DNA of 64,000 nucleotides from NCBI GenBank assembly GCA_011939005.1, contig GCA_011939005.1_4858.1; one strand, written 5' to 3'. Shown in pieces: positions 1 to 64,000 of the stretch. The DNA is from a phage. How positions within the stretch are numbered: the stretch's first letter is position 1; each line of letters begins with the position of its first letter. The notes below the pieces were generated by a model. That model worked only from the letters and a program-made list of their open reading frames with translations. It searched no databases and was not told the DNA's origin. The position numbers were made by a program, and so were the translations under genes.

Positions 1-1
1 A

Positions 2-172
2 ATTGCAGCCGAAGAGTACCATCCGCACTCCACCCCGTTGGATATCGTGAAGCTCGTAGACGACGTTGATCCTAACGTTTACTTCTACGTCTTCGAATTC
101 GATAACGTGGAATATCGTGTCTTGGCCCGTAAGGCCATTTGGGATGTTCCTGCGGTAGAGCCAAAAGCCTAA
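2..172 (+). CDS. 3' end of an upstream gene (partial, hypothetical protein)
   Basis: Open frame from window edge to TAA at 170-172, ending just before the RBS of the next gene; no start in window. Confidence 0.4.
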   Translation: MAAEEYHPHSTPLDIVKLVDDVDPNVYFYVFEFDNVEYRVLARKAIWDVPAVEPKA

Positions 173-182
173 GGAGGGTTAA

Positions 183-806
183 ATGGCACAACTGTTGCCT
201 AACACGCCTCAGGTTAACCTTGAGGGGTTGTTCAAGGTTAAGGCACCTTATACGTTGCCAGATAAAGTGATTTACCGTGTTGACGCGGTACAGAACTTTC
301 CGAAACTCCAACGTAATAATATTGACGTTTATAACAAGTATTATAAACCTGTCGGCCTAACTCGTGACGACTATATCAGCGACGCTAATGTCGAAGCCTC
401 GATTGTAACATTAAAGTCGAGGGACGGTCAAGTCTACGAGTTGCCTGATACGTACATTGAGACGTATCCTGGACTGAACGGGTTAAATTATAGACGCAAT
501 GTGGTGGTTATTGACCTGGCATTAATACCCGAATACGTCGATGTCACACTGCTAACGAACGACCTGAAAAGCATTTTAGAACGCGGTTTAGGAATCGAAG
601 CACGTGTGGACATCACGTCGATGGATTACGAAGGGACGGTGACGGAAGAAGAACACTTGCAAATGGAAGCGGTGCGTAAAGCCAAAATCCGTGAGCAGGT
701 TCCTCTGACAGAACAAGTTGCAACACTCACTAAGCAGAATCAAGAACTGCAGGCGTTGAATGATGCGATGTTGAAAATCCTGAAAGATAACGGGTTAACA
801 AATTAA
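183..806 (+). CDS. hypothetical protein (207 aa)
   Basis: ATG preceded by strong RBS aaggaggg; followed by hairpin terminator at 819-857. Confidence 0.7.
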   Translation: MAQLLPNTPQVNLEGLFKVKAPYTLPDKVIYRVDAVQNFPKLQRNNIDVYNKYYKPVGLTRDDYISDANVEASIVTLKSRDGQVYELPDTYIETYPGLNGLNYRRNVVVIDLALIPEYVDVTLLTNDLKSILERGLGIEARVDITSMDYEGTVTEEEHLQMEAVRKAKIREQVPLTEQVATLTKQNQELQALNDAMLKILKDNGLTN

Positions 807-818
807 AGAAAAAAAGAA

Positions 819-857
819 CTACCTACTCCCTTGGGAGTAGGTAGGCTTTTATTTTTT
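819..857. terminator. bidirectional rho-independent terminator
   Basis: Stem cctactccc/gggagtagg flanked by A-run upstream and T-run downstream, between convergent genes. Confidence 0.7.
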
Positions 858-863
858 ATCGCA

Positions 864-1997
864 TTATTTACCGATGATATCACGGACCATTGCTTTGATT
901 GTGGCAGCAGTACGTTTCTTTTTCGGCAGCTTGCGGATTTCTGCGTACAGTTTATCCAGGTTCAGCGTTTTCTGTACCTGCGCAACAATCTGCATTTGCT
1001 CTTCGTCGATCTTCACTTCGACGGTTTGTTCCTGCATTTTGCCCAGTTCCTGAATCACACTGGCAACCGACACCGGATAAGCTGTTGATTTTGGACGTTC
1101 GATACCGAGGGTAACAAAGATTTCGTCGTCAATAAACACATTTTCGATATCAGCCAAGTTTTCCAGAATGATTTCATCGTGGTCTTCATCTTCTGACGCA
1201 TTCGGGTATGGACGTTTGTAGGTGTAATCCCACACGTCATAACCGAGTTTATCTGCGAGTTGTACGAAACCTTCCCAGGTTACTTCGCCGGGGTTGATAG
1301 TCTGACCACGGAAACCAGGGTTGGCCGTAAAGACTTTCACCCAGTCGATGTTCGCGATGGTGCGACACTCTTCCAGCGGCGCGTAGCGATCTCCCACTTC
1401 GTCATTGTCAGGCTCTTCAACATGCACTGCTTCGCAACGCTCGAAAGTGACTGAGTGTGGTTTACCGTCACCGAAGATAACGGAGGCAGCACGCCAGTCT
1501 TCGATAGTCCACTGAACATGAGTCAATTCAATGTAACAATGCCCAACTTTAACACGACCATGTGGGGCACTTACTGGTTTAATCAGCTCACCTGGTTCGA
1601 AGAAGAATTCGTCAGAATGTGCAATGGCATACCAGACACCATCAACACCTTCAACGAGAATAGACCAGTTATAAGGCGCGTGGCAATTTTGGAAAGCTAC
1701 GCCCAGCATACTTCCCCAACGGTCATCTGGCGAATATTTCAGTGGCGGCAGGTTATCAAACTGAAGAGTTTGAGAAGAAAGGCACAACTTATTACGCAGG
1801 TGCGGCAGCGGCAGATAAGCCTCCACATTGTTATCGACCAGCGCATTGTAAAGATCCGGGTTGATAACACCGGTGCCAGTGACGTGTTGTGCAATCAGAG
1901 CTTCTGAATATGCACGAATACCTTCGTAGCTAAGCACATACGCACGGTCACGTACTACACGAGCCATATCTTCGATTACGGAAATTGGAAATTTCAT
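864..1997 (-). CDS. hypothetical protein (377 aa)
   Basis: Long ORF; track start at 2021 is TTG, ATG at 1997 with AAGGA RBS preferred. Confidence 0.7.
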   Translation of the reverse strand: MKFPISVIEDMARVVRDRAYVLSYEGIRAYSEALIAQHVTGTGVINPDLYNALVDNNVEAYLPLPHLRNKLCLSSQTLQFDNLPPLKYSPDDRWGSMLGVAFQNCHAPYNWSILVEGVDGVWYAIAHSDEFFFEPGELIKPVSAPHGRVKVGHCYIELTHVQWTIEDWRAASVIFGDGKPHSVTFERCEAVHVEEPDNDEVGDRYAPLEECRTIANIDWVKVFTANPGFRGQTINPGEVTWEGFVQLADKLGYDVWDYTYKRPYPNASEDEDHDEIILENLADIENVFIDDEIFVTLGIERPKSTAYPVSVASVIQELGKMQEQTVEVKIDEEQMQIVAQVQKTLNLDKLYAEIRKLPKKKRTAATIKAMVRDIIGK

Positions 1998-2057
1998 GTT
2001 AATAGTCCTTATAAAAGTCAATGGTATTTTCAGATGATTAGTTACTGCTGTAAAAAA

Positions 2058-2324
2058 CTAGTTACGGTCGGAATTAAAGACGTGCCAGGTACTACGCCAG
2101 CGAAAGAATCGGGTCATGAAACCACGCACGTGGTAGCCTGAGAACAACATCCAGATGGCAAGAAAGAGTTGCGCCCATGGGGACGTGAGTTCCATCAGAT
2201 GTGCGACAATCGCACCGATTACCAACATTACCGTGGAGAATAGCAAACCGTACATCATCGGAATGTTGTGGCTATAGCGTTTCTCCATCCAGTAGAGAAA
2301 ATTTATTAAACGTTTCACGAGCAC
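2058..2324 (-). CDS. small hydrophobic membrane protein (88 aa, start uncertain)
   Basis: Two hydrophobic segments; GTG at 2324 or ATG at 2288, neither with clear RBS. Confidence 0.4.
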   Translation of the reverse strand: MLVKRLINFLYWMEKRYSHNIPMMYGLLFSTVMLVIGAIVAHLMELTSPWAQLFLAIWMLFSGYHVRGFMTRFFRWRSTWHVFNSDRN

Positions 2325-2332
2325 ACATCCAA

Positions 2333-2370
2333 GAATTAAATAAAAGGCGGTCAGACCCGAAGGTCTGACC
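2333..2370 (-). terminator. rho-independent terminator
   Basis: Hairpin ggtcagacc-cgaa-ggtctgacc followed by T-run on minus strand, downstream of gene 2376..2969. Confidence 0.6.
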
Positions 2371-2375
2371 GTTAA

Positions 2376-2969
2376 TTACGCTTCGGCCTCAAAGAACGGC
2401 TGGTTCGGTACCACTGCATATTCGAGCACGAAAAGATGTTCTGGGGCATCTTCTGCTCGCCACAGTTTGTGACACGTTGCCAGTTTTTCCAGGATGGTCA
2501 ACCAGCTGAGCTGGCAGAAAGCACGGTCGCCGAAGAACAGTTTCTGCAGTGCAATCGACACATCCATATACGCCTGTTTGAAGTCGAGTTCTTTATCGTA
2601 ACCCGCCGACTGTCGCCACGTCAGCACGAAACCTGCTTCGGTTTCGTTAATTGCTGGACGTAAACCACAAATCCACATCAGCGCCAGATTAACGTTCCAG
2701 TCGAATTCGATACCTTCGTCTTCGTCATCACCAAACGCCGCGTTTAACGCATCGTAGAAACCGTGGTTCTCTGCGAACCATTCGCCATACTCAACGTATA
2801 CCGGTGCTTCGACAGCTTCCCCATCGACTTCACCGATAGGACGCTCTACATAGTTCGGGTTGGTTTGAACGTGTTCCGCACCCGCGCGAATTAATTCGTA
2901 GACATCTTTGGCGGTGATTTGTGCGGCTGTTTTAAGACCTGGATACCAGGGGCGTGTTACGAGTGTCAA
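2376..2969 (-). CDS. hypothetical protein (197 aa)
   Basis: ORF with apparent TTG start overlapping stop of upstream gene; no motif recognised. Confidence 0.55.
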   Translation of the reverse strand: MTLVTRPWYPGLKTAAQITAKDVYELIRAGAEHVQTNPNYVERPIGEVDGEAVEAPVYVEYGEWFAENHGFYDALNAAFGDDEDEGIEFDWNVNLALMWICGLRPAINETEAGFVLTWRQSAGYDKELDFKQAYMDVSIALQKLFFGDRAFCQLSWLTILEKLATCHKLWRAEDAPEHLFVLEYAVVPNQPFFEAEA

Positions 2970-3688
2970 AGCAATGCTCCTTTCATGATAGTGTTATTTG
3001 CCAGTAGTGTACCGGCCGCAGGTGATATTTTGGTGTACAGCGTATCCCAGATTTTCTGAAGCTCAGCGACGCGTTGGTCGCGGTCTTCCTTCGCAAAAGC
3101 AAGCTGACGTGTTTCAGCTTTCGGTGGCGTCATTTTCGCACCGTAGAATGCTGCGTCTTTTCGGTAGCTGGCCATCCAGCGTTTCCCGACCGATGATTTC
3201 TTTTTAATCATCGCAACAGCAGCGCTCTCACCGAAGCGGTAGCCTAATGCGATTTCGGCTGTGCTCGGCTTGCGTTTGAGTTGTTTTGTCAGATGATCCT
3301 CGATGTGTTTCATGTAAACAGCAGCAAGCTGTACAGCATATTTCGGTTTATTAAGGTCTGCGTTCTTTGGGATGTTAAGTTGTTTCCCATACAGACGTAT
3401 CATGGAGCGTTTAGTGCCTGTCGTCATTTGGACAACACTACTAGCACTGCTCGATTTATTCTTACCCACGTTTTTATTAAAACGGGATTCGCGGTAAATG
3501 GTGGTCGCAAGCATCCCGGCATGTACACCTTGCTTTTGAGATGCAGAGACGATGAGAGGTTTAATCTCATTGAACTGGTCCTGGATAAGGACGAATTCTT
3601 TTTGGTGTTTGTTACTGGTGGTCTGGTAAGAAGCGTTGCTGTTGAATGTGGTCACTGCTACCAGAAGAAATAAAATGGTGCGAAACAT
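2966..3688 (-). CDS. secreted lytic transglycosylase (SLT domain) with N-terminal signal peptide
   Basis: ATG with GGAGA RBS; hydrophobic N-terminus MFRTILFLLVAVTTF; motif ESRFN...SSASSVVQMTTGT resembling the SLT catalytic-Glu region (ES..N...S.GA.GLMQ...T). Confidence 0.6.
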   Translation of the reverse strand: MFRTILFLLVAVTTFNSNASYQTTSNKHQKEFVLIQDQFNEIKPLIVSASQKQGVHAGMLATTIYRESRFNKNVGKNKSSSASSVVQMTTGTKRSMIRLYGKQLNIPKNADLNKPKYAVQLAAVYMKHIEDHLTKQLKRKPSTAEIALGYRFGESAAVAMIKKKSSVGKRWMASYRKDAAFYGAKMTPPKAETRQLAFAKEDRDQRVAELQKIWDTLYTKISPAAGTLLANNTIMKGALL

Positions 3689-3787
3689 GGATGTATCTCC
3701 AAACGGATTTATACTTTTCCGTTCCCAATCCGGGAAGACGGCGCGGACGGCATTGTGCTCCTTTGTAATGTGCCCTGATGATAATAT

Positions 3788-4288
3788 CTATTTGAAACTT
3801 TTTGGGATGATTTTCTCTGCTTCCCTCAGCAGGGTGTCCGGTAAATAGAATCGATAAGTCTGCTCCGTGTGCTGTAGTCTTTTCTGTAAGTGTATAAAGA
3901 TTTCCAATCGCTCATGGTAACGTAACCAACCGTTAGCCATCCCTAGGGGCGGTATCGCAATCCCTCCTTCTAAGTCTTCCCCTAGTCGCGCCAGCGCATC
4001 AATGCCGGACGTGACATAGTAAATCTGCGATTTATAGCGAAAATGGGTTTTAGTAGGAAGGAGTATTACCCCTTCCTCAGGATAACAATAGACCTCACCG
4101 ATAACGATTTGCTCTTTACGACATTTCTGGCGATAGTCATTATAAAGCGATGGGAAGCGTTCTCGGCACGCCAAAGCAATGCCCCTTCCCATTGCACCAA
4201 CACAGTTAACTGTAACGACCTTGAAGCGCTCAGGCGCGTTAAACAGGTCGTGGGAGATAATAGCCTCGTCGATCAGTTCTAGTGACAT
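3788..4288 (-). CDS. macro domain protein (TARG1/Poa1p/DarG-like ADP-ribose hydrolase fold)
   Basis: VNCVGAMGRGIALACRERFP matches the C-I-S...G.GIA..F...F signature of TARG1-type macro domains; later GIAIPPLGMANGW resembles the second macro motif. Confidence 0.55.
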   Translation of the reverse strand: MSLELIDEAIISHDLFNAPERFKVVTVNCVGAMGRGIALACRERFPSLYNDYRQKCRKEQIVIGEVYCYPEEGVILLPTKTHFRYKSQIYYVTSGIDALARLGEDLEGGIAIPPLGMANGWLRYHERLEIFIHLQKRLQHTEQTYRFYLPDTLLREAEKIIPKSFK

Positions 4289-4487
4289 CTATTGCCATAC
4301 CCCATTGTGAAATAACCGGAGACTGAAGCAACGATTCCAGCTCAGTAAGAACTCTGGCTTTTGCTTCTTCGCGCAACTTACGGACTTCCGGATCGGGTTT
4401 ACCTGCGCCTAAATATTGGGGTTCTGTTTGTGGGGTAGGGAAACCACAGAAAGAACTAACCATTATTCCGATGATTGTTTTTTGCAT
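4239..4487 (-). CDS. hypothetical protein (82 aa)
   Basis: ATG with AAGGAA RBS, abuts stop of upstream gene; overlaps macro gene start by 50 nt. Confidence 0.4.
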   Translation of the reverse strand: MQKTIIGIMVSSFCGFPTPQTEPQYLGAGKPDPEVRKLREEAKARVLTELESLLQSPVISQWGMAIDVTRTDRRGYYLPRPV

Positions 4488-4910
4488 TTAGCTATTCCTT
4501 TTCACCCAGGTTTGTACCGCTGACTCGAAACCTTCGTGTTCGATACCGAGTCGTTTCATTGCCAACATAGTGTTGAGGCTATTCGTAATTTCTTCACGGT
4601 AGCAATGGTCGTCCATCTTACGCCAACACTTCTCCGGGTCAACACCTAAGCGTTGGAGTAGATACGCCTCACGCACCATACCAGGCCGCCAGAATTTAGG
4701 GCGGGTAATCGCGATTTCAATCATGGGTGTCATGTCCAACGTGTGCGCGAGAATACTAACCGGCGTTTCCCCAACTTTATCACGTAACGCTAAACGTAAC
4801 CACCACTGAACGTTTGCTTTGGTTTCAGGTAACAGATCGTAGAATAAGGCTGTTTCTTCTTCTGATAAATGATCGTATAGTGATTTTGTTTCGCGAATAG
4901 CGGTAACCAT
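4488..4910 (-). CDS. hypothetical protein (140 aa)
   Basis: ATG with AAGGAG RBS. Confidence 0.65.
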   Translation of the reverse strand: MVTAIRETKSLYDHLSEEETALFYDLLPETKANVQWWLRLALRDKVGETPVSILAHTLDMTPMIEIAITRPKFWRPGMVREAYLLQRLGVDPEKCWRKMDDHCYREEITNSLNTMLAMKRLGIEHEGFESAVQTWVKRNS

Positions 4911-4928
4911 TTTAATGCTCCTTTAGAT

Positions 4929-5447
4929 TTAATCAATCTCGCGTTTAGGGCTCCTGTGAAACTTCACTTCAGGATTATCCTTAAATGTTTCCCAGATAAG
5001 GGACGCACCACCAAGCTCTTTGGTTTTCGTGGTGCGCAAGTGTGAGTCGCCGAGCATAACAGCACAACGTCCTTTTGCCATATACTTTTTAATTTTTTCA
5101 ACCATTTTAGCTTCACGAATATAAAAAGAACGGCTAAAGTTTACAGCCATTCCCTTTTTATCCTTGATATCTTTAGCGTAGGTTGCATCGCTCCAGTCAT
5201 CGATCCCAATAGCAGGGATGCCGAGTTTCTTAGCCAACTCCAGCCCCATGGGCCCAATAGAGTACATCTTCTCCTTTAATGCCTTATCTTGCGCTTTTGC
5301 AGTGTGATATTCATACGGCCCCAGTTCTTCACACAGTAAAAAATCGTATGGTTTTTTCCGATGGTTATCGATGATCGCCCATTCAACACGATTACGATCG
5401 GCCGTGGTATGAATTTCCCCATATATGTCAACACGAATGTCCGTCAT
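4929..5447 (-). CDS. hypothetical protein, possibly TraB/GumN/ChaN (Tiki-like) family
   Basis: ATG with GAGGA RBS; N-terminal IYGEIHT and C-terminal MLGDSHL resemble the GE.H...G..H pair of that family (weak, by eye). Confidence 0.6.
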   Translation of the reverse strand: MTDIRVDIYGEIHTTADRNRVEWAIIDNHRKKPYDFLLCEELGPYEYHTAKAQDKALKEKMYSIGPMGLELAKKLGIPAIGIDDWSDATYAKDIKDKKGMAVNFSRSFYIREAKMVEKIKKYMAKGRCAVMLGDSHLRTTKTKELGGASLIWETFKDNPEVKFHRSPKREID

Positions 5448-5653
5448 TTTAATTCCTCAAAAACTATAGGCACCGGCAGCGTACCAAGCGCTGCTTTAAT
5501 ACACGTACTCAGCGGAGTATCATCGAACGCAACACGACCGATAGTACCCACGTTGATGTGTTTTGGATTTACGGGTAAGAACTCCTTCGCCCGTTCGTAC
5601 TCAGCCCAACAGACATCGGTGTTTAAAGCTGAAAACCCAGGACGGTGAAACAT
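5444..5653 (-). CDS. hypothetical small protein (69 aa)
   Basis: Internal ATG at 5653 with GAGGAG RBS preferred over track start 5698. Confidence 0.4.
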   Translation of the reverse strand: MFHRPGFSALNTDVCWAEYERAKEFLPVNPKHINVGTIGRVAFDDTPLSTCIKAALGTLPVPIVFEELK

Positions 5654-5723
5654 AAATAGCACTCCTCGCGTAAAAATACCCCACTCATAGTGAGGCATAA
5701 TCGTAAGGAGTGCTAAAACAGGA

Positions 5724-6212
5724 CTATGCTACCGCAGTCCTTAAAGGTTCATCTGCTTCCGCAGGAACCTGCTTCGTAAATTCAAGCCATTGTCCGTCGG
5801 TAGAGACTGTCTTGTCAAAACCGCGAGCGGTAAAGAACGCAATACCAGCTTCCTGGCAAGCGTATATTCCCCCATGCGCATTGGTGAACTGTTCGTTCAC
5901 TTCAAGCGCATCAAAAATCTGCGTCATCGTTTTACGACGGCGTGCCATTTCAGACACGAACATCGTACGAATCTTCAGAACCCCAGCGATTACGCGATAC
6001 AAACAGTAACCAACAGGGGTACCCCCTTCCAGAGCAACACAAGCACGGTTCCCCGCCAACAGTTTCTCCAGAGTGAGGTTCGGAATCTCACCTTTTTCGA
6101 TATGGAGTATGGTACGTTGGTGGTTCAGAAATTTATAATGCAGCCCCAACAGCTGTTTATTTTGTGCTTCCGTTAAATCTGAAGATGAGGAAAGAATGAC
6201 AATTTCGGCCAT
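5724..6212 (-). CDS. hypothetical protein, possible GNAT-fold acetyltransferase (162 aa)
   Basis: ATG at 6212 preferred over GTG at 6239; C-terminal AFFTARGF resembles GNAT motif B; weak. Confidence 0.45.
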   Translation of the reverse strand: MAEIVILSSSSDLTEAQNKQLLGLHYKFLNHQRTILHIEKGEIPNLTLEKLLAGNRACVALEGGTPVGYCLYRVIAGVLKIRTMFVSEMARRRKTMTQIFDALEVNEQFTNAHGGIYACQEAGIAFFTARGFDKTVSTDGQWLEFTKQVPAEADEPLRTAVA

Positions 6213-6358
6213 GAGCTGAATTCCTAAGTGAGCTTTCACCTGCGATGAAAGCGAGTAACGAAGAATTGCGTTTGTGTTTTCTTAAGTTTACCGGTAAAGC
6301 TTAGCGGTGTATACCGCTGCAGGTAAAGACCAGTTCTCTATCGGAACCGTGTCTTTGA

Positions 6359-6637
6359 TCAACAACGTCGTTGAAAACGCTGCGATGCTGAGGTAACCTT
6401 CCGTCGCCACATTCGCTCATGGCGCTTCTGATTACCACGCCAGTCTTCCCCGACTGTACGTGAAACTGCAAAATCATCCGGCCCGCAGACTTCCGCGATG
6501 TCTGCTAGAAGGTTCTTTGAAGACCCTATAGCCATCCCCGCGCTCGAAAGAACGATACGCCGGGTTGACACGGCCGCCCCTGAACCCACGACCACGGGAT
6601 CAGAGACTGTTTCACTGTTACATGATACTTCTCCCAC
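6359..6637 (-). CDS. hypothetical Gly/Ser/Val-rich protein (92 aa)
   Basis: GTG start with strong AGGAGGG RBS 7 nt upstream. Confidence 0.4.
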   Translation of the reverse strand: MGEVSCNSETVSDPVVVGSGAAVSTRRIVLSSAGMAIGSSKNLLADIAEVCGPDDFAVSRTVGEDWRGNQKRHERMWRRKVTSASQRFQRRC

Positions 6638-6655
6638 TTCGTAATTACCCTCCTG

Positions 6656-6763
6656 TTAAAACCAACCTTGCATCAATGCAAGGATTGCGCCTAGGGCGTA
6701 TGCGCCCGCTCCTAGTATCAGGCTACAGACGATACACCCAACCCTTTTCACTAAAATAACCAT
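6656..6763 (-). CDS. tiny hydrophobic peptide (35 aa)
   Basis: Hand-translated MVILVKRVGCIVCSLILGAGAYALGAILALMQGWF; single TM; not in ORF track (below length cut-off). Confidence 0.3.
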   Translation of the reverse strand: MVILVKRVGCIVCSLILGAGAYALGAILALMQGWF

Positions 6764-6882
6764 GTTGCTACAAACGCTCCGATTGCGCAAATGATAAGCG
6801 TGATACCAACATCTGTCCATGTGGCACCGTCATACGCACCTGTTGCAATCATGGCTGCGTTGACACTATTCACGACTGTCAT
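6748..6882 (-). CDS. tiny hydrophobic peptide (about 43 aa)
   Basis: Hand-translated MTVVNSVNAAMIATGAYDGATWTDVGITLIICAIGAFVATWLF; AAGGGA RBS; overlaps neighbours by about 16 nt. Confidence 0.3.
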
Positions 6883-7069
6883 AAGCCGGGTCCCTTAAAC
6901 GCGGGGGCTTGCTCCACAGATTACCGAAGTAAACCCCTTCTAAGAACACCAAAACAACTAAGCCCCAAAAGGCAGGCGTAGCGCGAGACATGAAAATACC
7001 GAGTAGCACCACAGTGTGCATTACCACAACTGCCCAAAACTTTAAACGACCAGGTTTACGTCTTGCCAT
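6866..7069 (-). CDS. small membrane protein (67 aa)
   Basis: ATG at 7069 with AAAGGA RBS (track start 7114 is GTG); hydrophobic core FWAVVVMHTVVLLGIFM. Confidence 0.45.
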   Translation of the reverse strand: MARRKPGRLKFWAVVVMHTVVLLGIFMSRATPAFWGLVVLVFLEGVYFGNLWSKPPRLRDPAYDSRE

Positions 7070-7156
7070 GGAATGCCCATCCTTTCGTGCGGATAATCCA
7101 ACCCCAGGCACCACGAATCAACCACAGTGCAATACCGGTTAATACGATACCTTCAA

Positions 7157-7348
7157 TCATGTCCGTTCTCCTATATCTCGCCACTCACAACGCGTGTCGA
7201 ACAGACGTTCTTTAAGAGCAGCAGCTAAATAAACGACCGCAGCGATAACCACTACGGTTGCACAAAAGGAGAGGTACAGTACCATCACAACAAACTGAAG
7301 GAACTGAAAACCCCACCAAGCCCATAAGCGCCAACCTTTATGATGCAT
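7157..7348 (-). CDS. small membrane protein (63 aa)
   Basis: ATG with AAGGGG RBS; Trp-rich hydrophobic segments. Confidence 0.45.
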   Translation of the reverse strand: MHHKGWRLWAWWGFQFLQFVVMVLYLSFCATVVVIAAVVYLAAALKERLFDTRCEWRDIGERT

Positions 7349-9848
7349 ATTTGATTATTACCCCTTCGTTATACACCGGTGGAAGCGTTACACCTTCTGG
7401 TTCCACGACACAGTAGGTGGCTTCGTTAAGTTTAGAATGAACTTCCGCTTCATGCGAAACGACCAGCAATTGAGAAAACTCTCCCGACAACGCCAACGAT
7501 TTAATGAAGTTAACTAATCGGTTTTTGTGTTCTTCATCCATGCCTTCAGATGGTTCATCCAATAACAAAGGATAATTTTGTAAACCAAGTGCTTTATACG
7601 CCGTTAAACGAAACATCATGTTGAAAATGATACGCTGTGCTTTTGAACCTTTCTTCACGTCAGGCACCAGTTCTTCATGGTCTTTTAATCGCACTGGGAA
7701 TGTATAATCCAAATCCCCGTCGGTTAGATCGCATGGAATAACCTGCATCGGATATGCCCACACCATTTCGATATACCGATTCATTAAATCCATGATGCGG
7801 GTAATCGCAGCATAAAAGTAACGACGCAATAATCCTTTTTCGGGTGAGACGGCATTGATAATCAATCTGGCATGATGGTGTTCTTTGAGCAACTCAGCTT
7901 GCTCTTTTTCCAGTTCCGCTAAACGTGCAATAGCCCCTTCCATTTGACGAAACCGTTCACGAGCTGAAGTATACGCATCGAGCTTCGCTTCGCGTCGGTT
8001 TAACAACTCGCGAACCACGACGTTGTTAACGGAGATGTTCATTTCCGATACCAGATGTTCGTAGCCCTTTTGGAAACGTTCGATTGCTTCTTTGGTTTGT
8101 TGCAGTTGGGTGGTTTCGCGTTCCAGCTCATTGGCTTGTCTGCGGTATTCTATCAGTCGTCGGTTAGCCCCGTCCAGTTGTGAACGGATATGTTCAATTT
8201 TCTGGCTCAGCGCACCATCAACGTTACCTACTGCAGCAACAGCCTCTTGCCATTCCCGTTCCGCTGTTGCAAGCTTCGCCGATTGACGCAGATACATCAT
8301 GGCCGAATCTAACTCTTCAGTAAAGGCACGTGCAATGGCACCGTAACGATCCCGCGCCGTGGTGAAGATATCCAGCTCCTGCAGTTTACGGAAAAACAAA
8401 CCGATAACGGGATGATTGGAATACGACATGACGATTTCGCGAATCGTACGTAAGCTACGGACGTCCTCTTCAATCTCTTTGCGGTCACGCAAAAGACTAT
8501 CCATTTCGTCTTTCAGCTGTTTTTTCCAACCTTCATTATCGTTGATGGCCTTTTCAATTTCAGGTAACGACTTACGAATCCCAGGACGGAAACGGTGGTT
8601 ACACTGTGGACAATCAACTTCTGCAGTTTCTAAGAAGTGTTGACGGTCGTGGTATAAACCGTGTAGCACATTCTCACAACGTTGCAACTTTTCAGATAGA
8701 CCCGCAGAGGTTAAATCCATACCCTGTAAACGCTTCTCTAACGCTCCCAGGCGCTCTGTTGTCTTTAACTGGTCCAGATGCATGGACAACGGTAAATTCC
8801 AGTTACAGGCGTCGTTTAACGCGTTCTGAATGCTATCCACGTCGATGCGGGTACCTTCAAACAGAGCCGGGAACATCCAGTTCTGTTGGAATGTTGCCAG
8901 TTCCTGTTTTAAGCTGTCGATTGTTTGTTTTAGACCGGTATGGTTGCGCATCAGATACGCTTGACGCGACTCCTCATCCAGTAGCTGTGACAACTCTTTA
9001 TTGTACATGTTGCATTCAGTTTCAGCAGAGGCAGCTTGCTCGCGCCAGGCAACCACACGACTTTGAAACTCGTTAATCAGTTCGTCAGAAGGCAGAACGC
9101 CATAACGTTCCATAATGAGTTTTACAGCCGGTTGCAACGAAGCAATGCGTTTCCGGATACTATCAACCGAAACGGCGTTATCTAAACCGGGTCTCGCTTC
9201 AATGGTGCGGTTTAGTTCCTGAAGCTCAACGTCCAGTTCTTTCAAACGAACTTCCAAACGTGCACGATCTTCTTCATCGTCAACGACGCGCATTTTTGCT
9301 TCGCCGATTTTTCGTCCGGTGTGCTCAATGGCCCCACTTAAACTGGAAGCGAGTTTACGCAGACGACGATAACAACCAACAACGTACGTCAGATCAGATT
9401 CTGACATTAACGTAAACCATTTACGACGAACTTCAGTGGTGGCGTCTGTTAATAAGGTCTCACCATTAATTAACTCTTTGATTTCTTTGGTGATTCCGGT
9501 TAATTGCTCCACCATGGAGTTGTAAACTTTAGCGTTTACTGAATCTACGATGGAAACACCTTTAGTGATGTTGAAGATACTACAAGACAAAGAAGACCCA
9601 CGTCGCAGGACTTCAAACTTAAGACGGTCGTCCCCAACTAACGCGTAGTTAGTGTAGGAACCACCTTCACGGAATTCTGATTTTGCTGGAGCTAAGGGGA
9701 GAAAAACAGATAGGAGGCTTGTTTTACCGCAGCCGTTGCCACCGAGGATGATGGTAACGGTTGACTTAAGGGTGAAATCAAACGTTTCGATTTCATGTAA
9801 CCCCATGCCGGTAAATCCTTTCAAAATGATACGTTCGACCTTGAGCAT
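7338..9848 (-). CDS. SbcC/Rad50-like recombination ATPase (T4 gp46-like architecture)
   Basis: N-terminal Walker A GGNGCGKTS; long coiled-coil middle; CPQC zinc-hook-like motif; C-terminal Walker B LLLDEP. Confidence 0.8.
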   Translation of the reverse strand: MLKVERIILKGFTGMGLHEIETFDFTLKSTVTIILGGNGCGKTSLLSVFLPLAPAKSEFREGGSYTNYALVGDDRLKFEVLRRGSSLSCSIFNITKGVSIVDSVNAKVYNSMVEQLTGITKEIKELINGETLLTDATTEVRRKWFTLMSESDLTYVVGCYRRLRKLASSLSGAIEHTGRKIGEAKMRVVDDEEDRARLEVRLKELDVELQELNRTIEARPGLDNAVSVDSIRKRIASLQPAVKLIMERYGVLPSDELINEFQSRVVAWREQAASAETECNMYNKELSQLLDEESRQAYLMRNHTGLKQTIDSLKQELATFQQNWMFPALFEGTRIDVDSIQNALNDACNWNLPLSMHLDQLKTTERLGALEKRLQGMDLTSAGLSEKLQRCENVLHGLYHDRQHFLETAEVDCPQCNHRFRPGIRKSLPEIEKAINDNEGWKKQLKDEMDSLLRDRKEIEEDVRSLRTIREIVMSYSNHPVIGLFFRKLQELDIFTTARDRYGAIARAFTEELDSAMMYLRQSAKLATAEREWQEAVAAVGNVDGALSQKIEHIRSQLDGANRRLIEYRRQANELERETTQLQQTKEAIERFQKGYEHLVSEMNISVNNVVVRELLNRREAKLDAYTSARERFRQMEGAIARLAELEKEQAELLKEHHHARLIINAVSPEKGLLRRYFYAAITRIMDLMNRYIEMVWAYPMQVIPCDLTDGDLDYTFPVRLKDHEELVPDVKKGSKAQRIIFNMMFRLTAYKALGLQNYPLLLDEPSEGMDEEHKNRLVNFIKSLALSGEFSQLLVVSHEAEVHSKLNEATYCVVEPEGVTLPPVYNEGVIIKYAS

Positions 9849-9901
9849 GTTTGCCTTCTAATGAGAAAGTATTAGTCGTTCATATCCAAAAGGTCATGCG
9901 T

Positions 9902-9933
9902 AAAAAAGAAGAAATGGAACCCCGAAGGGTTCC
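9902..9933 (-). terminator. rho-independent terminator
   Basis: Hairpin ggaacc-ccgaa-gggttcc followed by T-run on minus strand. Confidence 0.6.
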
Positions 9934-9944
9934 AGAGAGGAGAG

Positions 9945-10571
9945 TTACTGCGGAATAAACTTACGGTGTCCGAGCGATTCCCAAAAACTGTCGGTGCGCT
10001 CTTTGGTTAATTCATACCACGCACGCCCGGCATCAGAATCGACAACCTTTAACGTTTCAGTAAGCAGGAATTTGAACAGTTCAGCGCTACGACCGGGTGC
10101 CACGCCGTCGAGATATATCGGGATTAAATAACCGGTTTTGATTTCTTCGTACGGTTGCGATTGGTGCTGGCCAACAACCCAGGCATCAGCAGCGCTACCG
10201 ACCAATGTGGTGTTTACAGTTAACTCATCAGAAATCCAGTTAACTGTATCAGCCATTATTGAATCGCCATTGACGTAGAAGAAAACTAAACGTTTAGGTT
10301 GCTCCACCGAACCAGCCAAATCTAATGCAGTAGTTCCGGTGAAGATCGTATTATTGGGATTACGTTCTGCAATAGGTAGAGCAAACCACGCTTCGAGCTG
10401 CCCCCAGCTACGCGGCAGTGCTTCTTTAAACCACTTCACCAATCGCGGGTATTCCAGAAACCCTTCTACCTCTTCTTCCATCAGATTGATACGCAGTTTG
10501 GTATCCTGACGATTCGCTTTCTGACACGTCACCATGTCGTCGATGAAACGAATCAGGGTAATCTCGTTCAT
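9945..10571 (-). CDS. hypothetical protein (208 aa)
   Basis: ATG with AAGGAT RBS; no Mre11-type phosphoesterase motifs. Confidence 0.65.
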   Translation of the reverse strand: MNEITLIRFIDDMVTCQKANRQDTKLRINLMEEEVEGFLEYPRLVKWFKEALPRSWGQLEAWFALPIAERNPNNTIFTGTTALDLAGSVEQPKRLVFFYVNGDSIMADTVNWISDELTVNTTLVGSAADAWVVGQHQSQPYEEIKTGYLIPIYLDGVAPGRSAELFKFLLTETLKVVDSDAGRAWYELTKERTDSFWESLGHRKFIPQ

Positions 10572-10587
10572 GTTTAATCCTTCTTCA

Positions 10588-10617
10588 ACAAAAAAAGAAG
10601 GTAGCCCGTAGGCTACC
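10588..10617 (-). terminator. rho-independent terminator
   Basis: Hairpin ggtagcc-cgta-ggctacc with T-run on minus strand. Confidence 0.6.
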
Positions 10618-10625
10618 TCTCGTAT

Positions 10626-11126
10626 TTACAGCCCCATATGCATAAGGGAAATGATTGGGACCTTACGGCCACGAATCATTGCATACGGTTCGTACATTTG
10701 TGCGTTAGTTTCGAATAACTCACAGGCCGGAATACGGTCACCGGTAGAGAGTTGTAAGACCTCAATTTGGTCGCCCCAGAAGTTATTCACTAATACGTGG
10801 TCGACAGTGTTGTCTTCACGACCTTCAGGGGTTTTGCAATAAGTGGCTGCATCGTACCAACCTTTGCGGTATACTTCATATCCCGCATGAAGCATCCGGT
10901 AGTACGGACGTAGCTGTGGGGCATTCAACGCAGCATCTAACCATTCGCTGTGGATGCTGTTAATCAGTACGGTTGCTTCTGCTGGCCAGTCGGTGCGATT
11001 GAGGGTTAACTCGCCTAACAACTTCAACTTCCAACCAGTAGAAAGAATAGCACGGGTACGTTCAGGGTTAACGTTCATCTGAGTAAAGAAAGAAGAACGG
11101 GTATCGTCGAGAATGTTCATGTTCAT
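10626..11126 (-). CDS. hypothetical protein (166 aa)
   Basis: ATG at 11126 with AAGGAT RBS; track start 11192 is GTG inside the terminator hairpin. Confidence 0.6.
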   Translation of the reverse strand: MNMNILDDTRSSFFTQMNVNPERTRAILSTGWKLKLLGELTLNRTDWPAEATVLINSIHSEWLDAALNAPQLRPYYRMLHAGYEVYRKGWYDAATYCKTPEGREDNTVDHVLVNNFWGDQIEVLQLSTGDRIPACELFETNAQMYEPYAMIRGRKVPIISLMHMGL

Positions 11127-11155
11127 TTGCTTAATCCTTACGGGTAATAGTCGAT

Positions 11156-11230
11156 TAAAAAGGACCCTGCGGCTAAGTGTTGGGGAGATCACCGCAGGGC
11201 CAAAGTGAGATGGGTCGTCATCTCACGTTA
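11156..11230 (-). terminator. rho-independent terminator (compound hairpins)
   Basis: Stems ccctgcgg/ccgcaggg and gtgagatg/catctcac followed by T-run on minus strand, downstream of gene 11256..11639. Confidence 0.5.
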
Positions 11231-11255
11231 TAACATCTGTCTGAAAACTTTTCGG

Positions 11256-11639
11256 TTACTGGTCGAGCGCTATTGAACCACGCACTTCGCCTTGTTGTTC
11301 AATAACCAGGAGGCGCTGTTTGGTTTTCGTATTGTAAGCGAGCGACGCGCGAAGCGTCGGGTCGCACGTTATTGTCTCTACCGGCACAATCTCTTGTGCC
11401 TTTGAGTTCAACAGAAAGTAGTAACCTGCCGGACAAGTTTCCTCGCCCTTTGCGTGGACTAGGATGTACTCGTCGTGCCGGCTGACTTCTTCACATCTAC
11501 CATCGTCGCCAGTACAGACTTCGAATGAAGGCGGGTTGTACTGATACGGTGTGCCCGGCAGTAAATCTTCTACGCTGGTTGTAGCTGAAGCGGAAGCGGT
11601 CAAGAACACCGCCGCGATAATACCCATAAATCCACGCAT
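11256..11639 (-). CDS. small secreted Cys-containing protein (127 aa)
   Basis: ATG with AAGGAA RBS; signal-peptide-like N-terminus MRGFMGIIAAVFLTASASA; four Cys. Confidence 0.6.
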   Translation of the reverse strand: MRGFMGIIAAVFLTASASATTSVEDLLPGTPYQYNPPSFEVCTGDDGRCEEVSRHDEYILVHAKGEETCPAGYYFLLNSKAQEIVPVETITCDPTLRASLAYNTKTKQRLLVIEQQGEVRGSIALDQ

Positions 11640-11652
11640 GTTGTTTCCTTAC

Positions 11653-12063
11653 TTAAAAGTCGAGTTTATTGATGCCTACGTTTTTCTTAATCGTAGGGTC
11701 GTACATGATAACCGTCAGGGCATTGTCGCCTGGGTCGCGAGTAAACTCGGCAACGGCTTCACCACTGCAGGCTTGGTTATCATTATAGTTCATGGATTCG
11801 GCTTGCCCGGTTGCCATGTTAATAACCCCGTATTCAGGGTCGCCACATGCGACACCGCCCATCGTTTTCACTAACAGGTAACGGTTGTTATCGGACATCG
11901 CAACGATCTGGCAGCTACCGCCTTGTACGTCAGAGTTCTGGCACCAGAACTGTCCGCCGTATTCGTGATCGTTAACAACTTTTGGTAACTCGATACTTCC
12001 AGCGCGAGCGAAGAAGCTAATGGCCAGAGTAGCAAGTAAAACTGGTAATAAAAAATGTTTCAT
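11653..12063 (-). CDS. small secreted Cys-containing protein (136 aa)
   Basis: ATG with GAGGTG RBS; signal-peptide-like N-terminus MKHFLLPVLLATLAISFFARAGS. Confidence 0.6.
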   Translation of the reverse strand: MKHFLLPVLLATLAISFFARAGSIELPKVVNDHEYGGQFWCQNSDVQGGSCQIVAMSDNNRYLLVKTMGGVACGDPEYGVINMATGQAESMNYNDNQACSGEAVAEFTRDPGDNALTVIMYDPTIKKNVGINKLDF

Positions 12064-12085
12064 AATAGCACCTCAATTTTTTGAG

Positions 12086-12577
12086 TTATTCTGAATAGTC
12101 GATTGTTTTGATGGTTTCCATACCGTAGTACATAGCGATGGAGGCCAGAGTTTTGGTATCAGGTCGCTGTACAAAACCGGCCCTGAAATCTTTGCTGCAA
12201 ATTTTCTCCACTGATAGTTCATCACGATTAGGGATAAGCCATAACGCGTCACCGTTGTGACGGTCGACTGCACCCCACCAACCACCTGGGCAATCTTTAT
12301 CGCCCGGACGGTGTACGATAGCGACACGTCCGTTGAAGGATATGTCAACTACACGACACTGTTTCTTAAGCAGCTTACGCGCATTGCACCAGAACGGCTT
12401 ATCATTAAGATTGATGGTGCGGGTATATGCTGGAATGCTGCCGTTAATACTGCCCTGGAACCCGCTGAATTCGTCAGCGCGTGCCTTAGAAATCCGTAGC
12501 CCAACAACAACTGCCATCAACAGCACAGTAAAAAGCACCACCTTAATCAGGTGGTGATTAACGTTATTGCATTTCAT
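12086..12577 (-). CDS. exported or membrane-anchored protein (163 aa)
   Basis: ATG at 12577 with GGAGA RBS; N-terminal hydrophobic stretch LIKVVLFTVLLMAVVVGL. Confidence 0.55.
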   Translation of the reverse strand: MKCNNVNHHLIKVVLFTVLLMAVVVGLRISKARADEFSGFQGSINGSIPAYTRTINLNDKPFWCNARKLLKKQCRVVDISFNGRVAIVHRPGDKDCPGGWWGAVDRHNGDALWLIPNRDELSVEKICSKDFRAGFVQRPDTKTLASIAMYYGMETIKTIDYSE

Positions 12578-12965
12578 TTTTGATATCTCCACGAATGAGG
12601 GTGATGCGACCAACGAGCACATCGTTGTGATAAAAACTCACAGCAACCAGATCTGGCAATTCCAACGGCGATACGCTGACCGAAGTGACTTTTGGTTGAT
12701 CGCACGATATGTCGATTAATCGCTGATACATTTTCAGTTTCTTATCAGCGATAACCAGCCCTGTGCAGTTCTTACCATCCGTCAGTTTGTAGATTTGTAA
12801 CTGTTCGACCTCACGCATCAGTTCCGGTTTTTCATTCGGTGCAATGCCATAATCCGAATCAGCTGATGTGTATTCAGTCACGTCTGGCTTATCGAAAGCA
12901 TAAGTTGCTGCGATACCACATGCGGCCAGAACTACTACTGCTTGTAAGAACTTCTTGATAGTCAT
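12564..12965 (-). CDS. putative lipoprotein (133 aa)
   Basis: N-terminus MTIKKFLQAVVVLAACG with lipobox-like LAAC. Confidence 0.55.
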   Translation of the reverse strand: MTIKKFLQAVVVLAACGIAATYAFDKPDVTEYTSADSDYGIAPNEKPELMREVEQLQIYKLTDGKNCTGLVIADKKLKMYQRLIDISCDQPKVTSVSVSPLELPDLVAVSFYHNDVLVGRITLIRGDIKNEMQ

Positions 12966-12990
12966 GTTTTACTCTATAGTCGATTGGTTT

Positions 12991-13019
12991 AAAAAAGAAT
13001 AGGCTACCCGGAGGTAGCC
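12991..13019 (-). terminator. rho-independent terminator
   Basis: Hairpin ggctacc-cgga-ggtagcc followed by T-run on minus strand. Confidence 0.6.
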
Positions 13020-13022
13020 ATT

Positions 13023-13063
13023 GAGTTAATCTCTTAACTCTCACCTAAGTAATATATATCTGA
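13023..13063 (-). promoter_or_regulatory. conserved element copy 1: palindrome gagttaa-N4-ttaactc plus shared 30-mer
   Basis: 30-mer ttaactctcacctaagtaatatatatctga at 13034-13063 is identical to 61077-61106; both carry the same upstream inverted repeat. Confidence 0.4.
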
Positions 13064-13069
13064 GATATT

Positions 13070-13657
13070 TTACAATGTGAACGTTGTGTTAAGAATACGA
13101 AAACCCAATGCTCGCTTAGCGATTTGCATATTTGCAGGCGTGAAGTCCACCAGTTTGATTTGAACGATCGATAAATCGTAAAGCTTGTGAAGCACTTCGA
13201 TTTTGTGTCGCCAATCTGTTTTTTGGTGCAGCTCTATCGTCGTTGGTATCTCGCCTAGTCTCGGCAACTGTGCTCCAAGTAAACGATGATGGACTTTACC
13301 GTTTATAGTTGGGGTGCCTTCCGTGACCATCAGTCGCGCATCGATGTAGTTATTTCGCTTAGCGTACTCCATAAAAGTTTTGACATTTATCTTTTCCTCG
13401 TATAGAATGCTGCGAAAGTATTCGTAAATGATGTGTCCTGCCTCCCTACCGCTTTCCGAGTCCGGAATAACCTTATCGATGAAAATCGCAGAGACCACTT
13501 CGTTCCCACGCGAATGCATTGTAATGACCCTGTCCCCGTGCTGCGCAGAAGTTATTAACCCACTTACATCAAGCCCCACTGGGAACAAGCCGCGACTACG
13601 CATTACGTGCAGGTCTTCTAACCTGTTCTCTTGCAGTCGTAAAATACGTTCTGTCAT
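13070..13657 (-). CDS. hypothetical protein (195 aa)
   Basis: ATG at 13657 with GAGGTG RBS (track start 13666 is GTG). Confidence 0.6.
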   Translation of the reverse strand: MTERILRLQENRLEDLHVMRSRGLFPVGLDVSGLITSAQHGDRVITMHSRGNEVVSAIFIDKVIPDSESGREAGHIIYEYFRSILYEEKINVKTFMEYAKRNNYIDARLMVTEGTPTINGKVHHRLLGAQLPRLGEIPTTIELHQKTDWRHKIEVLHKLYDLSIVQIKLVDFTPANMQIAKRALGFRILNTTFTL

Positions 13658-13690
13658 ATACCACACCTCAAATTAATTTGAGTTAAGTGT

Positions 13691-13731
13691 AAAAAATAAG
13701 AGGACTCCAGTAACCCTCGTGGTTACTGGAG
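13691..13731 (-). terminator. rho-independent terminator
   Basis: Hairpin ctccagtaacc-ctcgt-ggttactggag followed by T-run on minus strand. Confidence 0.6.
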
Positions 13732-13736
13732 ATAAA

Positions 13737-14267
13737 CTACACACTCAACGTTTCGATGAAAGTGATGCGCGCTGGGTGAAATGTGTGATAAGCAGTCACC
13801 GGCGTGTGCGGGCCTTCGGCTGCGTGTATTGCGCCATCGTATCCGCTCAACAACAGATGGTCATATATCCCACTGCAGTTATACGCCACCGATGCCCACA
13901 GAGGTAACTTGTCAAACTCTTTAGGGTGTTGGTGATAAATTTCCATTAAACCCTTTTCAGGATGACGCTCTTGGATACGCACCCACTCATTCGTTTTAGT
14001 GAGCAGCCTCCCTTTCTTCTGTGCCACTGTCTGGTATTGATGCGGGGAAAGAATATCGCGGAAATTACCCATGTCGACAAATGGGTCGGTTGGATCGTTG
14101 ATAAACGGATTGGTGATTTCCAAAGAAACGTGGTTGATTAGCCAGCTGGGATTCGCTTTAACGATTTCGGCAGGCACATCGATGTCTTTATAAACAACCT
14201 GTGAACGCGACAGGTTGGCTTCAGCAAAAGGTTTATCAGTAACAACGTAGCCTTCGAGTTTCATCAT
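13737..14267 (-). CDS. hypothetical protein (176 aa)
   Basis: ATG with AAGGAG RBS; ATGA-type overlap with upstream gene. Confidence 0.6.
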   Translation of the reverse strand: MMKLEGYVVTDKPFAEANLSRSQVVYKDIDVPAEIVKANPSWLINHVSLEITNPFINDPTDPFVDMGNFRDILSPHQYQTVAQKKGRLLTKTNEWVRIQERHPEKGLMEIYHQHPKEFDKLPLWASVAYNCSGIYDHLLLSGYDGAIHAAEGPHTPVTAYHTFHPARITFIETLSV

Positions 14268-14827
14268 AAAGCTCCTTTAAAGTGGTATGTTAAGCTTTCT
14301 ACGAGATGGCAGGTTTGGCTTTCAAAGAAGTGTAAAATGGGCTCAATGGGCACACCGCCGAGATTATAGACGATTACGTCCTGCTTTAATCCGGCATCGA
14401 CTTCGCTAAGAAACGATTCGGTTGCGAGTTCACTCTCTGACGAGGAAAGGGTAATCGTTGTTTCCCCATCGTCGCTACTACCAGACGCATCCTGTAAACG
14501 CAAAACGGTCGGTACGGTTTTACTGATACGAATATCTGGCGGGAGTGTAACCTCCAGTAGCGGTGTACGGACTTTACGCGCAAGATAGTTGGTGAATAGA
14601 TTGGGATCAAGCTCACTGACGCCACAGCAAATGCAGTTCAGTAAGGTCGACAAGCTTGTCGTTTTGCGTTCAAATATCCCCTTGATCTGTTTGGCCTTAT
14701 CGCTATAAAGGAACACCAACAGCTGGTCGGGGTTATCCGGTAAATCACTTTCAACTCCTTCCCACTCCGGATCGTTGCGGATGTGCTCTTGCCAGATATC
14801 GTTTCGAATTTCTAGTAAACGGAACAT
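14264..14827 (-). CDS. hypothetical protein (187 aa)
   Basis: ATG with AAGGTG RBS. Confidence 0.6.
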   Translation of the reverse strand: MFRLLEIRNDIWQEHIRNDPEWEGVESDLPDNPDQLLVFLYSDKAKQIKGIFERKTTSLSTLLNCICCGVSELDPNLFTNYLARKVRTPLLEVTLPPDIRISKTVPTVLRLQDASGSSDDGETTITLSSSESELATESFLSEVDAGLKQDVIVYNLGGVPIEPILHFFESQTCHLVESLTYHFKGAL

Positions 14828-14836
14828 ACACTCACC

Positions 14837-15418
14837 TTACGCAATGTAAATACCACGGTGGTTACGGAAACCGTGTTCTTCGGTAAGGTAGCGCGCATAG
14901 GTGTGCTCGACGGATGGGGTGTAGCAAACCAGATGCAATTCCTGACCTTCAGCTAGGCCCGGTAACATGACGTTTAGCCAATCCATCCCGCCGTTCTGCT
15001 GTAACGTATCTTGCGACAGCGTTAGTGGCTGAACAATATGCGCTGGGTTACTGTCGTCTTCGCTTTTCGTAAAACGAAGAATAGCCGGACGGGAACCATC
15101 TACTAGTACCGTGCGTGGTAAGTCAAAAGCAACCACCTTCGCTTTCTGTTCGTAGGATGATTTATAACGACGTAACAGTCCAATATCGGTATCTAGTACG
15201 GTAGCCATCACGTTATACAACATCACTAGACGGGCGTCGTTATCGATGGTGACGTGTTTTACGAACACCATCATCGGAATACCTTCGCGTTGGAATACCA
15301 CGAAGTCTGCTTCTTTGTATTTCTCGCAACCTTCTACTACCCGTGGGGCTTTCACGCGATAGCGGCGGGTCAGTTCTTCGTAGTTCATTTCATGTTGTTC
15401 AATAATTGGTTGTGGCAT
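14837..15418 (-). CDS. hypothetical protein (193 aa)
   Basis: ATG start, weak RBS. Confidence 0.6.
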   Translation of the reverse strand: MPQPIIEQHEMNYEELTRRYRVKAPRVVEGCEKYKEADFVVFQREGIPMMVFVKHVTIDNDARLVMLYNVMATVLDTDIGLLRRYKSSYEQKAKVVAFDLPRTVLVDGSRPAILRFTKSEDDSNPAHIVQPLTLSQDTLQQNGGMDWLNVMLPGLAEGQELHLVCYTPSVEHTYARYLTEEHGFRNHRGIYIA

Positions 15419-15440
15419 GGTTAAATACTCTTTACGGTTA

Positions 15441-15469
15441 AAAAATAAGAAGGGGGTACAAGACCCCCG
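15441..15469 (-). terminator. rho-independent terminator
   Basis: Hairpin gggggt-acaa-gaccccc with T-run on minus strand. Confidence 0.6.
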
Positions 15470-15478
15470 ATGGCGAGA

Positions 15479-16717
15479 TTACAGTAAACGCAAATCTGCG
15501 ACAAACAACAGTTGACGGCCGTACTTAGTCACTTCTTTCCAGCCATTGTTAACACCCCATTTGATGATAGCGTCGTAATGCCACTGTTTCAGTTCGTTGG
15601 TACCCCACGCATCCCGTACCGCCTTCGCCGACATCAAATAAGCAGGTTCGGCAACGGAGCGCATTTCAGAATCTGGCAGGCGAGAAACAACGGAACTGTT
15701 CACGCGCTGCAGTGTACCGGACACCTGTATCCAGAACGCAGGCGATATTGTATTTGTCGGTCGACAGTCAAATACCCAGGCCGTGTCATTTTCACTGGCC
15801 GGGGTCTTGCGTTTATAGATGCTTAACAGTATTTCTGACTGGATAACTTCGCGGAAAACAGCAAGAAGTGCGATGACTTTCTCATTAACCACCTCATCCT
15901 TTTCGACCTTATAGTAATCTTTAAGGTTTCCGGGCTCTGCTATCGGCATTACTGACCAAACATCGGCGTCTAACATCTCACCGAAATAATGGTTAGCGTT
16001 TTCATCAGATGTCCAGAACATCGTATTACCGTCATTGGCAGTGGTGGCTAGATCACGCAGTGCTTCCTTGGTGTCTTCGTCAATTTCCACAGGTTTGGCT
16101 GCTTCACGCGGTGCGTTTTTCGTGTAGAATCTGCGCTTGCTTACCGCTCTATTCCATACGGTAGTAATTTGGTACGCAGTGAATTCGGGGAACTGCTGCA
16201 CCAACACTTCCGCATCAACATCAAGCCGCTCTGAATTAAAGTTTTGTAATTTCTCATTAAACCCTGTATTCAGCTCTCCGCCAGTCCACCAGTTGCTGTC
16301 GCTTAGTGCAGGCATGTCAGGTGTTAACTCGAACACCGGTTTACCGGTCAGCAGAGTAAGAATGTAGTGCACCCACATTGTGTTACCCTCAGCAATGGCG
16401 CGTCCGATGTTTTGATTACCCGATAGGTAAGCTACACGCGAATCCCCTTCGAATGTCATGGTTAACTCAACCCACGGCGCTAAGTCAGAGACGTGGTGGC
16501 CTAAACGGCACTTTACTTCCCCTTTGTCAAGCAGCCGCTTTTCGACAACGGTTGAGAGCTTTTGTGGCAGGCACGCACAATCCTGCCACGTTACGTCGCT
16601 GTAAGCCATACTCCGAATATTGAACTGCATTCCCAACAGTACAATTGTGTTAGTAATTACTGCATTAAAGAATGCTTCTTTCGGTGTCTGGTAAACTAAT
16701 TCGTATTCGTTATACAT
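15479..16717 (-). CDS. hypothetical protein (412 aa)
   Basis: ATG at 16717 with AAGGAA RBS preferred over track start 16753. Confidence 0.65.
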   Translation of the reverse strand: MYNEYELVYQTPKEAFFNAVITNTIVLLGMQFNIRSMAYSDVTWQDCACLPQKLSTVVEKRLLDKGEVKCRLGHHVSDLAPWVELTMTFEGDSRVAYLSGNQNIGRAIAEGNTMWVHYILTLLTGKPVFELTPDMPALSDSNWWTGGELNTGFNEKLQNFNSERLDVDAEVLVQQFPEFTAYQITTVWNRAVSKRRFYTKNAPREAAKPVEIDEDTKEALRDLATTANDGNTMFWTSDENANHYFGEMLDADVWSVMPIAEPGNLKDYYKVEKDEVVNEKVIALLAVFREVIQSEILLSIYKRKTPASENDTAWVFDCRPTNTISPAFWIQVSGTLQRVNSSVVSRLPDSEMRSVAEPAYLMSAKAVRDAWGTNELKQWHYDAIIKWGVNNGWKEVTKYGRQLLFVADLRLL

Positions 16718-16838
16718 TTGGTATTTCCTTTTAAAGTACACTAAAGTGACCAAAAAATGTTACTAAAGAACAGTTGGTGTTTAAGCGACTGTGGGTTTAT
16801 ACACAATGCTCACTAAGATGACATCTATCTGTAAAAAC

Positions 16839-17156
16839 TTAGTATACGACCAGTACGATGCAGTCATCGATAGCCAGATTCAGTAATGAGTAGTCGTTAC
16901 TTAACCGCTGGTAACGCATCCCTTTTTCAAACCGACTTAGTTGTTCAGTCGGCATGACGTATACCGCGCTTTGCACTACTCCCGTAAACAGTTCGTCGTA
17001 GAACTGGTCTACTTCCCCGACTTTGTAAAAGCGCATTCTTTGATTGTTAGCAAAGACGCTATCTAGCTTCCCGTTACTGGCTTTCTGTAACGCAGTAAAG
17101 GCACTGTCTGCATCATTACGCTCTAATGCACTTTTAATGGTTTGAAATAAAGACAT
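16839..17156 (-). CDS. hypothetical protein (105 aa)
   Basis: ATG with GAGGAG RBS; diverges from the plus-strand structural block. Confidence 0.55.
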   Translation of the reverse strand: MSLFQTIKSALERNDADSAFTALQKASNGKLDSVFANNQRMRFYKVGEVDQFYDELFTGVVQSAVYVMPTEQLSRFEKGMRYQRLSNDYSLLNLAIDDCIVLVVY

Positions 17157-17340
17157 GGTACTGCACTCCTCGTTAGGTTAAAAGTCAAGGTCAACTACAA
17201 AACAAAAGGATGTCGGTATCCTACGGATACCTCCGTTTATGTTCGCATCCAATACATAAACCCCCTTACCCCCGTACTCTCCTCGATTGTCAAACGATGA
17301 GATCGAAACGTAAAAAAGTGTAGTATGAGAGGAGGGTGGT

Positions 17341-18273
17341 ATGAACAAATCTAAGTCAGGGTTGCACATCTTCTCGATAGGTATCGTCGCGGAAGATAAA
17401 CCTCGTGGTGCCACTCGAGTTAAAGTCATCCCTATCGAAGTTAACTTTATTAATCCAACAGCTGTCGATGCAACAGAGACGCCTGTAGAGAAGCAACACA
17501 ACAGTTTAAGTGGTACTGACAACCTTACTGTAAAGCAAGGTAATGCCATCACTGCAAAATGGATGAAGTCCAACAGCAACCGGGTTAACCCTCCGGATGT
17601 GAAAAAAGAAGACTACGTAAGAATCTGGCGTATCGGTGAAACCGATATGTACTTCTGGGAAGATTTAAACAACAGTAACGTTAAGCGACTGGAAGATGGG
17701 GTATACGCCTGGTCTGCTGACCCAGTAAACCAGATGGCCGATGACCTCTCTAACGCCTACGTACTGAATATCTCCCCGATGGATGGTCACGTTACTTTAC
17801 GTACCAGTATGACTAACGGCGAGAAAAATGCGTATTTGCTCCAGCTGAATACCCGTGACGGGTTTTGCCAGTTAGTGGATGACGAAGGGCGTAAGTTCTA
17901 CCTCAACTCTCCAGAGGATGACTTAGGGTTTGAAAACGCCTGCCGGTCGAAGATTAATATCAATAAAGAGGACGCTTTCATTTATGCTAAACGTTCTATT
18001 AATCTCGAGACAAAGACGATTAACGAGAAGTGCGAAACTCGCAACTCTACAGCGTCGAAAAACATGGCATGGAAGACTGAAGACTGGAAGACCACATGCC
18101 CAACGAATCTATTTACCGGTAACCTGGAAGTAGGTAAAGATTTCCTCTATAACGGCAAAGGTGAAGGTAAGGGCACATTCACAGTTACCGAATCGGTTAT
18201 CGGCGGCATCACCTTTACTCTTCACGTACATACTGGCCATGGTCCGGGCAACGACACCAGTACACCACACTAA
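17341..18273 (+). CDS. putative central tail spike / baseplate hub protein (gpV/gp138-like apex)
   Basis: Strong RBS gaggagggtgg; C-terminus ...GITFTLHVHTGHGPGN contains an HxH motif like the iron-binding apex of membrane-piercing spikes; assignment by analogy only. Confidence 0.5.
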   Translation: MNKSKSGLHIFSIGIVAEDKPRGATRVKVIPIEVNFINPTAVDATETPVEKQHNSLSGTDNLTVKQGNAITAKWMKSNSNRVNPPDVKKEDYVRIWRIGETDMYFWEDLNNSNVKRLEDGVYAWSADPVNQMADDLSNAYVLNISPMDGHVTLRTSMTNGEKNAYLLQLNTRDGFCQLVDDEGRKFYLNSPEDDLGFENACRSKININKEDAFIYAKRSINLETKTINEKCETRNSTASKNMAWKTEDWKTTCPTNLFTGNLEVGKDFLYNGKGEGKGTFTVTESVIGGITFTLHVHTGHGPGNDTSTPH

Positions 18274-18433
18274 GTTATTTACGTGTGTGGGGTATAATGT
18301 GACAATAAACCCCTAACTGTAACGATAACCCGAATCGCTTGTGCACAGTTAGCCACTTTTTTCGCACAAAAGCCGGTTTATTGTCAACTAATTTACGAGT
18401 CGGGGCAGTTAATATGCCTTGAAGTACAAGTAG

Positions 18434-18460
18434 TTGAACATAGGGTTCTTCTGCTATCAT
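18434..18460 (+). promoter_or_regulatory. candidate sigma70-like promoter (TTGAAC-15-TATCAT)
   Basis: Hexamers about 20 nt upstream of the 18481 ATG; spacer is short (15 nt), so weak. Confidence 0.25.
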
Positions 18461-18480
18461 TTGTTAATGGAGATAAGTAA

Positions 18481-18690
18481 ATGAGCATTCGTGAAATCAC
18501 CGCAGGCAGCGACGTTTCTGGTCTGGTAGAAGCAGGCACCGTTCAGGTTTCTGGACTGAGCACCGTTACCGAAGTTACCGAAGCGCTGGCTAAGAAAGCC
18601 GAAGCTGAAGGCGGCGTAGCATTTAAAGTTACCGCTTGCGGCGGCAACAACAAAATGTTCGGCAACGCCATCTATTACGTAAACGCGTAA
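18481..18690 (+). CDS. DUF1471 (YdgH/BhsA/McbA-like) domain protein, no signal peptide
   Basis: GTVQVSG...LAKKAEAEGGVAFKVTACGGNNKMFGNAIYYVNA matches the BhsA-family pattern G.h.LDE.LA.KA.E.GA..F+ITS....N.L.GTA.IYK; own terminator. Confidence 0.6.
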   Translation: MSIREITAGSDVSGLVEAGTVQVSGLSTVTEVTEALAKKAEAEGGVAFKVTACGGNNKMFGNAIYYVNA

Positions 18691-18702
18691 TCGGCCTGCA
18701 GG

Positions 18703-18761
18703 CAAAAAAAGATATAGGTACCCTACTCCCGTTGGGAGTAGGGTTTACCTTTTATTTTTTT
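18703..18761. terminator. bidirectional rho-independent terminator
   Basis: Hairpin ccctactccc-gtt-gggagtaggg flanked by A-run and T-run between convergent genes. Confidence 0.7.
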
Positions 18762-20014
18762 CGTGCTTTGTAGCGATGCATTTCAACAAATGGCTTACCC
18801 CAAGCCCCGAAAGGCCCGACGATTGCCTGCGCGTCGTTTACCAAATTCTGGTTATACCAACGCGCGTTCCCCAACAAAAAGTTTTCCCGGTCGAAGAATG
18901 TGGTATTAAAGACCCACTCCCCTTCTTCCCAGGTCGGCCAGTACCCTACACATTTACCAATACGGTTAAAGATAGGACCTAGCGTCTTCTTCCCATCTGG
19001 GTCAGTCGGGTCTTTTAAATAGAACCGGCCCCAGATAGCGTTGTGGCTTATTCCGTGAATCTCTTTTTCGAGATACGGGTTGTCTATCGTAAAGATAAAC
19101 GAGGATTCGTGCGTCAGCAACGCTTTTAACGTTTCTGAGTTACGAATACGTTGAACGGACGTAGGCGTACTTAAATCACCTACACCGATGGCGTCCCAAT
19201 CGTAATAGCGACGGGTTTCCAATACAATCTTCGCCACGCTAAGGTTTGGCAGACTCAGCATAATCGCACGGTCGCTGAAATAGCCCTGCGGTGGCAACCA
19301 ATGCAGAATACCCCCGATGACGAACCCAACGGTTTTCCCTGTAATGGAATCGGGTAAGGTCAACATTAACGAAGAATAGTAATCTCGCGTAGTATCGAGT
19401 TTGTTCATCGTTAAACCGGATATGGGGTAAGTCTTCACTTTACCAATATTCGCCATCACTAGACAGCCGATGTCGGGTGTGTTGGCTCTCCGCACGATGT
19501 TACCAGCACCGGTTAAGCGAACGCCCACAGGGTCAGATTGGTGCGGTACCCACTGACCGTTGATGTTGTACAGTACCCCGGTACGGTATTTTTCTTTCCA
19601 CTCATCGTCGCAGACTACAACAACGTCGTGCGCATCATCAGGGTTGAAGTCCTGAGTGTAATGGTACCCAGGAGGGCACAGGTGCGTTTCTACGGGCACA
19701 TCTGCATTAATAGACTGGTAATGTGCCTCAGCGAATTCTAACTTCGGTAGGCCTTTCCCAAGCGTTGGAATTGCGATTCCTGACTTGGTGTTTAACCAAT
19801 CTTGCAACGTGTCCGTACGGTTTTGTAAATCAGCCAGGTGATACTGGCTATAGAAGGTATATTCGGCACCTAGTGCTTCTAGTCCTACTTCGAAAAAGTG
19901 GTAGTTAGCACAAAGGGTATTTAAGGGCTGCGTGACATCGATGGTTCCCCAAGTTCGGGTGTCTCGAGAGAAGCCAAAAGCGCTGTCGGCCCGCACTTGA
20001 TAAGCAGTAGTCAC
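18752..20014 (-). CDS. hypothetical protein, probably virion-associated (420 aa)
   Basis: Long ORF with apparent GTG start and AGAGGAAA RBS; embedded in structural block. Confidence 0.6.
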   Translation of the reverse strand: MTTAYQVRADSAFGFSRDTRTWGTIDVTQPLNTLCANYHFFEVGLEALGAEYTFYSQYHLADLQNRTDTLQDWLNTKSGIAIPTLGKGLPKLEFAEAHYQSINADVPVETHLCPPGYHYTQDFNPDDAHDVVVVCDDEWKEKYRTGVLYNINGQWVPHQSDPVGVRLTGAGNIVRRANTPDIGCLVMANIGKVKTYPISGLTMNKLDTTRDYYSSLMLTLPDSITGKTVGFVIGGILHWLPPQGYFSDRAIMLSLPNLSVAKIVLETRRYYDWDAIGVGDLSTPTSVQRIRNSETLKALLTHESSFIFTIDNPYLEKEIHGISHNAIWGRFYLKDPTDPDGKKTLGPIFNRIGKCVGYWPTWEEGEWVFNTTFFDRENFLLGNARWYNQNLVNDAQAIVGPFGAWGKPFVEMHRYKARKK

Positions 20015-20081
20015 TGGCTGTTTCCTCTAAGGATTCGGGTCATAGTATGAACTCGACGCCCTCAGAGAAAAGGAGTGTAAA

Positions 20082-23000
20082 ATGGCTGTCGTCCCTGACC
20101 CGCACTATCAAGAACCGGGGAATATGCAGACCGGTGAAGCGGTAACGCCGATCGGTACTAAGTACCGGATGCTGTTCCCCGCACACGCCCCCTTTTATAC
20201 CACATCCCTGGTGGTCAAGAGTGGCGGCAAGAAATTAACATTAGGTGATGATTACGTCATCACCCATGCGTACGTTACGGGCATGGCACGCACTGGCCAT
20301 GTTTGTCACGGCGGCGTGTGGATTACCAACCCGAAATATCAGAGTGGCTTTACACTCGATTACCACGCAATTGGCATCGGTGAAGCCACTGCAGAAATGA
20401 TCGCCGCAGAACGAGAAGCGAATAAAGATCGCTATCCCGTGGACTGCCAATGGGATAACGTCATTGGGGATTTATATTTCCCACCGGTCGATATTAAGTT
20501 CGATTGGGAAAACTGGCGTGGCGAATCTGAGTTGATGGAAGCCATTGTTGCGGTTGGTGCTAAGCTCGGTGAAGCGATCAGTCGCGTTGACCCGATTGCT
20601 CGTAACACGTTAGACCTTCAATATCGCGCCGGCGTCACGCTTATCACGTCCGAGCAGTATGCGACGTACGACGGTACTGGCGGCTACACGTATAACGCGT
20701 CACGTCGTCGTTATTCGTTATCTTACCAGAACACGACATTCGATGCGTATTCGTTAGCGGTAAAATACCGTTTACCGAGCATTCCACCGGAAACAACGTT
20801 GAACCCAGGCGAGTTGATCGATTGGATGCTCTGTTACGCAAACGGTGGGACAAGTATCCTGCGTCTTCAGTTGAAGCAACGCGCGATTTATCTTACCTTA
20901 ACGACAGCGATTGGTTCCGGTTCGTCCAATTACAGCTATACGTTGACGACTGGCCTGACTGATACCGAGTTGGCGGGTGAGGTTGAGTTTAGCGTGGTCA
21001 GACGCGAAGGTAACGGCGTTTACGACATCACCGTTAAAACAAGCAAGCAAACCGTTAACTACAGCTTTAACGTTGACAACCCACCGAGCGAATTTGCACC
21101 AGGGTATCAGAAAACTGATGTCGCAAAATGGTTGAAGTTTAAATCGGGCGTCAACCTAAACTGGTGGGCAGGTGAGAACGATTACGTCCAGATTCGTTCA
21201 TTACCAGGCGCACCGGCACCTGACGTTAACAATGACGTGTACCAGCTGCTGGTAAAATATCACCAGATTGTCGATAAACTGTACCGTGATGCACCGGCAC
21301 ACACACACGTGCCGCGCAAGGATAACCCGCATCGCGATTCGTGGGGCGCAATCCGTGCTTTGGAGAATAACGGTATTGCTTCGGACGCGACACTGGTATA
21401 CGGAAAAACGCAACCGCAGCTGACAGATTACGTTAACAATCTGTTGCCGAAACTGTCAACGCTGGCGAATAAGCTTTTACGTTTACCGGCGGCTGCACAG
21501 TCTATCATCGGCACGTTCGGCATGAAGCCTGGCCTGACTTCAATAACGTCAGCAGTGGGTACCGATGAGTCTGAAGGCGTGGGTGCACAATTCACGGTTG
21601 ACCCGAGGGTTATCCGTTTTATTGGCCGCGATTCGCAAACCGTTAACGCCGGGAACAATCCGATTACATGGCAAGGTGGGGCTAACCAACTCATCCTTTA
21701 TCCGGATTCCCGTGGATTGGAGTTCAACGGTAAGAAACTGTTGGACCCTACTACGGTCGGGCCGTACCTGCCGGGTAACGAATCAGGTGGTGATGGACTG
21801 TTTTACGGAACATCCACAGCTACTGTAACCATTAACGGTAACGGTATTCAGTCTGTTCCGTTCATTTGTACCTTTGTTCCACCGGAGTCCGATGACCTTG
21901 GCCTGATGGCTGTCCGTTTGTTGGCTACTGAATTCGGCGATCGTGAGGACTTGGCCGCAACGCCGGCACTCATCAAGAAATTGGATCAGCAGTTTACGGG
22001 CAAGTTGGTTGCCGTTAAATCGTACATCAACGACATGCCACTGACGAGTTCTATTTACATCGATAAAACTAACTTCGGCTTATCGAACGTACAGAACATC
22101 CCAGATGTACAATTGCCGATTTCCCCGCTCCAACAAGCTGAGCTGGACAAGTATGCAGTCGTCGGTCACAAACACACTTCTGCCGCGTTCGGGATTAAGC
22201 GTGCAACAACGACGGAGTTCGGTTTAGTACAGTTCGGCACCGCGGTTGACGATGCCACTCTGGCATTAGACGGTGGTGAGGTCATCCGACAGGCGGACGC
22301 CATCACAGAGATAGAGAAGGTTGCGAAGACAGTCGACTCTGGTGCTTCAATCAACATTATTCGTTACGGTTTACCCGGCACGGATATCATTGAAAACGGC
22401 ATCACTTACACCGACTGGATGGTTACTATTAAAGCGAACGATTATTTCGTTGGTCGCGAGTACAAAGTACCTCTCTCCACATTTAACTTGGCGGAGCTAT
22501 TCCCAGCGACGCACGAAGATGCTGAGTTTGGCGTGTATGTTGACGCGGCGGGCGATGACGGCAAGTACATTATCTACGAAAATCCAAACACGGCAGAAAC
22601 TGAGACGATGACCAAAATAGGTTCCATCATCACCAGTGAAACCGGTGTGGTTTTTGTAGAAATCCGCAACGTGACGCGTTTAGGTGAGTTCCGTGAATTA
22701 GGCGAGCATATCGAGGATGATAACGCCCATATTCGTCGGGGCATGACGCAAGCTGAATTCGGATTTACTTACGGTACGGGCGGGCCTGTGTGGTCCACGG
22801 GCGCACCGGGTACAAAACGTATAGATGCTGATTGGCGTTACGCGCAGGCTAGCGGCTATACGCCTATGTTGAAAGCGGACTACGATCCGGCTGCTGATAA
22901 ATGGACGTTTAAAACAACCAGTTTATCTGTAACCGATTATCGTTTTGTCCACAACACGTTCCCGATGTTCCAGAATAACGGCATTACCGCAACGTGGACA

Positions 23001-23795
23001 CCTTTAACCGCAACAGCGGACAGTGTGCTAGAAACGGTAATTGGGTGTTGTCATCACTCGGCCACGTTCATGCACCGTATTTCTGTACTCGTCGCACGCA
23101 CCGCAGGACGTATTACCACTCCAGGCGGTGTGAGCACGTATGCGGGAATCGCGGTTAACTACGGACGTGCTGCGCAGGTTGTTATTGGCTTGAACGGCGT
23201 TACTGGTTCCGGCCATGACTGGACGGCACTTAATCCATCGGTGCGTTTCAGCCACGCGCGAACAGCGGACGGTATTTCGTTCGTGGGAACGATTAACATC
23301 GATTCCAAAACGATTAACTTTGAGCTGACGCTAACCGCGACAACAAAGACGCTGAAATACACCTTGCAGTCGACCGGCGAGTCGTGGACTGAGGATTTGT
23401 CTACCCGTCTCCGTCCTGACTATATCGACTTGACGAAACTGATTACCGATCCGAGTACGCCGATTTATCACGGCGTGGGTGGTTTGTTTAGTTCCGACAC
23501 AGAAGCGCGTTTGACCTACGCTAACCTGAACACGATGCCGACAAAGAATCGTTATTACGCCACGTTCCTTGACTATGCGATTAACTATTCCGGCTTAAAC
23601 CGCGCAAGATTCTTTACTGGCGTGGTGGATGCAGGTTCAACGATTAATGAGATGAACAGCGCGATGAGCAACTATTCATACAGTTCGTTCCGACCAGTGG
23701 ATACAGGTAAAATTCCACTGGTGGCACACCCATCCAAGATGATGACGTTCAATCCGAAAAACACGTCAGCTCGAACACTTATTATTCGTGATTAA
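20082..23795 (+). CDS. large virion structural protein (1237 aa; tail fibre/baseplate-associated, putative)
   Basis: ATG with AAAGGAG RBS; size and position upstream of further giant ORFs and a coiled-coil fibre. Confidence 0.8.
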   Translation: MAVVPDPHYQEPGNMQTGEAVTPIGTKYRMLFPAHAPFYTTSLVVKSGGKKLTLGDDYVITHAYVTGMARTGHVCHGGVWITNPKYQSGFTLDYHAIGIGEATAEMIAAEREANKDRYPVDCQWDNVIGDLYFPPVDIKFDWENWRGESELMEAIVAVGAKLGEAISRVDPIARNTLDLQYRAGVTLITSEQYATYDGTGGYTYNASRRRYSLSYQNTTFDAYSLAVKYRLPSIPPETTLNPGELIDWMLCYANGGTSILRLQLKQRAIYLTLTTAIGSGSSNYSYTLTTGLTDTELAGEVEFSVVRREGNGVYDITVKTSKQTVNYSFNVDNPPSEFAPGYQKTDVAKWLKFKSGVNLNWWAGENDYVQIRSLPGAPAPDVNNDVYQLLVKYHQIVDKLYRDAPAHTHVPRKDNPHRDSWGAIRALENNGIASDATLVYGKTQPQLTDYVNNLLPKLSTLANKLLRLPAAAQSIIGTFGMKPGLTSITSAVGTDESEGVGAQFTVDPRVIRFIGRDSQTVNAGNNPITWQGGANQLILYPDSRGLEFNGKKLLDPTTVGPYLPGNESGGDGLFYGTSTATVTINGNGIQSVPFICTFVPPESDDLGLMAVRLLATEFGDREDLAATPALIKKLDQQFTGKLVAVKSYINDMPLTSSIYIDKTNFGLSNVQNIPDVQLPISPLQQAELDKYAVVGHKHTSAAFGIKRATTTEFGLVQFGTAVDDATLALDGGEVIRQADAITEIEKVAKTVDSGASINIIRYGLPGTDIIENGITYTDWMVTIKANDYFVGREYKVPLSTFNLAELFPATHEDAEFGVYVDAAGDDGKYIIYENPNTAETETMTKIGSIITSETGVVFVEIRNVTRLGEFRELGEHIEDDNAHIRRGMTQAEFGFTYGTGGPVWSTGAPGTKRIDADWRYAQASGYTPMLKADYDPAADKWTFKTTSLSVTDYRFVHNTFPMFQNNGITATWTPLTATADSVLETVIGCCHHSATFMHRISVLVARTAGRITTPGGVSTYAGIAVNYGRAAQVVIGLNGVTGSGHDWTALNPSVRFSHARTADGISFVGTINIDSKTINFELTLTATTKTLKYTLQSTGESWTEDLSTRLRPDYIDLTKLITDPSTPIYHGVGGLFSSDTEARLTYANLNTMPTKNRYYATFLDYAINYSGLNRARFFTGVVDAGSTINEMNSAMSNYSYSSFRPVDTGKIPLVAHPSKMMTFNPKNTSARTLIIRD

Positions 23796-23807
23796 GGAGA
23801 TTTTTGA

Positions 23808-26800
23808 ATGAAAACGTATCCTTACGATCCTCGGGGTGTAAATCCTGAGTGTCACTTCATCGAGGAACGTATCATCGACTCCGACAATCCTAACGATCGG
23901 GTGGTGATGCTAGATCATCGCCCGTTTTTCGAAGGATTGGTGGTAAGGCTCGCCGGCTCGTCCATACCGCTTACCCGCGGGACGGACTATGAGCTGGAGT
24001 ATGCTTTAACACCGTTGGACGACTCGGTGACGACCCCGGTGTTTTGCGGGGTGCATCTTATTAACCCTAAACTGCGTGGTGCGGTGGTCTTTGAAGGCCA
24101 GATGCTCGGGGGTACGTTTTACAGTGGTTTGATTGAGATGTTGGATGAGCTAGTTAAGGCACTCAACAATCCAACGGCTGCAGATTGGCTGCTTTTAGGT
24201 AATCGACCTTCCCTGTACCCAGCCACCCCTGCAGCGGTGGCTTGGTCAGACATGCTGAATAAAAAGTATGTTGCCTCTGCAGTGCATGATGTGGAGTTAG
24301 ATGCCGGGGCGGCCAACGAGCAGATTCGTGAAAAGCTTACTGAGCTGAAAGATGCGGTTTTGGGCTTAGGAACTGAAATCGCCGCATTTAACTACCCCGG
24401 ACACATTGCGTCGACTAACCCTCATGGGACTACCGCGGCGCAGGCCGGTGCGCATCCTGTCAACCTGAAAACGCCAGATACTTTCCTGGCGTATGGAAAG
24501 ACGTTGCGTCAGTTAACCAGCGAGGTCCGTGCACTGGGTCTGCAACAATCGGATATCGACAAGTACATTTCTAAATGGGTATCGAAAGAATCCAAAGGGG
24601 TGTTTAATGCGACGATATCCGGTACTCGTGCCCTGTTCCGTTCTCCTGCTGGTGAATCCGAAATTGTGTTCTCTGCTGAGGCATTCACTCTTAAATCTAA
24701 TGGCTCTGTTGTGTTGGCGTGTGGGTATGCCGACACTACTGGAACCGTCCGGTTTATGGAGTGGAAAGCAGGCATCAATACATTACGTATTGAGTCGACT
24801 GGCAGTGCCTTGGGGATGGATAAGCTGACGCTTAATGGTACGACGTTACTGACCACAACTGCTCTCATGGGCTATCAACAAGACCCTGGTACCGGCGGTG
24901 GTACCGTTGACCCGGATGACAACAAACTGTACATTAGCGGGGTGAACGGCATCACTTTCACGGGTAAAGGGTCAAAAGCCGATCCCGTCACCGGGAAGGT
25001 CACAGCCAAACCCGCGACGACCTCTGAACCAGGCGTTGTGACGCTGACTGATAAGCCGAGCGATGTAGTCAAAGGGCAAGCAGCCACCCCGTCGGCGCTT
25101 TTGCCGTATGAGGGCGACCTGTCTTCGTACGTCAGGAAGACAACGCTGCTGAATAACCAGCCGATGAACACTGGTAGTCGAACGCTGACGAAAAAGGATT
25201 TAGGTTTAGACTTGGCTGATAACACAGCTGACGTCGATAAACCACTTTCTGATGCGTTGGCAGAAGCAGTTACCGGTCTTAGTGATAAAGGTCACCATCA
25301 CAACTTCGCTGATTTACAGATTCCAACAGCCTCTCAAACTGTGCCAGGTATCGCACGATACTCTACCAACTTAAACGGCTTGGCGGATAATCGCGGCGTT
25401 ACCCCGAATGTTCTGAACGATCTGTCAAAACGTTTAGACGTAGTTGCAGCTGCGCTAGCAAACGCGAAAGAGGATTCCGTGACCGATTTTGCCGCTGTGC
25501 GTGGTAAGACTTGGACTGTGGGATCTACACGTACCACCCTCGCCGTAACGGATTTGAATTATTTCTATCTGTTAAATGGTGCACGTAAAGAGGGGACGGT
25601 ATCTGGTTCGATAGACCTGCAAACCACCCCGATGTTCCAGTGGTTCTCTCCAGATAACCGTATGGAAAGAACGTGGCAGAACGCGGTAATTAATATCGGT
25701 GACGGTATTGATTTTAGTGGGTTTGAGGTTGCCGTCCCGGAAACGAACTACGGTGCGCAGATTGGGTTAACGGCAACCGGCATGGGTGACTTATCGGTTG
25801 TTAACCTTTTAGCAAAAACGTGGGTTCGTTGCGATACAGGTAAACTACGTATTTGGGTTCGTGGCGGTGGTGCTGTTTCTGTTTATCTGGACGGTGTAAT
25901 TATCGGTGCGGGTATTACAGAAGCGGGGTATCTGGAGGCGACTGTCAAAGAGGGGTGGAAGCAACATTGCCTGGCGTTTCGTGCGGAATGTAACAATAGC
26001 GCGAAAGCAGCTGCTATACGCTTCACCATTTACGATGGTGATTACCCGGTTGCGGTGTCGGACAAAAACACCAAAGTTGCCCGCCTGCAGGAGTTTGTTA
26101 AGACCGCGAACGGTTTACGACATTATCTTTACGTGAACATGATAACCAACGCATTGTATTCACGTGCGGAACCCATTGTGGACACGGAAGGTATTAACCT
26201 GGAGCGTGGGTACATTGGTTACATTGATGTACCCGAGACGGGATTGGTTGCAGGTACGACTTACGAGTTTGAAACGACGTTTGATTTTGGCATGGCGTCC
26301 GAACTTAAACGGCACTTCGAAACACGTCTGGCGCACGGAGTGAGTAATGCCGACTGGTCGTTGACGGATAACCCAAAAATGTTACCGCTAAACAAAGTCG
26401 ATCCGTTGCCTAAACAGTGGCTTTATGCGTACCCTAATAGTCCAGTTTCTGGTAACCACTATATTCGATTAGACCGAGGGTTATTCGATTATAAATTTGA
26501 TAGTACCATTTCAAGCCTAGTGTTTGTTGGAGCGGTTGTCTCCACAGAAAGCGCATCACCGTACTGCTGGTTTACACCAAGCAACCCGAAAGAAAAAGGG
26601 ATGGCGACGTTTGAAGGTTCTGTGGTGGTCGATGTTGATTTGTCGGAAGCACAAACAGTTCGCGTTCGCGATATCACATTAAACTTCATGGCCCCGTCTG
26701 CAGATGATAAAAGCAAGACCAGGGTACTGAGATGGAGTGGCAATCGTCCAGAATTGAATTGTGGCTTCATCACGTCTCCTTATAACCAAGCAACTGGAGG

Positions 26801-27938
26801 CATCATCTCGACCACGCAGGGCAGTGTTACAAATAAGGTGCTTGAAAATCCGAGGGTAATTAAAAACCTGACGAGCCAATCTACCGAGTGTTTAGATTTT
26901 CTTTCGGTTCATACCGATAGTGAGCTTGCGCCGCTTGGAGATCGTTGGCTTGTACGTTATCGATACATTGTTGATACGCAGGTACTGCGCATCTCAATGG
27001 TTTCTAAGTTGATAGCCAATCCGCTGGTGCAGGTTTACGAAATGGAATACGACATTCCGTTTGATGCGATCGATTACTTTAAAGGTGGGGCGCTAGCCAT
27101 CCACGTTTCCGGTATTGAAACTGGAGACAACGTGACTATTAACCACGGTTTGATGCAGCCGATCATCTCAGATGTGGATATAAATCGTTTCCATTATTTA
27201 CGTTCACTGTTTGAGTCGTATATTGAAAGGACACCAGATAGACAGTCTTCCGGCCACGAGGAGATGACAGTAACAACGGTACCTTTTGCGTCATTTGGAG
27301 ATAACGTTGATCACCCGGTTACGGAATACATCACGATGTCTGCTGCAAGTGAGGGTTATCCGGAACTTGCACCGAACGGTAAACTCCCAGCGCCGTTTTA
27401 TAAAGGGCTGCAGAAACGTGGTGCTCCGCTACTTGAGTCGGCTCCTGCCGACTATACGTCTAACGGTGGTGAATGGAAGTACGGCTTTATGCGGACTTAT
27501 CGCCCGACTCAAACTGAGCGTTTTGTGTCGGTAAATGGGACAATGCTCTCTAACTACCCCGGATATATCGTCGTGGGTAGTGAGAAAATTCCGGGTAATG
27601 TTATACCTTTCAGTGCGTCGACAACAGCTGTTCGGATATCCAGGACTCTTGCCCGCACGAAACCGATGCAGCCAATTCACATCGTGTTCGTGCCTCCGGA
27701 AGGTTCTGTGCCGCCGCTGCAAGCGAAGTTCACTATTAATGGTGTGGGTAGTAGTGGTAATCCGATGTTCGTGATTACTGAAACGACACCGGTGGAACTT
27801 CGCACGGGTGGCGAGACGATTCTCATTGAGAAGCGTAATCCATTCCACATCCCCACCAGGACATGGGATTGGATTTTACAAACGTTGGATACTGAACGTA
27901 GAAACGAAGGCAACAACTCGGGTGAGTGGGCCTCTTAG
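23808..27938 (+). CDS. large virion structural protein (1376 aa; tail fibre/adhesin-like, putative)
   Basis: ATG with AAGGAGA RBS 13 nt after previous stop. Confidence 0.8.
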   Translation: MKTYPYDPRGVNPECHFIEERIIDSDNPNDRVVMLDHRPFFEGLVVRLAGSSIPLTRGTDYELEYALTPLDDSVTTPVFCGVHLINPKLRGAVVFEGQMLGGTFYSGLIEMLDELVKALNNPTAADWLLLGNRPSLYPATPAAVAWSDMLNKKYVASAVHDVELDAGAANEQIREKLTELKDAVLGLGTEIAAFNYPGHIASTNPHGTTAAQAGAHPVNLKTPDTFLAYGKTLRQLTSEVRALGLQQSDIDKYISKWVSKESKGVFNATISGTRALFRSPAGESEIVFSAEAFTLKSNGSVVLACGYADTTGTVRFMEWKAGINTLRIESTGSALGMDKLTLNGTTLLTTTALMGYQQDPGTGGGTVDPDDNKLYISGVNGITFTGKGSKADPVTGKVTAKPATTSEPGVVTLTDKPSDVVKGQAATPSALLPYEGDLSSYVRKTTLLNNQPMNTGSRTLTKKDLGLDLADNTADVDKPLSDALAEAVTGLSDKGHHHNFADLQIPTASQTVPGIARYSTNLNGLADNRGVTPNVLNDLSKRLDVVAAALANAKEDSVTDFAAVRGKTWTVGSTRTTLAVTDLNYFYLLNGARKEGTVSGSIDLQTTPMFQWFSPDNRMERTWQNAVINIGDGIDFSGFEVAVPETNYGAQIGLTATGMGDLSVVNLLAKTWVRCDTGKLRIWVRGGGAVSVYLDGVIIGAGITEAGYLEATVKEGWKQHCLAFRAECNNSAKAAAIRFTIYDGDYPVAVSDKNTKVARLQEFVKTANGLRHYLYVNMITNALYSRAEPIVDTEGINLERGYIGYIDVPETGLVAGTTYEFETTFDFGMASELKRHFETRLAHGVSNADWSLTDNPKMLPLNKVDPLPKQWLYAYPNSPVSGNHYIRLDRGLFDYKFDSTISSLVFVGAVVSTESASPYCWFTPSNPKEKGMATFEGSVVVDVDLSEAQTVRVRDITLNFMAPSADDKSKTRVLRWSGNRPELNCGFITSPYNQATGGIISTTQGSVTNKVLENPRVIKNLTSQSTECLDFLSVHTDSELAPLGDRWLVRYRYIVDTQVLRISMVSKLIANPLVQVYEMEYDIPFDAIDYFKGGALAIHVSGIETGDNVTINHGLMQPIISDVDINRFHYLRSLFESYIERTPDRQSSGHEEMTVTTVPFASFGDNVDHPVTEYITMSAASEGYPELAPNGKLPAPFYKGLQKRGAPLLESAPADYTSNGGEWKYGFMRTYRPTQTERFVSVNGTMLSNYPGYIVVGSEKIPGNVIPFSASTTAVRISRTLARTKPMQPIHIVFVPPEGSVPPLQAKFTINGVGSSGNPMFVITETTPVELRTGGETILIEKRNPFHIPTRTWDWILQTLDTERRNEGNNSGEWAS

Positions 27939-27973
27939 GACGGACTGCCTACGGGCGGGTAGTCCGTAGGTAA

Positions 27974-28011
27974 ACCGCCCTTCCGTTATTGGGAGGGCGG
28001 TCTCCGTTTTA
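27974..28011 (+). terminator. intra-operon hairpin / possible attenuator
   Basis: Stem accgccc/gggcggt followed by ctccgttttatt between two giant ORFs. Confidence 0.4.
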
Positions 28012-28033
28012 TTACAGATTAGGAGTGTTTGCA

Positions 28034-31000
28034 ATGCCGAGAGAAGATGCGGCGCAGTTTAACGGTACCCTCAGTACCGCTACTTACCCGAACCGTTATT
28101 CGACGGTCATTCCCGTCGAAGCACCGTTCTATCGCATCGGGTTAACGTTAACCGTTACCGATAAAACAACCGGAACCAAACGCAAGTTAATAGAAGGTCT
28201 TGATTATTTCTTAGGACATTACTTCCAGGAATTAGCCGAGGCTGAGAACGATGCAATATACGGCAGCATAATGCTGCTGAACGCCACAGAGGTAGAATAC
28301 GAGTTATTGTCGGTTGGTCGACAGTATCGCATCCCTGCTTCTGAAATCGGCAAGTATCTGGTTAAGACGGATATGAAAGACCCGCGCAACTGCGATTGGT
28401 CTGAGCTGATGAAATATCCGCCGATTATCTCGCCAATCGACCCGCCAAAAGATCTCGAAGAAGCCATCCTTCGCGATGAAATCGTAAAGGCGTTGGAAGA
28501 TATCCGTCTGGGTATTTTAGAACGTGCCCACGAACTGGATGAGGCTTTTGCGGAAGTTACTGATTTGATTTATCAGAACGGTAAAAAGGTGTTTGATGAC
28601 GAAATGTATCAACACCACCTGATTAAAAATGCACATGGTTACACCTGCGGTGACATTGGCGCTCTCCCGGTACTCGGCAAAGCCGTAGATGCGACTAAGG
28701 CATTCGGACGTACCCTGGCAGAGCTAGTGACGTTAATGTCTACCAGTGGCATCCAACAGAAACACGTTGACATGCTTCTGGATAATACCCTGGGTGATTT
28801 ACTGGGCCGTATGCGTGTTCTGAATAACGACGCGATTACGTTCCAAACAACGTCTGGTCACGTTATCAGCATGAAGGGTGAGAAGTTCATCATCACCTCG
28901 ACAAAACCGCTGGTATTAAAAGCTGACCAGGATAACAACGAACCGGGTATCGCTACGGAGTTCAGTGCTGGTCTGAACACGCTTTGGGTTCACTCGGGTA
29001 AAGCAGGTGACAAGTGGGGCGCTTATGATGCAGGTGTGCTTGCACCTGTGTATAACAGCGTGTATCTCGTTACGCCGGATATGGTTAAGATGTACTTGAC
29101 CTCGGTGAAGATACTTCCAGCAAACGCCTACTTCAAGTCCAGCGACACGTTGAAGATTTACGGCTCTGGTAAAGAAACAAACAAACTTTACATGAATGCG
29201 GAGCTGCCTGCAGCAACCACAACTGTGCAGGGTTTGTTTGCGATTACTAACCTTTCGGCGTCCGCTGCAGCATCCACAGCGATTTCCCAAAAAGCTGTTA
29301 CTGACTTGAAGAACAAACTCGACGGATATGTGGACGACACGTATACAGTCAACGGTAAAGGGTTTGTATTAGATTCAAACGGGCAGATGCATCTGACCTT
29401 AACCGCGGCAGATTTCGGTATTGAGAAGATGAACAATACCGGGCCGCTGGAGAAACCGGTTACTAATGCGTTGCGCACCGTGCTATCTGGCAAAGCGCTT
29501 ACAACGCACACCCACACCATTGCCGATCTCGATAACGTGCCGTACGCATCCACGTCTGTTACAGGTTTGGCTAAACTGTGGGATGCTATTGACACCACAA
29601 CAGATAAGATGGTTACTTCGCGTCAAGGCTTCTTGCTTGAACAGAAGATTGACACGCTGAATGACAAGATTGCTACGTTATTACCGGCGTGGACTGTCGG
29701 CGGATCATCGTACGGCAACAATAACTTCTTGCCTATACCTGTCCAGGGGAACTACGAAGGGTATACCAAAAACCAAACCTGGCAGAAAGGTTTGGCGCGT
29801 TACGAGTCTGGTAAGGTTTACTCGCTCCGTAACGGTTCTAACGGGAACCCACCAGGTGACTGGGCTATCTATTACGCCTATGCTGATGTGTCGCCAAGCA
29901 ATACGCTGGAAAATATGCAGCAGACGTCCGTACGCTATCGACCCGCTGGAATGTCGGCGTATCCTGGGGTGAATCTGGTTGCTATTGTGATTACCGGTAC
30001 CGATGCAATGATCTGCTTAGGCAGTGACGGTGCGTACTACCTGGTCATCTTCGATGGGACGATTGACCATGCAAAACATCATCGTGTTGTTAAAGTGGTG
30101 TTGGGTGATTACAAGAACGGTAATGGTGCGGGCACAGTAACGACAGCACCGTGGGCTCCAAACGCTTCTACAGACGATTTGATTGTTTGTAATGAACGTG
30201 TCTACCTGTTGCGTACGGTGCTTACCTCCGGTAACTATTTCGTGAGTATGCGTAGCATCGCACTCAACGAACTTAATCTGGGTGGCAGCAACACGTTTGT
30301 GGCGGATGCGTTAACAGGCGGGATATTAACGTCGGGTGAAAACGTTTATCTGCGACAGGGACAGAAACGTGCACCTTCCGATGCGCTCCCAGCACCAGTT
30401 ACACAGATCTACGCAGACGCGTTAGCGAAGTGGAACAATGCAACCAACTTTGTACATGGTCCTGAGTGTAATCACGCGATTGGTGTTGATGGGCTGAGCT
30501 TTCGTGTTGGTTTAACTCCAACGGTTTGGTTTGCTTCTACTACAGGGCAAACTATTAACTTTAAACAATGGGTGTCAAGCTTTGTTGTCGACTGTAGCGC
30601 ATTAACGGTAACGCTGGAAGGGGCTGATCGATTCCCTATTGTGGCTGATCTTACCACGGTTCGTTATAACGGTGGTACTGAGATTGGGATTCCAAGCCGG
30701 AAGTGGGGCGAAGGTCAAGCTAATAACCGAACCTTTGCAACATCGCAAGACAAGTATATCGTTTCGCAGGGACATGCAGGCGATCGCGACCTAATGCCAA
30801 TTGTCACGATTACCACGTTAGACGACGGTGTGAGTTGGTACGAGTACCTGTCGTGCGACTACAACTTCACTGCCAGAAGTTTTAGTGCGGTAATGTTAAA
30901 CCAAGGTCGTGGTTCTATCTACGAGCTAGGTATGGCGTATCCACTGACTCTGGGAGCGAATTCCAGACTTATCTGGTTGTCACAGCCACGTTCCCGTTTG

Positions 31001-33217
31001 GCAATTGAAGTTGAGTTTGATCCGAACACCACTTACTCAGGTAAGGTGGGGTATGGCCCAACTAACAATCGTCGTGTAGTAGATTCTATCACGTATGAGA
31101 ATCTGTCGCAGATGTGCCACATTGTTACACCGGCGTCGCCTGGTACAGAGTTAAACGGCTGGTATTGCACAGGGCCAGAAACATTCCCTTACCACAACGT
31201 TTCTGGCACTTTCACGATTCATGCCGATCGGTTGACGCTGTCACAGGCCGAATGGGATAAGATGAAGCAGATGATCATCGACGGTGCACCGGCAGGCGCT
31301 GCGAATGGTTATGCTTCGGAATTTATCCTTGCCGCAAATAACGCAGGAAAGGCATTGTTCTCCGTTTGGTTCATCGGCATTGGTACGGCCACACCGCTCA
31401 CGTTAGCACAAGTAGCATGTACGCGTACTGTGAACAACGTTAACGTGTTGGATATCTACTACTTTACACTGAAACCAACAATCAGCAACGGGCAGGTAAC
31501 ATTCCCCGCAGCGATATTGGCTTTGTTTGACTTCTATAACAACCTCGACTATAGCTTGAACTATGCTACGTTGGGTGAGATAACGGGAGGAAAAACACGC
31601 CGGCCGGGACAACCTACCTTGGTGTCAGTAGATGGTACTCAGTTCGGGTTGTATCTTCCACACACGTTAACCTTGCGCCAAATTGGCGACTTGGGTGCGC
31701 TTAACTACGCTGTTGGTCTTACGCTGTCTAATGGTACTTGGACGCGTTCTTCTGCTCCACACGGCGTTGGACGTATGGCACCGTCACACACTCCAGTCAG
31801 TCCAGCTTATCTGGCACATCGCGATCAAGTGATGTTACACAACTCATCTCTCGACTACGTCTATTGTGGTGGTATCGCAACGCCGTCGAGAGATTTTGTC
31901 GCGGCTCCTAATTTTAGTGGCCCGACTGAATCGGTTGTCATTGCTGGTGTGGAAACAGCTGAAGGTTGGCTGGTATATGTGACTGAGGAAGTTGACCTGC
32001 GTTTCGGCTCGAGCACTTATAAGCTGCCTACGTGGTATATTGACCTCAGCGCAGCATTTCCAACAAACCATCAGAACCGGACATTCTACCTGCACGCCAA
32101 GGTAGAAAATGGTACACCGAAGTACGTAATGGACGTGGTTCAACATCCAGACACTGAAACGGAACTCTACATCGGGTATGTTAAAACGGGCTCGTCGCGA
32201 GTCGTCGAGACTAACGTCGAACATGCTAAGCGATTGGGGGCGGTGAAACAACTGTTGGAACATGCGGCGGTTGAGAATAAGCATGATGTGGAGGTGGGAA
32301 GGGATGCGGCAACGGGCAGACTGGCACCATTGCGTAAAGAAGCGATGGGTCCTTTGTCTATCGATGCTACGAAAGGCTATCTGGATAGTCAGTTGCTTTA
32401 TACCGTATCTGACGCACAGCGTCGCGGTAAACCGATGGTCTCCAAACGTTTCGAAGGCTTGAAAACTTTGCCGGCGTTTACTCAGGCAAACAAGTCGGGG
32501 GCGTTTTGGAAACATCCTACAACAATTGCGACGGTAACGGCCGATGAGAACGGTGAAGCGGCATCGTTGGGAATGGAGTGGGTGGGTATCCCTACGCCTG
32601 CTTTCTCTCCGACCTCAGGAATGATGATAGTGGTGATACAAAGTAAATTCGTCGTCCCAGGTACACCGGGAGTAGAAACGACCTTTAATGTCAACATCGC
32701 CCCATGGGATACGGTAGATAGATTTTTCTACAACGTCGAGGCGGAAGGTAAGGATGTTAACATTGAAGAAAATCCAGAAGTGCTAATGCCGACACCACAT
32801 ACCGTGTATCACAAACAGCATTCTCTGCCCGCAGGCGTGCCATGTACGTTTACTTTCGCTGCTGTGTTGAGTTCCCCAGCGCTTGAGATGGCCAACCAGC
32901 ATATTTGCTCTTGGCTTTTCACGGACGCGGGGGGACTACCAATCACCACCGATCTTTCGGATAGTAAGATTCAAATCTTACCATTGGGGGGAGAGACCTA
33001 CGGCACACCAGTTGTTTTGAACAGCCGTAGCTACACGTTTGTGGATGTGGCGGGTGCAATTCCGGTTGTTACCACGGGCGCTCAGGGTTTATTCCCACCA
33101 CCGATCGTGGCGTGGGATGGCGATGATCTTACGTTAACGATTGCGCACGATTGGGTGAACGAGAGAGGATGGCAACAGCCTGATATTATCCAGGTCAATC
33201 TTATGTTCCGTACCTAA
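28034..33217 (+). CDS. giant virion structural protein (about 1728 aa; tail fibre/adhesin-like, putative)
   Basis: ATG at 28034 with AGGAGTG RBS preferred over track start 27989, which lies in the hairpin. Confidence 0.8.
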   Translation: MPREDAAQFNGTLSTATYPNRYSTVIPVEAPFYRIGLTLTVTDKTTGTKRKLIEGLDYFLGHYFQELAEAENDAIYGSIMLLNATEVEYELLSVGRQYRIPASEIGKYLVKTDMKDPRNCDWSELMKYPPIISPIDPPKDLEEAILRDEIVKALEDIRLGILERAHELDEAFAEVTDLIYQNGKKVFDDEMYQHHLIKNAHGYTCGDIGALPVLGKAVDATKAFGRTLAELVTLMSTSGIQQKHVDMLLDNTLGDLLGRMRVLNNDAITFQTTSGHVISMKGEKFIITSTKPLVLKADQDNNEPGIATEFSAGLNTLWVHSGKAGDKWGAYDAGVLAPVYNSVYLVTPDMVKMYLTSVKILPANAYFKSSDTLKIYGSGKETNKLYMNAELPAATTTVQGLFAITNLSASAAASTAISQKAVTDLKNKLDGYVDDTYTVNGKGFVLDSNGQMHLTLTAADFGIEKMNNTGPLEKPVTNALRTVLSGKALTTHTHTIADLDNVPYASTSVTGLAKLWDAIDTTTDKMVTSRQGFLLEQKIDTLNDKIATLLPAWTVGGSSYGNNNFLPIPVQGNYEGYTKNQTWQKGLARYESGKVYSLRNGSNGNPPGDWAIYYAYADVSPSNTLENMQQTSVRYRPAGMSAYPGVNLVAIVITGTDAMICLGSDGAYYLVIFDGTIDHAKHHRVVKVVLGDYKNGNGAGTVTTAPWAPNASTDDLIVCNERVYLLRTVLTSGNYFVSMRSIALNELNLGGSNTFVADALTGGILTSGENVYLRQGQKRAPSDALPAPVTQIYADALAKWNNATNFVHGPECNHAIGVDGLSFRVGLTPTVWFASTTGQTINFKQWVSSFVVDCSALTVTLEGADRFPIVADLTTVRYNGGTEIGIPSRKWGEGQANNRTFATSQDKYIVSQGHAGDRDLMPIVTITTLDDGVSWYEYLSCDYNFTARSFSAVMLNQGRGSIYELGMAYPLTLGANSRLIWLSQPRSRLAIEVEFDPNTTYSGKVGYGPTNNRRVVDSITYENLSQMCHIVTPASPGTELNGWYCTGPETFPYHNVSGTFTIHADRLTLSQAEWDKMKQMIIDGAPAGAANGYASEFILAANNAGKALFSVWFIGIGTATPLTLAQVACTRTVNNVNVLDIYYFTLKPTISNGQVTFPAAILALFDFYNNLDYSLNYATLGEITGGKTRRPGQPTLVSVDGTQFGLYLPHTLTLRQIGDLGALNYAVGLTLSNGTWTRSSAPHGVGRMAPSHTPVSPAYLAHRDQVMLHNSSLDYVYCGGIATPSRDFVAAPNFSGPTESVVIAGVETAEGWLVYVTEEVDLRFGSSTYKLPTWYIDLSAAFPTNHQNRTFYLHAKVENGTPKYVMDVVQHPDTETELYIGYVKTGSSRVVETNVEHAKRLGAVKQLLEHAAVENKHDVEVGRDAATGRLAPLRKEAMGPLSIDATKGYLDSQLLYTVSDAQRRGKPMVSKRFEGLKTLPAFTQANKSGAFWKHPTTIATVTADENGEAASLGMEWVGIPTPAFSPTSGMMIVVIQSKFVVPGTPGVETTFNVNIAPWDTVDRFFYNVEAEGKDVNIEENPEVLMPTPHTVYHKQHSLPAGVPCTFTFAAVLSSPALEMANQHICSWLFTDAGGLPITTDLSDSKIQILPLGGETYGTPVVLNSRSYTFVDVAGAIPVVTTGAQGLFPPPIVAWDGDDLTLTIAHDWVNERGWQQPDIIQVNLMFRT

Positions 33218-33264
33218 CAGATAGCGCTATGGGGCAAGGAAGCCCCAATCAAAGGAGTTTGGCA

Positions 33265-34467
33265 ATGGCCGAAATCATTTATCAGTACCCGCTCGACCTT
33301 ACCGGGACATTAACGTCGAACGCCGTTACGCGGCGTATTACGTTAGGTTCTGGTAAAGTTAACCGGGCTTTTGCATTTCCTGACGGAGCTTTCTACGCGG
33401 ATACCTTCCGCTTGGCGGCTGCGAATAAACCAGGTGTCTACCCGTACAAACGCGGCACAGACTACGAACTGATTTTTGCACATACTGCATATCAGAAAAT
33501 GACCAAGAACCGCGAAGTGGTCATGGGTGTGGTGGTAACTAACTCGGCCATTCCTACTGATATCGAAGTCTCTGCGCAAGTCGTTGGTGGTTTTCAGTCC
33601 GCGAACGTCGAAGGCATCCGACAAGCGATTGCGTCGTTGAAAATTGAAGACCGCGTGGTGGACTTCAAGGATCTTCGAAACGTACCCGATACGTTCCCGT
33701 CCGCACCGACGTATAAAGACCTTGGCGATATCTACGGTTTTGAGTATATCATTACCGTACTCGCGGGGATTAAAGATGCGATTAACTCCGGCTCTGCAGT
33801 ACAGCTGGAAGAAATTAAAGGTATTCTGGGTGGTCTGAAAAACGACTTCCTCGACGCCTTAAATGCCCACATCAACGCCGAAGGTAACGTACACAATCTC
33901 GACATTCATCAGGTTAATGGCCTGACGGAGACGGAGATTCGTGCCCTGATTCAAAGTGTACAGACTGCCATTGACGCCACCATCAAAGATATCGGCGACT
34001 TAAGAGCAGCAGACACAGCGTTGGGGCAACGCATCGATGCAATTGTGGCTTCGTTAGCCGCGTGGAACGACCAGCTTAACGTGGTTGCTCAAAATTACCA
34101 GAAAATGTCGTTAGCATTAGCTAACCTTAATTCTCTGGTGTTGCAATTACAGAAGATGGTTAACGATCTTCAGTCTGCACTGAATAAAACAAATCAGCGC
34201 GTCACGGATCTTGAGAATCAGGGCAAAGACTTCCAACAGCAAATTGATAACCTGCAAGGACAAATCAACAGTCTTAAAACTCAGGTTGTAAATAACACCA
34301 ACGCAATTTCGCAGGCAAACCAGAATCTGGCGAACCATGCGGCTGCGGATAACCCACACCCGAATTACCTCCATAAACAGTATGGCGGTGTTGTGCAGGC
34401 TGCTGTTCACGTCAACAACAACCTCACCTCGCGCGACGATGTTCAAGCTGAAGCGGGTACTAAGTAA
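33265..34467 (+). CDS. coiled-coil fibre-like protein (401 aa)
   Basis: ATG at 33265 with AAAGGAG RBS; C-terminal half is a long heptad-like Q/N/L-rich coiled coil. Confidence 0.75.
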   Translation: MAEIIYQYPLDLTGTLTSNAVTRRITLGSGKVNRAFAFPDGAFYADTFRLAAANKPGVYPYKRGTDYELIFAHTAYQKMTKNREVVMGVVVTNSAIPTDIEVSAQVVGGFQSANVEGIRQAIASLKIEDRVVDFKDLRNVPDTFPSAPTYKDLGDIYGFEYIITVLAGIKDAINSGSAVQLEEIKGILGGLKNDFLDALNAHINAEGNVHNLDIHQVNGLTETEIRALIQSVQTAIDATIKDIGDLRAADTALGQRIDAIVASLAAWNDQLNVVAQNYQKMSLALANLNSLVLQLQKMVNDLQSALNKTNQRVTDLENQGKDFQQQIDNLQGQINSLKTQVVNNTNAISQANQNLANHAAADNPHPNYLHKQYGGVVQAAVHVNNNLTSRDDVQAEAGTK

Positions 34468-34477
34468 CTTGTTTACG

Positions 34478-34521
34478 AGCCGGACTATGTTTATGGACAT
34501 AGTCCGCTCGTTCTACTTTTT
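34478..34521 (+). terminator. imperfect hairpin plus short T-run (weak terminator or processing site)
   Basis: gagccggactatg / catagtccgctc stem with one bulge, then cttttt, immediately before the RBS of the first Cys-rich ORF. Confidence 0.35.
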
Positions 34522-34532
34522 AAGGAAGCGTA

Positions 34533-34925
34533 ATGGCGATATCTATTAAAGACGTCAGAAACCGCGTCCAGATAGTCGAAGCTAACATGGCGACAGGCCC
34601 CCGCGTCGACGCGCAAGTGGCCTCTAAAGCCCATAATGCGGCAGACCGATTTGGGGGTTGGACGAAAACACAGCTAGATTGCGGAGGGACATGTTCTTGG
34701 ACGTGCTCTAACGGTTGCTCGCATGGCTGTTCGAGCTGTTCAGGAAGCTGTTCTGCTTCTTGTATCGGTAGCTGTTCTTCGACGTGTGGCGGTAACTGTT
34801 CTGGTTGCTCTGGTTGTTCTGGTGGTTGCAGTAGTAGCTGTACCGGTAACTGCACAGGTGGTTGCGGTGGCTCTTGTTCTTCCAATTGTTCCGGAGCCTG
34901 CTCCGGTGGCTGTTCAGGTCGCTAA
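34533..34925 (+). CDS. Cys/Ser/Gly-rich small protein 1 (130 aa): leader-like N-terminus plus about 16 CxxxC tetrad repeats; candidate radical-SAM substrate
   Basis: ATG with AAGGAAG RBS; core DCGGTCSWTCSNGCSHGCSSCSGSCSASC...; paralogous to the next two ORFs. Confidence 0.65.
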   Translation: MAISIKDVRNRVQIVEANMATGPRVDAQVASKAHNAADRFGGWTKTQLDCGGTCSWTCSNGCSHGCSSCSGSCSASCIGSCSSTCGGNCSGCSGCSGGCSSSCTGNCTGGCGGSCSSNCSGACSGGCSGR

Positions 34926-34935
34926 GGGGGATTAA

Positions 34936-35340
34936 ATGGCAATTGGATTAAAAGAACTGAATAACCGATTAAACACGATCGATGCAAACGCTCTAAAGAA
35001 TACCACGAATGTGCAAAACTACATTCGCAATAAAGCTACGAATAACGCTGACTTGTTCGCAGGTCAAGGTCGTTCGCACTACGACTGTGGTGGTACGTGT
35101 TCTTTTAGCTGCTCAAGTTGCTCTGGCGGGTGTACTGGGTCTGCGACAGGTGGTTGTGGGTCGACTTGTTCGGCAAACTGTGTATCAGGCTGTAGCAGCA
35201 GCTGCACGGGCTGTAGCTCTTCGTGCTCTGGTGGTTGTAGCGGCACGTGCACAGGCAGCTGTTCTGGGGGTTGTGGTAAATCCTGCTCCGCAAACTGCTC
35301 AGGTGCGTGCTCTGGTGGTTGTTCAGGTCCTAACTCCTAA
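34936..35340 (+). CDS. Cys/Ser/Gly-rich small protein 2 (134 aa), paralog of 34533..34925
   Basis: ATG with AAGGGGGA RBS; same leader-like N-terminus and core start DCGGTCSFSCSSCSGGC. Confidence 0.65.
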   Translation: MAIGLKELNNRLNTIDANALKNTTNVQNYIRNKATNNADLFAGQGRSHYDCGGTCSFSCSSCSGGCTGSATGGCGSTCSANCVSGCSSSCTGCSSSCSGGCSGTCTGSCSGGCGKSCSANCSGACSGGCSGPNS

Positions 35341-35355
35341 CTGACGGAGGCTTAT

Positions 35356-35562
35356 GTGATCAGTCTCAAGACTATTCGAAACCGTCTCGTTACGGCAGAA
35401 GGTTACATTACAACCGCACAGGCAAACAACTATATCGCTAACCAGGGCACCGTGTCGACCACAAATAACCTGGCTGGCTTACCGCTTTCTCACTATAACT
35501 GTAATGGTGGGTGTAGCTGGTCCTGCAGCGGAAGCTGTAGCCGTGGAGCGGGGAATCGATAA
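35356..35562 (+). CDS. Cys/Ser/Gly-rich small protein 3 (68 aa, short core), paralog
   Basis: GTG start with GGAGG RBS; conserved leader and core start NCNGGCSWSCSGSCS. Confidence 0.5.
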   Translation: MISLKTIRNRLVTAEGYITTAQANNYIANQGTVSTTNNLAGLPLSHYNCNGGCSWSCSGSCSRGAGNR

Positions 35563-35584
35563 CAGAAAACGTTCGGAGTATTAA

Positions 35585-36472
35585 ATGAAAAACGATTTGC
35601 ATCTTGCGTATAAAACCACATTCAACCACCCGCTGCATCTATCTTCCCCAGATTCAGTGCGTGCACATCTCGCTGACAAAGTCAGACTGATTGCACAGAT
35701 TCCTGGTGAGTGGCCAAAGGTTCGTGGTCGCTTCTTGACCGACAAGAAGAACTACACCGTAGAAAATACGTTTAAGATCCGTGATATGGTTGCAGAGGCC
35801 ATCGTTATCTTTAACGGCGATGGTAACTCTCGCGGCGTGTTGGTTGACGGTAAGTATTTCTTCAGTGAAGGGATTCTGAACAACAGTGTCGATTTAGAAC
35901 TGATGTTTACACCGTTTGACGAACTTGAAGCAAAACCGATGGCGCGCCGTTGGTGGAGTCCGGACTATCTGGGCTCGTTCCCTTACTACTTTGTACTGGT
36001 ACCTGCCGATACGGAAACGTATTTCGACACCGAACCATACATCGATATCGAGGGGTATAAAGAACTCGGCATCACCCGTTTAGCGGACATGATGGCGTAT
36101 AGCTATAAGTTCGTGTGGGATAAAAAGCGTTCTGTCTGGTATGCGCTGACTGACGATTTTGAAATCACCAAGCGTATTCGTAAGCCGTGGATGCAACACC
36201 TGGTTCAAACTCGATATGGGGATTACCCGGCGACAGAAGCGGATTTGAGTAAGCTGGTAAGTTTCCTCTTAACGAAGGTGGATTTAACGAAAGAAGAAGC
36301 AGAAGCTGTTTCTGAGATTCGTGGTCGTTCGGTAACGTTGGCCGATTTGAAACGTCTGAACGAAAGACACGCCGACCTGAACAAAATTTTAGCTGCCTAT
36401 CACGACCCGATGTTACTGGTGCCTGGCGCTAACGTAGACGAAGATCCTTTATTCGCCATTGATTATATTTAA
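35585..36472 (+). CDS. hypothetical protein (295 aa) in radical-SAM cluster
   Basis: ATG with GGAG RBS; no recognisable motif. Confidence 0.65.
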   Translation: MKNDLHLAYKTTFNHPLHLSSPDSVRAHLADKVRLIAQIPGEWPKVRGRFLTDKKNYTVENTFKIRDMVAEAIVIFNGDGNSRGVLVDGKYFFSEGILNNSVDLELMFTPFDELEAKPMARRWWSPDYLGSFPYYFVLVPADTETYFDTEPYIDIEGYKELGITRLADMMAYSYKFVWDKKRSVWYALTDDFEITKRIRKPWMQHLVQTRYGDYPATEADLSKLVSFLLTKVDLTKEEAEAVSEIRGRSVTLADLKRLNERHADLNKILAAYHDPMLLVPGANVDEDPLFAIDYI

Positions 36473-36494
36473 AAATATACTGGAGCAACCTGCA

Positions 36495-37409
36495 ATGACA
36501 GATCAAGTAGAATCCAGGATCTCGTCTGAACTGTACGACAAACCGTCAATTCTGTCGGTTGTCGCAACTTCTAAGTGTAACTTAGACTGTAGCTTCTGTG
36601 GAGGGGCTTATTACATGGATAGAGAAGATACTTCTCGTGAGTTTCAACGTGAAGAGATTCTCTCGATTTTAGAGAAGAATCCGGATATCGGTGAGATTCA
36701 TTGGACGGGCGGTGAGCCGCTGTTAGCGCAGCGCAAGATTGAAGACTTCGTGAACGAGTTGAAGGAGTCTCATCCGAACCTCCGTCATCACATGTACACC
36801 AACGGTTTAAAGATGCGTAAATCACATCTGCCGTTGCTGAAACAGTTCGACCTTATCTTTGTGTCCATTGACGGCTACAAGAAGTCGGAACGTCCGTTTA
36901 TGAACTTTGTAAACGGTGGTAATCACGAAGCGCTGGAAGTGCTGTACGAGCTGGACAACTATTACACCTGGGGTGTGATGACGCGTGACCAGTTAGGTGA
37001 TAAACGCTGGTACGAAGATTTCATCGAGCTGCACCGAGCAATCTATCATTACCGTCCAGGTGGTATGTCGTTGCTGTTTGATGCGATGATGCCGAAACCG
37101 TTATCGCCAGACCACGTCATGAACTTCATGTACGGGTATTGGAAAATACTCGACAATATCGAACGCCTTAACATGCAGAACGATTCTGAATGTGGGCTTG
37201 CGATCAGTAAAATGTTCGATACCGAGTGCAACACGTGCAGTGAAGTGCTGTGGCTTAACGCCGACGGTACGCAGGAGCAAATTCAGAACGCCCCAGAGAT
37301 ATTGGAAGTCGGCTGTAATCGCCTGGCGCGTTCTATCGGCGTTGATGCGTATAACTACATCAACCGTGTAATTTCTGCTAAGCGTAAACGGGCGGCGAAC
37401 AATGAGTAA
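36495..37409 (+). CDS. radical SAM enzyme (305 aa)
   Basis: CNLDCSFC (CxxxCxxC) near N-terminus, GGEPLL and YTNGL motifs, additional C-terminal Cys (ECNTCSEV...GCN); ATG at 36495 with GGAG RBS. Confidence 0.8.
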   Translation: MTDQVESRISSELYDKPSILSVVATSKCNLDCSFCGGAYYMDREDTSREFQREEILSILEKNPDIGEIHWTGGEPLLAQRKIEDFVNELKESHPNLRHHMYTNGLKMRKSHLPLLKQFDLIFVSIDGYKKSERPFMNFVNGGNHEALEVLYELDNYYTWGVMTRDQLGDKRWYEDFIELHRAIYHYRPGGMSLLFDAMMPKPLSPDHVMNFMYGYWKILDNIERLNMQNDSECGLAISKMFDTECNTCSEVLWLNADGTQEQIQNAPEILEVGCNRLARSIGVDAYNYINRVISAKRKRAANNE

Positions 37410-38730
37410 TAGCGAACAGCAAATCCAGTACACACCACGCACGTATCAGGTTGTGACTAACCTGTCATGTAACCTGGACTGCGAATACTGCTACGAGCGT
37501 AAATATCCACGCAATAACAAAGTAGCTGACGTGATTGATTTTATCCACGCTTGCTTCGAGCGCGATAAAGATATCCCGAACGTTGAAGTCATCATCGATA
37601 TCATCGGTGGTGAGCCGTTCATGCAGCCTAAACTTCTTTTGGCGGCCTTTGAAACCGCAGAGAAGTTATGCGCAGAACACAATCGCCCGTATATGTTCAG
37701 TATCTCCACGAACGGTACACTTCTGGACCGTCCGCTGAACAAAGAAATTATCGAGCGCTGGAAAGACAAACTGTCTATTGGGGTCTCCATCGATGGTTTA
37801 CCTGAAGTCCATGACAAATATCGTATCTTTACCACGACGCGTGAAGGGTCGTACGAAGCTGCGGTACGTGGTTACAATTATCTGAAGAGTGTTGGCATCG
37901 CTGAACTGGGCGTAAAGGCGACGTTTACGATCGATACATTGCCGCACTATGCCGCCAGCATGAAATCGTTAATTGACATGTCCGGCGGTGGTACCATTTC
38001 TGGTAACGTAACGTACGAAGATATCCTACCGCGCCATATGGCGTTGGATATCGCGAACCAGATGATGGACGTGATGGACTACTGGATTGAGAAGGGTCTG
38101 CACACCAACCCGCGTAACACGATTACACACATCATCCCGGATGGCCTGAACTTTATGGCAACTTGGGACCCGGATTGGCGTGACAAACTCTTACATGACG
38201 ACTCTGTTCGTCTCGACCCAGAACGCCTGAAACCGTACTGCGGTACGTTGACGCACATGACCTGTCTCGGCTTTGATCGCAAGATTTACGGTTGTAACCG
38301 TTTCATGTCCACGGTAACTTCCCGTTCTGCTGTAGCAGAACTGGTCGGTCGTGAGTTTGTGAGCCTGGACGGTGGTAAGCTGTTAGAAGAGATTCAAACG
38401 CAGTACACCAACTACCCAGAAACCTGTTTAGGGTGTCCGATGAAACACAGTTGCGGTAGCTGCGCGGCAGCATCGTACGAAAACGGTGAAGGTACACTGG
38501 AAGACCGTAAAGCGTATCATGCCGAGCGTCGTCAGTGTGGTTGGACTACTGCGAAGCTGATGGCGGCAGAATATTGGTATCAGAAAACTGGTACGACCCG
38601 CGCATCAGATTTGCATGATAAATCCATGTGCTATTGTTCACGTTGTGTACGCCAACGTGCTGAAGCAGAAAAATTACAAAACGGAGCCCAGAATGAAGTC
38701 AATACTGATTCACAATTTTACGAAGCGTAA
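37402..38730 (+). CDS. radical SAM enzyme with SPASM-like C-terminal Cys cluster (442 aa)
   Basis: CNLDCEYC, GGEPF, STNGTLL motifs; C-terminal CLGCPMKHSCGSCAAASY and CYCSRC; overlaps previous gene by 8 nt. Confidence 0.85.
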   Translation: MSNSEQQIQYTPRTYQVVTNLSCNLDCEYCYERKYPRNNKVADVIDFIHACFERDKDIPNVEVIIDIIGGEPFMQPKLLLAAFETAEKLCAEHNRPYMFSISTNGTLLDRPLNKEIIERWKDKLSIGVSIDGLPEVHDKYRIFTTTREGSYEAAVRGYNYLKSVGIAELGVKATFTIDTLPHYAASMKSLIDMSGGGTISGNVTYEDILPRHMALDIANQMMDVMDYWIEKGLHTNPRNTITHIIPDGLNFMATWDPDWRDKLLHDDSVRLDPERLKPYCGTLTHMTCLGFDRKIYGCNRFMSTVTSRSAVAELVGREFVSLDGGKLLEEIQTQYTNYPETCLGCPMKHSCGSCAAASYENGEGTLEDRKAYHAERRQCGWTTAKLMAAEYWYQKTGTTRASDLHDKSMCYCSRCVRQRAEAEKLQNGAQNEVNTDSQFYEA

Positions 38731-39259
38731 ACTGCACTTGGTCGATCGCTTCCTGCGCAAAAGCAAGCTGTACAATGTGCACGCAATTGTGGCAGGGGAA
38801 GACTTCACTGATGAAATCCAAAGCCTGTTGATTAAATACGGGCTGAATGTGATGATCCCGGTCTACTGCGTTGAGAAAGGACACGAGTCTGTCGCAGAAA
38901 TCGAAAAGCGCAATCCTGGCTTTGAGAAGCGATTGCTCGCATACCCACGCCACAAAATCGAACTGCTACGTCATTCCATCGATGAAGCCAGTCCTGAAAG
39001 TTTAGTGGCTTTGGGCTTGTCTTTCCCGCGGATGCGTATTCGTAACTTACGCTCCAATAATCCGGTCGACGCGTATTACACAGAGCGTCAAATCTTTGAA
39101 GAACATCTGCTCCCGCAGTTGGAAGAAGAAGAGCAACACAACATTTCGTTGTTGTGGGCCGGTAACCTCGATCAGGACTTCCAGATGCTGGACTTCGGTT
39201 TGTTGTTAGAACTTGGCCTGATTGAGGAGGACGAATGTCTGTTACTGACAAAAGCTTAA
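38693..39259 (+). CDS. hypothetical protein (189 aa) in radical-SAM cluster
   Basis: ATG at 38693 with ACGGAG RBS preferred over track start 38615. Confidence 0.5.
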   Translation: MKSILIHNFTKRKLHLVDRFLRKSKLYNVHAIVAGEDFTDEIQSLLIKYGLNVMIPVYCVEKGHESVAEIEKRNPGFEKRLLAYPRHKIELLRHSIDEASPESLVALGLSFPRMRIRNLRSNNPVDAYYTERQIFEEHLLPQLEEEEQHNISLLWAGNLDQDFQMLDFGLLLELGLIEEDECLLLTKA

Positions 39260-39906
39260 CGAACGAAGAGATCCGCGCCCGTTATTTCCAGCGCAATTTG
39301 CCGATTGACCGACACGGCAACTTCATGGAACGTATCGGTGCAGAGGATCAAGGCCGTACAGGCTTTTGCGCTCTGCTCCATTATCATCTCATCGAAGGGA
39401 TGTCTGATAAAGAAGCCCTGGCACGCATGAAGCTGTATGAGATGTCGGAGATTGAAGCTAACTTCACATTGAAACGCACGAAAGAGTTTATTGCTAATGT
39501 GCTGGAGATTGACCTCGACGAAATTCGCGGGAATCTAAAATCTACCGCACGTTACATTTACGAAGACGTGCAGAAGATGCTGTTGGAACTCGACCACCGC
39601 TACGAAGATGAGCGCCATGGTTATATCGAGTTTGAAGGTAGTCACTTTCAAGCCGATGAATCGTCGCGTACCATCCTCGGTCAATACATTCAGGCAGATA
39701 CCGCACCAGAATACTGGCTCGATACGCTGAATACTAAGCACAGTCCGTTTACAGTAGACCAATGTAAAGCGTTGTTGGGCGCTATTGTTGCACGCGACCA
39801 AGTGTTGCACTCAGCAATGGCAGATAACAAACGCCAAATCCGTGAGTTAGCTGAAAAGCGCGATTACACTGGATTAAAAACATTGTCCGAGTCACTCGGC
39901 ATGTAA
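39235..39906 (+). CDS. hypothetical protein (223 aa) in radical-SAM cluster
   Basis: ATG with perfect GAGGAGG RBS; followed by terminator. Confidence 0.65.
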   Translation: MSVTDKSLTNEEIRARYFQRNLPIDRHGNFMERIGAEDQGRTGFCALLHYHLIEGMSDKEALARMKLYEMSEIEANFTLKRTKEFIANVLEIDLDEIRGNLKSTARYIYEDVQKMLLELDHRYEDERHGYIEFEGSHFQADESSRTILGQYIQADTAPEYWLDTLNTKHSPFTVDQCKALLGAIVARDQVLHSAMADNKRQIRELAEKRDYTGLKTLSESLGM

Positions 39907-39908
39907 GC

Positions 39909-39965
39909 AAAGAAAATAAAGGCCCTACCTCCCCGAAGGGAGGTAGGTACCTTTTATTTATTTCT
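39909..39965. terminator. bidirectional rho-independent terminator
   Basis: Hairpin ccctacctcccc-gaa-gggaggtagg flanked by A-run and T-run; closes the plus-strand block. Confidence 0.7.
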
Positions 39966-39987
39966 TAGAAACTACTAAGTTGTTTTG

Positions 39988-40515
39988 TTAAACGAATCCG
40001 TCCAGTTCACCGTTGGTGGTACTCAGGTCAGTTTTAACGATTGGCTGCGTTACAGTATAAACTGCAAGGCTGGCAGGCTGGTATTTAATGTGGCCTTCTT
40101 TCACCTTAACAGTGATGATTTTCTCACCACTGTCGCCGTCCTCGCGTGTAATGGTGAGTTCAGACAATGCAAACGCATCTTCCGTTTTACCGGCAGCAAT
40201 TAGATCTGCGTTGACAAAAGCAAGCACTTCTTCATCGGTATCCCATTCTGCCTGGTCAGCGGTAACTGCTTTCGCACCGATGATGTTCAATGAATCGAGG
40301 CGGGTATAATGCAGCTCTTTCTCGCCAGTAAAGTTAGCGGATTCCGCGGTGGCAGTGATGGTGAGTTTGGAGTTGCGATGGTCTCCAGAATCTGCTGGTG
40401 AATAGTCAGCAACAGCGCCGAATGTAACGTCAGCAGAAGTTAACGGACTAGACAGTCCGCTGTTTGCAGCATTAAACAGCGCAACGAGTTGGTCTTTTGC
40501 AGAGATGACTGCCAT
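39988..40515 (-). CDS. short member of the shared-N-terminal-domain family (175 aa), C-terminus ...TNGELDGFV
   Basis: ATG at 40515 with AAGGAAA RBS; N-terminus aligns with the tandem paralogs further downstream. Confidence 0.6.
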   Translation of the reverse strand: MAVISAKDQLVALFNAANSGLSSPLTSADVTFGAVADYSPADSGDHRNSKLTITATAESANFTGEKELHYTRLDSLNIIGAKAVTADQAEWDTDEEVLAFVNADLIAAGKTEDAFALSELTITREDGDSGEKIITVKVKEGHIKYQPASLAVYTVTQPIVKTDLSTTNGELDGFV

Positions 40516-40639
40516 GGTTGTTTCCTTATAGTAGGTTTGTGGTGCATACCAAATCATTCTAAAAAATACATAGTGGGGTTAATATGACAGTAAAGTTGGC
40601 TGTTAAACGAGAAAGTTTTTACCACTGAAAGGATACCTT

Positions 40640-41131
40640 ATGAAACGTCTATTTATCGTATTCGCGATTATAAACCTGTTGGTCGGTTGTGTTCAGTCGC
40701 CAAACAACATCGGGCAATTTAGCGCCACGCCAGTAAAGAATCACGACTTGGTGATTTATACATGCACAGGAACGCAGGAGAAGTTTGTAGACTACCGTCC
40801 GGTTCTGGACAACCTACAAATGATGCCGCGGTCAGTAACAGTATTGGATGTGGGTGCAAGCTGGGTAGCAACGTGGGACGGTGGCAAACTTGAGTCACCG
40901 ATGATGTTTAAAGATACAATTGGCAAAATCGACGGGAATGTTAACACCACCACAGGTGAGCGTTATTACCGTATTAATAAAACCGTAAACGATAGCCCCA
41001 CTTACTCTTTTTCGGATGTGAACCCGTATACCGGCGAAGGTAAAGGGATGACATTCTTTCGCTGCAGCAGCGGGTTTATCGGTGAAGTTCCTACCCCGAT
41101 TACGATTGTTCCGTTAGAAGAAAATAAATAA
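40640..41131 (+). CDS. putative lipoprotein (163 aa)
   Basis: AAGGAT RBS; N-terminus MKRLFIVFAIINLLVGCVQ with lipobox LVGC; divergent from the family gene at 39988..40515. Confidence 0.7.
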   Translation: MKRLFIVFAIINLLVGCVQSPNNIGQFSATPVKNHDLVIYTCTGTQEKFVDYRPVLDNLQMMPRSVTVLDVGASWVATWDGGKLESPMMFKDTIGKIDGNVNTTTGERYYRINKTVNDSPTYSFSDVNPYTGEGKGMTFFRCSSGFIGEVPTPITIVPLEENK

Positions 41132-41175
41132 TGCTTACCCACTCCCGTAAGGGGAGTGGGTAAGGGCTTTATTTA
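41121..41175. terminator. rho-independent terminator (bidirectional)
   Basis: Hairpin cttacccactccc-gtaa-ggggagtgggtaag with flanking A-run and T-run. Confidence 0.65.
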
Positions 41176-41256
41176 CCCTCTAAAACGCTCTGTAACGCTC
41201 TCTAAGCGCATTAAACGTATCAAATGATAAATGATATTACTTTTGATTAAAGTGGC

Positions 41257-41772
41257 TTAGATTTTAACTAGCTTGCTCCAATCGATGGGTTGTTGCTTAA
41301 CCACTTTAACGGTACCACGTGTCGGTGACCAGAAGGTGATATCAGGCTGGTTGCGTACGTCAACATGCAGCCAGGTAATATCGCACTCGATAAAGTGAAT
41401 AAATGGAAACTCGTCAGGGTTCGCGGCAATATAATCGTGCACTTTCTGCAACGGAGTATCAAGCATTGTTGCATCAAACGCATTACCGAATTTATGCATA
41501 CTGCCTGATTCGGCGTACAGTTTGTTTGCACGAGTTTGCCAATCGCCACCCTTTGGTTTCTCTTGATTAATAAAGAACTGCAGGGTACGCAGACTACGCT
41601 GTTGCTGGGAACTGGTTAAAATCACCATCCGCCCAAAACGATTACGAATCTGTTGGAGCGAGATTAGCAGTAACGGATTAAGGAAACGAATAGCACCTTC
41701 ACCGTATTTCGCGATGTACTCCTGCGGCATCAACTCTTTTAACGCGAAGTTGGCAGGATTCGGATGAAACAT
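41257..41772 (-). CDS. peptidase M15-family zinc peptidase (putative L-Ala-D-Glu endopeptidase-type lysin)
   Basis: SMHKFGNAFD (S.H..G.A.D) and WLHVDV motifs; ATG with AAGGAGA RBS. Confidence 0.65.
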   Translation of the reverse strand: MFHPNPANFALKELMPQEYIAKYGEGAIRFLNPLLLISLQQIRNRFGRMVILTSSQQQRSLRTLQFFINQEKPKGGDWQTRANKLYAESGSMHKFGNAFDATMLDTPLQKVHDYIAANPDEFPFIHFIECDITWLHVDVRNQPDITFWSPTRGTVKVVKQQPIDWSKLVKI

Positions 41773-41781
41773 TTTCTCTCC

Positions 41782-42423
41782 TTAAGGGGTAGTCAGGAAC
41801 GCGCGTTTGATATTCAAATACTGCACGTTTACCGGTTGCCCATTAGTAATGTCAACACGTTCGTGTTCAGGAATCGCTAACGTACGCGATGTTCTAAAGA
41901 ACAGGTAGTTGCGATTATAGGACAACGTCTTTTCTACCGGCCGGCTATAAACCACCTTAGAGTTATCGTCTACATAGGACGGCCAACCAAACTCGTGAAC
42001 GGCATGGTAGAAGGACTTACGAATAAAGGTGTCAACGCCTAATGCCTCCATGATGCGTAAGAACATCAAGTCAGCGAACGTTTTGTCACATGCACGAGAT
42101 AGATTACCTTCAACGGTGTCAGGGTAAAAGCCTACCGATGAACGTTTCTGGTAAAACAAATCATGCACACAAGCGGCAGCGGCCCAAGGCCCATCCGGAT
42201 GCAGGATAGGACGTAACGTTTCTGGAATGCTTGCCAGGTCCGTCACAAATCCTCTCGGTACCGTTACCCATAACGGGGTATCCGGATGCACACCTGCTAA
42301 TGCTACCATCGCATCCATTCCGGTCTGTTCACGATAGAGGCTGCGCAACGTAAACTCGAAATGGAAATCATCCGTGAGGATAAACCACGGCTTCTCTAAC
42401 AACTTATACTTAAGTGCTTCCAT
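41782..42423 (-). CDS. hypothetical protein (213 aa) within lysis module
   Basis: ATG with GAGGTC RBS; GFVTDLASIP segment; function unknown. Confidence 0.6.
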   Translation of the reverse strand: MEALKYKLLEKPWFILTDDFHFEFTLRSLYREQTGMDAMVALAGVHPDTPLWVTVPRGFVTDLASIPETLRPILHPDGPWAAAACVHDLFYQKRSSVGFYPDTVEGNLSRACDKTFADLMFLRIMEALGVDTFIRKSFYHAVHEFGWPSYVDDNSKVVYSRPVEKTLSYNRNYLFFRTSRTLAIPEHERVDITNGQPVNVQYLNIKRAFLTTP

Positions 42424-42426
42424 ACT

Positions 42427-42522
42427 GACCTCATGTCATATAACGCACGAGCATCGTGAGGACCATTAATCCCAGTAAAATGGGCATTAAGCCTTTCGGC
42501 CAGTCGTCGTTGTCGTATTGCA
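42427..42522 (-). CDS. tiny membrane peptide (31 aa), possible lysis accessory
   Basis: Hand-translated MQYDNDDWPKGLMPILLGLMVLTMLVRYMT with GAGGG RBS; not in ORF track. Confidence 0.3.
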
Positions 42523-42639
42523 TGGCTTTACCCTCTGACAGAAGATCGTGCGTAATAGTTTGAAGAACCCAGAATCGTAATACGTTTCCGGAACAGTTTG
42601 TACTTCGGGGAACTTAGGCGGAGTTGGACGGTGGGTCAT
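42487..42639 (-). CDS. small ORF (50 aa) overlapping the 31-aa peptide gene
   Basis: ATG with strong AAGGAGA RBS; hand-translated MTHRPTPPKFPEVQTVPETYYDSGFFKLLRTIFCQRVKPCNTTTTTGRKA. Confidence 0.3.
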   Translation of the reverse strand: MTHRPTPPKFPEVQTVPETYYDSGFFKLLRTIFCQRVKPCNTTTTTGRKA

Positions 42640-42711
42640 TACGTTTTCTCCTTGCAGCAAAAACAAGGGCGCGCCAGATAGCTTTCATTAAGGCAGCAAA
42701 CCAATTCTGTT

Positions 42712-43329
42712 TCATTTACACATCCCCAACTTAGCCACGTAGTCTGGCATTTCCTGATAGACGCGGCCATACCAGCCGTAAGTAAACTCTTCGTTATCCT
42801 CACGCCCTTCACTGATTTCCGTGTAGTACGCTACCTGATGACAGGTTAAAGCGAATATCAGTCGATTTAGGCCCTCTTCCCCACGAGCTTTGATAAAGCC
42901 TTCTAACGCTGTTAACGTACGTGGTCCAATACCACCGTCGGCATCGATATCGTCGTACAGTTTACCCTGACGGTTTAATACGTTCAGAATGCGCTGCAGG
43001 GACTTGATACAGTTGCCACGACCTGCGTTGATGCCGAAATCAAACATCCGGTCAGCTAGCAGGACATTCATTTTCATAATCTGGTCTAAGCGCATCCGCT
43101 GCCACCAGAGCTTGTTGTAAATGTCTAACGCGGTTTCTAGGCTCAGGTCACGCATATCCCCTTTATAGCCATATTCACGCGCCGTGAGTTCGGTGACACC
43201 ACGGTTCGTTGCTTTACCCAAATCTTTCGGGTTATTAACGTAACCGGCTTCGATGTTTACTTTGGCACGAATAATGCCCTCTTTACTCCAACGATCGACC
43301 ACGATAACCTCCTGCGTTGATAGGGTCAT
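42712..43329 (-). CDS. GH108-like muramidase with PG_binding_3-like domain (endolysin candidate)
   Basis: IEAGYVNNPKDLGKATNRGVT resembles the GH108 EGGYVN.P.D.GG.T..GIT motif; DADGGIGPRTLTAL resembles a peptidoglycan-binding motif; ATG at 43329 preferred over track start 43365. Confidence 0.65.
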   Translation of the reverse strand: MTLSTQEVIVVDRWSKEGIIRAKVNIEAGYVNNPKDLGKATNRGVTELTAREYGYKGDMRDLSLETALDIYNKLWWQRMRLDQIMKMNVLLADRMFDFGINAGRGNCIKSLQRILNVLNRQGKLYDDIDADGGIGPRTLTALEGFIKARGEEGLNRLIFALTCHQVAYYTEISEGREDNEEFTYGWYGRVYQEMPDYVAKLGMCK

Positions 43330-43361
43330 AAAAAGAAAGCCTCTTCCCCGTGGGGAAGAGG
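43330..43361 (-). terminator. rho-independent terminator
   Basis: Hairpin cctcttcccc-gtg-gggaagagg with T-run on minus strand. Confidence 0.6.
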
Positions 43362-43416
43362 GCATGGGTTATTCTCAGGCTTTAACCCCGTCAAGTTCCT
43401 CGTTAAATTATGATAA

Positions 43417-45585
43417 CTATTTCTTTGGCCGCACCCACGGTTTAGGGGCGGATTTGGTATACGGATTACATTCCATCATCTTACCGAGGTAGGCATCGTA
43501 ATACACGAAGCGATCGACATAGAACTTCTCCACCGGTGCACTACTGGTAGCCGATTTCACCCGGTTGCGTTCCACAGCGAGGCTAATCGCCCCGGTAGGT
43601 GCGGGTTTTAGCGTGAACATTACCGCGCGGTTGTAACGCCAAGTGTCGTGCACAATATCAAACTCCGATACACAGTGTGCCATGATACCAAACAATGTGG
43701 TGGCTGGTAAGTTGGCTACAGCATCGCCGTATGGTGTTCCCACCAAACCGCCGGGTATGTTTTGCTTTTTGAACAGCGTACCTGAAATAATCGTACCTAA
43801 GAACTCCACAACTACAGGCTTGGTTGGGTCGGTGACTTTATCTATCCCATCCGCACTGGCCAATCGGTTGGCATCTAAATCTGCGAGGTAGTCGAGGAAC
43901 TCTTGGTACTCGTCGGTAACATTCGGTTTCACCGTTCCGACGGATACCCAGTTGACGATACTTTTATTCCCACCGACAGCTTCGCCTGCCATCCCAGGGC
44001 GAGTCCATGACATCCCGTCTTCACGACCGTAGACATAGACTGGCGAGCCGGTAGCCGGGGTGTTCCATTGCTCGAACGCTGTATATCGTCCCGGCTGGCC
44101 CCAATCCCCACCCGGACCGCCATAGTAGCGACTCTGGTAGCCGGTAAATTGCGCGACGACTAACTGGGTAGCACCGCCTTTGTCACGGGACCCAGCTAAG
44201 CCGTTACGGTTATTGGTGCCGCTGGGCACCGCCGCGCCTGGCCCGAGAGGCGCACCACCAGCTCCACCGATCTTGGTGGTGCTAAACGCATAGTAGTCGC
44301 CCCCACCCCCACCACCGGCGATGGTGCCGTAGTTTTCGATGGTGACTTTGCCACGGAAGGTATCGCTAATGTGGATTGCGTCAGCTCCGTCCGCTGATGT
44401 GTTCGCAGGCATAGAGTAGACCACACCCGAACCACCACGACCAAGAATGGTTCCCCGGTTAACGAAGTTCCAAACCACCTCGCCAATTTGCGGCAATTCG
44501 TCGATAACGAACGTCGGTTTCAGGTTGCTGTCGCGATAAACGAAAGCCCCCGCATCTACGGTCACGTTAACAAACAAACGCCCGCACGCCGCATGGTTGG
44601 TCAACGTTGTGGCCCAGTAGCTGTCCGAAAGTTGCGACGTAGTTGTGTAGTTCAGGTTAAGGGTTTGCTCGTTATCTTGATAGCGTGCTACATTCAACGT
44701 GGCACTGCCCATGACTTTGTACGAACCCTCTACGGGTGCCAATTGCACTTGTCTCGGCCACTCGCCTGCCAGGTTCTCTACAGGAGCAATTTCGTTTACA
44801 TCAAAAACACTCCGAATGCCGAGTGTCTCGATGGCCAGAGCATCGTGCAGGCTACCGGTGAAATCATCCGGGACGTATGTGGTTTTGCCTGCATATGTCT
44901 CGAGTTTGTTACGTGAGAAGAACACATACTTCGTTCCAAACATCCCGCTCCCCGGTCTAGCGGTCAAAGCTACGACGCTGTTATACGCAGAGGTTTGGCC
45001 TATATCCTCCGGGGACATCGGGGCGCTGACATCGACTTTATCAAGATCCACGATCCGTTTGGTTGCATTAGAGTAGAAGTTAATCCACTGCTGCTTATTC
45101 GCAGCCTTTAGCGTGAAAATGATATTGGTAACAGTGTAGACAGTGTTGATATCCACGTCACCGTTTATCACATCTAGCGTTTGGCTGCCGTACCAGATAA
45201 GACTTGTCTGTTTCGCCTGGAACGTGATGCGCGCAGCATTGTTTGTCCAAGTGATGGGCAGGTCTTCAAAGTCGTCGGTTAAAAAGGTAATCCCTAGTAG
45301 AGTGTCTAAATGCGGCAACAGTTCGTGGATGGACGCACAAGTGGGAATGGCATCCAACTTAACCTTGGCGAAATAATCAGCAATATTTTGCTTCGTGACT
45401 TGGGCCGTAATTTGACCGTAACTAGAATACCCCGGACCCCCTGTCAGTGTGACGTCTAGGGTTTTTTCGTCACGATGCGCCACGGACACCAGGCGTACGT
45501 TAGCGGGGTCTACTGCTTTGGCGACCGCGTTTTTACGGTTGAGCGACCGAATCACGGTCGCCACTAAATCGGGAGTGTATGACAT
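43417..45585 (-). CDS. tail fibre-like protein with Gly-rich segment (722 aa)
   Basis: ATG with AAGGTG RBS; N-terminus resembles the family domain; GGGGGG and Gly-rich stretch; C-terminus SAPKPWVRPKK parallels SKTAPVPWYPAL of 45600..46919. Confidence 0.8.
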   Translation of the reverse strand: MSYTPDLVATVIRSLNRKNAVAKAVDPANVRLVSVAHRDEKTLDVTLTGGPGYSSYGQITAQVTKQNIADYFAKVKLDAIPTCASIHELLPHLDTLLGITFLTDDFEDLPITWTNNAARITFQAKQTSLIWYGSQTLDVINGDVDINTVYTVTNIIFTLKAANKQQWINFYSNATKRIVDLDKVDVSAPMSPEDIGQTSAYNSVVALTARPGSGMFGTKYVFFSRNKLETYAGKTTYVPDDFTGSLHDALAIETLGIRSVFDVNEIAPVENLAGEWPRQVQLAPVEGSYKVMGSATLNVARYQDNEQTLNLNYTTTSQLSDSYWATTLTNHAACGRLFVNVTVDAGAFVYRDSNLKPTFVIDELPQIGEVVWNFVNRGTILGRGGSGVVYSMPANTSADGADAIHISDTFRGKVTIENYGTIAGGGGGGDYYAFSTTKIGGAGGAPLGPGAAVPSGTNNRNGLAGSRDKGGATQLVVAQFTGYQSRYYGGPGGDWGQPGRYTAFEQWNTPATGSPVYVYGREDGMSWTRPGMAGEAVGGNKSIVNWVSVGTVKPNVTDEYQEFLDYLADLDANRLASADGIDKVTDPTKPVVVEFLGTIISGTLFKKQNIPGGLVGTPYGDAVANLPATTLFGIMAHCVSEFDIVHDTWRYNRAVMFTLKPAPTGAISLAVERNRVKSATSSAPVEKFYVDRFVYYDAYLGKMMECNPYTKSAPKPWVRPKK

Positions 45586-45599
45586 GGTGACACCTTAGT

Positions 45600-46919
45600 C
45601 TATAGCGCTGGATACCAAGGGACCGGGGCAGTTTTGCTATATGGACTGTAGACCATATAGCCGCCTTTGCTTGGGTCGTAATAGATGAAATAGTTACAGT
45701 AATTCGAGTAGAGGCTCGTCATTTGTTTGGATTGGTATCCGTTACGGTATAGTCCCTGGTAAGTAGTAGCTGATGTCGTGGTGGTGTAAGCAGTGTGGTA
45801 CAGTACCCGACGTCGGTTAGCAATACTTTCTTGGAACATCTCTTCGGTCGGAAACGCGTGTTGCATCAGCCGTCGAATACTCCCGGTACAGTATCGAGTG
45901 CCATACGGGGAACCCGTTAAATCATCCGCAGTTTCAGGCGATTCTGCCCGAGTCAACACGTACTCGTTTTGATACAACGTGACGCTCATCGAATTTGGGC
46001 TGGTTTCCCGGAAACTCATGTAACGCGCATAACGTTCGACGTCCTCTTCCTGCGCCAAATAGGCCACGTTATTTTTCGGACCAAAGTGCAAGAAGAACGG
46101 ACGGCGGAGATTACCCATATCCTCAGGTGGCGTCAACTTCACGCAGTAATTGTACTCCCCACGCATATCAGGGTCTAAGCCTGGGTTGTTATTGCGTGTA
46201 GCGACATACCCATAGAGGTCATACGGGTTATCAGTAGCAGCATTACCGATAGTGAACGGGATGCCCGACCATGCCGACAGCGCCGCGATGAACTGGGTCA
46301 TGTACGAGTTACTGTTTAGTCGCAGCGGGGTACCCATCTGGATATTGATTATCTGTTGGGTGTACATGCTCCAGTCGAGTCGATAGACCGTGCTGTAAAC
46401 ATCCATGGGTTCCCAAGCTCCGGTTTCGGTGGTGTGGTACAAGTCGGCAAAGCTGGGCTCTTCACGAATAAAGCTAATAGGAATGTGACCCGTGAATGCG
46501 GGGTTATCCGATTTAATCGCCACCGTCCGATCGCCCGTTGCCACAGTGATCATTGCAAACTGGCTGTCAGGATACGTTAAATCGTCAGCAGTAAGCACCA
46601 GCCCACAAGCTGCGGAAATCCGGTCGATGATGTCGCGGTAGACCGTCGCCCGATAAGGTACTTTAACCGGTACGCTGACGCCTTTAAAATACTGCGAAAG
46701 GTTTAAGCGGTCGTAGTAGATGTCCATCTTACCGCTGTAACCACCACCCTGTAATCCGTTTACCACGATACGGCTGTTGCGACCATCGCGCAAGGCATTG
46801 GTTAAAGGACCTTGTAATAACGCCACGTTGGTTGCGTTGAGCGGTTTCTTGAGCTGCGGGTTATCACGATTAATCTGATCCCAAACCAGTTGCATGACAG
46901 GTTTGTTATAGTTGATCAT
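45600..46919 (-). CDS. family paralog, C-type (439 aa)
   Basis: N-terminus MINYNKPVMQLVWDQINRDNP and VYYDRLNL motif shared with other members. Confidence 0.8.
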   Translation of the reverse strand: MINYNKPVMQLVWDQINRDNPQLKKPLNATNVALLQGPLTNALRDGRNSRIVVNGLQGGGYSGKMDIYYDRLNLSQYFKGVSVPVKVPYRATVYRDIIDRISAACGLVLTADDLTYPDSQFAMITVATGDRTVAIKSDNPAFTGHIPISFIREEPSFADLYHTTETGAWEPMDVYSTVYRLDWSMYTQQIINIQMGTPLRLNSNSYMTQFIAALSAWSGIPFTIGNAATDNPYDLYGYVATRNNNPGLDPDMRGEYNYCVKLTPPEDMGNLRRPFFLHFGPKNNVAYLAQEEDVERYARYMSFRETSPNSMSVTLYQNEYVLTRAESPETADDLTGSPYGTRYCTGSIRRLMQHAFPTEEMFQESIANRRRVLYHTAYTTTTSATTYQGLYRNGYQSKQMTSLYSNYCNYFIYYDPSKGGYMVYSPYSKTAPVPWYPAL

Positions 46920-46929
46920 TGCAACGTCC

Positions 46930-46965
46930 TAAAAAAGAAAATAGGCCCCGAAGGGCCTATTTTTA
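46930..46965 (-). terminator. rho-independent terminator
   Basis: Hairpin taggccc-cgaa-gggccta with T-run on minus strand. Confidence 0.55.
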
Positions 46966-47143
46966 GCTGTTATGGTGAAGTACGCTATCCCTTTAACTCC
47001 AGCTGCTTCGACGTCAGTTTGGATAACCACGCGGCCGTACGCTTTATTAGCGAAATTGAATCAGCGCTGATTCGACCTGCGAGTTCAGGGTTATCCCTTA
47101 CGACTTGTTGGCAGAGCAGTTCCAGTGCGCTATACAATCCCAT
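46966..47143 (-). pseudogene. decayed remnant of a family paralog (N-terminal about 30 codons joined out of frame to C-terminal about 28 codons)
   Basis: Intact RBS and ATG at 47143 encode MGLYSALELLCQQVVRDNPELAGRISADSI (compare MGLYTEPSMELLCQQIVRDNPGLAGKITADSI at 50555); region 46965-47070 is about 80 percent identical to 54051-54155 (3' end of 54050..54877) with a 1-nt deletion. Confidence 0.5.
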
Positions 47144-47154
47144 GAAGTCTCCTG

Positions 47155-48054
47155 TTAAGGCAGAACGAGTTCAAGTACCGCGATAGAACGTATTGTATTG
47201 GTTTCGTATCTACCGTACGACGGCGACTCTGGGTAGGGTGGACGGTTGTACCACTGATTGTAAATGTCAGACATAGCCGCAAAGAATGCAGATTGTTGGG
47301 CAGTAGTCGAATCGATTGAACCGACCGGAAGGTCGTCAAAGCGCGGCAACTGCCCACTGTAGTTGTACAGGCGCGCGAAAGTGTTAAACCACTCACCGTC
47401 GAGATACAACTCACTGTTACCGCTTCTAACGTTAGTCGTCCAGAATCTGTAGTCGAACAAATACGGCAAGCGCACCACGTATTCGTAACCGTTCTTCGCC
47501 ACCGTGCGGCGTTGGTTACGTGCAGTGGCCCAGCTCGGTACAAATCCATTGCCATCCTGGCCGTACATCAGCCCCTGGTTATAAATGAACTGCGGGCTAG
47601 CGTATATTATCGAGTTATCGGACATAAACAGAATACGGTTTTTGTAAATGAATTTATGCCAGGCACCAACGGCGGAACTGAACATATTCACCACGAGGCT
47701 GTTCAGTTCCGCGTTAGTGAATAACTCTGCTGGCGTTACTGTTCCAAAGTATCCAGCGTGCCAGTCGCCGTATAACAGCTTCTGGGGGCCAGGCCCGGTG
47801 TCTAAAAAGAACCCTTGGGCGGTAGGGGTGTTGAAGACACGCTCACCGTCTTTAACCGCAGCTATCCAATAACGGTAAGTGGTGTTGTTTTCCACAGCGT
47901 TGTCTTCGTACGATGTAGCGTCACCCGGAAGGGTTGCCAGAGGCGTTCCCGGTGCATTAACATCAATGGTGGCGTTGCCCGGCGTCTTGCGATAGATTTC
48001 AATGTTATCGAGCGCCTGTGGCTTCCGTTGTGCAAAGTTTAATGTAATAGGCAT
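47155..48054 (-). CDS. module protein B2 (299 aa), FN3-like N-terminus
   Basis: ATG at 48054 with GAGGAT RBS; paralog of 50569..51492 (IEIYRK...TYRYW, DTGPGPQ..GYFGTV). Confidence 0.75.
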   Translation of the reverse strand: MPITLNFAQRKPQALDNIEIYRKTPGNATIDVNAPGTPLATLPGDATSYEDNAVENNTTYRYWIAAVKDGERVFNTPTAQGFFLDTGPGPQKLLYGDWHAGYFGTVTPAELFTNAELNSLVVNMFSSAVGAWHKFIYKNRILFMSDNSIIYASPQFIYNQGLMYGQDGNGFVPSWATARNQRRTVAKNGYEYVVRLPYLFDYRFWTTNVRSGNSELYLDGEWFNTFARLYNYSGQLPRFDDLPVGSIDSTTAQQSAFFAAMSDIYNQWYNRPPYPESPSYGRYETNTIRSIAVLELVLP

Positions 48055-48056
48055 GA

Positions 48057-49046
48057 TTAATCCTCGATAAGCTCGATTACTGGAATCCAAATACCGCCCA
48101 CGGTCGCACCAGGGACATGTTGTATACGCTGGAGGTTATCCACGGTATCAGTGGAATCCGTCGTCGCTGTTCCGCGCGTCAGCCCCAACTTACGGTCTGG
48201 GTCAAACTCCTGACAATGCACCCCACGGCCACTCACCACCGATCCATTTCCGAATATGCTGATGTTCGACCGCGTTAACAGGGACATCACTTTTTTCTTT
48301 GCTGGGAACCAGGTACTTATCCCATAGATGAGTCGGTTGTATTCGCTATCGGCAGTATACGGTGACACGTCATGGATTTTTCCGTCCCACTGTGCATCGA
48401 GCGCCATGACCGGACTTTCACTGTCGTGTGTTAAACCGCGCAGCAATCGCATCCGATAGCGGTCACCCAACCACGTAAACTCCCCAGACTGGTCAACGTC
48501 AGGTAAATCACCATGACCGCCTTCCGGACCAGGTCCCGCCACACCGTACAGCAAACCCGCGTTATAAATCGCATCACGGCTATACAGCGTGTTGCCGTTC
48601 ACACGAAGACCACTAAGCAGATACAGAATTTTACCGTCTAGCTGGAACTTAAACAAGTACAGCTTAACAGTTGGGTCAATTCCAGAAAGGGCCACAAACC
48701 CTGGCGGATAATCACCCACGCTAGGCAATTCATCGTACGCCACATTCCCGTAATACGCAAAGCGGTCATCACCGTACTGTGGAGTCACGATGCCGATACC
48801 GCGACGGTTCTGAATCAGAATTGATTTCTGCGGACTGAACAGTGTCCGGCTTCCCACTGTCACGGTGGTCATGTAGTAATACGTTGTCCCCAGTATCGCT
48901 GTTCGGTCAGTATACTCAGTTTCCCCGTTAGTGAACGTTGCCAGAGGTTCAGGTAATGCCGTACGCACCAGAGGTTTGGTGTCGCGGTACAGCTTCACGG
49001 TCGAAGCCCCAGGGTTATTGTTCGTCCAACGAATTGTAAAAGCCAT
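48057..49046 (-). CDS. module protein A2 (329 aa), FN3-like N-terminus
   Basis: ATG with AGAGGTA RBS; paralog of 51502..52500. Confidence 0.8.
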   Translation of the reverse strand: MAFTIRWTNNNPGASTVKLYRDTKPLVRTALPEPLATFTNGETEYTDRTAILGTTYYYMTTVTVGSRTLFSPQKSILIQNRRGIGIVTPQYGDDRFAYYGNVAYDELPSVGDYPPGFVALSGIDPTVKLYLFKFQLDGKILYLLSGLRVNGNTLYSRDAIYNAGLLYGVAGPGPEGGHGDLPDVDQSGEFTWLGDRYRMRLLRGLTHDSESPVMALDAQWDGKIHDVSPYTADSEYNRLIYGISTWFPAKKKVMSLLTRSNISIFGNGSVVSGRGVHCQEFDPDRKLGLTRGTATTDSTDTVDNLQRIQHVPGATVGGIWIPVIELIED

Positions 49047-49058
49047 TGTCGTTACCTC

Positions 49059-50555
49059 TTATTGGAATCCATCCAACTCACCGTTAGTATCGCCCAGAGT
49101 AATTTTTGAAGGTTGGGCGATTTGGTCAGTCGTGAGAATAATCGGTCTAATCTTAACGCTAGCCATGCCTGTTACCGCGACGGAATATGCACGTTCATCA
49201 TTGTCCGTCGTGGCAAGCAGAGGACGTGGTGAGTCTGATGACGCTTCCCGTACCCAGGCAGGGGTGGCAGTTTCGGTGTTGTCGGTGTTGAAAACTAACG
49301 GACGTGGATTCGCTGCAGCGGAGGTTTCCGTAATCGGCACCACACGAAGCGATTCATTTTGGTCGATGTCCGTCAGAGTAACCACGGACGGTGCCCATGT
49401 TAGTTCTGCACCTTCGTCAATCAACGGCACAGGTTCATTGGCAACATCAATCATCTCCAAGATTGGCCAAAAGCCAGAAGAGGTGTAGATGTAGGTGTAT
49501 GAACGATAGCTCCCACTGATAGACTGGTAATACGCTTGGTCGGCACCGAACTGGTGTCGTAACCACACGTAATCCAGGAAGTTAGCATCAGTCGTGCTAA
49601 GAGTTCCCCATTCCCCATATACGTTCACCGACCCCAATTTGCTGGTCAGTGACAGGATAGAGGTGATTGACGGCGGTTTACTCCAATCAGGCGCGGCGGC
49701 GTTCTCGGTGTAATACGGGATAGACATTCTGAAATAATGCGTTCCTTCATCATCCCGTTTTACCATGTATTTCAACTGTTCAACATCGACAGGTGTGTAA
49801 GTCGACTTCGGGCGAGGTCCTGCGTCTCCGGAATCAAATATTGCACCCTTGTTGTACAGGTCTGCCCAGGTAACGTTGCAAATCGCACGGGTCGGAACAA
49901 ACACTACCGCCCCATTCAGAAAGAATTTGAGCCACTTGATAGCGTAGCGGTTAGGCCAGTTGGTGCCGTTATAGAGGGCATACACCATTTCATCAGATGT
50001 GAATAACTCTTCCGCGCTTACCAGCCCAAAAAATCCGTATAACTCATTACCGGCCATTAATCCTTTTGGCCCAGGGCCCGACTTCGGATACATCGCAATC
50101 GGTTCGTAAACATAGGTCATCTTGCATGACCCGGTATAGCACAAGGAGTTAGCGTGCGCCGTCAGAGTTACAGTTTCTGGCGTAGCGTATTTCATTAATG
50201 CAACGTTTGGACTGGTGATGTCACTCGCGGTTAAGTTCAACCCGTTCAATTCATTGAACGCCGGTAACGCTTCCGCATGGGTTTGTGCGCTACGTGGAAT
50301 ACTCACCATCTTCGGGCCAGACTTGAACAGACTGGCCAGATTCAACCGGTCGTAATAGACCGTTATTTCCCCAGCAAATCCTTTACCGGGTTTACCTACC
50401 AACGTAATCTGTGTGTTTCGTCCGTTAACGTTTTTCGCAACAGGAACACCCCTGACCCCAATGGAGTCAGCGGTGATTTTTCCTGCTAAACCGGGATTGT
50501 CACGCACAATTTGTTGGCAGAGCAGTTCCATTGAAGGTTCTGTATACAACCCCAT
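49059..50555 (-). CDS. module protein C2 (498 aa), family N-terminal domain, C-terminus ...NGELDGFQ
   Basis: ATG with GGAG RBS; TVYYDRLNL motif; about 27-aa C-terminal repeats. Confidence 0.8.
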   Translation of the reverse strand: MGLYTEPSMELLCQQIVRDNPGLAGKITADSIGVRGVPVAKNVNGRNTQITLVGKPGKGFAGEITVYYDRLNLASLFKSGPKMVSIPRSAQTHAEALPAFNELNGLNLTASDITSPNVALMKYATPETVTLTAHANSLCYTGSCKMTYVYEPIAMYPKSGPGPKGLMAGNELYGFFGLVSAEELFTSDEMVYALYNGTNWPNRYAIKWLKFFLNGAVVFVPTRAICNVTWADLYNKGAIFDSGDAGPRPKSTYTPVDVEQLKYMVKRDDEGTHYFRMSIPYYTENAAAPDWSKPPSITSILSLTSKLGSVNVYGEWGTLSTTDANFLDYVWLRHQFGADQAYYQSISGSYRSYTYIYTSSGFWPILEMIDVANEPVPLIDEGAELTWAPSVVTLTDIDQNESLRVVPITETSAAANPRPLVFNTDNTETATPAWVREASSDSPRPLLATTDNDERAYSVAVTGMASVKIRPIILTTDQIAQPSKITLGDTNGELDGFQ

Positions 50556-50568
50556 GGCTTTTACTCCG

Positions 50569-51492
50569 TTACGGTAAGACTAATTCAAAAGCAAAGAATA
50601 TCGTGGCCGAGTTCCCGACACCTGCGGTGTTACTAATCACCATAGGCACGGTGCCATACGCATAAGCGAATATGTTGTTGCTCCACAAAGGAGCTAATAC
50701 AGCGGCACCTGACTCATTCGGCTGCACAGTCGCGCCTTGTCTTGCAAGTGAGTCAATCGCACCAAGACCGAGGGCTGCGAACTGTGCACCGACAGGATAC
50801 AAACGGCCCATTGTGTTTCGCCATTCACCGTTGTTGTAATCCTGTCCTGAGAGAACAGCGTCGTACGGGACTGCGTAAGGTAATCGGATACGGTACGTAC
50901 GACCATCCTTCGTGACCTTACAATCTTGTTTAGTCGCCGTGGCTCCCTGCGGAACAATACTTCCGACATCATCGGTCCCGTACATCATACCGTACTGATA
51001 CGCCATTTGTACCGAGTTGGTTTTCGAATGCATCGTCGCTGGGAAGAAGACAATTCTCCCACGGAAAATAAACTTGTGCCATTCCTGAGGGTCGTAGACA
51101 AACATGTTTCCCTGCTGTGCAGTCAACATAAGCTTCAGCTCGGCGGTATTAAAGAACTCGGTATTCGGTACTGTACCGAAATAACCTGAAGCCCAGTCAC
51201 CACGCAAAATAGTTTGCGGACCCGGCCCGGTGTCCGGATAGAATCCTTGCGTAATCGGATTGCCGATAAGTCGTTCACTGTCCTTCACAGCAGCTACCCA
51301 ATAACGATAGGTTGTATTCTTCGTCAGAGTATCGATATTATCTACGAACTCTACCGCGTTGCCCGATAAAGTTGCGTGGGGTGTGCCTGGATTGTAAACG
51401 TCGATTGTTGCGTTCCAACCTTCCTTGCGGTAGATTTCAATCGCGGTAAGACCTTTGCTGGCTTGGGACGGCCAGCTTAACCGTATAGTCAT
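50569..51492 (-). CDS. module protein B1 (307 aa)
   Basis: ATG with AAGGGG RBS; paralog of B2. Confidence 0.8.
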   Translation of the reverse strand: MTIRLSWPSQASKGLTAIEIYRKEGWNATIDVYNPGTPHATLSGNAVEFVDNIDTLTKNTTYRYWVAAVKDSERLIGNPITQGFYPDTGPGPQTILRGDWASGYFGTVPNTEFFNTAELKLMLTAQQGNMFVYDPQEWHKFIFRGRIVFFPATMHSKTNSVQMAYQYGMMYGTDDVGSIVPQGATATKQDCKVTKDGRTYRIRLPYAVPYDAVLSGQDYNNGEWRNTMGRLYPVGAQFAALGLGAIDSLARQGATVQPNESGAAVLAPLWSNNIFAYAYGTVPMVISNTAGVGNSATIFFAFELVLP

Positions 51493-51501
51493 GACTGCCC
51501 C

Positions 51502-52500
51502 TTACTCGACCAGTTCAAAGATAGGGTAGTAACGCCCTTTCGTGGTGGGTGATAAATAGTTTATACGCTGAATCGTGGATACGGGTGTTCCACCGGCATT
51601 GTTAAAAATGCCACGATGGACCACACGGTCTTCCGCGGTGTCGTGTTCCATACAGAGAACTCCGGCACCGAAATACGTTGCCGAGGTTCCCAAATTAGCC
51701 TGCCCCAGATAAGTATAACTGTTCGCTGCCCAGTTAGCCCAACGCTGTTTCCTCGGCACCTCGTTAACCATCGTGTAAAGTAAATCGTTATACTCACACG
51801 GGTTGGTTAGAGAAGCGATTTCATCGTGGGTTTTCCCATTGTAGTCAGCTACGAAAGGATACGCAGGAGACTCGCTAGACGTCGTCAGGCCGCGAGGAAG
51901 ACGCATAATGTACGTATCCCCTTTGTGGACTATCTTAGCGTCTTGTGGAGTGGCCGGTAGCGTTCCATGGCCGTTCTCTGGGCCAGCATCGCCCGTACCA
52001 TAGACTAAACCAGCTTGATAGAGGGAAGCCCAGTCCACAGGCGTATTCGGGAACTGCGACGTGTTAGATAGCATGTAATAGATCTTCCCGTTTCGGGTAA
52101 ATTTATACAACGCCACACGATCGGTTAACAGGTTAGGGAACATCGCCAAAAATGCAGGTGGCATTTGCGACGGAAGCCACTGTTCGTCGTAAGGAACCTC
52201 ACCCATAAACCCTAAACGGTCGTTGCCGTTTAGAATAGTCATTGGGCCTATCCCGCGTTTTACCTCAATGGTATATTTCTGGCTAGACGACGCTACTGTT
52301 TTACCGTTGGCGGTTACCGTCAGAAGGTAATAATAGGTTGCGCCTGGTGTGGCGGTGGTATCACGCCATTCTGTCTCGCCGTTTGAGAGCGTTGCAATCG
52401 GTTCAGGCAAAGCGCTTGGTGTGATATCTTTAACATCACGGTAGATTTTTACTACCGTAGAGATTACGTTTGGATTTTTCCAACGCAAAGTAAAAGACAT
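51502..52500 (-). CDS. module protein A1 (332 aa)
   Basis: ATG with AGAGGTA RBS; paralog of A2. Confidence 0.8.
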   Translation of the reverse strand: MSFTLRWKNPNVISTVVKIYRDVKDITPSALPEPIATLSNGETEWRDTTATPGATYYYLLTVTANGKTVASSSQKYTIEVKRGIGPMTILNGNDRLGFMGEVPYDEQWLPSQMPPAFLAMFPNLLTDRVALYKFTRNGKIYYMLSNTSQFPNTPVDWASLYQAGLVYGTGDAGPENGHGTLPATPQDAKIVHKGDTYIMRLPRGLTTSSESPAYPFVADYNGKTHDEIASLTNPCEYNDLLYTMVNEVPRKQRWANWAANSYTYLGQANLGTSATYFGAGVLCMEHDTAEDRVVHRGIFNNAGGTPVSTIQRINYLSPTTKGRYYPIFELVE

Positions 52501-52511
52501 AGATGATACCT

Positions 52512-54002
52512 CTACTTAAAGCCGTCCAGTTCACCGTTAAGAGACGTTAACGTTGTCTTGTCAGGGGGCGTATACATTTCAGCGGTAGCCGCAATAGGTT
52601 GAAAATCGACAGTCTTCGGCAGCATTAATGCAGGCGGATGCAGTGCGAAACTGTTTTCTGAAGTAACGGCCACAGGTTGAAAATCGACAGTCTTCGGCAG
52701 CATTAATGCAGGCGGATGCAGTGCGAAACTGTTTTCTGAAGTAACAACTACCGGTTCGAAATCGGTAGTATCTGGATTACCGAGCACCAACGGCTTGAGA
52801 CTAAACGTGTTTTCTGCGGACACGCTGCACGGTTGGAGGCTGTAATCTACCGCGCCGTGGATATCTTCTAAGCCCAAGGTAACCGTGGACTTATCCACCA
52901 ACTCCAGCACCGGGAACCAGTAGTAGTTGCCCGCACTCGATGATTTTTCTAAGTTTGTCCAACTTGCTCCAGACAACGTCGCCATGCGATGATTGGCGAC
53001 GTTGGTGTTCAGTGTATCTTTCAATAAACAGAACAGCGTCCAGTAACTGTTAATCGGTTTGTCCCACGTTCCATTATACAGAAAGTTGAACATCTCAAAC
53101 TCACTACCTGCTAACTCAGCGGCAGTTGGGGTGCCGCTGACGTATGGGTCTTTCCCGGCACTAGGTAGACGAACGCGGAAGTAAAACCTTTTGTTGTCTG
53201 CGCCTGTAAAGCTAATGATGCGTCCCTGGTTAACGGGCGTCGCCGCAGGGTATTTACCATTATCATCTGTTCCGTAAACGAGTCCGTTTGTATATAACGT
53301 ATTCCAGGAGATGGAGCTAGCGACAGGACTGATCGGAAGGTAAATAACCCTACCCTGGTAAAAGAACTTGTACCAACCTTCGGCACCAGAATGTACCGGT
53401 GGTAACGCACCGGCCGATATAGTGGCATTAAGAAGTTGAGAGTGTGTAAACAACTCTGCAATTGTGGTTGTTCCGAAATAACCCGCGATAGTGTTACCTT
53501 GCAGCAACGTTTTAGGGCCAGGTCCAGAATCGGGGTAAATTGCACCGCTCGGGACGGTATAACGTATCGTTAAGCTGCCTATAAACGCAGGGCAATTACC
53601 TGAGATATTTAATTTCAACGTCTGCGGCGAAGCGCTCGGTTTAGGTAAACTTGCGTCAGGTGACTGCAAATCAGAAGCAACTAATGTAAGCCCCAATGCG
53701 TCGTTTATTGCAGGTAGCGCGTCTCGTACCGTTAAGACTGTATCTTTGATAGCCACAGTCGGCACAAAATTAAATAAAGTGGCCAGGTTAATCCGGTCGT
53801 AGTACACGGTAACATTACCTTGTACACCTGTCCCTGGATACCCGGTGAAAACAGCTTTGGTGTTACGTTGGTTTAACGTAACTGAAGTTGGGCCGCTGGT
53901 TAAAGCAGCGATAGCCGGTGTCAGCTTAACAACTAAATCAGGGTTATCCCGATTGACTTGGTCGTATACAAGCAGTGCCGACTCCTTCGAGTAAAATAGC
54001 AT
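52512..54002 (-). CDS. module protein C1 (496 aa), C-terminus ...NGELDGFK, contains 78-bp tandem duplication
   Basis: ATG with GGAG RBS; family N-terminus MLFYSKESALLVYDQVNRDNP; TVYYDRINL. Confidence 0.8.
   Translation of the reverse strand: MLFYSKESALLVYDQVNRDNPDLVVKLTPAIAALTSGPTSVTLNQRNTKAVFTGYPGTGVQGNVTVYYDRINLATLFNFVPTVAIKDTVLTVRDALPAINDALGLTLVASDLQSPDASLPKPSASPQTLKLNISGNCPAFIGSLTIRYTVPSGAIYPDSGPGPKTLLQGNTIAGYFGTTTIAELFTHSQLLNATISAGALPPVHSGAEGWYKFFYQGRVIYLPISPVASSISWNTLYTNGLVYGTDDNGKYPAATPVNQGRIISFTGADNKRFYFRVRLPSAGKDPYVSGTPTAAELAGSEFEMFNFLYNGTWDKPINSYWTLFCLLKDTLNTNVANHRMATLSGASWTNLEKSSSAGNYYWFPVLELVDKSTVTLGLEDIHGAVDYSLQPCSVSAENTFSLKPLVLGNPDTTDFEPVVVTSENSFALHPPALMLPKTVDFQPVAVTSENSFALHPPALMLPKTVDFQPIAATAEMYTPPDKTTLTSLNGELDGFK
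52597..52752 (-). repeat. near-identical in-frame tandem duplication (2 x 78 bp) inside CDS 52512..54002
   Basis: ggttgaaaatcgacagtcttcggcagcattaatgcaggcggatgcagtgcgaaactgttttctgaagtaac occurs twice with period 78 bp; encodes TSENSFALHPPALMLPKTVDFQPVAV twice. Confidence 0.8.
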
Positions 54003-54017
54003 AGGGACTCCGCATCG

Positions 54018-54046
54018 CCAAAAGAGGGGGCTCCGAAGAGCCCCTA
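54018..54046 (-). terminator. rho-independent terminator
   Basis: Hairpin ggggctc-cgaa-gagcccc followed by short T-run on minus strand. Confidence 0.5.
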
Positions 54047-54049
54047 CAC

Positions 54050-54877
54050 TTAGCTGTTATAGTGGTAGTACGCCACGCCTTTCACGCCTTCCTCATCGAT
54101 GCCCGTTTGGACAACCACGCGGTCGTACGATTTGTTAGCGAACTGAGCGGTGGATGTCGGCACATCCTGAACGGTGTTGCTGTTCAGTGGCCCCGCGTAG
54201 TTCGGAATACCCAGGTCATCCAACACCTTACGCAATCCAGCCCACTGCGGTAGGCCAGAAGCATCTACTGTCAGTAGGTTTTTATACGCGGTAAAGTCAA
54301 TACCATACGTCAACAAATCAATACACTTCTTACCGAGAGACGGTGAAATAGGCTCTTGAATCGCATTCAAGACATCCGATTTCACCGAAGTGTCTAGTAC
54401 CGGTAAACCACGGTTATAACGCAACGTCGCAGAACCGATATAAGCCGGAGATGTCGATAGCGCTACGATGTTCTGTGTATTGGTGTAATTTGGGGTATTG
54501 GGACCCGCCAGTGGGAGGTTATAGATATCGATTGCAGAGAAGTTTACTCCGTAAGTATCCAAGAGCACCGAAAAGGCTGAATGGAGGTTGGGCGCGTCAA
54601 ACGTGACGAACTGCGCCTGGACAGAAGGACCCCACGGCAATAACCGCGCTAAGTTCACACGGTCGTAGTAAACGGTGATTGCGTCTCGAAATCCGGAACC
54701 CTGAATACCGCGCAAGCGTGCCGACGTATTGCGGTTGTTGGAAGCTGCATTAACGGGAACCTGTGTCACTTTCTCCACGTAGCAGTTTGCCGGCGACGCT
54801 TTAATAGGTAGGTTTGGGTTATCCCGGTTAATGAGGTCAAAGACCAACTCGTTTGACGGCTTAGCATAGTTGATCAT
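54050..54877 (-). CDS. family paralog P7 (275 aa)
   Basis: ATG at 54877 with GAGGTA RBS; N-terminus MINYAKPSNELVFDLINRDNP; TVYYDRVNL. Confidence 0.75.
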   Translation of the reverse strand: MINYAKPSNELVFDLINRDNPNLPIKASPANCYVEKVTQVPVNAASNNRNTSARLRGIQGSGFRDAITVYYDRVNLARLLPWGPSVQAQFVTFDAPNLHSAFSVLLDTYGVNFSAIDIYNLPLAGPNTPNYTNTQNIVALSTSPAYIGSATLRYNRGLPVLDTSVKSDVLNAIQEPISPSLGKKCIDLLTYGIDFTAYKNLLTVDASGLPQWAGLRKVLDDLGIPNYAGPLNSNTVQDVPTSTAQFANKSYDRVVVQTGIDEEGVKGVAYYHYNS

Positions 54878-54880
54878 CAA

Positions 54881-55768
54881 TTATACCTCGCTTGGATCGT
54901 CCAGATCGTTGAACTGGAGATACAACGTTCCGACGATGGTGGTACAGGTAACAGGCAGTTTCAACGCCAGCACATACTTGTACTTCGCGTTTGTCGGCAT
55001 TGCAACAGGGTCATTCAGACCAACACTGATAACCTCCGCGCCCGCCAAACCGTAGGAAGCGGAAGTGGTCGCTACCCATGCAGTACCCGTGATATCTTTC
55101 AGCAGGTTAACCATATCCGTTAACGGCTGTCCGGACAGAATACCCGGCTTGTATGCCAGCAGAGCATCTCGGTACTTAGTGAAGTTGTACGGGTAGGAAT
55201 AAACCTCTGCAATGACCGCAGTAACATTTTCGGAACCCATCTGACCGTTCGGGTATTTCAGACCGGTCAGGACGTTAGTGGTGACTGCAGAGACTAACGA
55301 CTCATCACCTTTCACGACTTTAAATGTCGCCTGTCCAACCCAACCGATAGACTCTGGATGTGCAACAACACGCACAGTACCTTCGGTCTTATCACCGTTC
55401 CATTCGATATCTGCGTCCTGCAGGTCAGCTTCTTCCAGAACAAAACCGTAACGTTGGTTCAGTCCAGGAATGGCCGCATACAAGGTTTCGTTGGATGGGC
55501 CGATCGCCAACGTGTCACCGATCAGCACTAACAAGTCTTCGACTTTCATGCGGTTGTAGAAGACATTTTTCTTACCCGACCAGGTAGAGCCCGTTACCCC
55601 ATCTGCCGTAATTTTAATTTGCGTGTTACGGTTAGTCAGCGTTTCCTTCTCCGTACCACGGATGTCCTTTGGCGAGGACCAGATGATGTCAGTCATCTTA
55701 ACAGCAAGCGAGTTCTGTGCGTTCACTGCTGCCAACAGGACGTCTTTAGAAGGTTGATAAATAGCCAT
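54881..55768 (-). CDS. family paralog P6 (295 aa)
   Basis: ATG with AGGAAT RBS; conserved N-terminal domain, divergent C-terminus. Confidence 0.75.
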   Translation of the reverse strand: MAIYQPSKDVLLAAVNAQNSLAVKMTDIIWSSPKDIRGTEKETLTNRNTQIKITADGVTGSTWSGKKNVFYNRMKVEDLLVLIGDTLAIGPSNETLYAAIPGLNQRYGFVLEEADLQDADIEWNGDKTEGTVRVVAHPESIGWVGQATFKVVKGDESLVSAVTTNVLTGLKYPNGQMGSENVTAVIAEVYSYPYNFTKYRDALLAYKPGILSGQPLTDMVNLLKDITGTAWVATTSASYGLAGAEVISVGLNDPVAMPTNAKYKYVLALKLPVTCTTIVGTLYLQFNDLDDPSEV

Positions 55769-55778
55769 TCGCTAATTC

Positions 55779-56618
55779 CTAGTTGTTGTAGTGCAACATA
55801 CACTCGCCGATTACTTTCGGGTCGTTCTGAATGCCGGTAATCAGCAATACGTTATCGTACGCTTTATTGGCGGTCGCCAACTCACTCGTTTTGTAGCGGG
55901 TAATTGTGCAGTTCGTCGGATCAAACGACGGTACCCCACGTGCGACCAATGTGGCCATCAGATTGGACGTGTAACCCAAATCAAAGTTACTTCCTACATC
56001 CATTCGCCCGTTCTTAAACGAGGCCATAACCTGCACTTCATCGGTAAAGTCTTCCCCGTACGTCAAGAAGCCCATGTATTTCTTACCAGTGCTTGCTGCT
56101 GCAGGGTGGTTCAAAGCCAACAAGATGTCGTTTACCACGAGGTCTTCGAGGCTATTCTTACCCCGGATAGACATAAAGGTGATGCTGCCAGTGTATTGGA
56201 TACAGCTAGCGTTAATACGCATCGTGTTGTTTACGTTCAGATAAACGTATTGTTCTGGGATATCATCTGCAACCAGGTTTAATCCATAACGACCGTTCAG
56301 GTTCTGCGCAAACGCAGTACGTTTCGACTCCACGTTCAACCAACCGTAGGCATTCGGTGCAGTTACCTGAGGTGTCATGTTCTTAAATAAGTCGTTCAGC
56401 GACAAGCGCTTATAACGGAACGTCTGGGGACCGATATAGCCACGACCTTGACGACCACGAATGATAATCTCAGTATTGGCACCGCTTGCTGTCGGTGTGA
56501 TTGCTTTCGGCGTACCGATGATAGCATTGTCTAAACCCATCGGTAGCACAGCATCCGGGTTTTCGGCATTAATCGCATCGTACAGATATTGTCGCTGAGA
56601 CAGACTATATAAAGCCAT
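55779..56618 (-). CDS. family paralog P5 (279 aa)
   Basis: ATG at 56618 with perfect GAGGAGG RBS (track start 56636 is TTG). Confidence 0.75.
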   Translation of the reverse strand: MALYSLSQRQYLYDAINAENPDAVLPMGLDNAIIGTPKAITPTASGANTEIIIRGRQGRGYIGPQTFRYKRLSLNDLFKNMTPQVTAPNAYGWLNVESKRTAFAQNLNGRYGLNLVADDIPEQYVYLNVNNTMRINASCIQYTGSITFMSIRGKNSLEDLVVNDILLALNHPAAASTGKKYMGFLTYGEDFTDEVQVMASFKNGRMDVGSNFDLGYTSNLMATLVARGVPSFDPTNCTITRYKTSELATANKAYDNVLLITGIQNDPKVIGECMLHYNN

Positions 56619-56634
56619 AATAGCCTCCTCGGCC

Positions 56635-56680
56635 AAAAAAGAAAGGAGTAGCCGGGAGGAGGATTTCCTCCTCCCAGCGA
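56635..56680 (-). terminator. rho-independent terminator inside the paralog array
   Basis: Hairpin gggaggagga-tt-tcctcctccc followed by T-run on minus strand. Confidence 0.55.
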
Positions 56681-56687
56681 GGCCTAA

Positions 56688-57599
56688 TTAGGCATTAAAG
56701 TGCAGGTACATGATGCCCTGGAAGTTGGTGCACAGAGTGTCATCCAGCTGCAGCAGCAGAACCTGGTTGTAAGCAGTGTTTGCACCTTCAACCGGTTTCT
56801 TAGGTTCGTCGCCTGAAGCAGTGCCATCGTCAGTAGTAGAACCAACGTACAACACGTTAGCACCTTTCAGGTTATAATCCGCAGGCTCATCAGATGCAAC
56901 CCACAGTTCCGGCACAACTTTATTCAGCTCAACCGGGAATGCAGAGTCGCCAGCGATAACACCTTTCGCCTGTACTTTCAGGAATGGTGCGATTGCTGTG
57001 CAGTCTACACCGTAAGAGTAGATGTAACCCTGACCCTTCGCTTCGCTTGGACCATCTGGGTAAACCAGGCCGTCGAGCTTGGTTTGTGTTACCACCAGAC
57101 TCAGACGTTCACCAACCTGAGGCTTAGCACCGATTTTAACCGGGATGCTGCCCAGATAAGCGTAGCAGTCTTCTTTGAAGGTAATGACGTGGTCAACCGG
57201 TGCTGGGTCCGGATCGTTCGGGTTAGTCAGCGGCGGGTTGGTATTTTCCGGAATAGCCGCCGGAACAATATCATCTTCGGTCAGTTTCAGACCGTATTGG
57301 GTGTTCAGGGTCGTCAGCAGGTCGGTGGTGGTTTTCGGCAATTTAACGTCGAGGTATGCCGTTACATTACGGAACAGCGCACCGCCTTCCAGGCGATTAT
57401 AAGTCACGTCCTGAGTACCGATGTACCCGGAGTTCTTTTTCGCAGTCAGGGTCATGCTGGTATTGCGATCAGCACCTTCATCGCTAATAGGGGTCGGTGT
57501 GCCGAGCGTTATTTTAGAAAGTTCCAGTTCTGCGTCTGGGTTTTTCTCATTAATAAAATCCAGAACCAGCTTATCTGACGTTTTGTTTAAAGGTTTCAT
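56688..57599 (-). CDS. family paralog P4 (303 aa)
   Basis: ATG with AAGGAAG RBS. Confidence 0.75.
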   Translation of the reverse strand: MKPLNKTSDKLVLDFINEKNPDAELELSKITLGTPTPISDEGADRNTSMTLTAKKNSGYIGTQDVTYNRLEGGALFRNVTAYLDVKLPKTTTDLLTTLNTQYGLKLTEDDIVPAAIPENTNPPLTNPNDPDPAPVDHVITFKEDCYAYLGSIPVKIGAKPQVGERLSLVVTQTKLDGLVYPDGPSEAKGQGYIYSYGVDCTAIAPFLKVQAKGVIAGDSAFPVELNKVVPELWVASDEPADYNLKGANVLYVGSTTDDGTASGDEPKKPVEGANTAYNQVLLLQLDDTLCTNFQGIMYLHFNA

Positions 57600-57620
57600 T
57601 CTTACTTCCTTTACTCAGGA

Positions 57621-58466
57621 TTAATCAGGGTCGTTGTAATGCAAATACAAACGCCCGCCAAAATTCAGACAGTACAACGACAGCTCCACAATCAGCACGT
57701 TGTCGACTGCTGGGTTGGTTGGTAATTCCGCTTTGTTACGCCCGTTATAGACGACGACGGCTTCACGAAGGTTAAAGTCGATTGGGTTACGGTACGTTGT
57801 CCAGTTATCACCGGTGACCGTTTTGAGAATCTGCGCCAGACGTTCTGCGGTTATCGCAGCACCTAGTCGTTGAAATTCCTCCGCGAAATTATCAAAGCGC
57901 CAGGGATACGAATAAACTGCACCTTGACCGACCTTGATGTTAAAATACGGATACTCGTAAGGCATCACTGTTAACGGTTCGAAGTTTGCAGGAAGCAACG
58001 CATCGCCTGGTAACAGCTGTACCTGTTGTTGCCCTATCCAACCTAAAGAAGAGGGCGTGGCAATCAGATCCACACGCCATGTCTTCCTGTCGATTTCGGT
58101 ATTCACCACATCTGCAGGTTTAAGGCTGAGACCGTAATACTGGTTAATTAACCCGACCACGTCATGCATCTGGTAAACAGCATCGAGACGTGCAGGAACA
58201 CGTAAAGGTTGAATCCCGTCTGGGTCGGTAAACATGTCTGCGAAGTCAACACGATCGTAATAGACGGTAGTGGCACCGATAGCATTAGCCGTGGCCAATG
58301 CCTGAATGCGCACCATCGCGTTGTGACCGTTAGCTTTTGCCAAGTCTTCGTCAGACGTTGGAATCGCAGGGACACCAAAAACAACATCCTCGACTTTTAA
58401 ATCGAGATTGTTTTCGACGTTAACTTCCGCGATAATAATCTTTTCAGCTGTGGCTAAAAGTGGCAT
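57621..58466 (-). CDS. family paralog P3 (281 aa)
   Basis: ATG with AAGGAT RBS. Confidence 0.75.
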   Translation of the reverse strand: MPLLATAEKIIIAEVNVENNLDLKVEDVVFGVPAIPTSDEDLAKANGHNAMVRIQALATANAIGATTVYYDRVDFADMFTDPDGIQPLRVPARLDAVYQMHDVVGLINQYYGLSLKPADVVNTEIDRKTWRVDLIATPSSLGWIGQQQVQLLPGDALLPANFEPLTVMPYEYPYFNIKVGQGAVYSYPWRFDNFAEEFQRLGAAITAERLAQILKTVTGDNWTTYRNPIDFNLREAVVVYNGRNKAELPTNPAVDNVLIVELSLYCLNFGGRLYLHYNDPD

Positions 58467-58476
58467 GTCAAAATCC

Positions 58477-59319
58477 TTATATCGGGAGATAATGAAGGAT
58501 GAGATTACCGGCGTAGTTGCTGTCCGCAGCTAGCTTGATAATCGCCACACGCTGATAATCGGGGTTGTAACTATCGTTCGGTGTGACTGAAGTTATCCCC
58601 ATAAATCGTGCACCTTGGAGTGCAATTTGTTCAGGTTGCGCATTCGCCCCCGTCACATATGCAAACTTTAATGGCACCACTTCATTCAACAACTCAACAT
58701 CCGCTGCAGTGATTGCACGGTTGTAAACCCAATCGGTGGTGAACTGTTTTTGCAGTTCAGTCCAATCGTAACCATACGCCACATACTCGGCCTGTGGTTT
58801 ACTAGCAACCACGAACGGTGCGATTATTGCGCTGAGGTCAACATCCGTCACCACATCCGCCAAGTTCGGGAAGAACTTCGCAAAGCGTAAACGGAAACCA
58901 CCTTGCCAGGCCAAGCAACCGGGCTTAATAGTCACATCGATTAACCAGCTTTCTCCCAAATCTTTTACTGACTGGTCAACGATATCGTCGGCAACTAAAG
59001 ACAAGCCGTATTTCGCATTCAGAAACGGCAACAACTCAGAGAGTTTATTTACCGGGTCGGCAACGACTACCGGTATTACGTTCCTGAACAGAATTTCCAT
59101 TTCGATACGGTCGTATTCGAGCGTAACGTTGCCTTTGTAGCCCTTGCCGTTCAACCCGTATAAGAGCACACGTGTATTCCGGTCAGCGCCAGGCGTTTGG
59201 ACAGACTCAGGGAAGCCAGTTGCAACCTGCTCCCATGTGAGTGGATTGGCCGTTAATCCGTTCTGTCGGTTAATAGCATCTAACAACATCTCTTTCGAGG
59301 GCTTATCGTAAATAGACAC
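58477..59319 (-). CDS. family paralog P2 (280 aa)
   Basis: GTG start with strong AGGAGGG RBS; N-terminus MSIYDKPSKEMLLDAINRQN. Confidence 0.75.
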   Translation of the reverse strand: MSIYDKPSKEMLLDAINRQNGLTANPLTWEQVATGFPESVQTPGADRNTRVLLYGLNGKGYKGNVTLEYDRIEMEILFRNVIPVVVADPVNKLSELLPFLNAKYGLSLVADDIVDQSVKDLGESWLIDVTIKPGCLAWQGGFRLRFAKFFPNLADVVTDVDLSAIIAPFVVASKPQAEYVAYGYDWTELQKQFTTDWVYNRAITAADVELLNEVVPLKFAYVTGANAQPEQIALQGARFMGITSVTPNDSYNPDYQRVAIIKLAADSNYAGNLILHYLPI

Positions 59320-59329
59320 CTATACCCTC

Positions 59330-60127
59330 CTAGTTGTTAAAGTGTAAGTTGAGGCTGCCCTGGAAGTTCGTACATTTATCGGTCAGTTGCACTGACACGA
59401 CTTTCGCGAACGCCGTATTTGCTCCCGGTAAGTCTGCAGGTACGCCGTCGAATACGACAGTAGCACCACGCAAGTTATACGGGGATGGGGTATCTTCAGC
59501 CACCCAAATCTCAGGAACACATTTGTTGAGTTCGATTGCTAACGCCGTGTCATCTACTTCGATACCGACCGCTAAGAGGCTCAGGAAACGAGAGATGTGG
59601 CTACAATCGATGTCGCGCGAATAGATATACGCCTGACCCAACTGGATGTCCTGGTGATCCGGGTACAGAAGACCGCTCAACTCTGTATTGGTTATTACTT
59701 CTGCCAGAGGTGTAGCAGGTTTCAGCTCGATGACCGCTTGACTTCGCCACTCGTGGGAAGTTTCAACAGCAACGACTGTGTGAGTCTGTCCATCAATGGG
59801 GTTATCTTCGATATCCTCAGGTAAGATAGACAGATTAAAACGCTCGTTAATCGCCGCGAGTAAGTCGTGCGTGGTATGCACATCTTCATCGCCAAAGGCA
59901 ACATCGCCTGTAAGGTAGTCCTCTAATGGACGACGATGATAGTCCACAATCACTTGCGTACCTTCATCACCGCGCATTTTCGAGGTTAGTACCACCTCCG
60001 AATCACGACCGTCTACTGACACAACCTCCGGCAGTCCGATATCAACATCGTCAAAGGTAAGCGGTGGGCTTATCTTATTCTCTTCGTTGATGAGTTTTAG
60101 CAGATTCTGTTTTGAAGTAAAAGACAT
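59330..60127 (-). CDS. family paralog P1 (265 aa), first gene of array
   Basis: ATG start; palindrome ttaactcgagttaa lies 5 nt upstream on the mRNA. Confidence 0.7.
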   Translation of the reverse strand: MSFTSKQNLLKLINEENKISPPLTFDDVDIGLPEVVSVDGRDSEVVLTSKMRGDEGTQVIVDYHRRPLEDYLTGDVAFGDEDVHTTHDLLAAINERFNLSILPEDIEDNPIDGQTHTVVAVETSHEWRSQAVIELKPATPLAEVITNTELSGLLYPDHQDIQLGQAYIYSRDIDCSHISRFLSLLAVGIEVDDTALAIELNKCVPEIWVAEDTPSPYNLRGATVVFDGVPADLPGANTAFAKVVSVQLTDKCTNFQGSLNLHFNN

Positions 60128-60131
60128 CGCG

Positions 60132-60145
60132 TTAACTCGAGTTAA
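60132..60145 (-). promoter_or_regulatory. perfect 14-bp palindrome TTAACTCGAGTTAA just upstream of the array's first start codon
   Basis: Same half-sites (gagttaa / ttaactc) as the inverted repeat in the conserved 30-mer elements at 13023-13063 and 61067-61106. Confidence 0.35.
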
Positions 60146-60243
60146 GGGATTATTGAGGTCGTAAGATTTTTAGACCTCCTGCCAGCATATTAAAAGCGTA
60201 GAGCGTACCAGAATCCGAACAAGAGCAAACAAAAAGAAAAGGA

Positions 60244-60285
60244 AACAAAAAAAGAAGGGGAGCCGAAGCTCCCTTTTCTTCACGA
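60244..60285 (-). terminator. rho-independent terminator
   Basis: Hairpin gggagc-cgaa-gctccc flanked by A-run and T-run. Confidence 0.55.
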
Positions 60286-60304
60286 CTATATCCTCAATCG
60301 TCGA

Positions 60305-60523
60305 TTAACAGACCCACACAAGGCCGTTATTCTTTGGGCGGTCTTTAACACCATAGGTTACTTCAACATTGTCAATCGTTTTCTCGTCGTCTTTCATTGT
60401 ATTCATGAAAGCTTTGGCTTCTGCTGCAGACATTTTCAGCAGCAGGTCAATCATGTCGGGCTTACGTTTGGCTGCGGTTTCAACAACAGGTTTGATTTCA
60501 GATTTGGAGAACAGGTTGCGCAT
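60305..60523 (-). CDS. hypothetical small protein (72 aa)
   Basis: ATG with AAGGAA RBS. Confidence 0.5.
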   Translation of the reverse strand: MRNLFSKSEIKPVVETAAKRKPDMIDLLLKMSAAEAKAFMNTMKDDEKTIDNVEVTYGVKDRPKNNGLVWVC

Positions 60524-60584
60524 GGGATATTCCTTTTTTGTAGATTGCGGGTGAATTGGCGGGACTTTGCCCGCCGGGTTATTA

Positions 60585-61031
60585 TTAGTGTACTTCTTTT
60601 TCTAAACGCAGGCGATGTGTTGCTAAGGCAACCGCGCGGTTTTCGAATTCAAGACTGAATGGGCTGATTTGTGCCATGTATTTCTTTACGACATCGTCAG
60701 AGACAACTTGACGACGATAATCACGAATCATTTCAGCAAAGCTGCTAGTAGGAAGTTCGTCGTATTCGATTTCCATACCACGTCTATTGATGTAGTACGA
60801 AGCAATCATGTCGTTAAACATTACATCGCCGGCTTCACCTAGAGGGAACTCGTCACGTGTGGGTTCCGTAGTCTGGAACGTGGCTTCTTTGGCGTTGGCG
60901 ATAATCTCTTCGAAGTCCTCAGTAGTGAATTCGCTAGGGTCTTGTTTGTTGGCCGCCATCACGATTAGGAAAGAAATCATAATCGGGTTTTTGCTAGCGT
61001 ATTTAGTAAGTTCGTTATTCAGAATGTACAT
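60585..61031 (-). CDS. hypothetical protein (148 aa)
   Basis: ATG with AAGGAG RBS; conserved 30-mer element about 40 nt upstream. Confidence 0.6.
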   Translation of the reverse strand: MYILNNELTKYASKNPIMISFLIVMAANKQDPSEFTTEDFEEIIANAKEATFQTTEPTRDEFPLGEAGDVMFNDMIASYYINRRGMEIEYDELPTSSFAEMIRDYRRQVVSDDVVKKYMAQISPFSLEFENRAVALATHRLRLEKEVH

Positions 61032-61066
61032 GTTAAAACTCCTTAAGATAATGGTCGATTAGATAA

Positions 61067-61106
61067 GAGTTAATTGTTAACTCTCACCTAAGTAATATAT
61101 ATCTGA
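61067..61106 (-). promoter_or_regulatory. conserved element copy 2: palindrome gagttaa-N3-ttaactc plus shared 30-mer
   Basis: 61077-61106 is identical to 13034-13063; lies between a terminator and the RBS of gene 60585..61031. Confidence 0.4.
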
Positions 61107-61120
61107 AAATAATTGTAATC

Positions 61121-61160
61121 GGACTAGGCAAAAAAAAGAAGAAACCCTACTCCCGAAGGA
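61121..61160 (-). terminator. rho-independent terminator
   Basis: Hairpin ccctactcc-cgaa-ggagtaggg with long T-run on minus strand. Confidence 0.65.
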
Positions 61161-61203
61161 GTAGGGTACTGCTTTATTCGCTACCCTTGGGATAAGCGTC
61201 ATC

Positions 61204-61632
61204 CTAGTTGATGTGGAGTAGAGTGTCCTTCAACGCCTTCTGCTTTTCGTACGACTGACGACACAAGGAAGTCAGCGTCGAATACGCCGTGCCGGTACGC
61301 ACCGGTAATTCGCCACCCGCTTCGGTGGGTTCTGTACGAACAAAAGACCCTTCTTCAAACGGCGGCGCTGCGTGTGGGAAGTTCTTTTTCATGTATCGCT
61401 TATACCAGCCGGCCACAACACGGATAACTTTTGGCATCTGAGATCGTCGGTCACGTACTTTCTTCCCGTGCATCTGATTCATCTCGGAAGACATGCATAG
61501 CGAGGTGTACTGACTGAATCCGTCACTGACCCACTTACCGTCCTGGACCAGTAATTTCTTACCAACTGCTACAGCGATTCTCGGAGAGAAAATGACCGCA
61601 CCATCTTTACGTTTCTTAGGCTTAAGCATCAT
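61204..61632 (-). CDS. hypothetical basic protein (142 aa)
   Basis: ATG with AAGGAC RBS; N-terminus MMLKPKKRK resembles that of the upstream gene. Confidence 0.55.
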   Translation of the reverse strand: MMLKPKKRKDGAVIFSPRIAVAVGKKLLVQDGKWVSDGFSQYTSLCMSSEMNQMHGKKVRDRRSQMPKVIRVVAGWYKRYMKKNFPHAAPPFEEGSFVRTEPTEAGGELPVRTGTAYSTLTSLCRQSYEKQKALKDTLLHIN

Positions 61633-62425
61633 TATCGTCCTTGTATAGGGAGTCGTAAGGGCTGTTAGTGTTCATGTTAAATTCTTGTTCTACTTCAGGA
61701 TGTTGTGAAAGGGAATCCAGAAAGATCGGTTGATATCCACCCTCTGTACGTTTCTTTATCATTTCAAGGAACGACTTTCCATCAGGAACATCAGGTGTTG
61801 ATACTAACACCGTGTCAGAGACTGTCGGTAAACGCGCGCAGCCTTCAGTGTTCAGCTGTAGTACCGCGTCTGGTGCGATGTGTCTGATGTTAGGAAACTT
61901 CAACGCGATCTCTTCCATCTTCGCTTTCAATGCATCACCGTTTAGCAGCGGTACAGTCGGCGTCATATAAGCGAACTCAACATCTCGATCGGCCACATAA
62001 TCGCGTAAGTGTTTTCGGGCTGCTACTGTAGCAGAAACTTGCTCTTTATTAGCGTTTATGCCGATGTCATTAAAGCGTTTTAGTTTGTCTAAGAAAACGC
62101 TAATGTTTTCCTTCGGCATAGGGCGTGGGAACTTACGCAGAAAATAAAGTTGTTCGCGGCCAGGCACCCAGCTGAGTACCCAGCACGCTTTTAGTGTACG
62201 GAAGATATCACGATAGGGTTTCTTCTCTTGAAAGAAATCCCCTTTTAACTGGCAACGGTCTTCAACCATTGCCTGGAGTTGGGTGGCTACGTTGGCCATT
62301 GCCGACCAGGTGATAAGACGACTACGGTGTTTACCCACGTAGAGACGTCCACCTGTAACACGATGGGACTGTGGATGTACTATTTTGACAAACTGTAATC
62401 TTTTCTGTTTGCGTGGCTTTAACAT
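61622..62425 (-). CDS. hypothetical protein (267 aa)
   Basis: ATG at 62425 with perfect AAGGAG RBS preferred over track start 62494. Confidence 0.6.
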   Translation of the reverse strand: MLKPRKQKRLQFVKIVHPQSHRVTGGRLYVGKHRSRLITWSAMANVATQLQAMVEDRCQLKGDFFQEKKPYRDIFRTLKACWVLSWVPGREQLYFLRKFPRPMPKENISVFLDKLKRFNDIGINANKEQVSATVAARKHLRDYVADRDVEFAYMTPTVPLLNGDALKAKMEEIALKFPNIRHIAPDAVLQLNTEGCARLPTVSDTVLVSTPDVPDGKSFLEMIKKRTEGGYQPIFLDSLSQHPEVEQEFNMNTNSPYDSLYKDDNDA

Positions 62426-62502
62426 TTTAATACTCCTTATGGTCGTAACTAATTTGAAACTGTTGCTTTTAAGGATTAACGAACAGCCTGCCAACCTCTA
62501 AT

Positions 62503-62904
62503 TTACTCATCTTTTACCTCGAAACCGTGACTACGGAAATACTCGATGGCCGCAGAACGTTTACCTACACAGGAGAGTTTTTCATAGAGCAACTCAAGGA
62601 GTGTTTTTGGTTCCCAACGTTGCTCTATGAAATAGATTAGGGCACCCAGGTTCCGTCCTAACATCTTGTCACGCAGATCCGCATCTCGTCGGGCATCTCG
62701 TAGTTCGTCTTCGAGTTTTCGGTTCTTAGACTGTTCCTCAGAAAGTAATCGGGTAAGTTTGCGTTGTTCTTCGAATGCTGCTAACAGGTTCCGTTCCCAA
62801 ACTTCTTTGGACGCTTTCAACTCAATTTTTGCGATGTCGAGTTCCATTTCCAGCAACTCTACTTGCTGCCGCAATTGTCTCCTCTCCCGGAACACTCCGA
62901 ACAT
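62503..62904 (-). CDS. hypothetical coiled-coil protein (133 aa)
   Basis: ATG at 62904 with AAGGAGA RBS; charged heptad-like sequence. Confidence 0.55.
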   Translation of the reverse strand: MFGVFRERRQLRQQVELLEMELDIAKIELKASKEVWERNLLAAFEEQRKLTRLLSEEQSKNRKLEDELRDARRDADLRDKMLGRNLGALIYFIEQRWEPKTLLELLYEKLSCVGKRSAAIEYFRSHGFEVKDE

Positions 62905-62969
62905 GTTTTCTCCTTGCAATAGCCCTGTCGATTCTGTTACGAATTTCTGCTAACGTTAACGGTTCCCAC

Positions 62970-63290
62970 TTAAAATCCATTGCGACCTCCTTGTGCGATG
63001 TATAACGCACATTTCGCATTGAGTGCTTCGATATTAGCGATAAGTATCATCACCCCGCCGAGTGTTCGTGGTACGCGAACTGCTTCGTACTCGCGACTTT
63101 GTGTACGGACACAATACTCATCGCCCAGAAACGCGATTTCGTAATACTCAGCGCGTAGCGGCACAAATGACTGCAGCAACATATCTGCGGTTTGATAGTC
63201 GTCAGTCAGTTTCCCGCCCTCGAGTAAATATTTCTGAATCTCGTGAATGGTCAATCCCTGTAATGAAATAGACACCGGCTTCTCCTTCAT
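62970..63290 (-). CDS. hypothetical protein (106 aa, weak)
   Basis: ATG start without RBS; overlaps next upstream gene by 89 nt. Confidence 0.3.
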   Translation of the reverse strand: MKEKPVSISLQGLTIHEIQKYLLEGGKLTDDYQTADMLLQSFVPLRAEYYEIAFLGDEYCVRTQSREYEAVRVPRTLGGVMILIANIEALNAKCALYIAQGGRNGF

Positions 63291-63627
63291 GGTCGATTAA
63301 TAACAGTTCAGGTGGCACGTCATAGTCGATGGGTGCGGACTCCTCCATCACGCTATACAATCGCTGATAGAACCCTCTGGAGGTTTCCAGGTGCCCTCTT
63401 GACACGTGTCTGACATGCGGTGTATTAGGATGATAAAACTCGCCGTAGGTTATCGCTAACTCGACAAACCATAGACATAGTTCTCTTGGCCCGTATCGGT
63501 TATAAAACTTTATCACCCCAACATCAAACATCTTGTTGTAATGCGGTAAATCGCGATAACGAAGTTTTAGTGTACCTACACCGATGCGTTGAAGCTCGAT
63601 AGAGATAGCTACGTCTATGGTTAACAT
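63202..63627 (-). CDS. hypothetical protein (141 aa)
   Basis: ATG at 63627 with AAGGGTA RBS. Confidence 0.5.
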   Translation of the reverse strand: MLTIDVAISIELQRIGVGTLKLRYRDLPHYNKMFDVGVIKFYNRYGPRELCLWFVELAITYGEFYHPNTPHVRHVSRGHLETSRGFYQRLYSVMEESAPIDYDVPPELLLIDHEGEAGVYFITGIDHSRDSEIFTRGRETD

Positions 63628-63650
63628 TATCAATTACCCTTATCTACCGA

Positions 63651-63989
63651 TCAGTTAAATCCGGTATATTCGTTGATGCTACCGTCCTTGATATACACGC
63701 CTGGCGTCAGTGCAACTTTACGTGGATCGTTATCAGCACGCTCGCCGTTACACTGAACGTTCCACTCGTTGACTAAGCGCTCCATTTCGCGCGATGCATA
63801 TAGGCGCACGTCTGTAACCAGCTCGCTGGCCTCACCCAGATGCGTTGCGTGAAGCACGCTGTTCTCCAGGCTGTAGAGTTTAGCGAGCAGGATTTTGTTA
63901 AGTTCTAACGCTGCTTTTGCAACGAGTGCATACCCTTGACGTTGTCCGTCTGTGCTTGCATTCAGTAACGTCAGCTGATGGTTTTTCAT
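63651..63989 (-). CDS. hypothetical protein (112 aa)
   Basis: ATG start; ORF complete in window. Confidence 0.5.
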   Translation of the reverse strand: MKNHQLTLLNASTDGQRQGYALVAKAALELNKILLAKLYSLENSVLHATHLGEASELVTDVRLYASREMERLVNEWNVQCNGERADNDPRKVALTPGVYIKDGSINEYTGFN

Positions 63990-64000
63990 GTGTTCGATTG

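Follow-up and report, generated by a model that had tools for sequence, protein, structure and literature searches.

Four consecutive genes on the minus strand at positions 11256-12965 of the window (the whole 64,000-nucleotide stretch of phage DNA that was analysed) form a discrete cassette of tandem paralogues, corresponding to gp180, gp181, gp182 and gp183 of phage SPN3US (annotated genes SPN3US_0180 to SPN3US_0183; here genes D, C, B and A, respectively, Table 1). Their products share a previously undescribed all-beta domain of approximately 105 residues and very probably constitute an exported, non-structural protein family that acts in the envelope of the host cell. The best explanation of the cassette as a whole, to which a probability of roughly 0.45 is assigned, is that these exported paralogues are periplasmic binders or inhibitors that would serve in exclusion of entry or in the control of murein hydrolases.

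The window derives from a Salmonella/E. coli giant phage of the SPN3US type, a nucleus-forming jumbo phage (Seoulvirus, Chimalliviridae), with the cassette region being 96-98% identical to SPN3US-type phages. An initial annotation of this region had described four co-directional genes, each with an N-terminal export signal, and four minus-strand ORFs were indeed found at exactly the positions it gave. The start of gene C was placed at MKCNN, with GGAG located 9 nt upstream; a longer ORF of 178 aa for this gene was rejected, as it lacks a ribosome-binding site. The neighbours of the cassette are a recombination gene (SbcC) and genes for unknown cytoplasmic proteins, with no endolysin or holin adjoining it among the neighbouring genes in the window.

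Table 1. Features of the cassette and its flanks, given as positions in the window
Feature	Position	Strand	Description
Terminator-like hairpin GGCTACCTCCGGGTAGCC followed by a T-run	13002..13019	-	Between gp179 and gene D
10-mer AATCGACTAT	12976..12985	-	11 nt upstream of the start codon of gene D
Gene D (gp180 homologue)	12564..12965	-	133 aa; first gene of the cassette
Lipobox of gene D, L13-A14-A15-C16	12918..12929	-	Read from sequence; Gly at +2
Gene C (gp181 homologue)	12086..12577	-	163 aa; 14-nt overlap with the end of gene D
Gene B (gp182 homologue)	11653..12063	-	136 aa; signal peptide ending ARA↓G; four invariant Cys
Gene A (gp183 homologue)	11256..11639	-	127 aa; signal peptide SASA↓T; four invariant Cys; last gene of the cassette
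Two stable hairpins	11163..11226	-	Directly 3' of gene A; the second at 11163-11201, followed by CUUUUU

The hairpin preceding gene D may mark the upstream boundary of the transcription unit of the cassette, and the two hairpins following gene A (MFE -36 kcal/mol, z -3.14, equalled by none of 200 shuffles) would represent its downstream terminator. Further exact copies of the 10-mer AATCGACTAT are located at 12095-12104 (before gene B) and 11147-11156 (before gp184), these three being the only exact copies in the 64-kb window and all lying on the minus strand in this region. In phiEaH2-like and Asesino-like loci, copies with one mismatch precede both the gene D homologue (by approximately 20 nt) and the gp184 homologue. 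This sequence is a candidate promoter or regulatory motif.

Comparison of their sequences indicates that gp180-gp183 are paralogues of one uncharacterised domain family and not independent proteins, which the initial annotation had overlooked. It had counted four to six cysteines in two of the mature proteins; three proteins were instead found to carry four conserved mature cysteines (A, positions 42, 49, 69 and 92; B, 41, 51, 73 and 99; C, 64, 74, 96 and 127), and the count of six is an artefact of the over-long ORF of gene C. These four cysteines are common to gp181-gp183, while gp180 is a divergent copy that keeps Cys3 and Cys4 only, having two mature cysteines (67 and 88) along with the lipobox Cys16. 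Across an alignment of 25 sequences, the four cysteines and one glycine were invariant. All four cysteines stay in register when protein A is aligned to B and C, these two align with each other using BLASTP (E 4e-8), and cross-hits to PHROG 8968 were obtained for both C, which matches PHROG 17072, and A, which matches PHROG 5248.

No BLASTP alignment was obtained between D and the A/B/C family, and shallow profiles compared using hhalign fell short of significance (E 0.27 in one comparison; score reached by 42 of 200 shuffles in another). The homology became significant only once orthologues from Machinavirus and Wellington were added, with the D profile then matching the A/B/C profile at E 9e-5 and a score reached by none of 100 shuffles. 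A bridging protein on metagenome contig L026 was also found to match both HMMs, and an array of D, a two-cysteine member, B and A is present on an unrelated metagenome contig. Disulfide formation in the periplasm is established DsbA biology, for which invariant cysteine pairs are to be expected. Sequence and model suggest that the cysteines of the family are likely oxidised in this compartment as the pairs Cys1-Cys2 and Cys3-Cys4, with gp180 possessing the second pair only.

At the N-terminus of all four proteins, an n-region with K/R residues precedes a hydrophobic stretch (maximum of 2.5-3.1 on the Kyte-Doolittle scale over 11 residues). In A and B this is followed by cleavage motifs with small residues at -3 and -1 (ASA↓T and ARA↓G, respectively), as in Sec/SPase I signals, while gene C encodes a long n-region and a 15-residue h-region followed by RISKARA↓DEF. 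A crude hydrophobicity scan flagged a signal peptide on 7 of approximately 72 ORFs of the window, three of these being A, B and D; gene C was left unflagged only because its longer 178-aa ORF had been read. The run of four export signals is thus not due to chance; tandem duplication explains it. Signals consisting of an n-region and an h-region were identified in 46 of 48 family members using a hydrophobicity criterion. The cleavage sites placed by this crude scan fall too early and no claim here draws on them; the export calls are based on such heuristics, on this conservation and on the invariant cysteine pattern.

Two of the labels first given to these proteins are in doubt. For gp181, described as anchored, the hydrophobic N-terminus is present, but an anchor is doubtful, since its orthologues keep AxA directly before the mature domain (KARA↓DEF, PAHA↓DEF, KAHA↓DEF and HRANA↓N, with one orthologue possessing a plain short signal peptide). 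With its charged c-region and long h-region, the motif ARA↓D of gp181 would allow either cleavage or anchoring. For gp180, described as a lipoprotein, a canonical LAAC is found here, but the label is uncertain, since the lipobox cysteine is not kept among its orthologues. These have LAFSG, TAFVG, IAVCV, LATC, AAVC or a plain signal peptide ending VSA↓P at this position, with the cysteine missing or in a non-lipobox context in P0048, P0049, L017, L018, ChrisDB gp203, Wellington gp199 and Machina gp192. By the +2 rule, glycine in this position directs a lipoprotein to the outer membrane. A lipobox is absent from proteins A, B and C.

In the Seoulvirus, Machinavirus and Wellingtonvirus loci examined, the cassette comprises three to five copies with the gp180 type always first, and in every locus examined its position is fixed at two genes upstream of SbcC and the D and B-type genes are strictly adjacent. 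The order D-C-B-A is kept in phiEaH2-like and Asesino-like phages, while Machinavirus has D-B-A and Wellington has D-B-A with one extra copy. Phage records matching D and those matching B were equal in number (64 each), with the same breakdown by organism; a search with the B-subfamily alignment returned only two species-representative genomes and five viral contigs. The cassette proteins share 44-62% of their amino acids with their phiEaH2-like homologues, and the products of the flanking genes 26-64%, which indicates that the cassette is under purifying selection and that in this comparison it has evolved no faster than its neighbours. Many exclusion and receptor-masking proteins diversify, and this ordinary rate is therefore not what an arms-race role predicts.

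The AlphaFold model of the gene B product is an all-beta domain (pLDDT 91), which is predicted to resemble two beta-propeller blades. A lysozyme-inhibitor or Ig-like fold had been suggested earlier; neither was found, the fold search leading instead to the two propeller blades. No close relative of the domain was found in the PDB, and PDB sequence searches with the family profile, the profile of the island partner described below and YfjS gave nothing meaningful. A fold search of BFVD returned only uncharacterised jumbo-phage orthologues.

The proposal that the four proteins lack a recognisable catalytic motif held up, as none has a catalytic or family match in Pfam, NCBIfam or PADLOC, and PHROGs gave only families of unknown function. 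The anti-phage defence HMMs of PADLOC likewise gave no match for the four proteins, their island homologue or its partner of approximately 300 aa. Virion proteomics had been proposed as a check on whether the proteins are structural. The published SPN3US mass-spectrometry list passes from gp173 to gp193 (PMC5105663, Table S4), and gp180-gp183 are thus absent from it. These proteins are not mentioned in PMC5694885, PMC10052503 or any other paper examined. The possibility that they are virion or assembly proteins, or chance non-genes that merely look exported, has only their small size in its favour and is already contradicted by this absence and by the conservation of the ORFs and their invariant cysteines in four phage genera and in bacteria.

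In E. coli, Salmonella and Klebsiella, the bacterial homologues are encoded on CP4-type islands, in the place taken by YfjS/YafY. It is gene B whose product has these island homologues (43-45% identity), and they were detected in 142 of 5426 complete E. coli genomes, adjoining genes for a GTPase, a WYL regulator, DUF932, an antirestriction protein, RadC and CbtA/CbeA. The islands possess only two copies of the family domain, the homologue being paired with either a YfjT homologue or an exported partner of approximately 300 aa. This partner carries a C-terminal copy of the domain (hhalign E 4e-5, reached by none of 100 shuffles), while in four diverged homologues of the partner the N-terminal segment shows a sub-threshold similarity to Ivy (Pfam E 0.0014-0.0074; 17-19 bits against a gathering score of 21; NCBIfam E 0.081). 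Using BLASTP, the partner was aligned with E. coli Ivy at E 4e-4, with CERGNC opposite the inhibitory CKPHDC loop; loops of the partner read CERGNC or CENGSC. The window proteins have no match to Ivy (PF08816 / NF007443) in Pfam or NCBIfam, and nothing relevant was matched when the partner, YfjT and YfjS were compared with 50,697 phage records using tblastn. As an indirect lead, the presence of an Ivy-like fusion partner in the islands favours enzyme inhibition.

The following mechanism is proposed from sequence and model. Each protein would be transported across the inner membrane by Sec through its N-terminal signal, with the mature proteins remaining in the envelope, where gp182 and gp183 would be soluble and gp181 probably so, while gp180 of this phage may carry a lipid anchor and be destined for the outer membrane. 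There, without being enzymes themselves, they may bind or inhibit targets in the periplasm of the infected cell, most likely enzymes that cleave murein or some other envelope step on which incoming DNA depends. As a result, an infected or island-carrying cell would exclude superinfecting phages or other mobile elements, and/or premature damage to the wall would be avoided during the long jumbo-phage cycle. Exclusion or murein-hydrolase inhibition as the specific mechanism is put forward tentatively, the odds being against it. A more elaborate form of this proposal is unlikely to hold in full, namely that the two-blade paralogues, alone or as a split propeller-like hetero-oligomer, bind murein-cleaving enzymes or the apparatus with which incoming virions enter, as a superinfection-exclusion or lysis-protection set of a new structural class, with the same domain having been recruited by CP4-type islands both as YfjS/YafY and as the Ivy-fusion module.

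It is likewise unlikely that the paralogues are modulators of envelope stress or homeostasis that, in the manner of YafY, signal to or damp host stress systems, and that could stabilise the envelope or reduce surface structures such as the flagellum. Only YafY and one other E. coli lipoprotein activate Cpx when overproduced (PMC6538781), and the receptor of SPN3US is the flagellum (PMC11428620). The family itself is tied to YfjS/YafY weakly, in two independent ways. In profile comparison, YfjS/YafY scored 24.2 against the A/B/C profile (hhalign E 6e-4), reached by none of 100 shuffles but marginal given a best shuffle of 23.3; against the D profile, the observed score was reached by 5 of 100 shuffles. 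The two cysteines of YfjS/YafY align with Cys3 and Cys4 of the family, with the common motif ...G..C.(G)GYY.L(V/I)(D/N)..., and both groups are small exported proteins, YfjS/YafY being encoded on mobile elements (CP4-57, CP4-6) and having approximately 125 mature residues. In gene position, a bacterial locus (L030) encodes a WYL regulator, a family member (P0082) and, after it, a protein of 155 aa that has 48% identity to YfjT, such that P0082 holds the exact position of YfjS in the yfjR-yfjS-yfjT order of E. coli K-12, a feature inapplicable to the phage copies. However, none of 31 family members, including the four of the window, matched the Pfam family PF20494 (YfjS_YafY) at E<=10, while YfjS itself scored 228 bits; at this threshold Pfam gave only scattered single chance hits for the 31. 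Moreover, YfjS and YafY are inner-membrane lipoproteins with Asp at +2 (LSAC-D / LIAC-D), whereas gp181-gp183 have no lipobox and gp180 has Gly at +2, and gp181-gp183 possess, in addition, a Cys1-Cys2 segment that includes a short helix. The effect on Cpx is an overproduction phenotype of such an inner-membrane lipoprotein, and deletion of yafY gave no phenotype (PMC6538781).

Masking of receptors, porins or channels, as by T5 Llp or phi80 Cor, is decidedly unlikely. Here the paralogues would bind different host proteins of the outer or inner membrane, instead of murein enzymes, and so block adsorption or DNA passage and keep progeny from being lost to cell debris. This agrees with small, exported, cysteine-containing proteins that are absent from the virion, with the +2 glycine of the gp180 lipobox, which would direct it to the outer membrane, and with a copy number of three to five among genera, as several paralogues could serve several targets. 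Against it, the flagellar receptor of SPN3US is no periplasm-facing barrel protein, the lipobox is not kept in orthologues, and neither the sequence nor the fold searches run linked the proteins to Llp, Cor or any other exclusion protein known.

It is quite improbable that the products form one hetero-oligomer, in which the two-blade units would pack as a closed propeller-like ring (4 x 2 = 8 blades) and serve as a periplasmic platform, this being the functional unit irrespective of its binding target. The resemblance of the fold to two blades, the strict adjacency of the D and B-type genes and the array on the unrelated metagenome contig are in keeping with such an assembly. The variable copy number (3, 4 or 5), the two copies only of bacterial islands and the differing predicted localisations, which speak against a single soluble ring, are not. 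Very improbable is an association with lysis, in which a spanin-like pair and antiholin-like periplasmic sensors would control or execute disruption of the envelope. The anchored-looking gp181 and the lipobox of gp180 superficially resemble an i-spanin/o-spanin pair, but the predicted domains are globular and all-beta rather than coiled-coil or Pro-rich as in spanins, anchor and lipobox are not kept in orthologues, no endolysin or holin adjoins the cassette, and homologues reside in non-lytic integrative islands.

To our knowledge, nucleus-forming jumbo phages have been studied almost entirely for their cytoplasmic activities, and an exported cassette that is conserved and under purifying selection indicates that they invest in the host envelope too. 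The island-borne module is widespread in Enterobacteriaceae, and work on the phage proteins might clarify its role as well; if the reading of the cassette as a periplasmic inhibitor set is true, a function would be assigned to long-standing y-genes of E. coli. Phages of the SPN3US type are in use in Salmonella biocontrol cocktails, and superinfection exclusion or murein-hydrolase inhibition, if true, would have a bearing on cocktail design. Should no functional reading hold, the cassette would represent an ordinary accessory gene family.

Among known systems, beta-propellers (WD40, TolB, the N-domains of peptidase S9 and engineered two-blade fragments) are related to the family domain by predicted resemblance. 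Propellers are closed rings of at least four four-stranded blades, whereas the family domain forms no closed ring, is without repeat motifs and would have disulfide staples in place of ring closure. The lysozyme inhibitors PliC/MliC, PliI and PliG are small beta-proteins that contain a disulfide and are either periplasmic or lipoproteins, as predicted for the cassette proteins, which gave no match to them by family HMM or fold. Ivy is an inhibitor of vertebrate lysozyme that is also reported to control the lytic transglycosylase MltB. The family is similar to Ivy (PF08816) in its predicted periplasmic location, signal peptide and disulfide, and as a putative non-enzymatic binder; in contrast, the loop of the island partner lacks the histidine of CKPHDC, and the sub-threshold Ivy-like segment occurs in this bacterial partner only, the phages being without it. 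A possible likeness in mode of working is offered by T4 Spackle, T4 Imm, T5 Llp and phi80 Cor, superinfection-exclusion proteins of lytic phages that are small, non-structural, either exported by Sec or lipid-anchored, and active in the periplasm. Spackle (Sp) blocks the tail lysozyme of T4 particles attempting to enter. Family libraries and fold searches did not relate these four proteins to those of the cassette, whether by sequence or by fold; Spackle is helical, whereas the cassette domain is all-beta, and Spackle, Imm, Llp and Cor are each encoded by a single gene, whereas the cassette is a tandem array of paralogues.

The region 10500-13700 was found to match SPN3US-type jumbo phages (E. 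coli phage EC001 and Salmonella phages JN03, the SPFM series, SPN3US and SEGD1) over its full length with 96-98% identity. SPN3US, a member of Seoulvirus, Chimalliviridae, recognises flagella as its receptor (PMC11428620). The ORFs termed D, C, B and A correspond to SPN3US_0180 to 0183 (gp180 to gp183), annotated as hypothetical, and form a minus-strand cassette two genes upstream of the essential SbcC-like gp186 (7338-9848). Many SPFM records (e.g. LR535905, LR535901, LR535908; proteins P0006-P0011 and P0036-P0045) match this region only as approximately 40 short pieces, and the proteins predicted from them come out truncated or as chimeras, pointing to assemblies rich in frameshifts and not to real gene variation.

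The initial annotation of four small exported-type proteins in series was borne out, with each ORF possessing a charged n-region, a strongly hydrophobic stretch and a predicted export signal. The start of C is best placed at MKCNN, with GGAG 9 nt upstream and in agreement with the SPN3US annotation. A crude hydrophobicity scan flagged a signal in seven of approximately 72 ORFs of the window, three of them cassette genes, with C being missed only because a longer ORF was read; four in a row is thus not a chance run. Mature A, B and C contain four cysteines each and D contains two, rather than two proteins having 4-6, the count of six having arisen from a 178-aa reading of C. Export signals were kept in 46/48 family members, and the invariant cysteines of the sequences argue for an oxidising compartment. 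The description of gp181 (C) as anchored is doubtful, as an AxA site lies immediately before the mature domain in every orthologue, with that of orthologue P0026 following a short ordinary signal peptide (PAHA↓DEF). The lipoprotein label of gp180 (D) is likewise uncertain, a canonical lipobox being limited to the SPN3US lineage; orthologues carry LATC, LAFS, TAFV, IAVC or AAVC at this position, and in gp199 of Wellington the cysteine is missing altogether, a plain signal with the site VSA↓P taking its place. At best, then, each label applies to particular lineages.

Features of the cassette, other envelope-directed products of the window, and the partner protein of bacterial islands
Feature	Position	Strand	Description
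Gene D	12564-12965	minus	133 aa; lipobox LAAC, Gly at +2
Gene C	12086-12577	minus	163 aa; 15-residue h-region, then RISKARA↓DEF
Gene B	11653-12063	minus	136 aa; classical site ARA↓G
Gene A	11256-11639	minus	127 aa; classical site ASA↓T
Terminator-like hairpin	13002-13019		bounds cassette on one side
Terminator-like hairpins	11163-11226		bound cassette on other side; folding z -3.14
AATCGACTAT copy before D	12976-12985	minus	just upstream of start codon
AATCGACTAT copy before B	12095-12104	minus	just upstream of start codon
AATCGACTAT copy before gp184	11147-11156	minus	just upstream of start codon
Envelope-directed product	40640-41131	plus	163 aa; lipobox LVGC
Envelope-directed product	2966-3688	minus	240 aa; signal peptide NSNA↓S
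Three small membrane proteins	6656-7348	minus	directly downstream of SbcC gene
~300-aa partner	L012:10077-11015, L004:8477-9415, L014:6474-7415, L029:6060-6947		annotated only as hypothetical protein; always adjoins bacterial gp182 homologue

Elsewhere on the plus strand of the window, two adjacent proteins of approximately 130 aa (34533-34925 and 34936-35340) contain 21 and 20 cysteines, and are followed by two proteins (36495-37409 and 37402-38730) with CxxxCxxC radical-SAM-type motifs (SKCNLDCSFCGG, SCNLDCEYCYE). Together they resemble a jumbo-phage module for peptide modification (RiPP-like).

The four cassette proteins are paralogues of one domain family. B and C were matched by BLASTP (E 4e-8), the PHROG families of A, B and C showed mutual cross-matches, and an alignment of 25 sequences, including orthologues and bacterial homologues, revealed four cysteines and one glycine to be invariant. 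In P0003, a gp182 orthologue (71% identity), Tyr replaces the otherwise invariant Cys3, owing either to an error in sequencing or to the second disulfide having been lost naturally. BLASTP gave no alignment of D with A, B or C, and shallow profiles gave only an E of 0.27, with a score equalled by 42/200 shuffles. With the D profile deepened using Machinavirus and Wellingtonvirus D orthologues, hhalign scored 29.0 against the A/B/C profile (E 9e-5, 79 columns), which none of 100 column shuffles reached (mean 10.5, sd 2.2, maximum 18.4), and Cys67 and Cys88 of D aligned with family Cys3 and Cys4. A D-like protein of 116 aa matching both HMMs bridges the two groups. It is encoded on an unrelated metagenome contig, L026 (SRR25891147_533801, 1672 bp), where small exported proteins are encoded four in a row, as D-like (2 Cys), 2-Cys, B-like (4 Cys) and A-like (4 Cys), mirroring the phage cassette. 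When 1.84 billion representative proteins were scanned exhaustively with HMMER, only 36 clusters were recovered at E <= 0.001; nearly all retrieved members had a signal peptide, the four cysteines and a length of 105-165 aa. The family is thus genuine, but small and rare.

Structure models agree with this paralogy. Mature B was modelled as all-beta (pLDDT 91.4, pTM 0.85), with a single short helix separating Cys1 from Cys2 and seven strands after it, while the poorer model of D (pLDDT 67, core 75-84) has seven strands in the same order. The fold is predicted to be all-beta and non-catalytic-looking, and a fold search found neither model to be like any known lysozyme-inhibitor fold, one of the types suggested initially. 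Cysteine spacing and the retention by D of exactly the second pair point to probable disulfides Cys1-Cys2 and Cys3-Cys4.

The cassette is conserved across phages. The order D-C-B-A is the same in phiEaH2-like and Asesino-like loci, with D-B-A found in Machina, ChrisDB and pSal-SNUABM-04, and D-B-A plus one further 4-Cys copy in Wellington; at every one of these loci it lies two genes before SbcC. Using tblastn, D and B were each matched in 64 phage records, and sorting these by organism name gave the same split for both (33 Salmonella, 27 Erwinia, 2 Escherichia, 1 Enterobacteria, 1 Proteus). Compared with the phiEaH2-like locus, the window showed amino-acid identities of 44-62% for the cassette, 26-55% for flanking genes of unknown function and 64% for SbcC, indicating a conserved and not a hypervariable cassette. 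An extra ORF of approximately 465 aa, not in the window, lies between the gp179 and gp180 homologues of phiEaH2-like and Asesino-like phages (L017:3378-4778, L018:3388-4779), making the junction upstream of the cassette an insertion point. Within the 64 kb of the window, only three exact copies of the 10-mer AATCGACTAT are present (approximately 0.1 expected by chance), and in phiEaH2-like and Asesino-like phages one-mismatch copies are conserved at the matching D and gp184 positions (L017 near 5072 and 6934, L018 near 5073 and 6937). The 10-mer may serve as a phage promoter or regulatory element.

The proteins are absent from virions. The GeLC-MS list of the SPN3US virion runs gp171, gp173, then gp193 (Table S4, PMC5105663), so that gp180-183, whose detection as structural proteins had been named as one result that would count against the initial annotation, are missing and are non-structural. 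They are also unmentioned in the other SPN3US proteome literature accessible.

B-type homologues of equal length (43-45% identity) were identified on Salmonella, E. coli and Klebsiella chromosomes, being present in 142/5426 complete E. coli genomes. Their setting is integrative islands of the CP4 type, where they are downstream of a GTPase resembling YeeP/YfjP, a regulator of the WYL/YafY family and a pair of tiny ORFs; upstream of them are DUF905/DUF932, an antirestriction protein of KlcA type, RadC, DUF987 and CbeA/CbtA. One homologue-carrying E. coli island (L009/L012, 1-3605 and 14272-20101) is defence-rich, with a Gabija-like combination of OLD-type ATPase and UvrD helicase, a type I restriction system and a pseudogene for an Mrr-type endonuclease.

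The equivalent slot of E. coli K-12 holds yfjS-yfjT (CP4-57) and yafY-ykfB (CP4-6). At locus L030, family member P0082 has a WYL regulator as its immediate neighbour on one side and, on the other, a protein sharing 48% identity with YfjT, and thus occupies the place of YfjS. YfjS and YafY, inner-membrane lipoproteins of unassigned function, define Pfam PF20494. Their similarity to the phage family is marginal (hhalign 24.2, E 6e-4, Cys3 and Cys4 in register; 0/100 shuffles reach this score but the best gave 23.3) and no family member matches PF20494, hence the phage proteins were not filed under it; both groups likely fall in one superfamily.

Next to the B-type gene, on its downstream side in most islands but on its upstream side in L029, is a gene for an exported protein of approximately 300 aa, consisting of a sub-threshold Ivy-like segment, a Pro/Ala-rich linker and a C-terminal four-Cys domain. 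Its C-terminal 110 residues are a further copy of the family domain (hhalign 30.6, E 4e-5, 86 columns, four cysteines aligned, 0/100 shuffles). The N-terminal match to Ivy, a periplasmic lysozyme inhibitor, is reproducible but sub-threshold, with Pfam E of 0.0014-0.0074 (17-19 bits, cutoff 21) for four homologues down to 52% identity, an NCBIfam E of 0.081, and E of 4e-4 (BLASTP) and 5e-4 (hhalign) against E. coli Ivy; the loop CERGNC/CENGSC aligns with the inhibitory loop CKPHDC. This fusion is no more than a hint that the family may work alongside an inhibitor of murein-cleaving enzymes. No phage homologues of this partner or of YfjT were found.

An exported, non-structural paralogue family acting in the envelope is the reading preferred here (probability about 0.85). 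The cassette proteins would undergo Sec export, acquire DsbA-dependent disulfides, reside in the periplasm when mature and act through binding, not catalysis. Among the less probable rival functions, modulation of Cpx or envelope stress can be set beside the marginally similar YafY, whose overproduction activates Cpx, an effect shared with just one other E. coli lipoprotein (PMC6538781). Masking of a receptor or channel is another such rival, as is a hetero-oligomeric split propeller. Two further rivals, lysis functions and structural roles, conflict with the evidence from fold, context and proteomics.

For an envelope-acting family, confinement to lytic jumbo phages and to integrative islands otherwise carrying anti-restriction, toxin-antitoxin and defence genes fits a role in mobile-element competition at the envelope. 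The proteins might exclude incoming phage or DNA, e.g. by neutralising virion-borne murein hydrolases, or might instead protect the wall during a long infection; this specific mechanism, in either form, is offered tentatively and is less likely than not. T4 Spackle neutralises such a virion-borne murein hydrolase. The cassette is genuine: its conserved genes, arrayed in tandem, define a new family of small domains that are probably periplasmic. This family has a remote link to yfjS and yafY, two y-genes of E. coli, and only a weak pointer to its function, and it adds to the known kind of phage- or island-encoded periplasmic accessory proteins.

What the first reader, a model, noticed from the sequence alone, without database searches (positions are those of the whole stretch)
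13023..13063. Exact 30-bp element with adjacent inverted repeat present at two distant sites (also 61067..61106), plus a related palindrome at 60132..60145
The 30-mer ttaactctcacctaagtaatatatatctga is identical at 13034-13063 and 61077-61106, each preceded by the inverted repeat gagttaa-N3/4-ttaactc, and the same half-sites form a perfect palindrome TTAACTCGAGTTAA 5 nt upstream of the first start codon of the paralog array. All three are in minus-strand leaders or intergenic regions. The element could be a phage-specific promoter with an operator for a dimeric regulator, or an RNA structural or processing signal.
Basis: seen in the sequence. Interest (0 to 1): 0.55.

Follow-up and report, generated by a model that had tools for sequence, protein, structure and literature searches.

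The report
Jumbo-phage early promoters with 5' hairpins
The repeated 30-mer is the core of an early promoter of an SPN3US-like giant Salmonella phage, most likely read by the RNA polymerase carried in the virion. The adjacent inverted repeat is a stem-loop at the very start of the transcript, so this is a real but largely expected regulatory element.

Summary
The 30-mer is identical at 13034-13063 and 61077-61106, each next to gagttaa-N3/4-ttaactc, and TTAACTCGAGTTAA lies at 60132-60145.

The window is 96-98% identical to jumbo phage SPN3US. Read on the minus strand, the element is TCAGATATATATTAC-TTAGGT-GAG. It carries the TATATTAC octamer found upstream of phiKZ genes, and it matches the mapped AR9 early consensus AAATATATATTAT-N6-G(+1).

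- **Family.** It belongs to a family of about 26 intergenic, gene-oriented sites in SPN3US, including sites in front of RNA polymerase genes that I take, from memory, to be the non-virion set. A subclass of 6-7 per genome, with 42 distinct copies in public viral contigs, includes both window copies.
- **Inverted repeat.** In this subclass it starts at the predicted +1. Its sequence differs between copies with compensatory changes, and G·U pairs occur on the sense strand only. It is therefore an RNA 5'-terminal stem-loop, not an operator.
- **Third palindrome.** It is unrelated. Only its right half is conserved, as part of a late-gene leader.
- **Site 1.** It is unusual in having an intrinsic terminator right after the hairpin, which predicts an RNA of about 55 nt.

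No transcription start is mapped in this clade, so start sites and timing are inferred. This is a known kind of element and the interest is modest.

The parts
13040..13077 (-). Site 1 early promoter (38-nt family match, about -35 to +3). It contains the reported 30-mer (13063-13034 read on the minus strand) with the core GATATATATTAC-TTAGGT-GAG.
   Evidence: PWM score 38.8, with essentially no comparable hits in 20 shuffles. Same core as the AR9 early consensus and the phiKZ TATATTAC sites.
13042..13042 (-). Predicted transcription start of site 1 (the G seven bases after ...ATTAC).
   Evidence: Inferred from AR9 AAATATATATTAT-(6N)-G(+1). The hairpin begins at this base or two bases later in all 33 folded copies. 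Not mapped experimentally.
13023..13040 (-). Site 1 5'-terminal stem-loop: GAGTTAA / GAGA loop / TTAACTC.
   Evidence: -6.9 kcal/mol.
12990..13019 (-). Intrinsic terminator (GGCTACC-TCCG-GGTAGCC plus a T-run) lying between the site 1 hairpin and the next gene.
   Evidence: The arrangement is conserved in STsAS and pEa_SNUABM_29. Among 42 subclass copies only this locus has a terminator downstream of the promoter.
12976..12985 (-). AATCGACTAT leader box of site 1.
12564..12965 (-). Gene downstream of site 1 (133 aa, phrog_9424, unknown function).
61083..61120 (-). Site 2 early promoter (38-nt family match). It contains the second copy of the 30-mer (61106-61077 read on the minus strand).
   Evidence: PWM score 37.8. 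The stretch -27..+4 is invariant in orthologous sites of five other phages while the flanks diverge.
61085..61085 (-). Predicted transcription start of site 2.
   Evidence: Same inference as for site 1.
61065..61085 (-). Site 2 5'-terminal stem-loop: GAGAGTTAA / CAA / TTAACTCTT.
   Evidence: -7.5 kcal/mol, starts at +1.
61144..61167 (-). Intrinsic terminator upstream of site 2, ending the preceding transcription unit.
   Evidence: 21 of 42 subclass copies have such a terminator 30-77 nt upstream.
61050..61061 (-). TAATCGACCATT leader box of site 2, 19 nt before the ATG.
60585..61031 (-). Gene downstream of site 2 (148 aa, phrog_8484, unknown function). It is not a paralog of the site 1 gene.
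16809..16846 (-). Another family member in the window, general class (ACAGATAGATGTCATCTTAGTGAG).
   Evidence: PWM score 34.9.
60132..60145 (.). Palindrome TTAACTCGAGTTAA. It is not part of the promoter family. It lies in the leader of the first gene of the virion paralog array, 4 nt before the ATG.
   Evidence: Only the right half, CGAGTTAACGCGATG, is conserved in Erwinia phage relatives.
60178..60193 (-). Conserved block TTAATATGCTGGCAGG upstream of the paralog array. It contains TATG, the core of phiKZ late promoters.
   Evidence: conserved in all seven relatives fetched, of four genera. for the T-3ATG+1 late motif. The block is unique in the genome.

Best explanation
The window comes from an SPN3US-like (Seoulvirus) jumbo phage. 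Read on the minus strand, the repeated 30-mer is the core of an early promoter. It is most likely recognised by the multisubunit RNA polymerase that the virion injects, with transcription starting at the G of GTGAG (13042 and 61085, minus strand). The inverted repeat is transcribed as the first ~20 nt and folds into a 5'-terminal stem-loop. The leader continues with a TAATCGACYATTA box, a Shine-Dalgarno sequence and the ATG.

The two copies belong to a subclass of 6-7 such cassettes per genome that drive unrelated small genes of unknown function. The stem-loop most likely protects these first transcripts from 5'-end-dependent decay.

Shown: the motif family, its placement relative to genes, and selection for the stem as a structure. 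Inferred: the start site, the polymerase, the early timing and the stabilising role. The palindrome at 60132-60145 is a separate element in a late-gene leader.
For: Identity of the phage: 96-98% to SPN3US and about 30 relatives. SPN3US carries seven RNA polymerase beta-type genes.

Motif: the core ATATATATTAC-N6-G matches the mapped AR9 early consensus AAATATATATTAT-(6N)-G. It fits the general description of a ~10-nt AT-rich element centred near -10. The octamer TATATTAC occurs 7 times in the first 50 kb of phiKZ, always upstream of a gene, including PHIKZ054, which has a mapped early start.

Family: 26 plus-strand sites in SPN3US, all pointing at a downstream gene. They include sites 26 and 42 nt before the gp232/231 and gp244/243 RNA polymerase gene blocks. 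None of the strong sites sits directly upstream of an annotated virion structural gene. Shuffled sequence gives almost no hits. No sigma-70-type promoter is found on the minus strand at either copy.

Conservation: both sites are present in 34 related genomes. At orthologous site 2 loci in four genera, -27..+4 is invariant while the hairpin and leader diverge.

Stem-loop: 34 of 43 distinct copies fold at -3 kcal/mol or better within +1..+26, with a mean of -5.6 against -1.7 for shuffles. The stem starts at +1 in 29 of the 33 folded copies (34 of the 43 fold; the tally lists 33) and at +2 or +3 in the other four. On the model alignment 95% of cells are paired, against 76% for shuffles and 32-61% for slid partners. 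There are 49 double-sided changes against 17 expected, and 5 of 8 pairs show compensatory change. Sense-strand G·U pairs number 45, against 4 A·C pairs.
Against: No transcription start, timing or polymerase dependence has been measured for SPN3US or any close relative in the literature I could search, so +1 is set by analogy only.

The covariation alignment was fitted to the model structure and leans towards it. Nine of 43 copies do not form a clear hairpin.

The general class of the same promoter family mostly lacks the hairpin, and seven phiKZ early leaders lack a strong one. The hairpin is therefore not needed for initiation, and its benefit is unproven.

At site 1 a strong terminator follows the hairpin, so this promoter may not express the downstream gene efficiently.
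Confidence: 0.78

Rival explanations
1. The inverted repeat is a DNA operator bound by a dimeric phage regulator that switches these promoters off or on.
For: The two window copies share the same half-sites. One subclass promoter in SPN3US drives a gene annotated as an HTH DNA-binding protein.
Against: Across 42 distinct copies the stem sequence is not conserved, only its pairing. Frequent G·U pairs on the sense strand would be C·A mismatches in a symmetric DNA site. Orthologous site 2 loci have different stems. The third site has its half-sites in the opposite order, and only one half is conserved.
Confidence: 0.05
2. The hairpin acts at the DNA level as part of promoter recognition, as in phage N4, where the virion polymerase reads an extruded hairpin. 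Transcription would then start downstream of the hairpin.
For: The stem of 5-9 bp and loop of 3-5 nt resemble N4 promoter hairpins in size. No start site is mapped, so a downstream start cannot be excluded.
Against: The invariant sequence lies upstream of the hairpin, not in it. Most family members, including those before the RNA polymerase genes taken here to be the non-virion set, have no hairpin. SPN3US-type polymerases are multisubunit beta/beta' enzymes, not the single-subunit N4 type. In AR9 the start is 7 nt after the same AT-rich core.
Confidence: 0.05
3. Site 1 is a small-RNA or attenuator unit. The promoter, the 5' hairpin and the terminator together make an RNA of about 55 nt with two hairpins, and expression of the downstream gene depends on read-through.
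For: A strong terminator starts 3 nt after the hairpin. The predicted 55-nt RNA folds at -21 kcal/mol, z = -5.4. The promoter-hairpin-terminator unit is conserved in STsAS and pEa_SNUABM_29 although the downstream sequence differs. It is unique among 42 subclass copies. RNAs made by premature termination in the 5' UTR are reported for jumbo phage 201phi2-1.
Against: The terminator may simply end the upstream operon, whose stop codon overlaps the promoter. The predicted RNA has almost no single-stranded region for base pairing. Nothing is known about how the virion polymerase responds to intrinsic terminators.
Confidence: 0.3
4. The element is a host sigma-70 promoter.
For: It is AT-rich with TATATT and TTGTAA/TTACAA hexamers.
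Against: The hexamers are 13 nt apart. The consensus scan finds no sigma-70-type site on the minus strand at either copy. The conserved positions extend well beyond two hexamers. Related jumbo phages transcribe independently of the host polymerase.
Confidence: 0.04
5. The 5' hairpin is a promoter-proximal intrinsic terminator or attenuator.
For: Several copies read ...CTTTTA after the stem.
Against: Once the U residues that pair with the leading GAG are counted as stem, only 4 of 33 copies have three or more T in the four bases after the stem. The stems are AT-rich and weak (-6 to -8 kcal/mol).
Confidence: 0.05

Closest known systems
Early (virion RNA polymerase) promoters of phiKZ-like and AR9-like jumbo phages
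   Same: An AT-rich conserved core near -10 with an upstream T/A-rich stretch. The octamer TATATTAC matches phiKZ, and 10 of 11 core bases plus the N6-G spacing match AR9. There are many copies per genome in front of non-structural genes, including RNA polymerase genes that I take, from memory, to be the non-virion set.
   Different: There is no mapped start or timing for this clade. The flanks are clade-specific (TCAGATA... and ...YTAGGTGAG). The family consensus is quasi-palindromic. A subclass carries a 5'-terminal stem-loop and a leader box, which the seven phiKZ leaders examined lack.
5'-terminal stabilising stem-loops of bacterial and phage mRNAs (for example the ompA leader; from my own knowledge)
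   Same: The hairpin begins at the first or third transcribed base, and the structure is conserved rather than the sequence.
   Different: A stabilising effect has not been tested here. The stems are short and AT-rich.
PeSL (promoter-early stem-loop) cassettes of T4-type phages (PMC2839356)
   Same: Short repeated regulatory cassettes combining an early promoter with a stem-loop, placed before small genes of unknown function, often with a terminator at the cassette. Gene-content differences lie next to site 2.
   Different: PeSL promoters are sigma-70 type, and their stem-loop is a GC-rich terminator for upstream transcription. Here the promoter is phage-specific and the stem-loop is in the transcript. 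Recombination between copies has not been shown.
Phage N4 virion-polymerase hairpin promoters
   Same: An injected polymerase and small hairpins at early promoters.
   Different: The polymerase family is different. Here the hairpin is downstream of the conserved core, varies in sequence and is absent from most family members.

Membership tests
Jumbo-phage virion-RNA-polymerase early promoter | The genome encodes virion and non-virion multisubunit RNA polymerases. | tested here: met
   The window is 96-98% identical to SPN3US, whose record lists seven RNA polymerase beta-type genes. The review confirms the SPN3US virion subunit gp244. None of these genes lies inside the window itself.
Jumbo-phage virion-RNA-polymerase early promoter | A highly conserved AT-rich element of about 10 nt centred near -10, similar to mapped early promoters. 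| tested here: met
   ATATATATTAC-N6-G against AR9 AAATATATATTAT-N6-G. TATATTAC as at the phiKZ gene-upstream sites. -27..+4 invariant across genera.
Jumbo-phage virion-RNA-polymerase early promoter | Many copies, intergenic, oriented towards early genes including the non-virion polymerase genes. | tested here: met
   26 plus-strand sites in SPN3US. They include sites before gp232/231 and gp244/243, and none lies directly before an annotated virion gene. Which polymerase genes are the non-virion set rests on my memory of Thomas et al. 2016.
Jumbo-phage virion-RNA-polymerase early promoter | Primary 5' ends at the site within minutes of infection, independent of protein synthesis and of host polymerase. 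| not testable with these tools
   No transcript data for SPN3US-like phages in the searchable literature.
Operator for a dimeric DNA-binding regulator | The same half-site sequence is conserved at all regulated promoters. | tested here: not met
   The stems differ between copies with compensatory changes, and G·U pairs occur on the sense strand only.
RNA 5'-terminal stem-loop | A stem-loop starting within 0-2 nt of the 5' end, maintained by covariation. | tested here: met
   The stem starts at +1 in 29 of 33 folded copies and at +2 or +3 in the other four. 95% of cells are paired, with 5 of 8 pairs showing changes on both sides. This holds only if the inferred +1 is right.
RNA 5'-terminal stem-loop | It prolongs mRNA half-life. 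| not testable with these tools
   Needs decay measurements with stem-disrupting and compensatory mutants.
N4-type hairpin promoter | The hairpin lies upstream of +1 and is itself the conserved recognition element. The polymerase is a single-subunit virion enzyme. | tested here: not met
   The conserved core is upstream of a variable hairpin. Most family members have no hairpin. The polymerases are multisubunit.
PeSL cassettes of T4-type phages | A sigma-70 consensus early promoter combined with a terminator stem-loop. | tested here: not met
   No sigma-70-type site on the relevant strand. An upstream terminator is present in 21 of 42 copies. This is a resemblance in organisation only.
Rfam RNA families | A match above the gathering score. 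| tested here: not met
   No match anywhere in the window.

The most novel reading that the evidence does not exclude
The TATATTAC-YTAGGT-GAG subclass may be a modular early-expression cassette: promoter, 5' stem-loop, TAATCGACYATTA box and Shine-Dalgarno sequence. It would have spread in front of unrelated genes across several genera of enterobacterial nucleus-forming jumbo phages. The stem-loop and box would give the very first transcripts special handling (stability, translation control, or exit from the early infection vesicle). Site 1 would additionally produce a conserved early RNA of about 55 nt.
Probability: 0.2. Interest if true: 0.6.

Novelty: new member of a known kind. Interest (0 to 1): 0.35.

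Why it matters
It gives a concrete, testable map of early transcription units for SPN3US-like phages, a genetic model for giant phages that has no published start-site map. That map includes predicted start sites, about 26 promoters per genome and two promoter subclasses.

The virion polymerase of these phages has no known sigma-like factor. A near-invariant 31-nt quasi-palindromic target, conserved across genera, is a useful substrate for biochemical and structural work.

The 5' stem-loop and leader-box cassette is a candidate post-transcriptional layer on the earliest phage messages. It could also serve as a compact expression part for engineering these phages.

Tried and rejected
- Exact TATATTAC search in the window: only the two known copies, not above chance by itself. 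The family became visible only genome-wide.
- Rfam scan of the whole window: nothing.
- Pfam on five neighbouring proteins: nothing. PHROGs on four: only families of unknown function. The two downstream genes are not paralogs, so the repeat is not a by-product of gene duplication.
- Literature searches for the sequence motifs and for SPN3US transcript data: nothing relevant. Ceyssens 2014 and Weintraub 2019 are not held. Lavysh 2016, which may already show an SPN3US early motif, could not be checked.
- Hairpin as attenuator: rejected because the T-run is missing.
- TTAATATGCTGGCAGG as a repeated late-promoter motif: rejected, since it is unique in the genome.
- Palindrome as a variant of the AATCGAC box: considered because of AACTCGACTAT at another promoter. 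It was not pursued, because the distance to the ATG differs and only the right half is conserved.

Full report
**Observation.** The 30-mer is identical at 13034-13063 and 61077-61106, with no other match at up to three mismatches and none in shuffles. GAGTTAA-N4-TTAACTC lies at 13023-13040 and GAGTTAA-N3-TTAACTC at 61067-61083, which is two matches against 0.01 expected. TTAACTCGAGTTAA is at 60132-60145, 4 nt rather than 5 before the ATG at 60127. All three sites are upstream of minus-strand ORFs.

**Source.** The window is 96-98% identical to Salmonella jumbo phage SPN3US and about 30 relatives in Seoulvirus, and is related to Erwinia jumbo phages. It runs opposite to the SPN3US record and covers roughly 111.5-178.7 kb of it. 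I fetched the whole SPN3US genome. Phages of this group carry two multisubunit RNA polymerases. One is packed in the virion and transcribes early genes. The other is made after infection.

**What the 30-mer is.**
- On the minus strand it reads TCAGATATATATTAC-TTAGGT-GAGAGTTAA.
- The mapped AR9 early consensus is AAATATATATTAT-(6N)-G, with G as the start. The general rule for these phages is a ~10-nt AT-rich conserved element centred near -10.
- The octamer TATATTAC occurs seven times in the first 50 kb of phiKZ, every time upstream of a gene. One of these is PHIKZ054, for which an early start has been mapped.
- A genome-wide search of SPN3US found eight close relatives of the 30-mer, all plus-strand and intergenic.
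- An iterated weight matrix found 26 plus-strand sites with consensus aaaTtTCAGATAGATATTATCTatgTGAa. Shuffled sequence gives almost none.
- Every site points at a downstream gene. Two sites lie 26 and 42 nt before RNA polymerase gene blocks that, by my recollection of Thomas et al. 2016, are the non-virion set. No strong site directly precedes an annotated virion gene.
- No sigma-70-type promoter is found on the relevant strand at either copy.
- The window has five family members on the minus strand: 13077-13040, 61120-61083, 16846-16809 and two weak ones.

**Two classes.** The window copies belong to a subclass, GATATATATTACYTAGGT|GAG, with 6-7 copies per genome. Its leaders are 45-64 nt long. 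The general class, GATAGATATTATCT, has 26-42-nt leaders and usually no hairpin. An exact-pattern scan of public viral contigs returned 42 distinct subclass copies. They come from SPN3US, from Erwinia phages of several genera and from metagenomic contigs.

**The inverted repeat.**
- Taking +1 from the AR9 spacing, 34 of 43 distinct copies fold into a hairpin within +1..+26. The mean is -5.6 kcal/mol against -1.7 for dinucleotide shuffles.
- The stem starts at +1 in 29 of the 33 folded copies tallied and at +2 or +3 in the other four.
- The stem sequences differ widely between copies.
- On a covariance-model alignment, 95% of cells pair, against 76% in shuffles and 32-61% with slid partners. There are 49 double-sided changes against 17 expected, and five of eight pairs show compensatory change. 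This alignment is fitted to the model, so it leans towards the structure.
- G·U pairs are frequent on the sense strand (45), while A·C pairs, which would be G·U on the other strand, are rare (4).
- At orthologous site 2 loci in five other phages, positions -27..+4 are invariant while the hairpin sequence changes.
- Together these results argue for an RNA structure at the very 5' end. They argue against a sequence-specific DNA operator.
- The T-run expected of an attenuator is absent.
- Seven phiKZ early leaders lack a comparable hairpin.

**Likely mechanism.** The injected polymerase initiates at 13042 and 61085 (minus strand). The transcript begins with a stem-loop that, by analogy with known 5'-terminal stem-loops, would slow 5'-end-dependent decay of the first phage messages. 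The start site, the polymerase and the stabilising role are all inferences. Half of the subclass copies, including site 2, have a strong terminator 30-77 nt upstream, so they open new transcription units.

**Site 1 is exceptional.**
- The stop codon of the upstream gene overlaps the promoter.
- A strong terminator follows the hairpin by 3 nt, which predicts a two-hairpin RNA of about 55 nt (-21 kcal/mol, z = -5.4) unless there is read-through.
- This unit is conserved in STsAS and pEa_SNUABM_29 although the downstream sequence differs.
- RNAs made by premature termination in the 5' UTR are reported in jumbo phage 201phi2-1.

**The third site.**
- The palindrome carries no promoter motif and has the half-sites in the opposite order.
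- In seven relatives from four genera the leader upstream of the first paralog-array gene is conserved as TTAATATGCTGGCAGGGGG, then a variable hairpin, then CGAGTTAACGCG-ATG. The left half of the palindrome is not conserved.
- The TATG in the first block matches the core of phiKZ late promoters. The block is unique in the genome.
- The window contains five perfect 14-nt palindromes, about the chance number.
- I therefore treat the shared 7-mer as coincidence or a weak compositional preference.

**Comparison and novelty.** The promoter is a new member of a known kind, the early promoters of RNA-polymerase-encoding jumbo phages. The review states that such a motif can be found computationally in every phage of this type, so the SPN3US motif may already be in print. 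I could not check that paper. The 5' stem-loop and leader-box subclass is not mentioned in any paper I could search. In organisation it resembles the PeSL cassettes of T4-type phages, but the promoter type and the role of the stem-loop differ.

**Verdict.** This is a real, functional-looking regulatory element, largely explained by established knowledge. The operator idea is rejected and the third site is unrelated. Interest is modest.

Noticed in passing
window 12976-12985 and 61050-61061 (minus strand); SPN3US leaders at 56363, 57177, 65485, 94310, 114059, 166685, 167622, 223349 and 224226: The box TAATCGACYATTA recurs in about 12 leaders. In most it ends 18-21 nt before the ATG (range 10-31). 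It occurs with or without an early promoter and is enriched 5-9 fold in upstream regions. The near-fixed spacing to the start codon suggests a role in translation, or a second promoter.
   Followed up: partly
SPN3US (L003) 7374-7424, 15598-15648 and 28953-29003; L001 41586-41636: The early-promoter core is quasi-palindromic and scores on both strands. Four isolated minus-strand genes in SPN3US have the reverse-oriented motif 21-118 nt upstream, which suggests bidirectional early promoters. At the two window sites the reverse orientation faces no gene.
   Followed up: partly
window 12990-13042 (minus strand): The promoter, 5' hairpin and intrinsic terminator lie in direct succession, predicting an RNA of about 55 nt. 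The unit is conserved in STsAS and pEa_SNUABM_29 although the downstream sequence differs.
   Followed up: partly
window 60128-60200 (minus strand): The leader of the first virion paralog-array gene is conserved across Seoul-, Machina-, Wellington- and Erskinevirus: TTAATATGCTGGCAGGGGG, a variable hairpin, then CGAGTTAACGCG-ATG. It has no clear Shine-Dalgarno sequence. TATG matches the phiKZ late-promoter core.
   Followed up: partly
window 60279-60287: The homolog of SPN3US gp129 (114807-115238) is absent from the window. The junction falls on a 9-bp direct repeat, AGTCGTGAA, consistent with a deletion between short repeats.
   Followed up: partly
window 61196-61988 and about 47012-47054: About 790 nt present in the window but not in SPN3US begins roughly 30 nt upstream of the site 2 terminator. 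About 3.3 kb of the virion paralog array (SPN3US 128.4-131.7 kb) is missing from the window. Gene content is therefore plastic next to the cassette and within the array.
   Followed up: no
window 61144-61167: A 10-bp GC-rich hairpin scores as a terminator on both strands, so it could also stop any antisense transcript fired from the palindromic site 2 promoter.
   Followed up: no

Follow-up and report, generated by a model that had tools for sequence, protein, structure and literature searches.

A predicted central tail spike with an integral HxH apex in an SPN3US-type jumbo phage

The gene at positions 17341-18273 of the window, that is, of the whole 64,000-nucleotide stretch of phage DNA analyzed here, most likely (with a probability of roughly 0.88) encodes the central, membrane-piercing tail spike of a contractile jumbo phage of the SPN3US type, and this spike appears to carry an HxH apex of its own. 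The assignment is directly supported by the open reading frame itself, by the homology of its product to gp164 of phage phiKZ and to gp45 of phage Mu, by the conservation of the HxH motif, by the failure to find a PAAR gene in the window or in the SPN3US genome, and by the presence of a 99.7%-identical protein in virions. The initial annotation, made from the sequence alone, had proposed a membrane-piercing spike with an HxH apex; the proposal is supported by the homology of the body to phiKZ gp164 together with that of the apex to Mu gp45.

The Spike Gene and Its Relatives

The translation of the plus-strand reading frame agrees with the initial annotation in its length of 310 amino acids and in its C-terminal residues, ...GITFTLHVHTGHGPGNDTSTPH, which immediately precede the stop codon. 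Together with a 69-codon open reading frame, the spike gene forms a short unit that is closed by a strong hairpin:

17330-17335, plus strand: Shine-Dalgarno sequence AGGAGG, 5 nt before the ATG, read off the sequence
17341-18273, plus strand: central baseplate spike gene (assigned), 310 aa and stop; orthologue of SPN3US gp173 and phiKZ gp164
18481-18690, plus strand: small open reading frame, SPN3US gp172, 69 aa, YdgH/BhsA/McbA-like; PF07338 (DUF1471), E = 3e-11
18720-18744, plus strand: terminator-like hairpin, 11-bp stem with 7 GC pairs; consensus scan, pattern match only

The hairpin is located between the convergent genes for gp172 and gp171 and is followed by a T-rich tail; judging by these sequence features, its probable role is that of a bidirectional terminator setting the spike unit apart from the fiber genes. 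These phages use their own RNA polymerases, and a scan for sigma-70 promoters is uninformative. On the opposite strand, a 133-codon open reading frame with a TTG start (17178-17579, minus strand) overlaps the 5' end of the spike gene and the intergenic region before it; SPN3US has no annotation for this reading frame, which probably is not a gene.

SEGD1 and SPN3US, Salmonella jumbo phages of the genus Seoulvirus, share 99% DNA identity with the spike gene and with the window, and at 90% or above the gene is matched by 34 phage records. The protein shares 99.7% amino acid identity with SPN3US_0173 (gp173) and matches, over its full length, PHROG 3216, a 'baseplate assembly protein' of the tail category (E = 2e-122). 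Publicly available labels include 'baseplate assembly protein' in RefSeq and 'baseplate puncture protein' in two related records. The spike protein is accordingly an ordinary, already catalogued protein, essentially SPN3US gp173. A literature search on 'SPN3US gp173' returned only the Gp173 of an unrelated phage. In the supplementary tables of PMC5694885, mass spectrometry places SPN3US gp173 (34.6 kDa) among the proteins of low abundance in purified virions, as would be expected of a protein present in three copies; the tables list it with no assigned function.

In several genomes of Salmonella phage SPFM (proteins P0028, P0030, P0034 and P0040-P0042), the spike open reading frame is truncated or matches only in part. 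These versions comprise 182-295 amino acids, with 19-34% coverage despite a DNA identity of about 94.5%, and the shortening probably reflects frameshift errors in the respective assemblies.

The Spike Body: OB-Fold and Beta-Helical Shaft

The greater part of the protein can be divided into two regions:

17341-17730, plus strand: N-terminal OB-fold domain, about aa 1-130; AlphaFold2 strands, aligned with the OB-fold of gp164, boundaries approximate
17731-18186, plus strand: beta-helical shaft, about aa 131-282; AlphaFold2 strands and Foldseek matches, boundaries approximate

In a single-sequence phmmer search of PDB sequences, residues 6-223 match phiKZ gp164 (6ORJ, 9XPH) with E = 3e-27, and the profile of 29 homologues reaches E = 2.8e-44 against the same protein. 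The AlphaFold2 model, computed for the monomer with the 29-sequence alignment as input, is all-beta, with a mean pLDDT of 77.8. The OB-fold is represented by beta-strands at residues 8-16, 26-32, 70-74, 92-98, 104-108 and 120-125, and the shaft by short regular strands followed by an extended chain (pLDDT 77-92); in the last 40 residues, the pLDDT drops to 63-72. A variable insertion in the OB-fold (window 17443-17538, residues 35-66; pLDDT 41-53) may be a lineage-specific loop turned to the hub.

The initial annotation depended on an OB-fold combined with a beta-helix, and this is the architecture to which the model is closest: the best Foldseek matches in the PDB are 9XPH_I (E = 8e-16) and 6ORJ, 'Central spike of phiKZ phage tail' (E = 5e-15; TM 0.72, normalized to the target). 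Further down the list are the spikes of the Anabaena and Algoriphagus contractile injection systems, T6SS VgrG, and the spikes of P1, PVC, Mu and R2 pyocin. According to the 2026 cryo-EM atlas of phiKZ, gp164 is the trimeric central spike and consists of an OB-fold and a beta-helix; its OB-folds are touched by beta-hairpins of the gp27-like hub gp101, and the beta-helix threads the gp174 ring and ends at the monomeric tip protein gp163.1 (PMC13250141). By analogy, the OB-fold domain of the window protein is predicted to dock under a gp27-like hub, and in the trimer the shafts of the three chains are expected to wind around one another as a triple beta-helix. A Pfam scan of the protein gave no match at E values up to 10, PF18715 included, and detected neither a lysozyme nor a gp27-like domain.

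The spike family also matches chain qs of PDB entry 36za (362 aa, three copies; E = 9e-20), with the match covering the OB-fold and the shaft. The label of this chain, 'Tail terminator gp51', looks wrong; it may instead represent gp13, the spike protein of Goslar.

The Apex and the HxH Motif

Homology to phiKZ gp164 ceases at about residue 223-252, and the remainder of the protein contains the following features:

18067-18252, plus strand: homologue of the Mu gp45 C-terminal domain, aa 243-304; E = 0.003 against 3VTO/3VTN, profile E = 2e-5
18187-18270, plus strand: predicted apex (tip) domain, about aa 283-310, IGGITFTLHVHTGHGPGNDTSTPH; conserved block of the family, aligned to the apex of Mu gp45 and OBP gp146
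18223-18231, plus strand: HxH motif, H295-V296-H297; in 28 of 29 sequences of alignment A1, invariant in apex alignment A2

The C-terminal HxH motif reported in the initial annotation is indeed present, as H295-V-H297, 14 residues from the C-terminal end, and four of the seven histidines of the protein fall within the last 16 residues. An HxH within the last 25 residues arises in about 1% of 200,000 shuffles of the protein. The stronger argument is conservation of the motif, which is kept at the same aligned position in 28 of the 29 homologues, down to about 40% identity, within a block that is conserved family-wide (...I.GITF..H.H....G....P.).

The C-terminal segment matches Mu gp45 with E = 0.003 as a single sequence (3VTO/3VTN) and with E = 2e-5 as a family profile, and an apex-only profile of 63 columns yields E = 1.5e-4. 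In the alignments with Mu gp45, HxH coincides with H-I-H, and a common ...TP..FTG.vEv.K... block is located upstream, in the single-sequence comparison and with both profiles. With OBP gp146, to which the full-length family profile aligns at hhalign E = 4e-31, the motif included, HxH coincides with H-R-H. When the apex profile is compared directly with P2 gpV, HxH aligns to H197/H199, but the score falls short of significance (hhalign E = 0.016, probability 2.8%); sequence homology to gpV is therefore not claimed here, and the apex assignment rests on Mu gp45 and OBP gp146.

In P2 gpV, three copies of HxH (H197, H199) form an octahedral histidine cage with Fe, and OBP gp146 is listed in the published alignment of HxH apex spikes (bioRxiv 10.1101/2023.02.25.529910). 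An OB-fold, a beta-helix and an apex domain make up Mu gp45, and its apex contains both Fe and Ca ions (PMC11915804). By analogy with these spikes, the HxH motifs of three chains are predicted to enclose an Fe ion in a cage of six histidines.

The residues that follow the motif are less typical. The window protein has TGHGPGND where the family consensus is EQGDG and where Mu and P2 have GDSGG; in the SPN3US clade, this atypical loop also contributes a third histidine, H300. As the loop departs from GDSGG, the second (Ca) site of Mu may be lost. The same divergence (TGHGPGND compared to EQGDG in most relatives) probably explains why PF18715, 'Phage spike trimer', matches 7 of the 29 relatives (best E = 3.9e-8) but not the window protein.

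These features bear on the alternative that the protein is a central spike with the predicted apex but that the metal in the cage is not iron, or that the tip is mechanically unimportant for infection. The unusual loop with H300 would be compatible with such a spike, and so would the behavior of P2 mutants, which in the laboratory infect normally or only about two-fold worse when the apex or its histidines are removed (bioRxiv 10.1101/2023.02.25.529910). Nevertheless, HxH is very strongly conserved among the gp173 relatives and in unrelated spikes, and the metals reported are Fe in P2 gpV and Fe with Ca in Mu gp45; altogether, this alternative appears unlikely. Given that the P2 apex and its histidine cage are dispensable in laboratory infection, the functional weight of the gp173 tip is uncertain.

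Under the preferred reading, a central spike with a fused, iron-binding apex, three copies of gp173 would assemble into a trimer plugging the end of the tail tube, with the OB-folds placed under the gp27-like hub and the middle parts of the chains presumably wound into the triple beta-helix of the shaft. At the distal end, the C-terminal 25-30 residues of the chains would come together in a pointed apex that seals the shaft. There, H295 and H297 of all three chains would surround a buried metal as a His6 cage; by the precedent of P2 gpV and Mu gp45, this metal is most likely iron. Upon contraction of the sheath, this rigid point would be driven through the outer membrane of Salmonella, with the tube following behind it.

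A Fused or a Separate Tip?

In phiKZ, 201phi2-1, Psa21, Noxifer, PhiPA3, Mecenats66 and Cr30, a PAAR gene is found directly 3' of the spike gene. With phiKZ gp163.1 as the query, tblastn (E up to 1) matches 81 phage records, none of which come from Salmonella or Erwinia phages. A PAAR HMM built from 7 seed tip proteins, which covers PAAR proteins resembling these seeds, was run against six-frame open reading frames of at least 40 aa from the SPN3US genome and the window; its best hit has E = 0.3, compared to 2e-41 for the phiKZ control. No feature of the complete SPN3US genome is annotated as PAAR.

The slot of the PAAR tip gene of phiKZ-type phages is filled by the gp172 open reading frame (18481-18690). 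Members of the YdgH/BhsA/McbA family normally are small periplasmic stress or biofilm proteins of enterobacteria; gp172 has no obvious signal peptide. The small protein was considered as a candidate tip and rejected: it contains a YdgH/BhsA-like domain and does not occur among the available rows of the SPN3US virion table.

The published rule holds that spikes with a C-terminal HxH possess an Apex domain and that those without HxH have a PAAR partner (bioRxiv 10.1101/2023.02.25.529910). The C-terminus of phiKZ gp164 lacks HxH. In the window protein, the motif is present and no PAAR gene is detected, so the tip appears to be fused to the spike, in agreement with the rule.

The possibility that the window protein is a blunt spike of the phiKZ gp164 type, with an incidental HxH and in need of a separate PAAR-like tip protein, is very unlikely. 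It draws on the closest solved homologue, phiKZ gp164, which works with gp163.1, and on the fact that 116 of the best 150 representatives with a gp164-like N-terminal domain have no C-terminal HxH. However, from about residue 223-252 onward the spike is no longer homologous to gp164 and aligns with the Mu gp45 apex instead; gp164 itself lacks the HxH that 28 of the 29 relatives of the window spike retain; and no PAAR homologue resembling the 7 seeds is found beside the spike gene, elsewhere in the window or in the SPN3US genome.

Neighboring Genes

The genes that follow the spike unit can be identified as components of the baseplate periphery and the fibers:

18752-20014, minus strand: orthologue of SPN3US gp171, homologue of phiKZ gp130; PDB 9XQD chain 'PHIKZ130', E = 8e-11
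20082-34467, plus strand: four paralogues, SPN3US gp170, gp169, gp168 and gp167, with a gp131-like N-terminal domain; baseplate fiber proteins
20082-23795, plus strand: gp170, 1237 aa
23808-27938, plus strand: gp169, 1376 aa
27989-33217, plus strand: gp168, 1742 aa
33229-34467, plus strand: gp167, 412 aa

The spike gene had been described as the head of the plus-strand structural block; it is indeed on the plus strand but does not start a continuous block, as the minus-strand gene at 18752-20014 intervenes and the giant open reading frames begin only at 20082. SPN3US gp171 is an essential tail-associated protein (PMC5105663), and phiKZ gp130 is a connector of the outer baseplate beneath which the fibers dock.

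The earlier interpretation of the downstream giant open reading frames as baseplate or fiber proteins holds, and it was already in the literature: gp168, gp169 and gp170 are phiKZ gp131-like paralogues that tailless particles lack, and they have been described under the name 'Paralog family C, baseplate/tail fiber candidates'. All four proteins match phrog_2163, and the three giants cross-match each other's PHROGs. After the common N-terminal domain, the four differ in their C-terminal parts; in gp167, this part shows only coiled-coil-like, weak Pfam matches. PDB sequence searches with gp168 and gp167 returned nothing useful, and the link of these two proteins to phiKZ gp131 is based on the literature and on the common PHROGs. 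In phiKZ, the gp131 paralogues build fibers with a hetero-hexameric base, and the presence of the four paralogues suggests a hetero-oligomeric fiber base like that of phiKZ.

That the window protein is a component of a tail fiber or tailspike with an HxH metal site, and not the central spike, is extremely improbable: HxH histidine cages do stabilize trimers in phage fibers and tailspikes as well (bioRxiv 10.1101/2023.02.25.529910) and the spike gene adjoins the fiber genes, but both the sequence and the predicted fold of the first 220 residues show homology to the OB-fold and shaft of the phiKZ central spike, which is located on the three-fold axis under the hub, the protein has no similarity to the gp131-like N-terminal domain of the neighboring fiber proteins, and the low abundance of gp173 in virions fits few copies per particle.

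Past the fiber genes (window 36459-38730, plus strand), two adjoining open reading frames correspond to SPN3US genes that are annotated as radical SAM domain proteins in RefSeq, an unusual pair of enzymes for a phage structural region.

Variation of the Tip in the gp164-Type Family

Searched against 1.84 billion proteins, a profile restricted to the first 225 residues retrieves 1,494 cluster representatives at E values of 0.001 or lower. In the best 150 of the 1,494, HxH is found within the last 35 residues of 34 representatives, a few of which look like chance occurrences or truncated ends, and is absent in the 116 others. Among the same best 150, the recurrent endings without HxH are [AG]PN[VI] (27 representatives), SHGGxxCC (4), NGRxV (4) and SHGPH (3). 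The ending ...SHGGxxCC is seen in proteins P0039, P0043, P0044, P0047 and P0049, and ...SHGPH in proteins P0051-P0053; a further entry of this kind is locus L018:84-1163. By the look of their sequences, such His/Cys-rich endings could be other built-in metal-binding tips. The gene for P0039, a spike that ends in ...FSHGGGKCC, lies in an SPN3US-like gene order, with no PAAR gene in the 5 kb of sequence available.

It is tempting, if doubtful, to view the gp164-type spike as a modular platform on which tips are exchanged, including the fused HxH apex (window protein, OBP, EL), the PAAR-capped blunt end (phiKZ) and uncharacterized endings such as ...SHGG(P/K)xCC or ...SHGPH, with a rebuilt loop in the SPN3US clade. 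The change of this loop from EQGDG to TGHGPG, along with the third histidine, may alter the metals bound or their number. The tip of the window protein itself is one of the known types.

Comparison With Known Spikes

The window spike and phiKZ gp164 share a homologous OB-fold and shaft and PHROG 3216, and both belong to phiKZ-related jumbo myophages. They differ at the distal end: gp164 is a blunt beta-helix capped by the PAAR-type gp163.1, which is encoded just 3' of it, whereas the window spike has an integral HxH apex, with no PAAR gene detected in the window or in the SPN3US genome.

Mu gp45 (3VTO, 3VTN, 9KI1) has a homologous apex and the same plan of OB-fold, beta-helix and apex, but at 197 aa it is the smaller protein, and no significant sequence match is seen for its N-terminal part. 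The motif is followed by RGDSGG in Mu and by TGHGPGND in the window protein, which makes it doubtful whether the Ca site is conserved.

P2 gpV, phi92 gp138 and R-pyocin PA0616, which are iron-loaded spikes, resemble the window spike in having a fused tip and no PAAR partner. In P2 and in the window protein, HxH is located about 12-15 residues from the C-terminus and is followed by a Gly/Pro-rich tail (HTHKHPGDSGGTTGSPL and HVHTGHGPGNDTSTPH, respectively). Compared to gpV, the window spike is about 100 residues longer and has an N-terminal domain of the jumbo-phage gp164 lineage.

OBP gp146 and EL gp117 are homologous to the window spike over the full length, HxH included; the C-terminus of EL gp117 is ...LHIHGGVDPGNGTTSPPVA (...LHIHGG...). 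Both phages infect Pseudomonas, and the identity is about 28-30%. Given that these two proteins carry the motif, an HxH tip in the gp164-type family is not new.

T4 gp5/gp5.4 and T6SS VgrG/PAAR serve the same purpose, as trimeric beta-helical needles placed axially in a contractile injection machine, but have a separate PAAR tip; in addition, gp5 contains a lysozyme domain and VgrG a gp27-like fusion. The window spike shows none of these features. With Foldseek, the spikes of the VgrG and eCIS types match the model only distantly.

Implications

Beyond the identity of the gene and the comparison of phiKZ with SPN3US, these results add nothing unexpected, given that a solved orthologue of the body, the published tip rule and relatives with the same type of tip exist. 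Within this frame, the identity of one tail gene is fixed, which backs the assignment of the neighboring genes to the baseplate periphery and the fibers. PhiKZ and SPN3US present a natural comparison, with a common spike body that ends in a PAAR cap in the former and in a fused, predicted histidine-cage apex in the latter. [quoted passage not shown]
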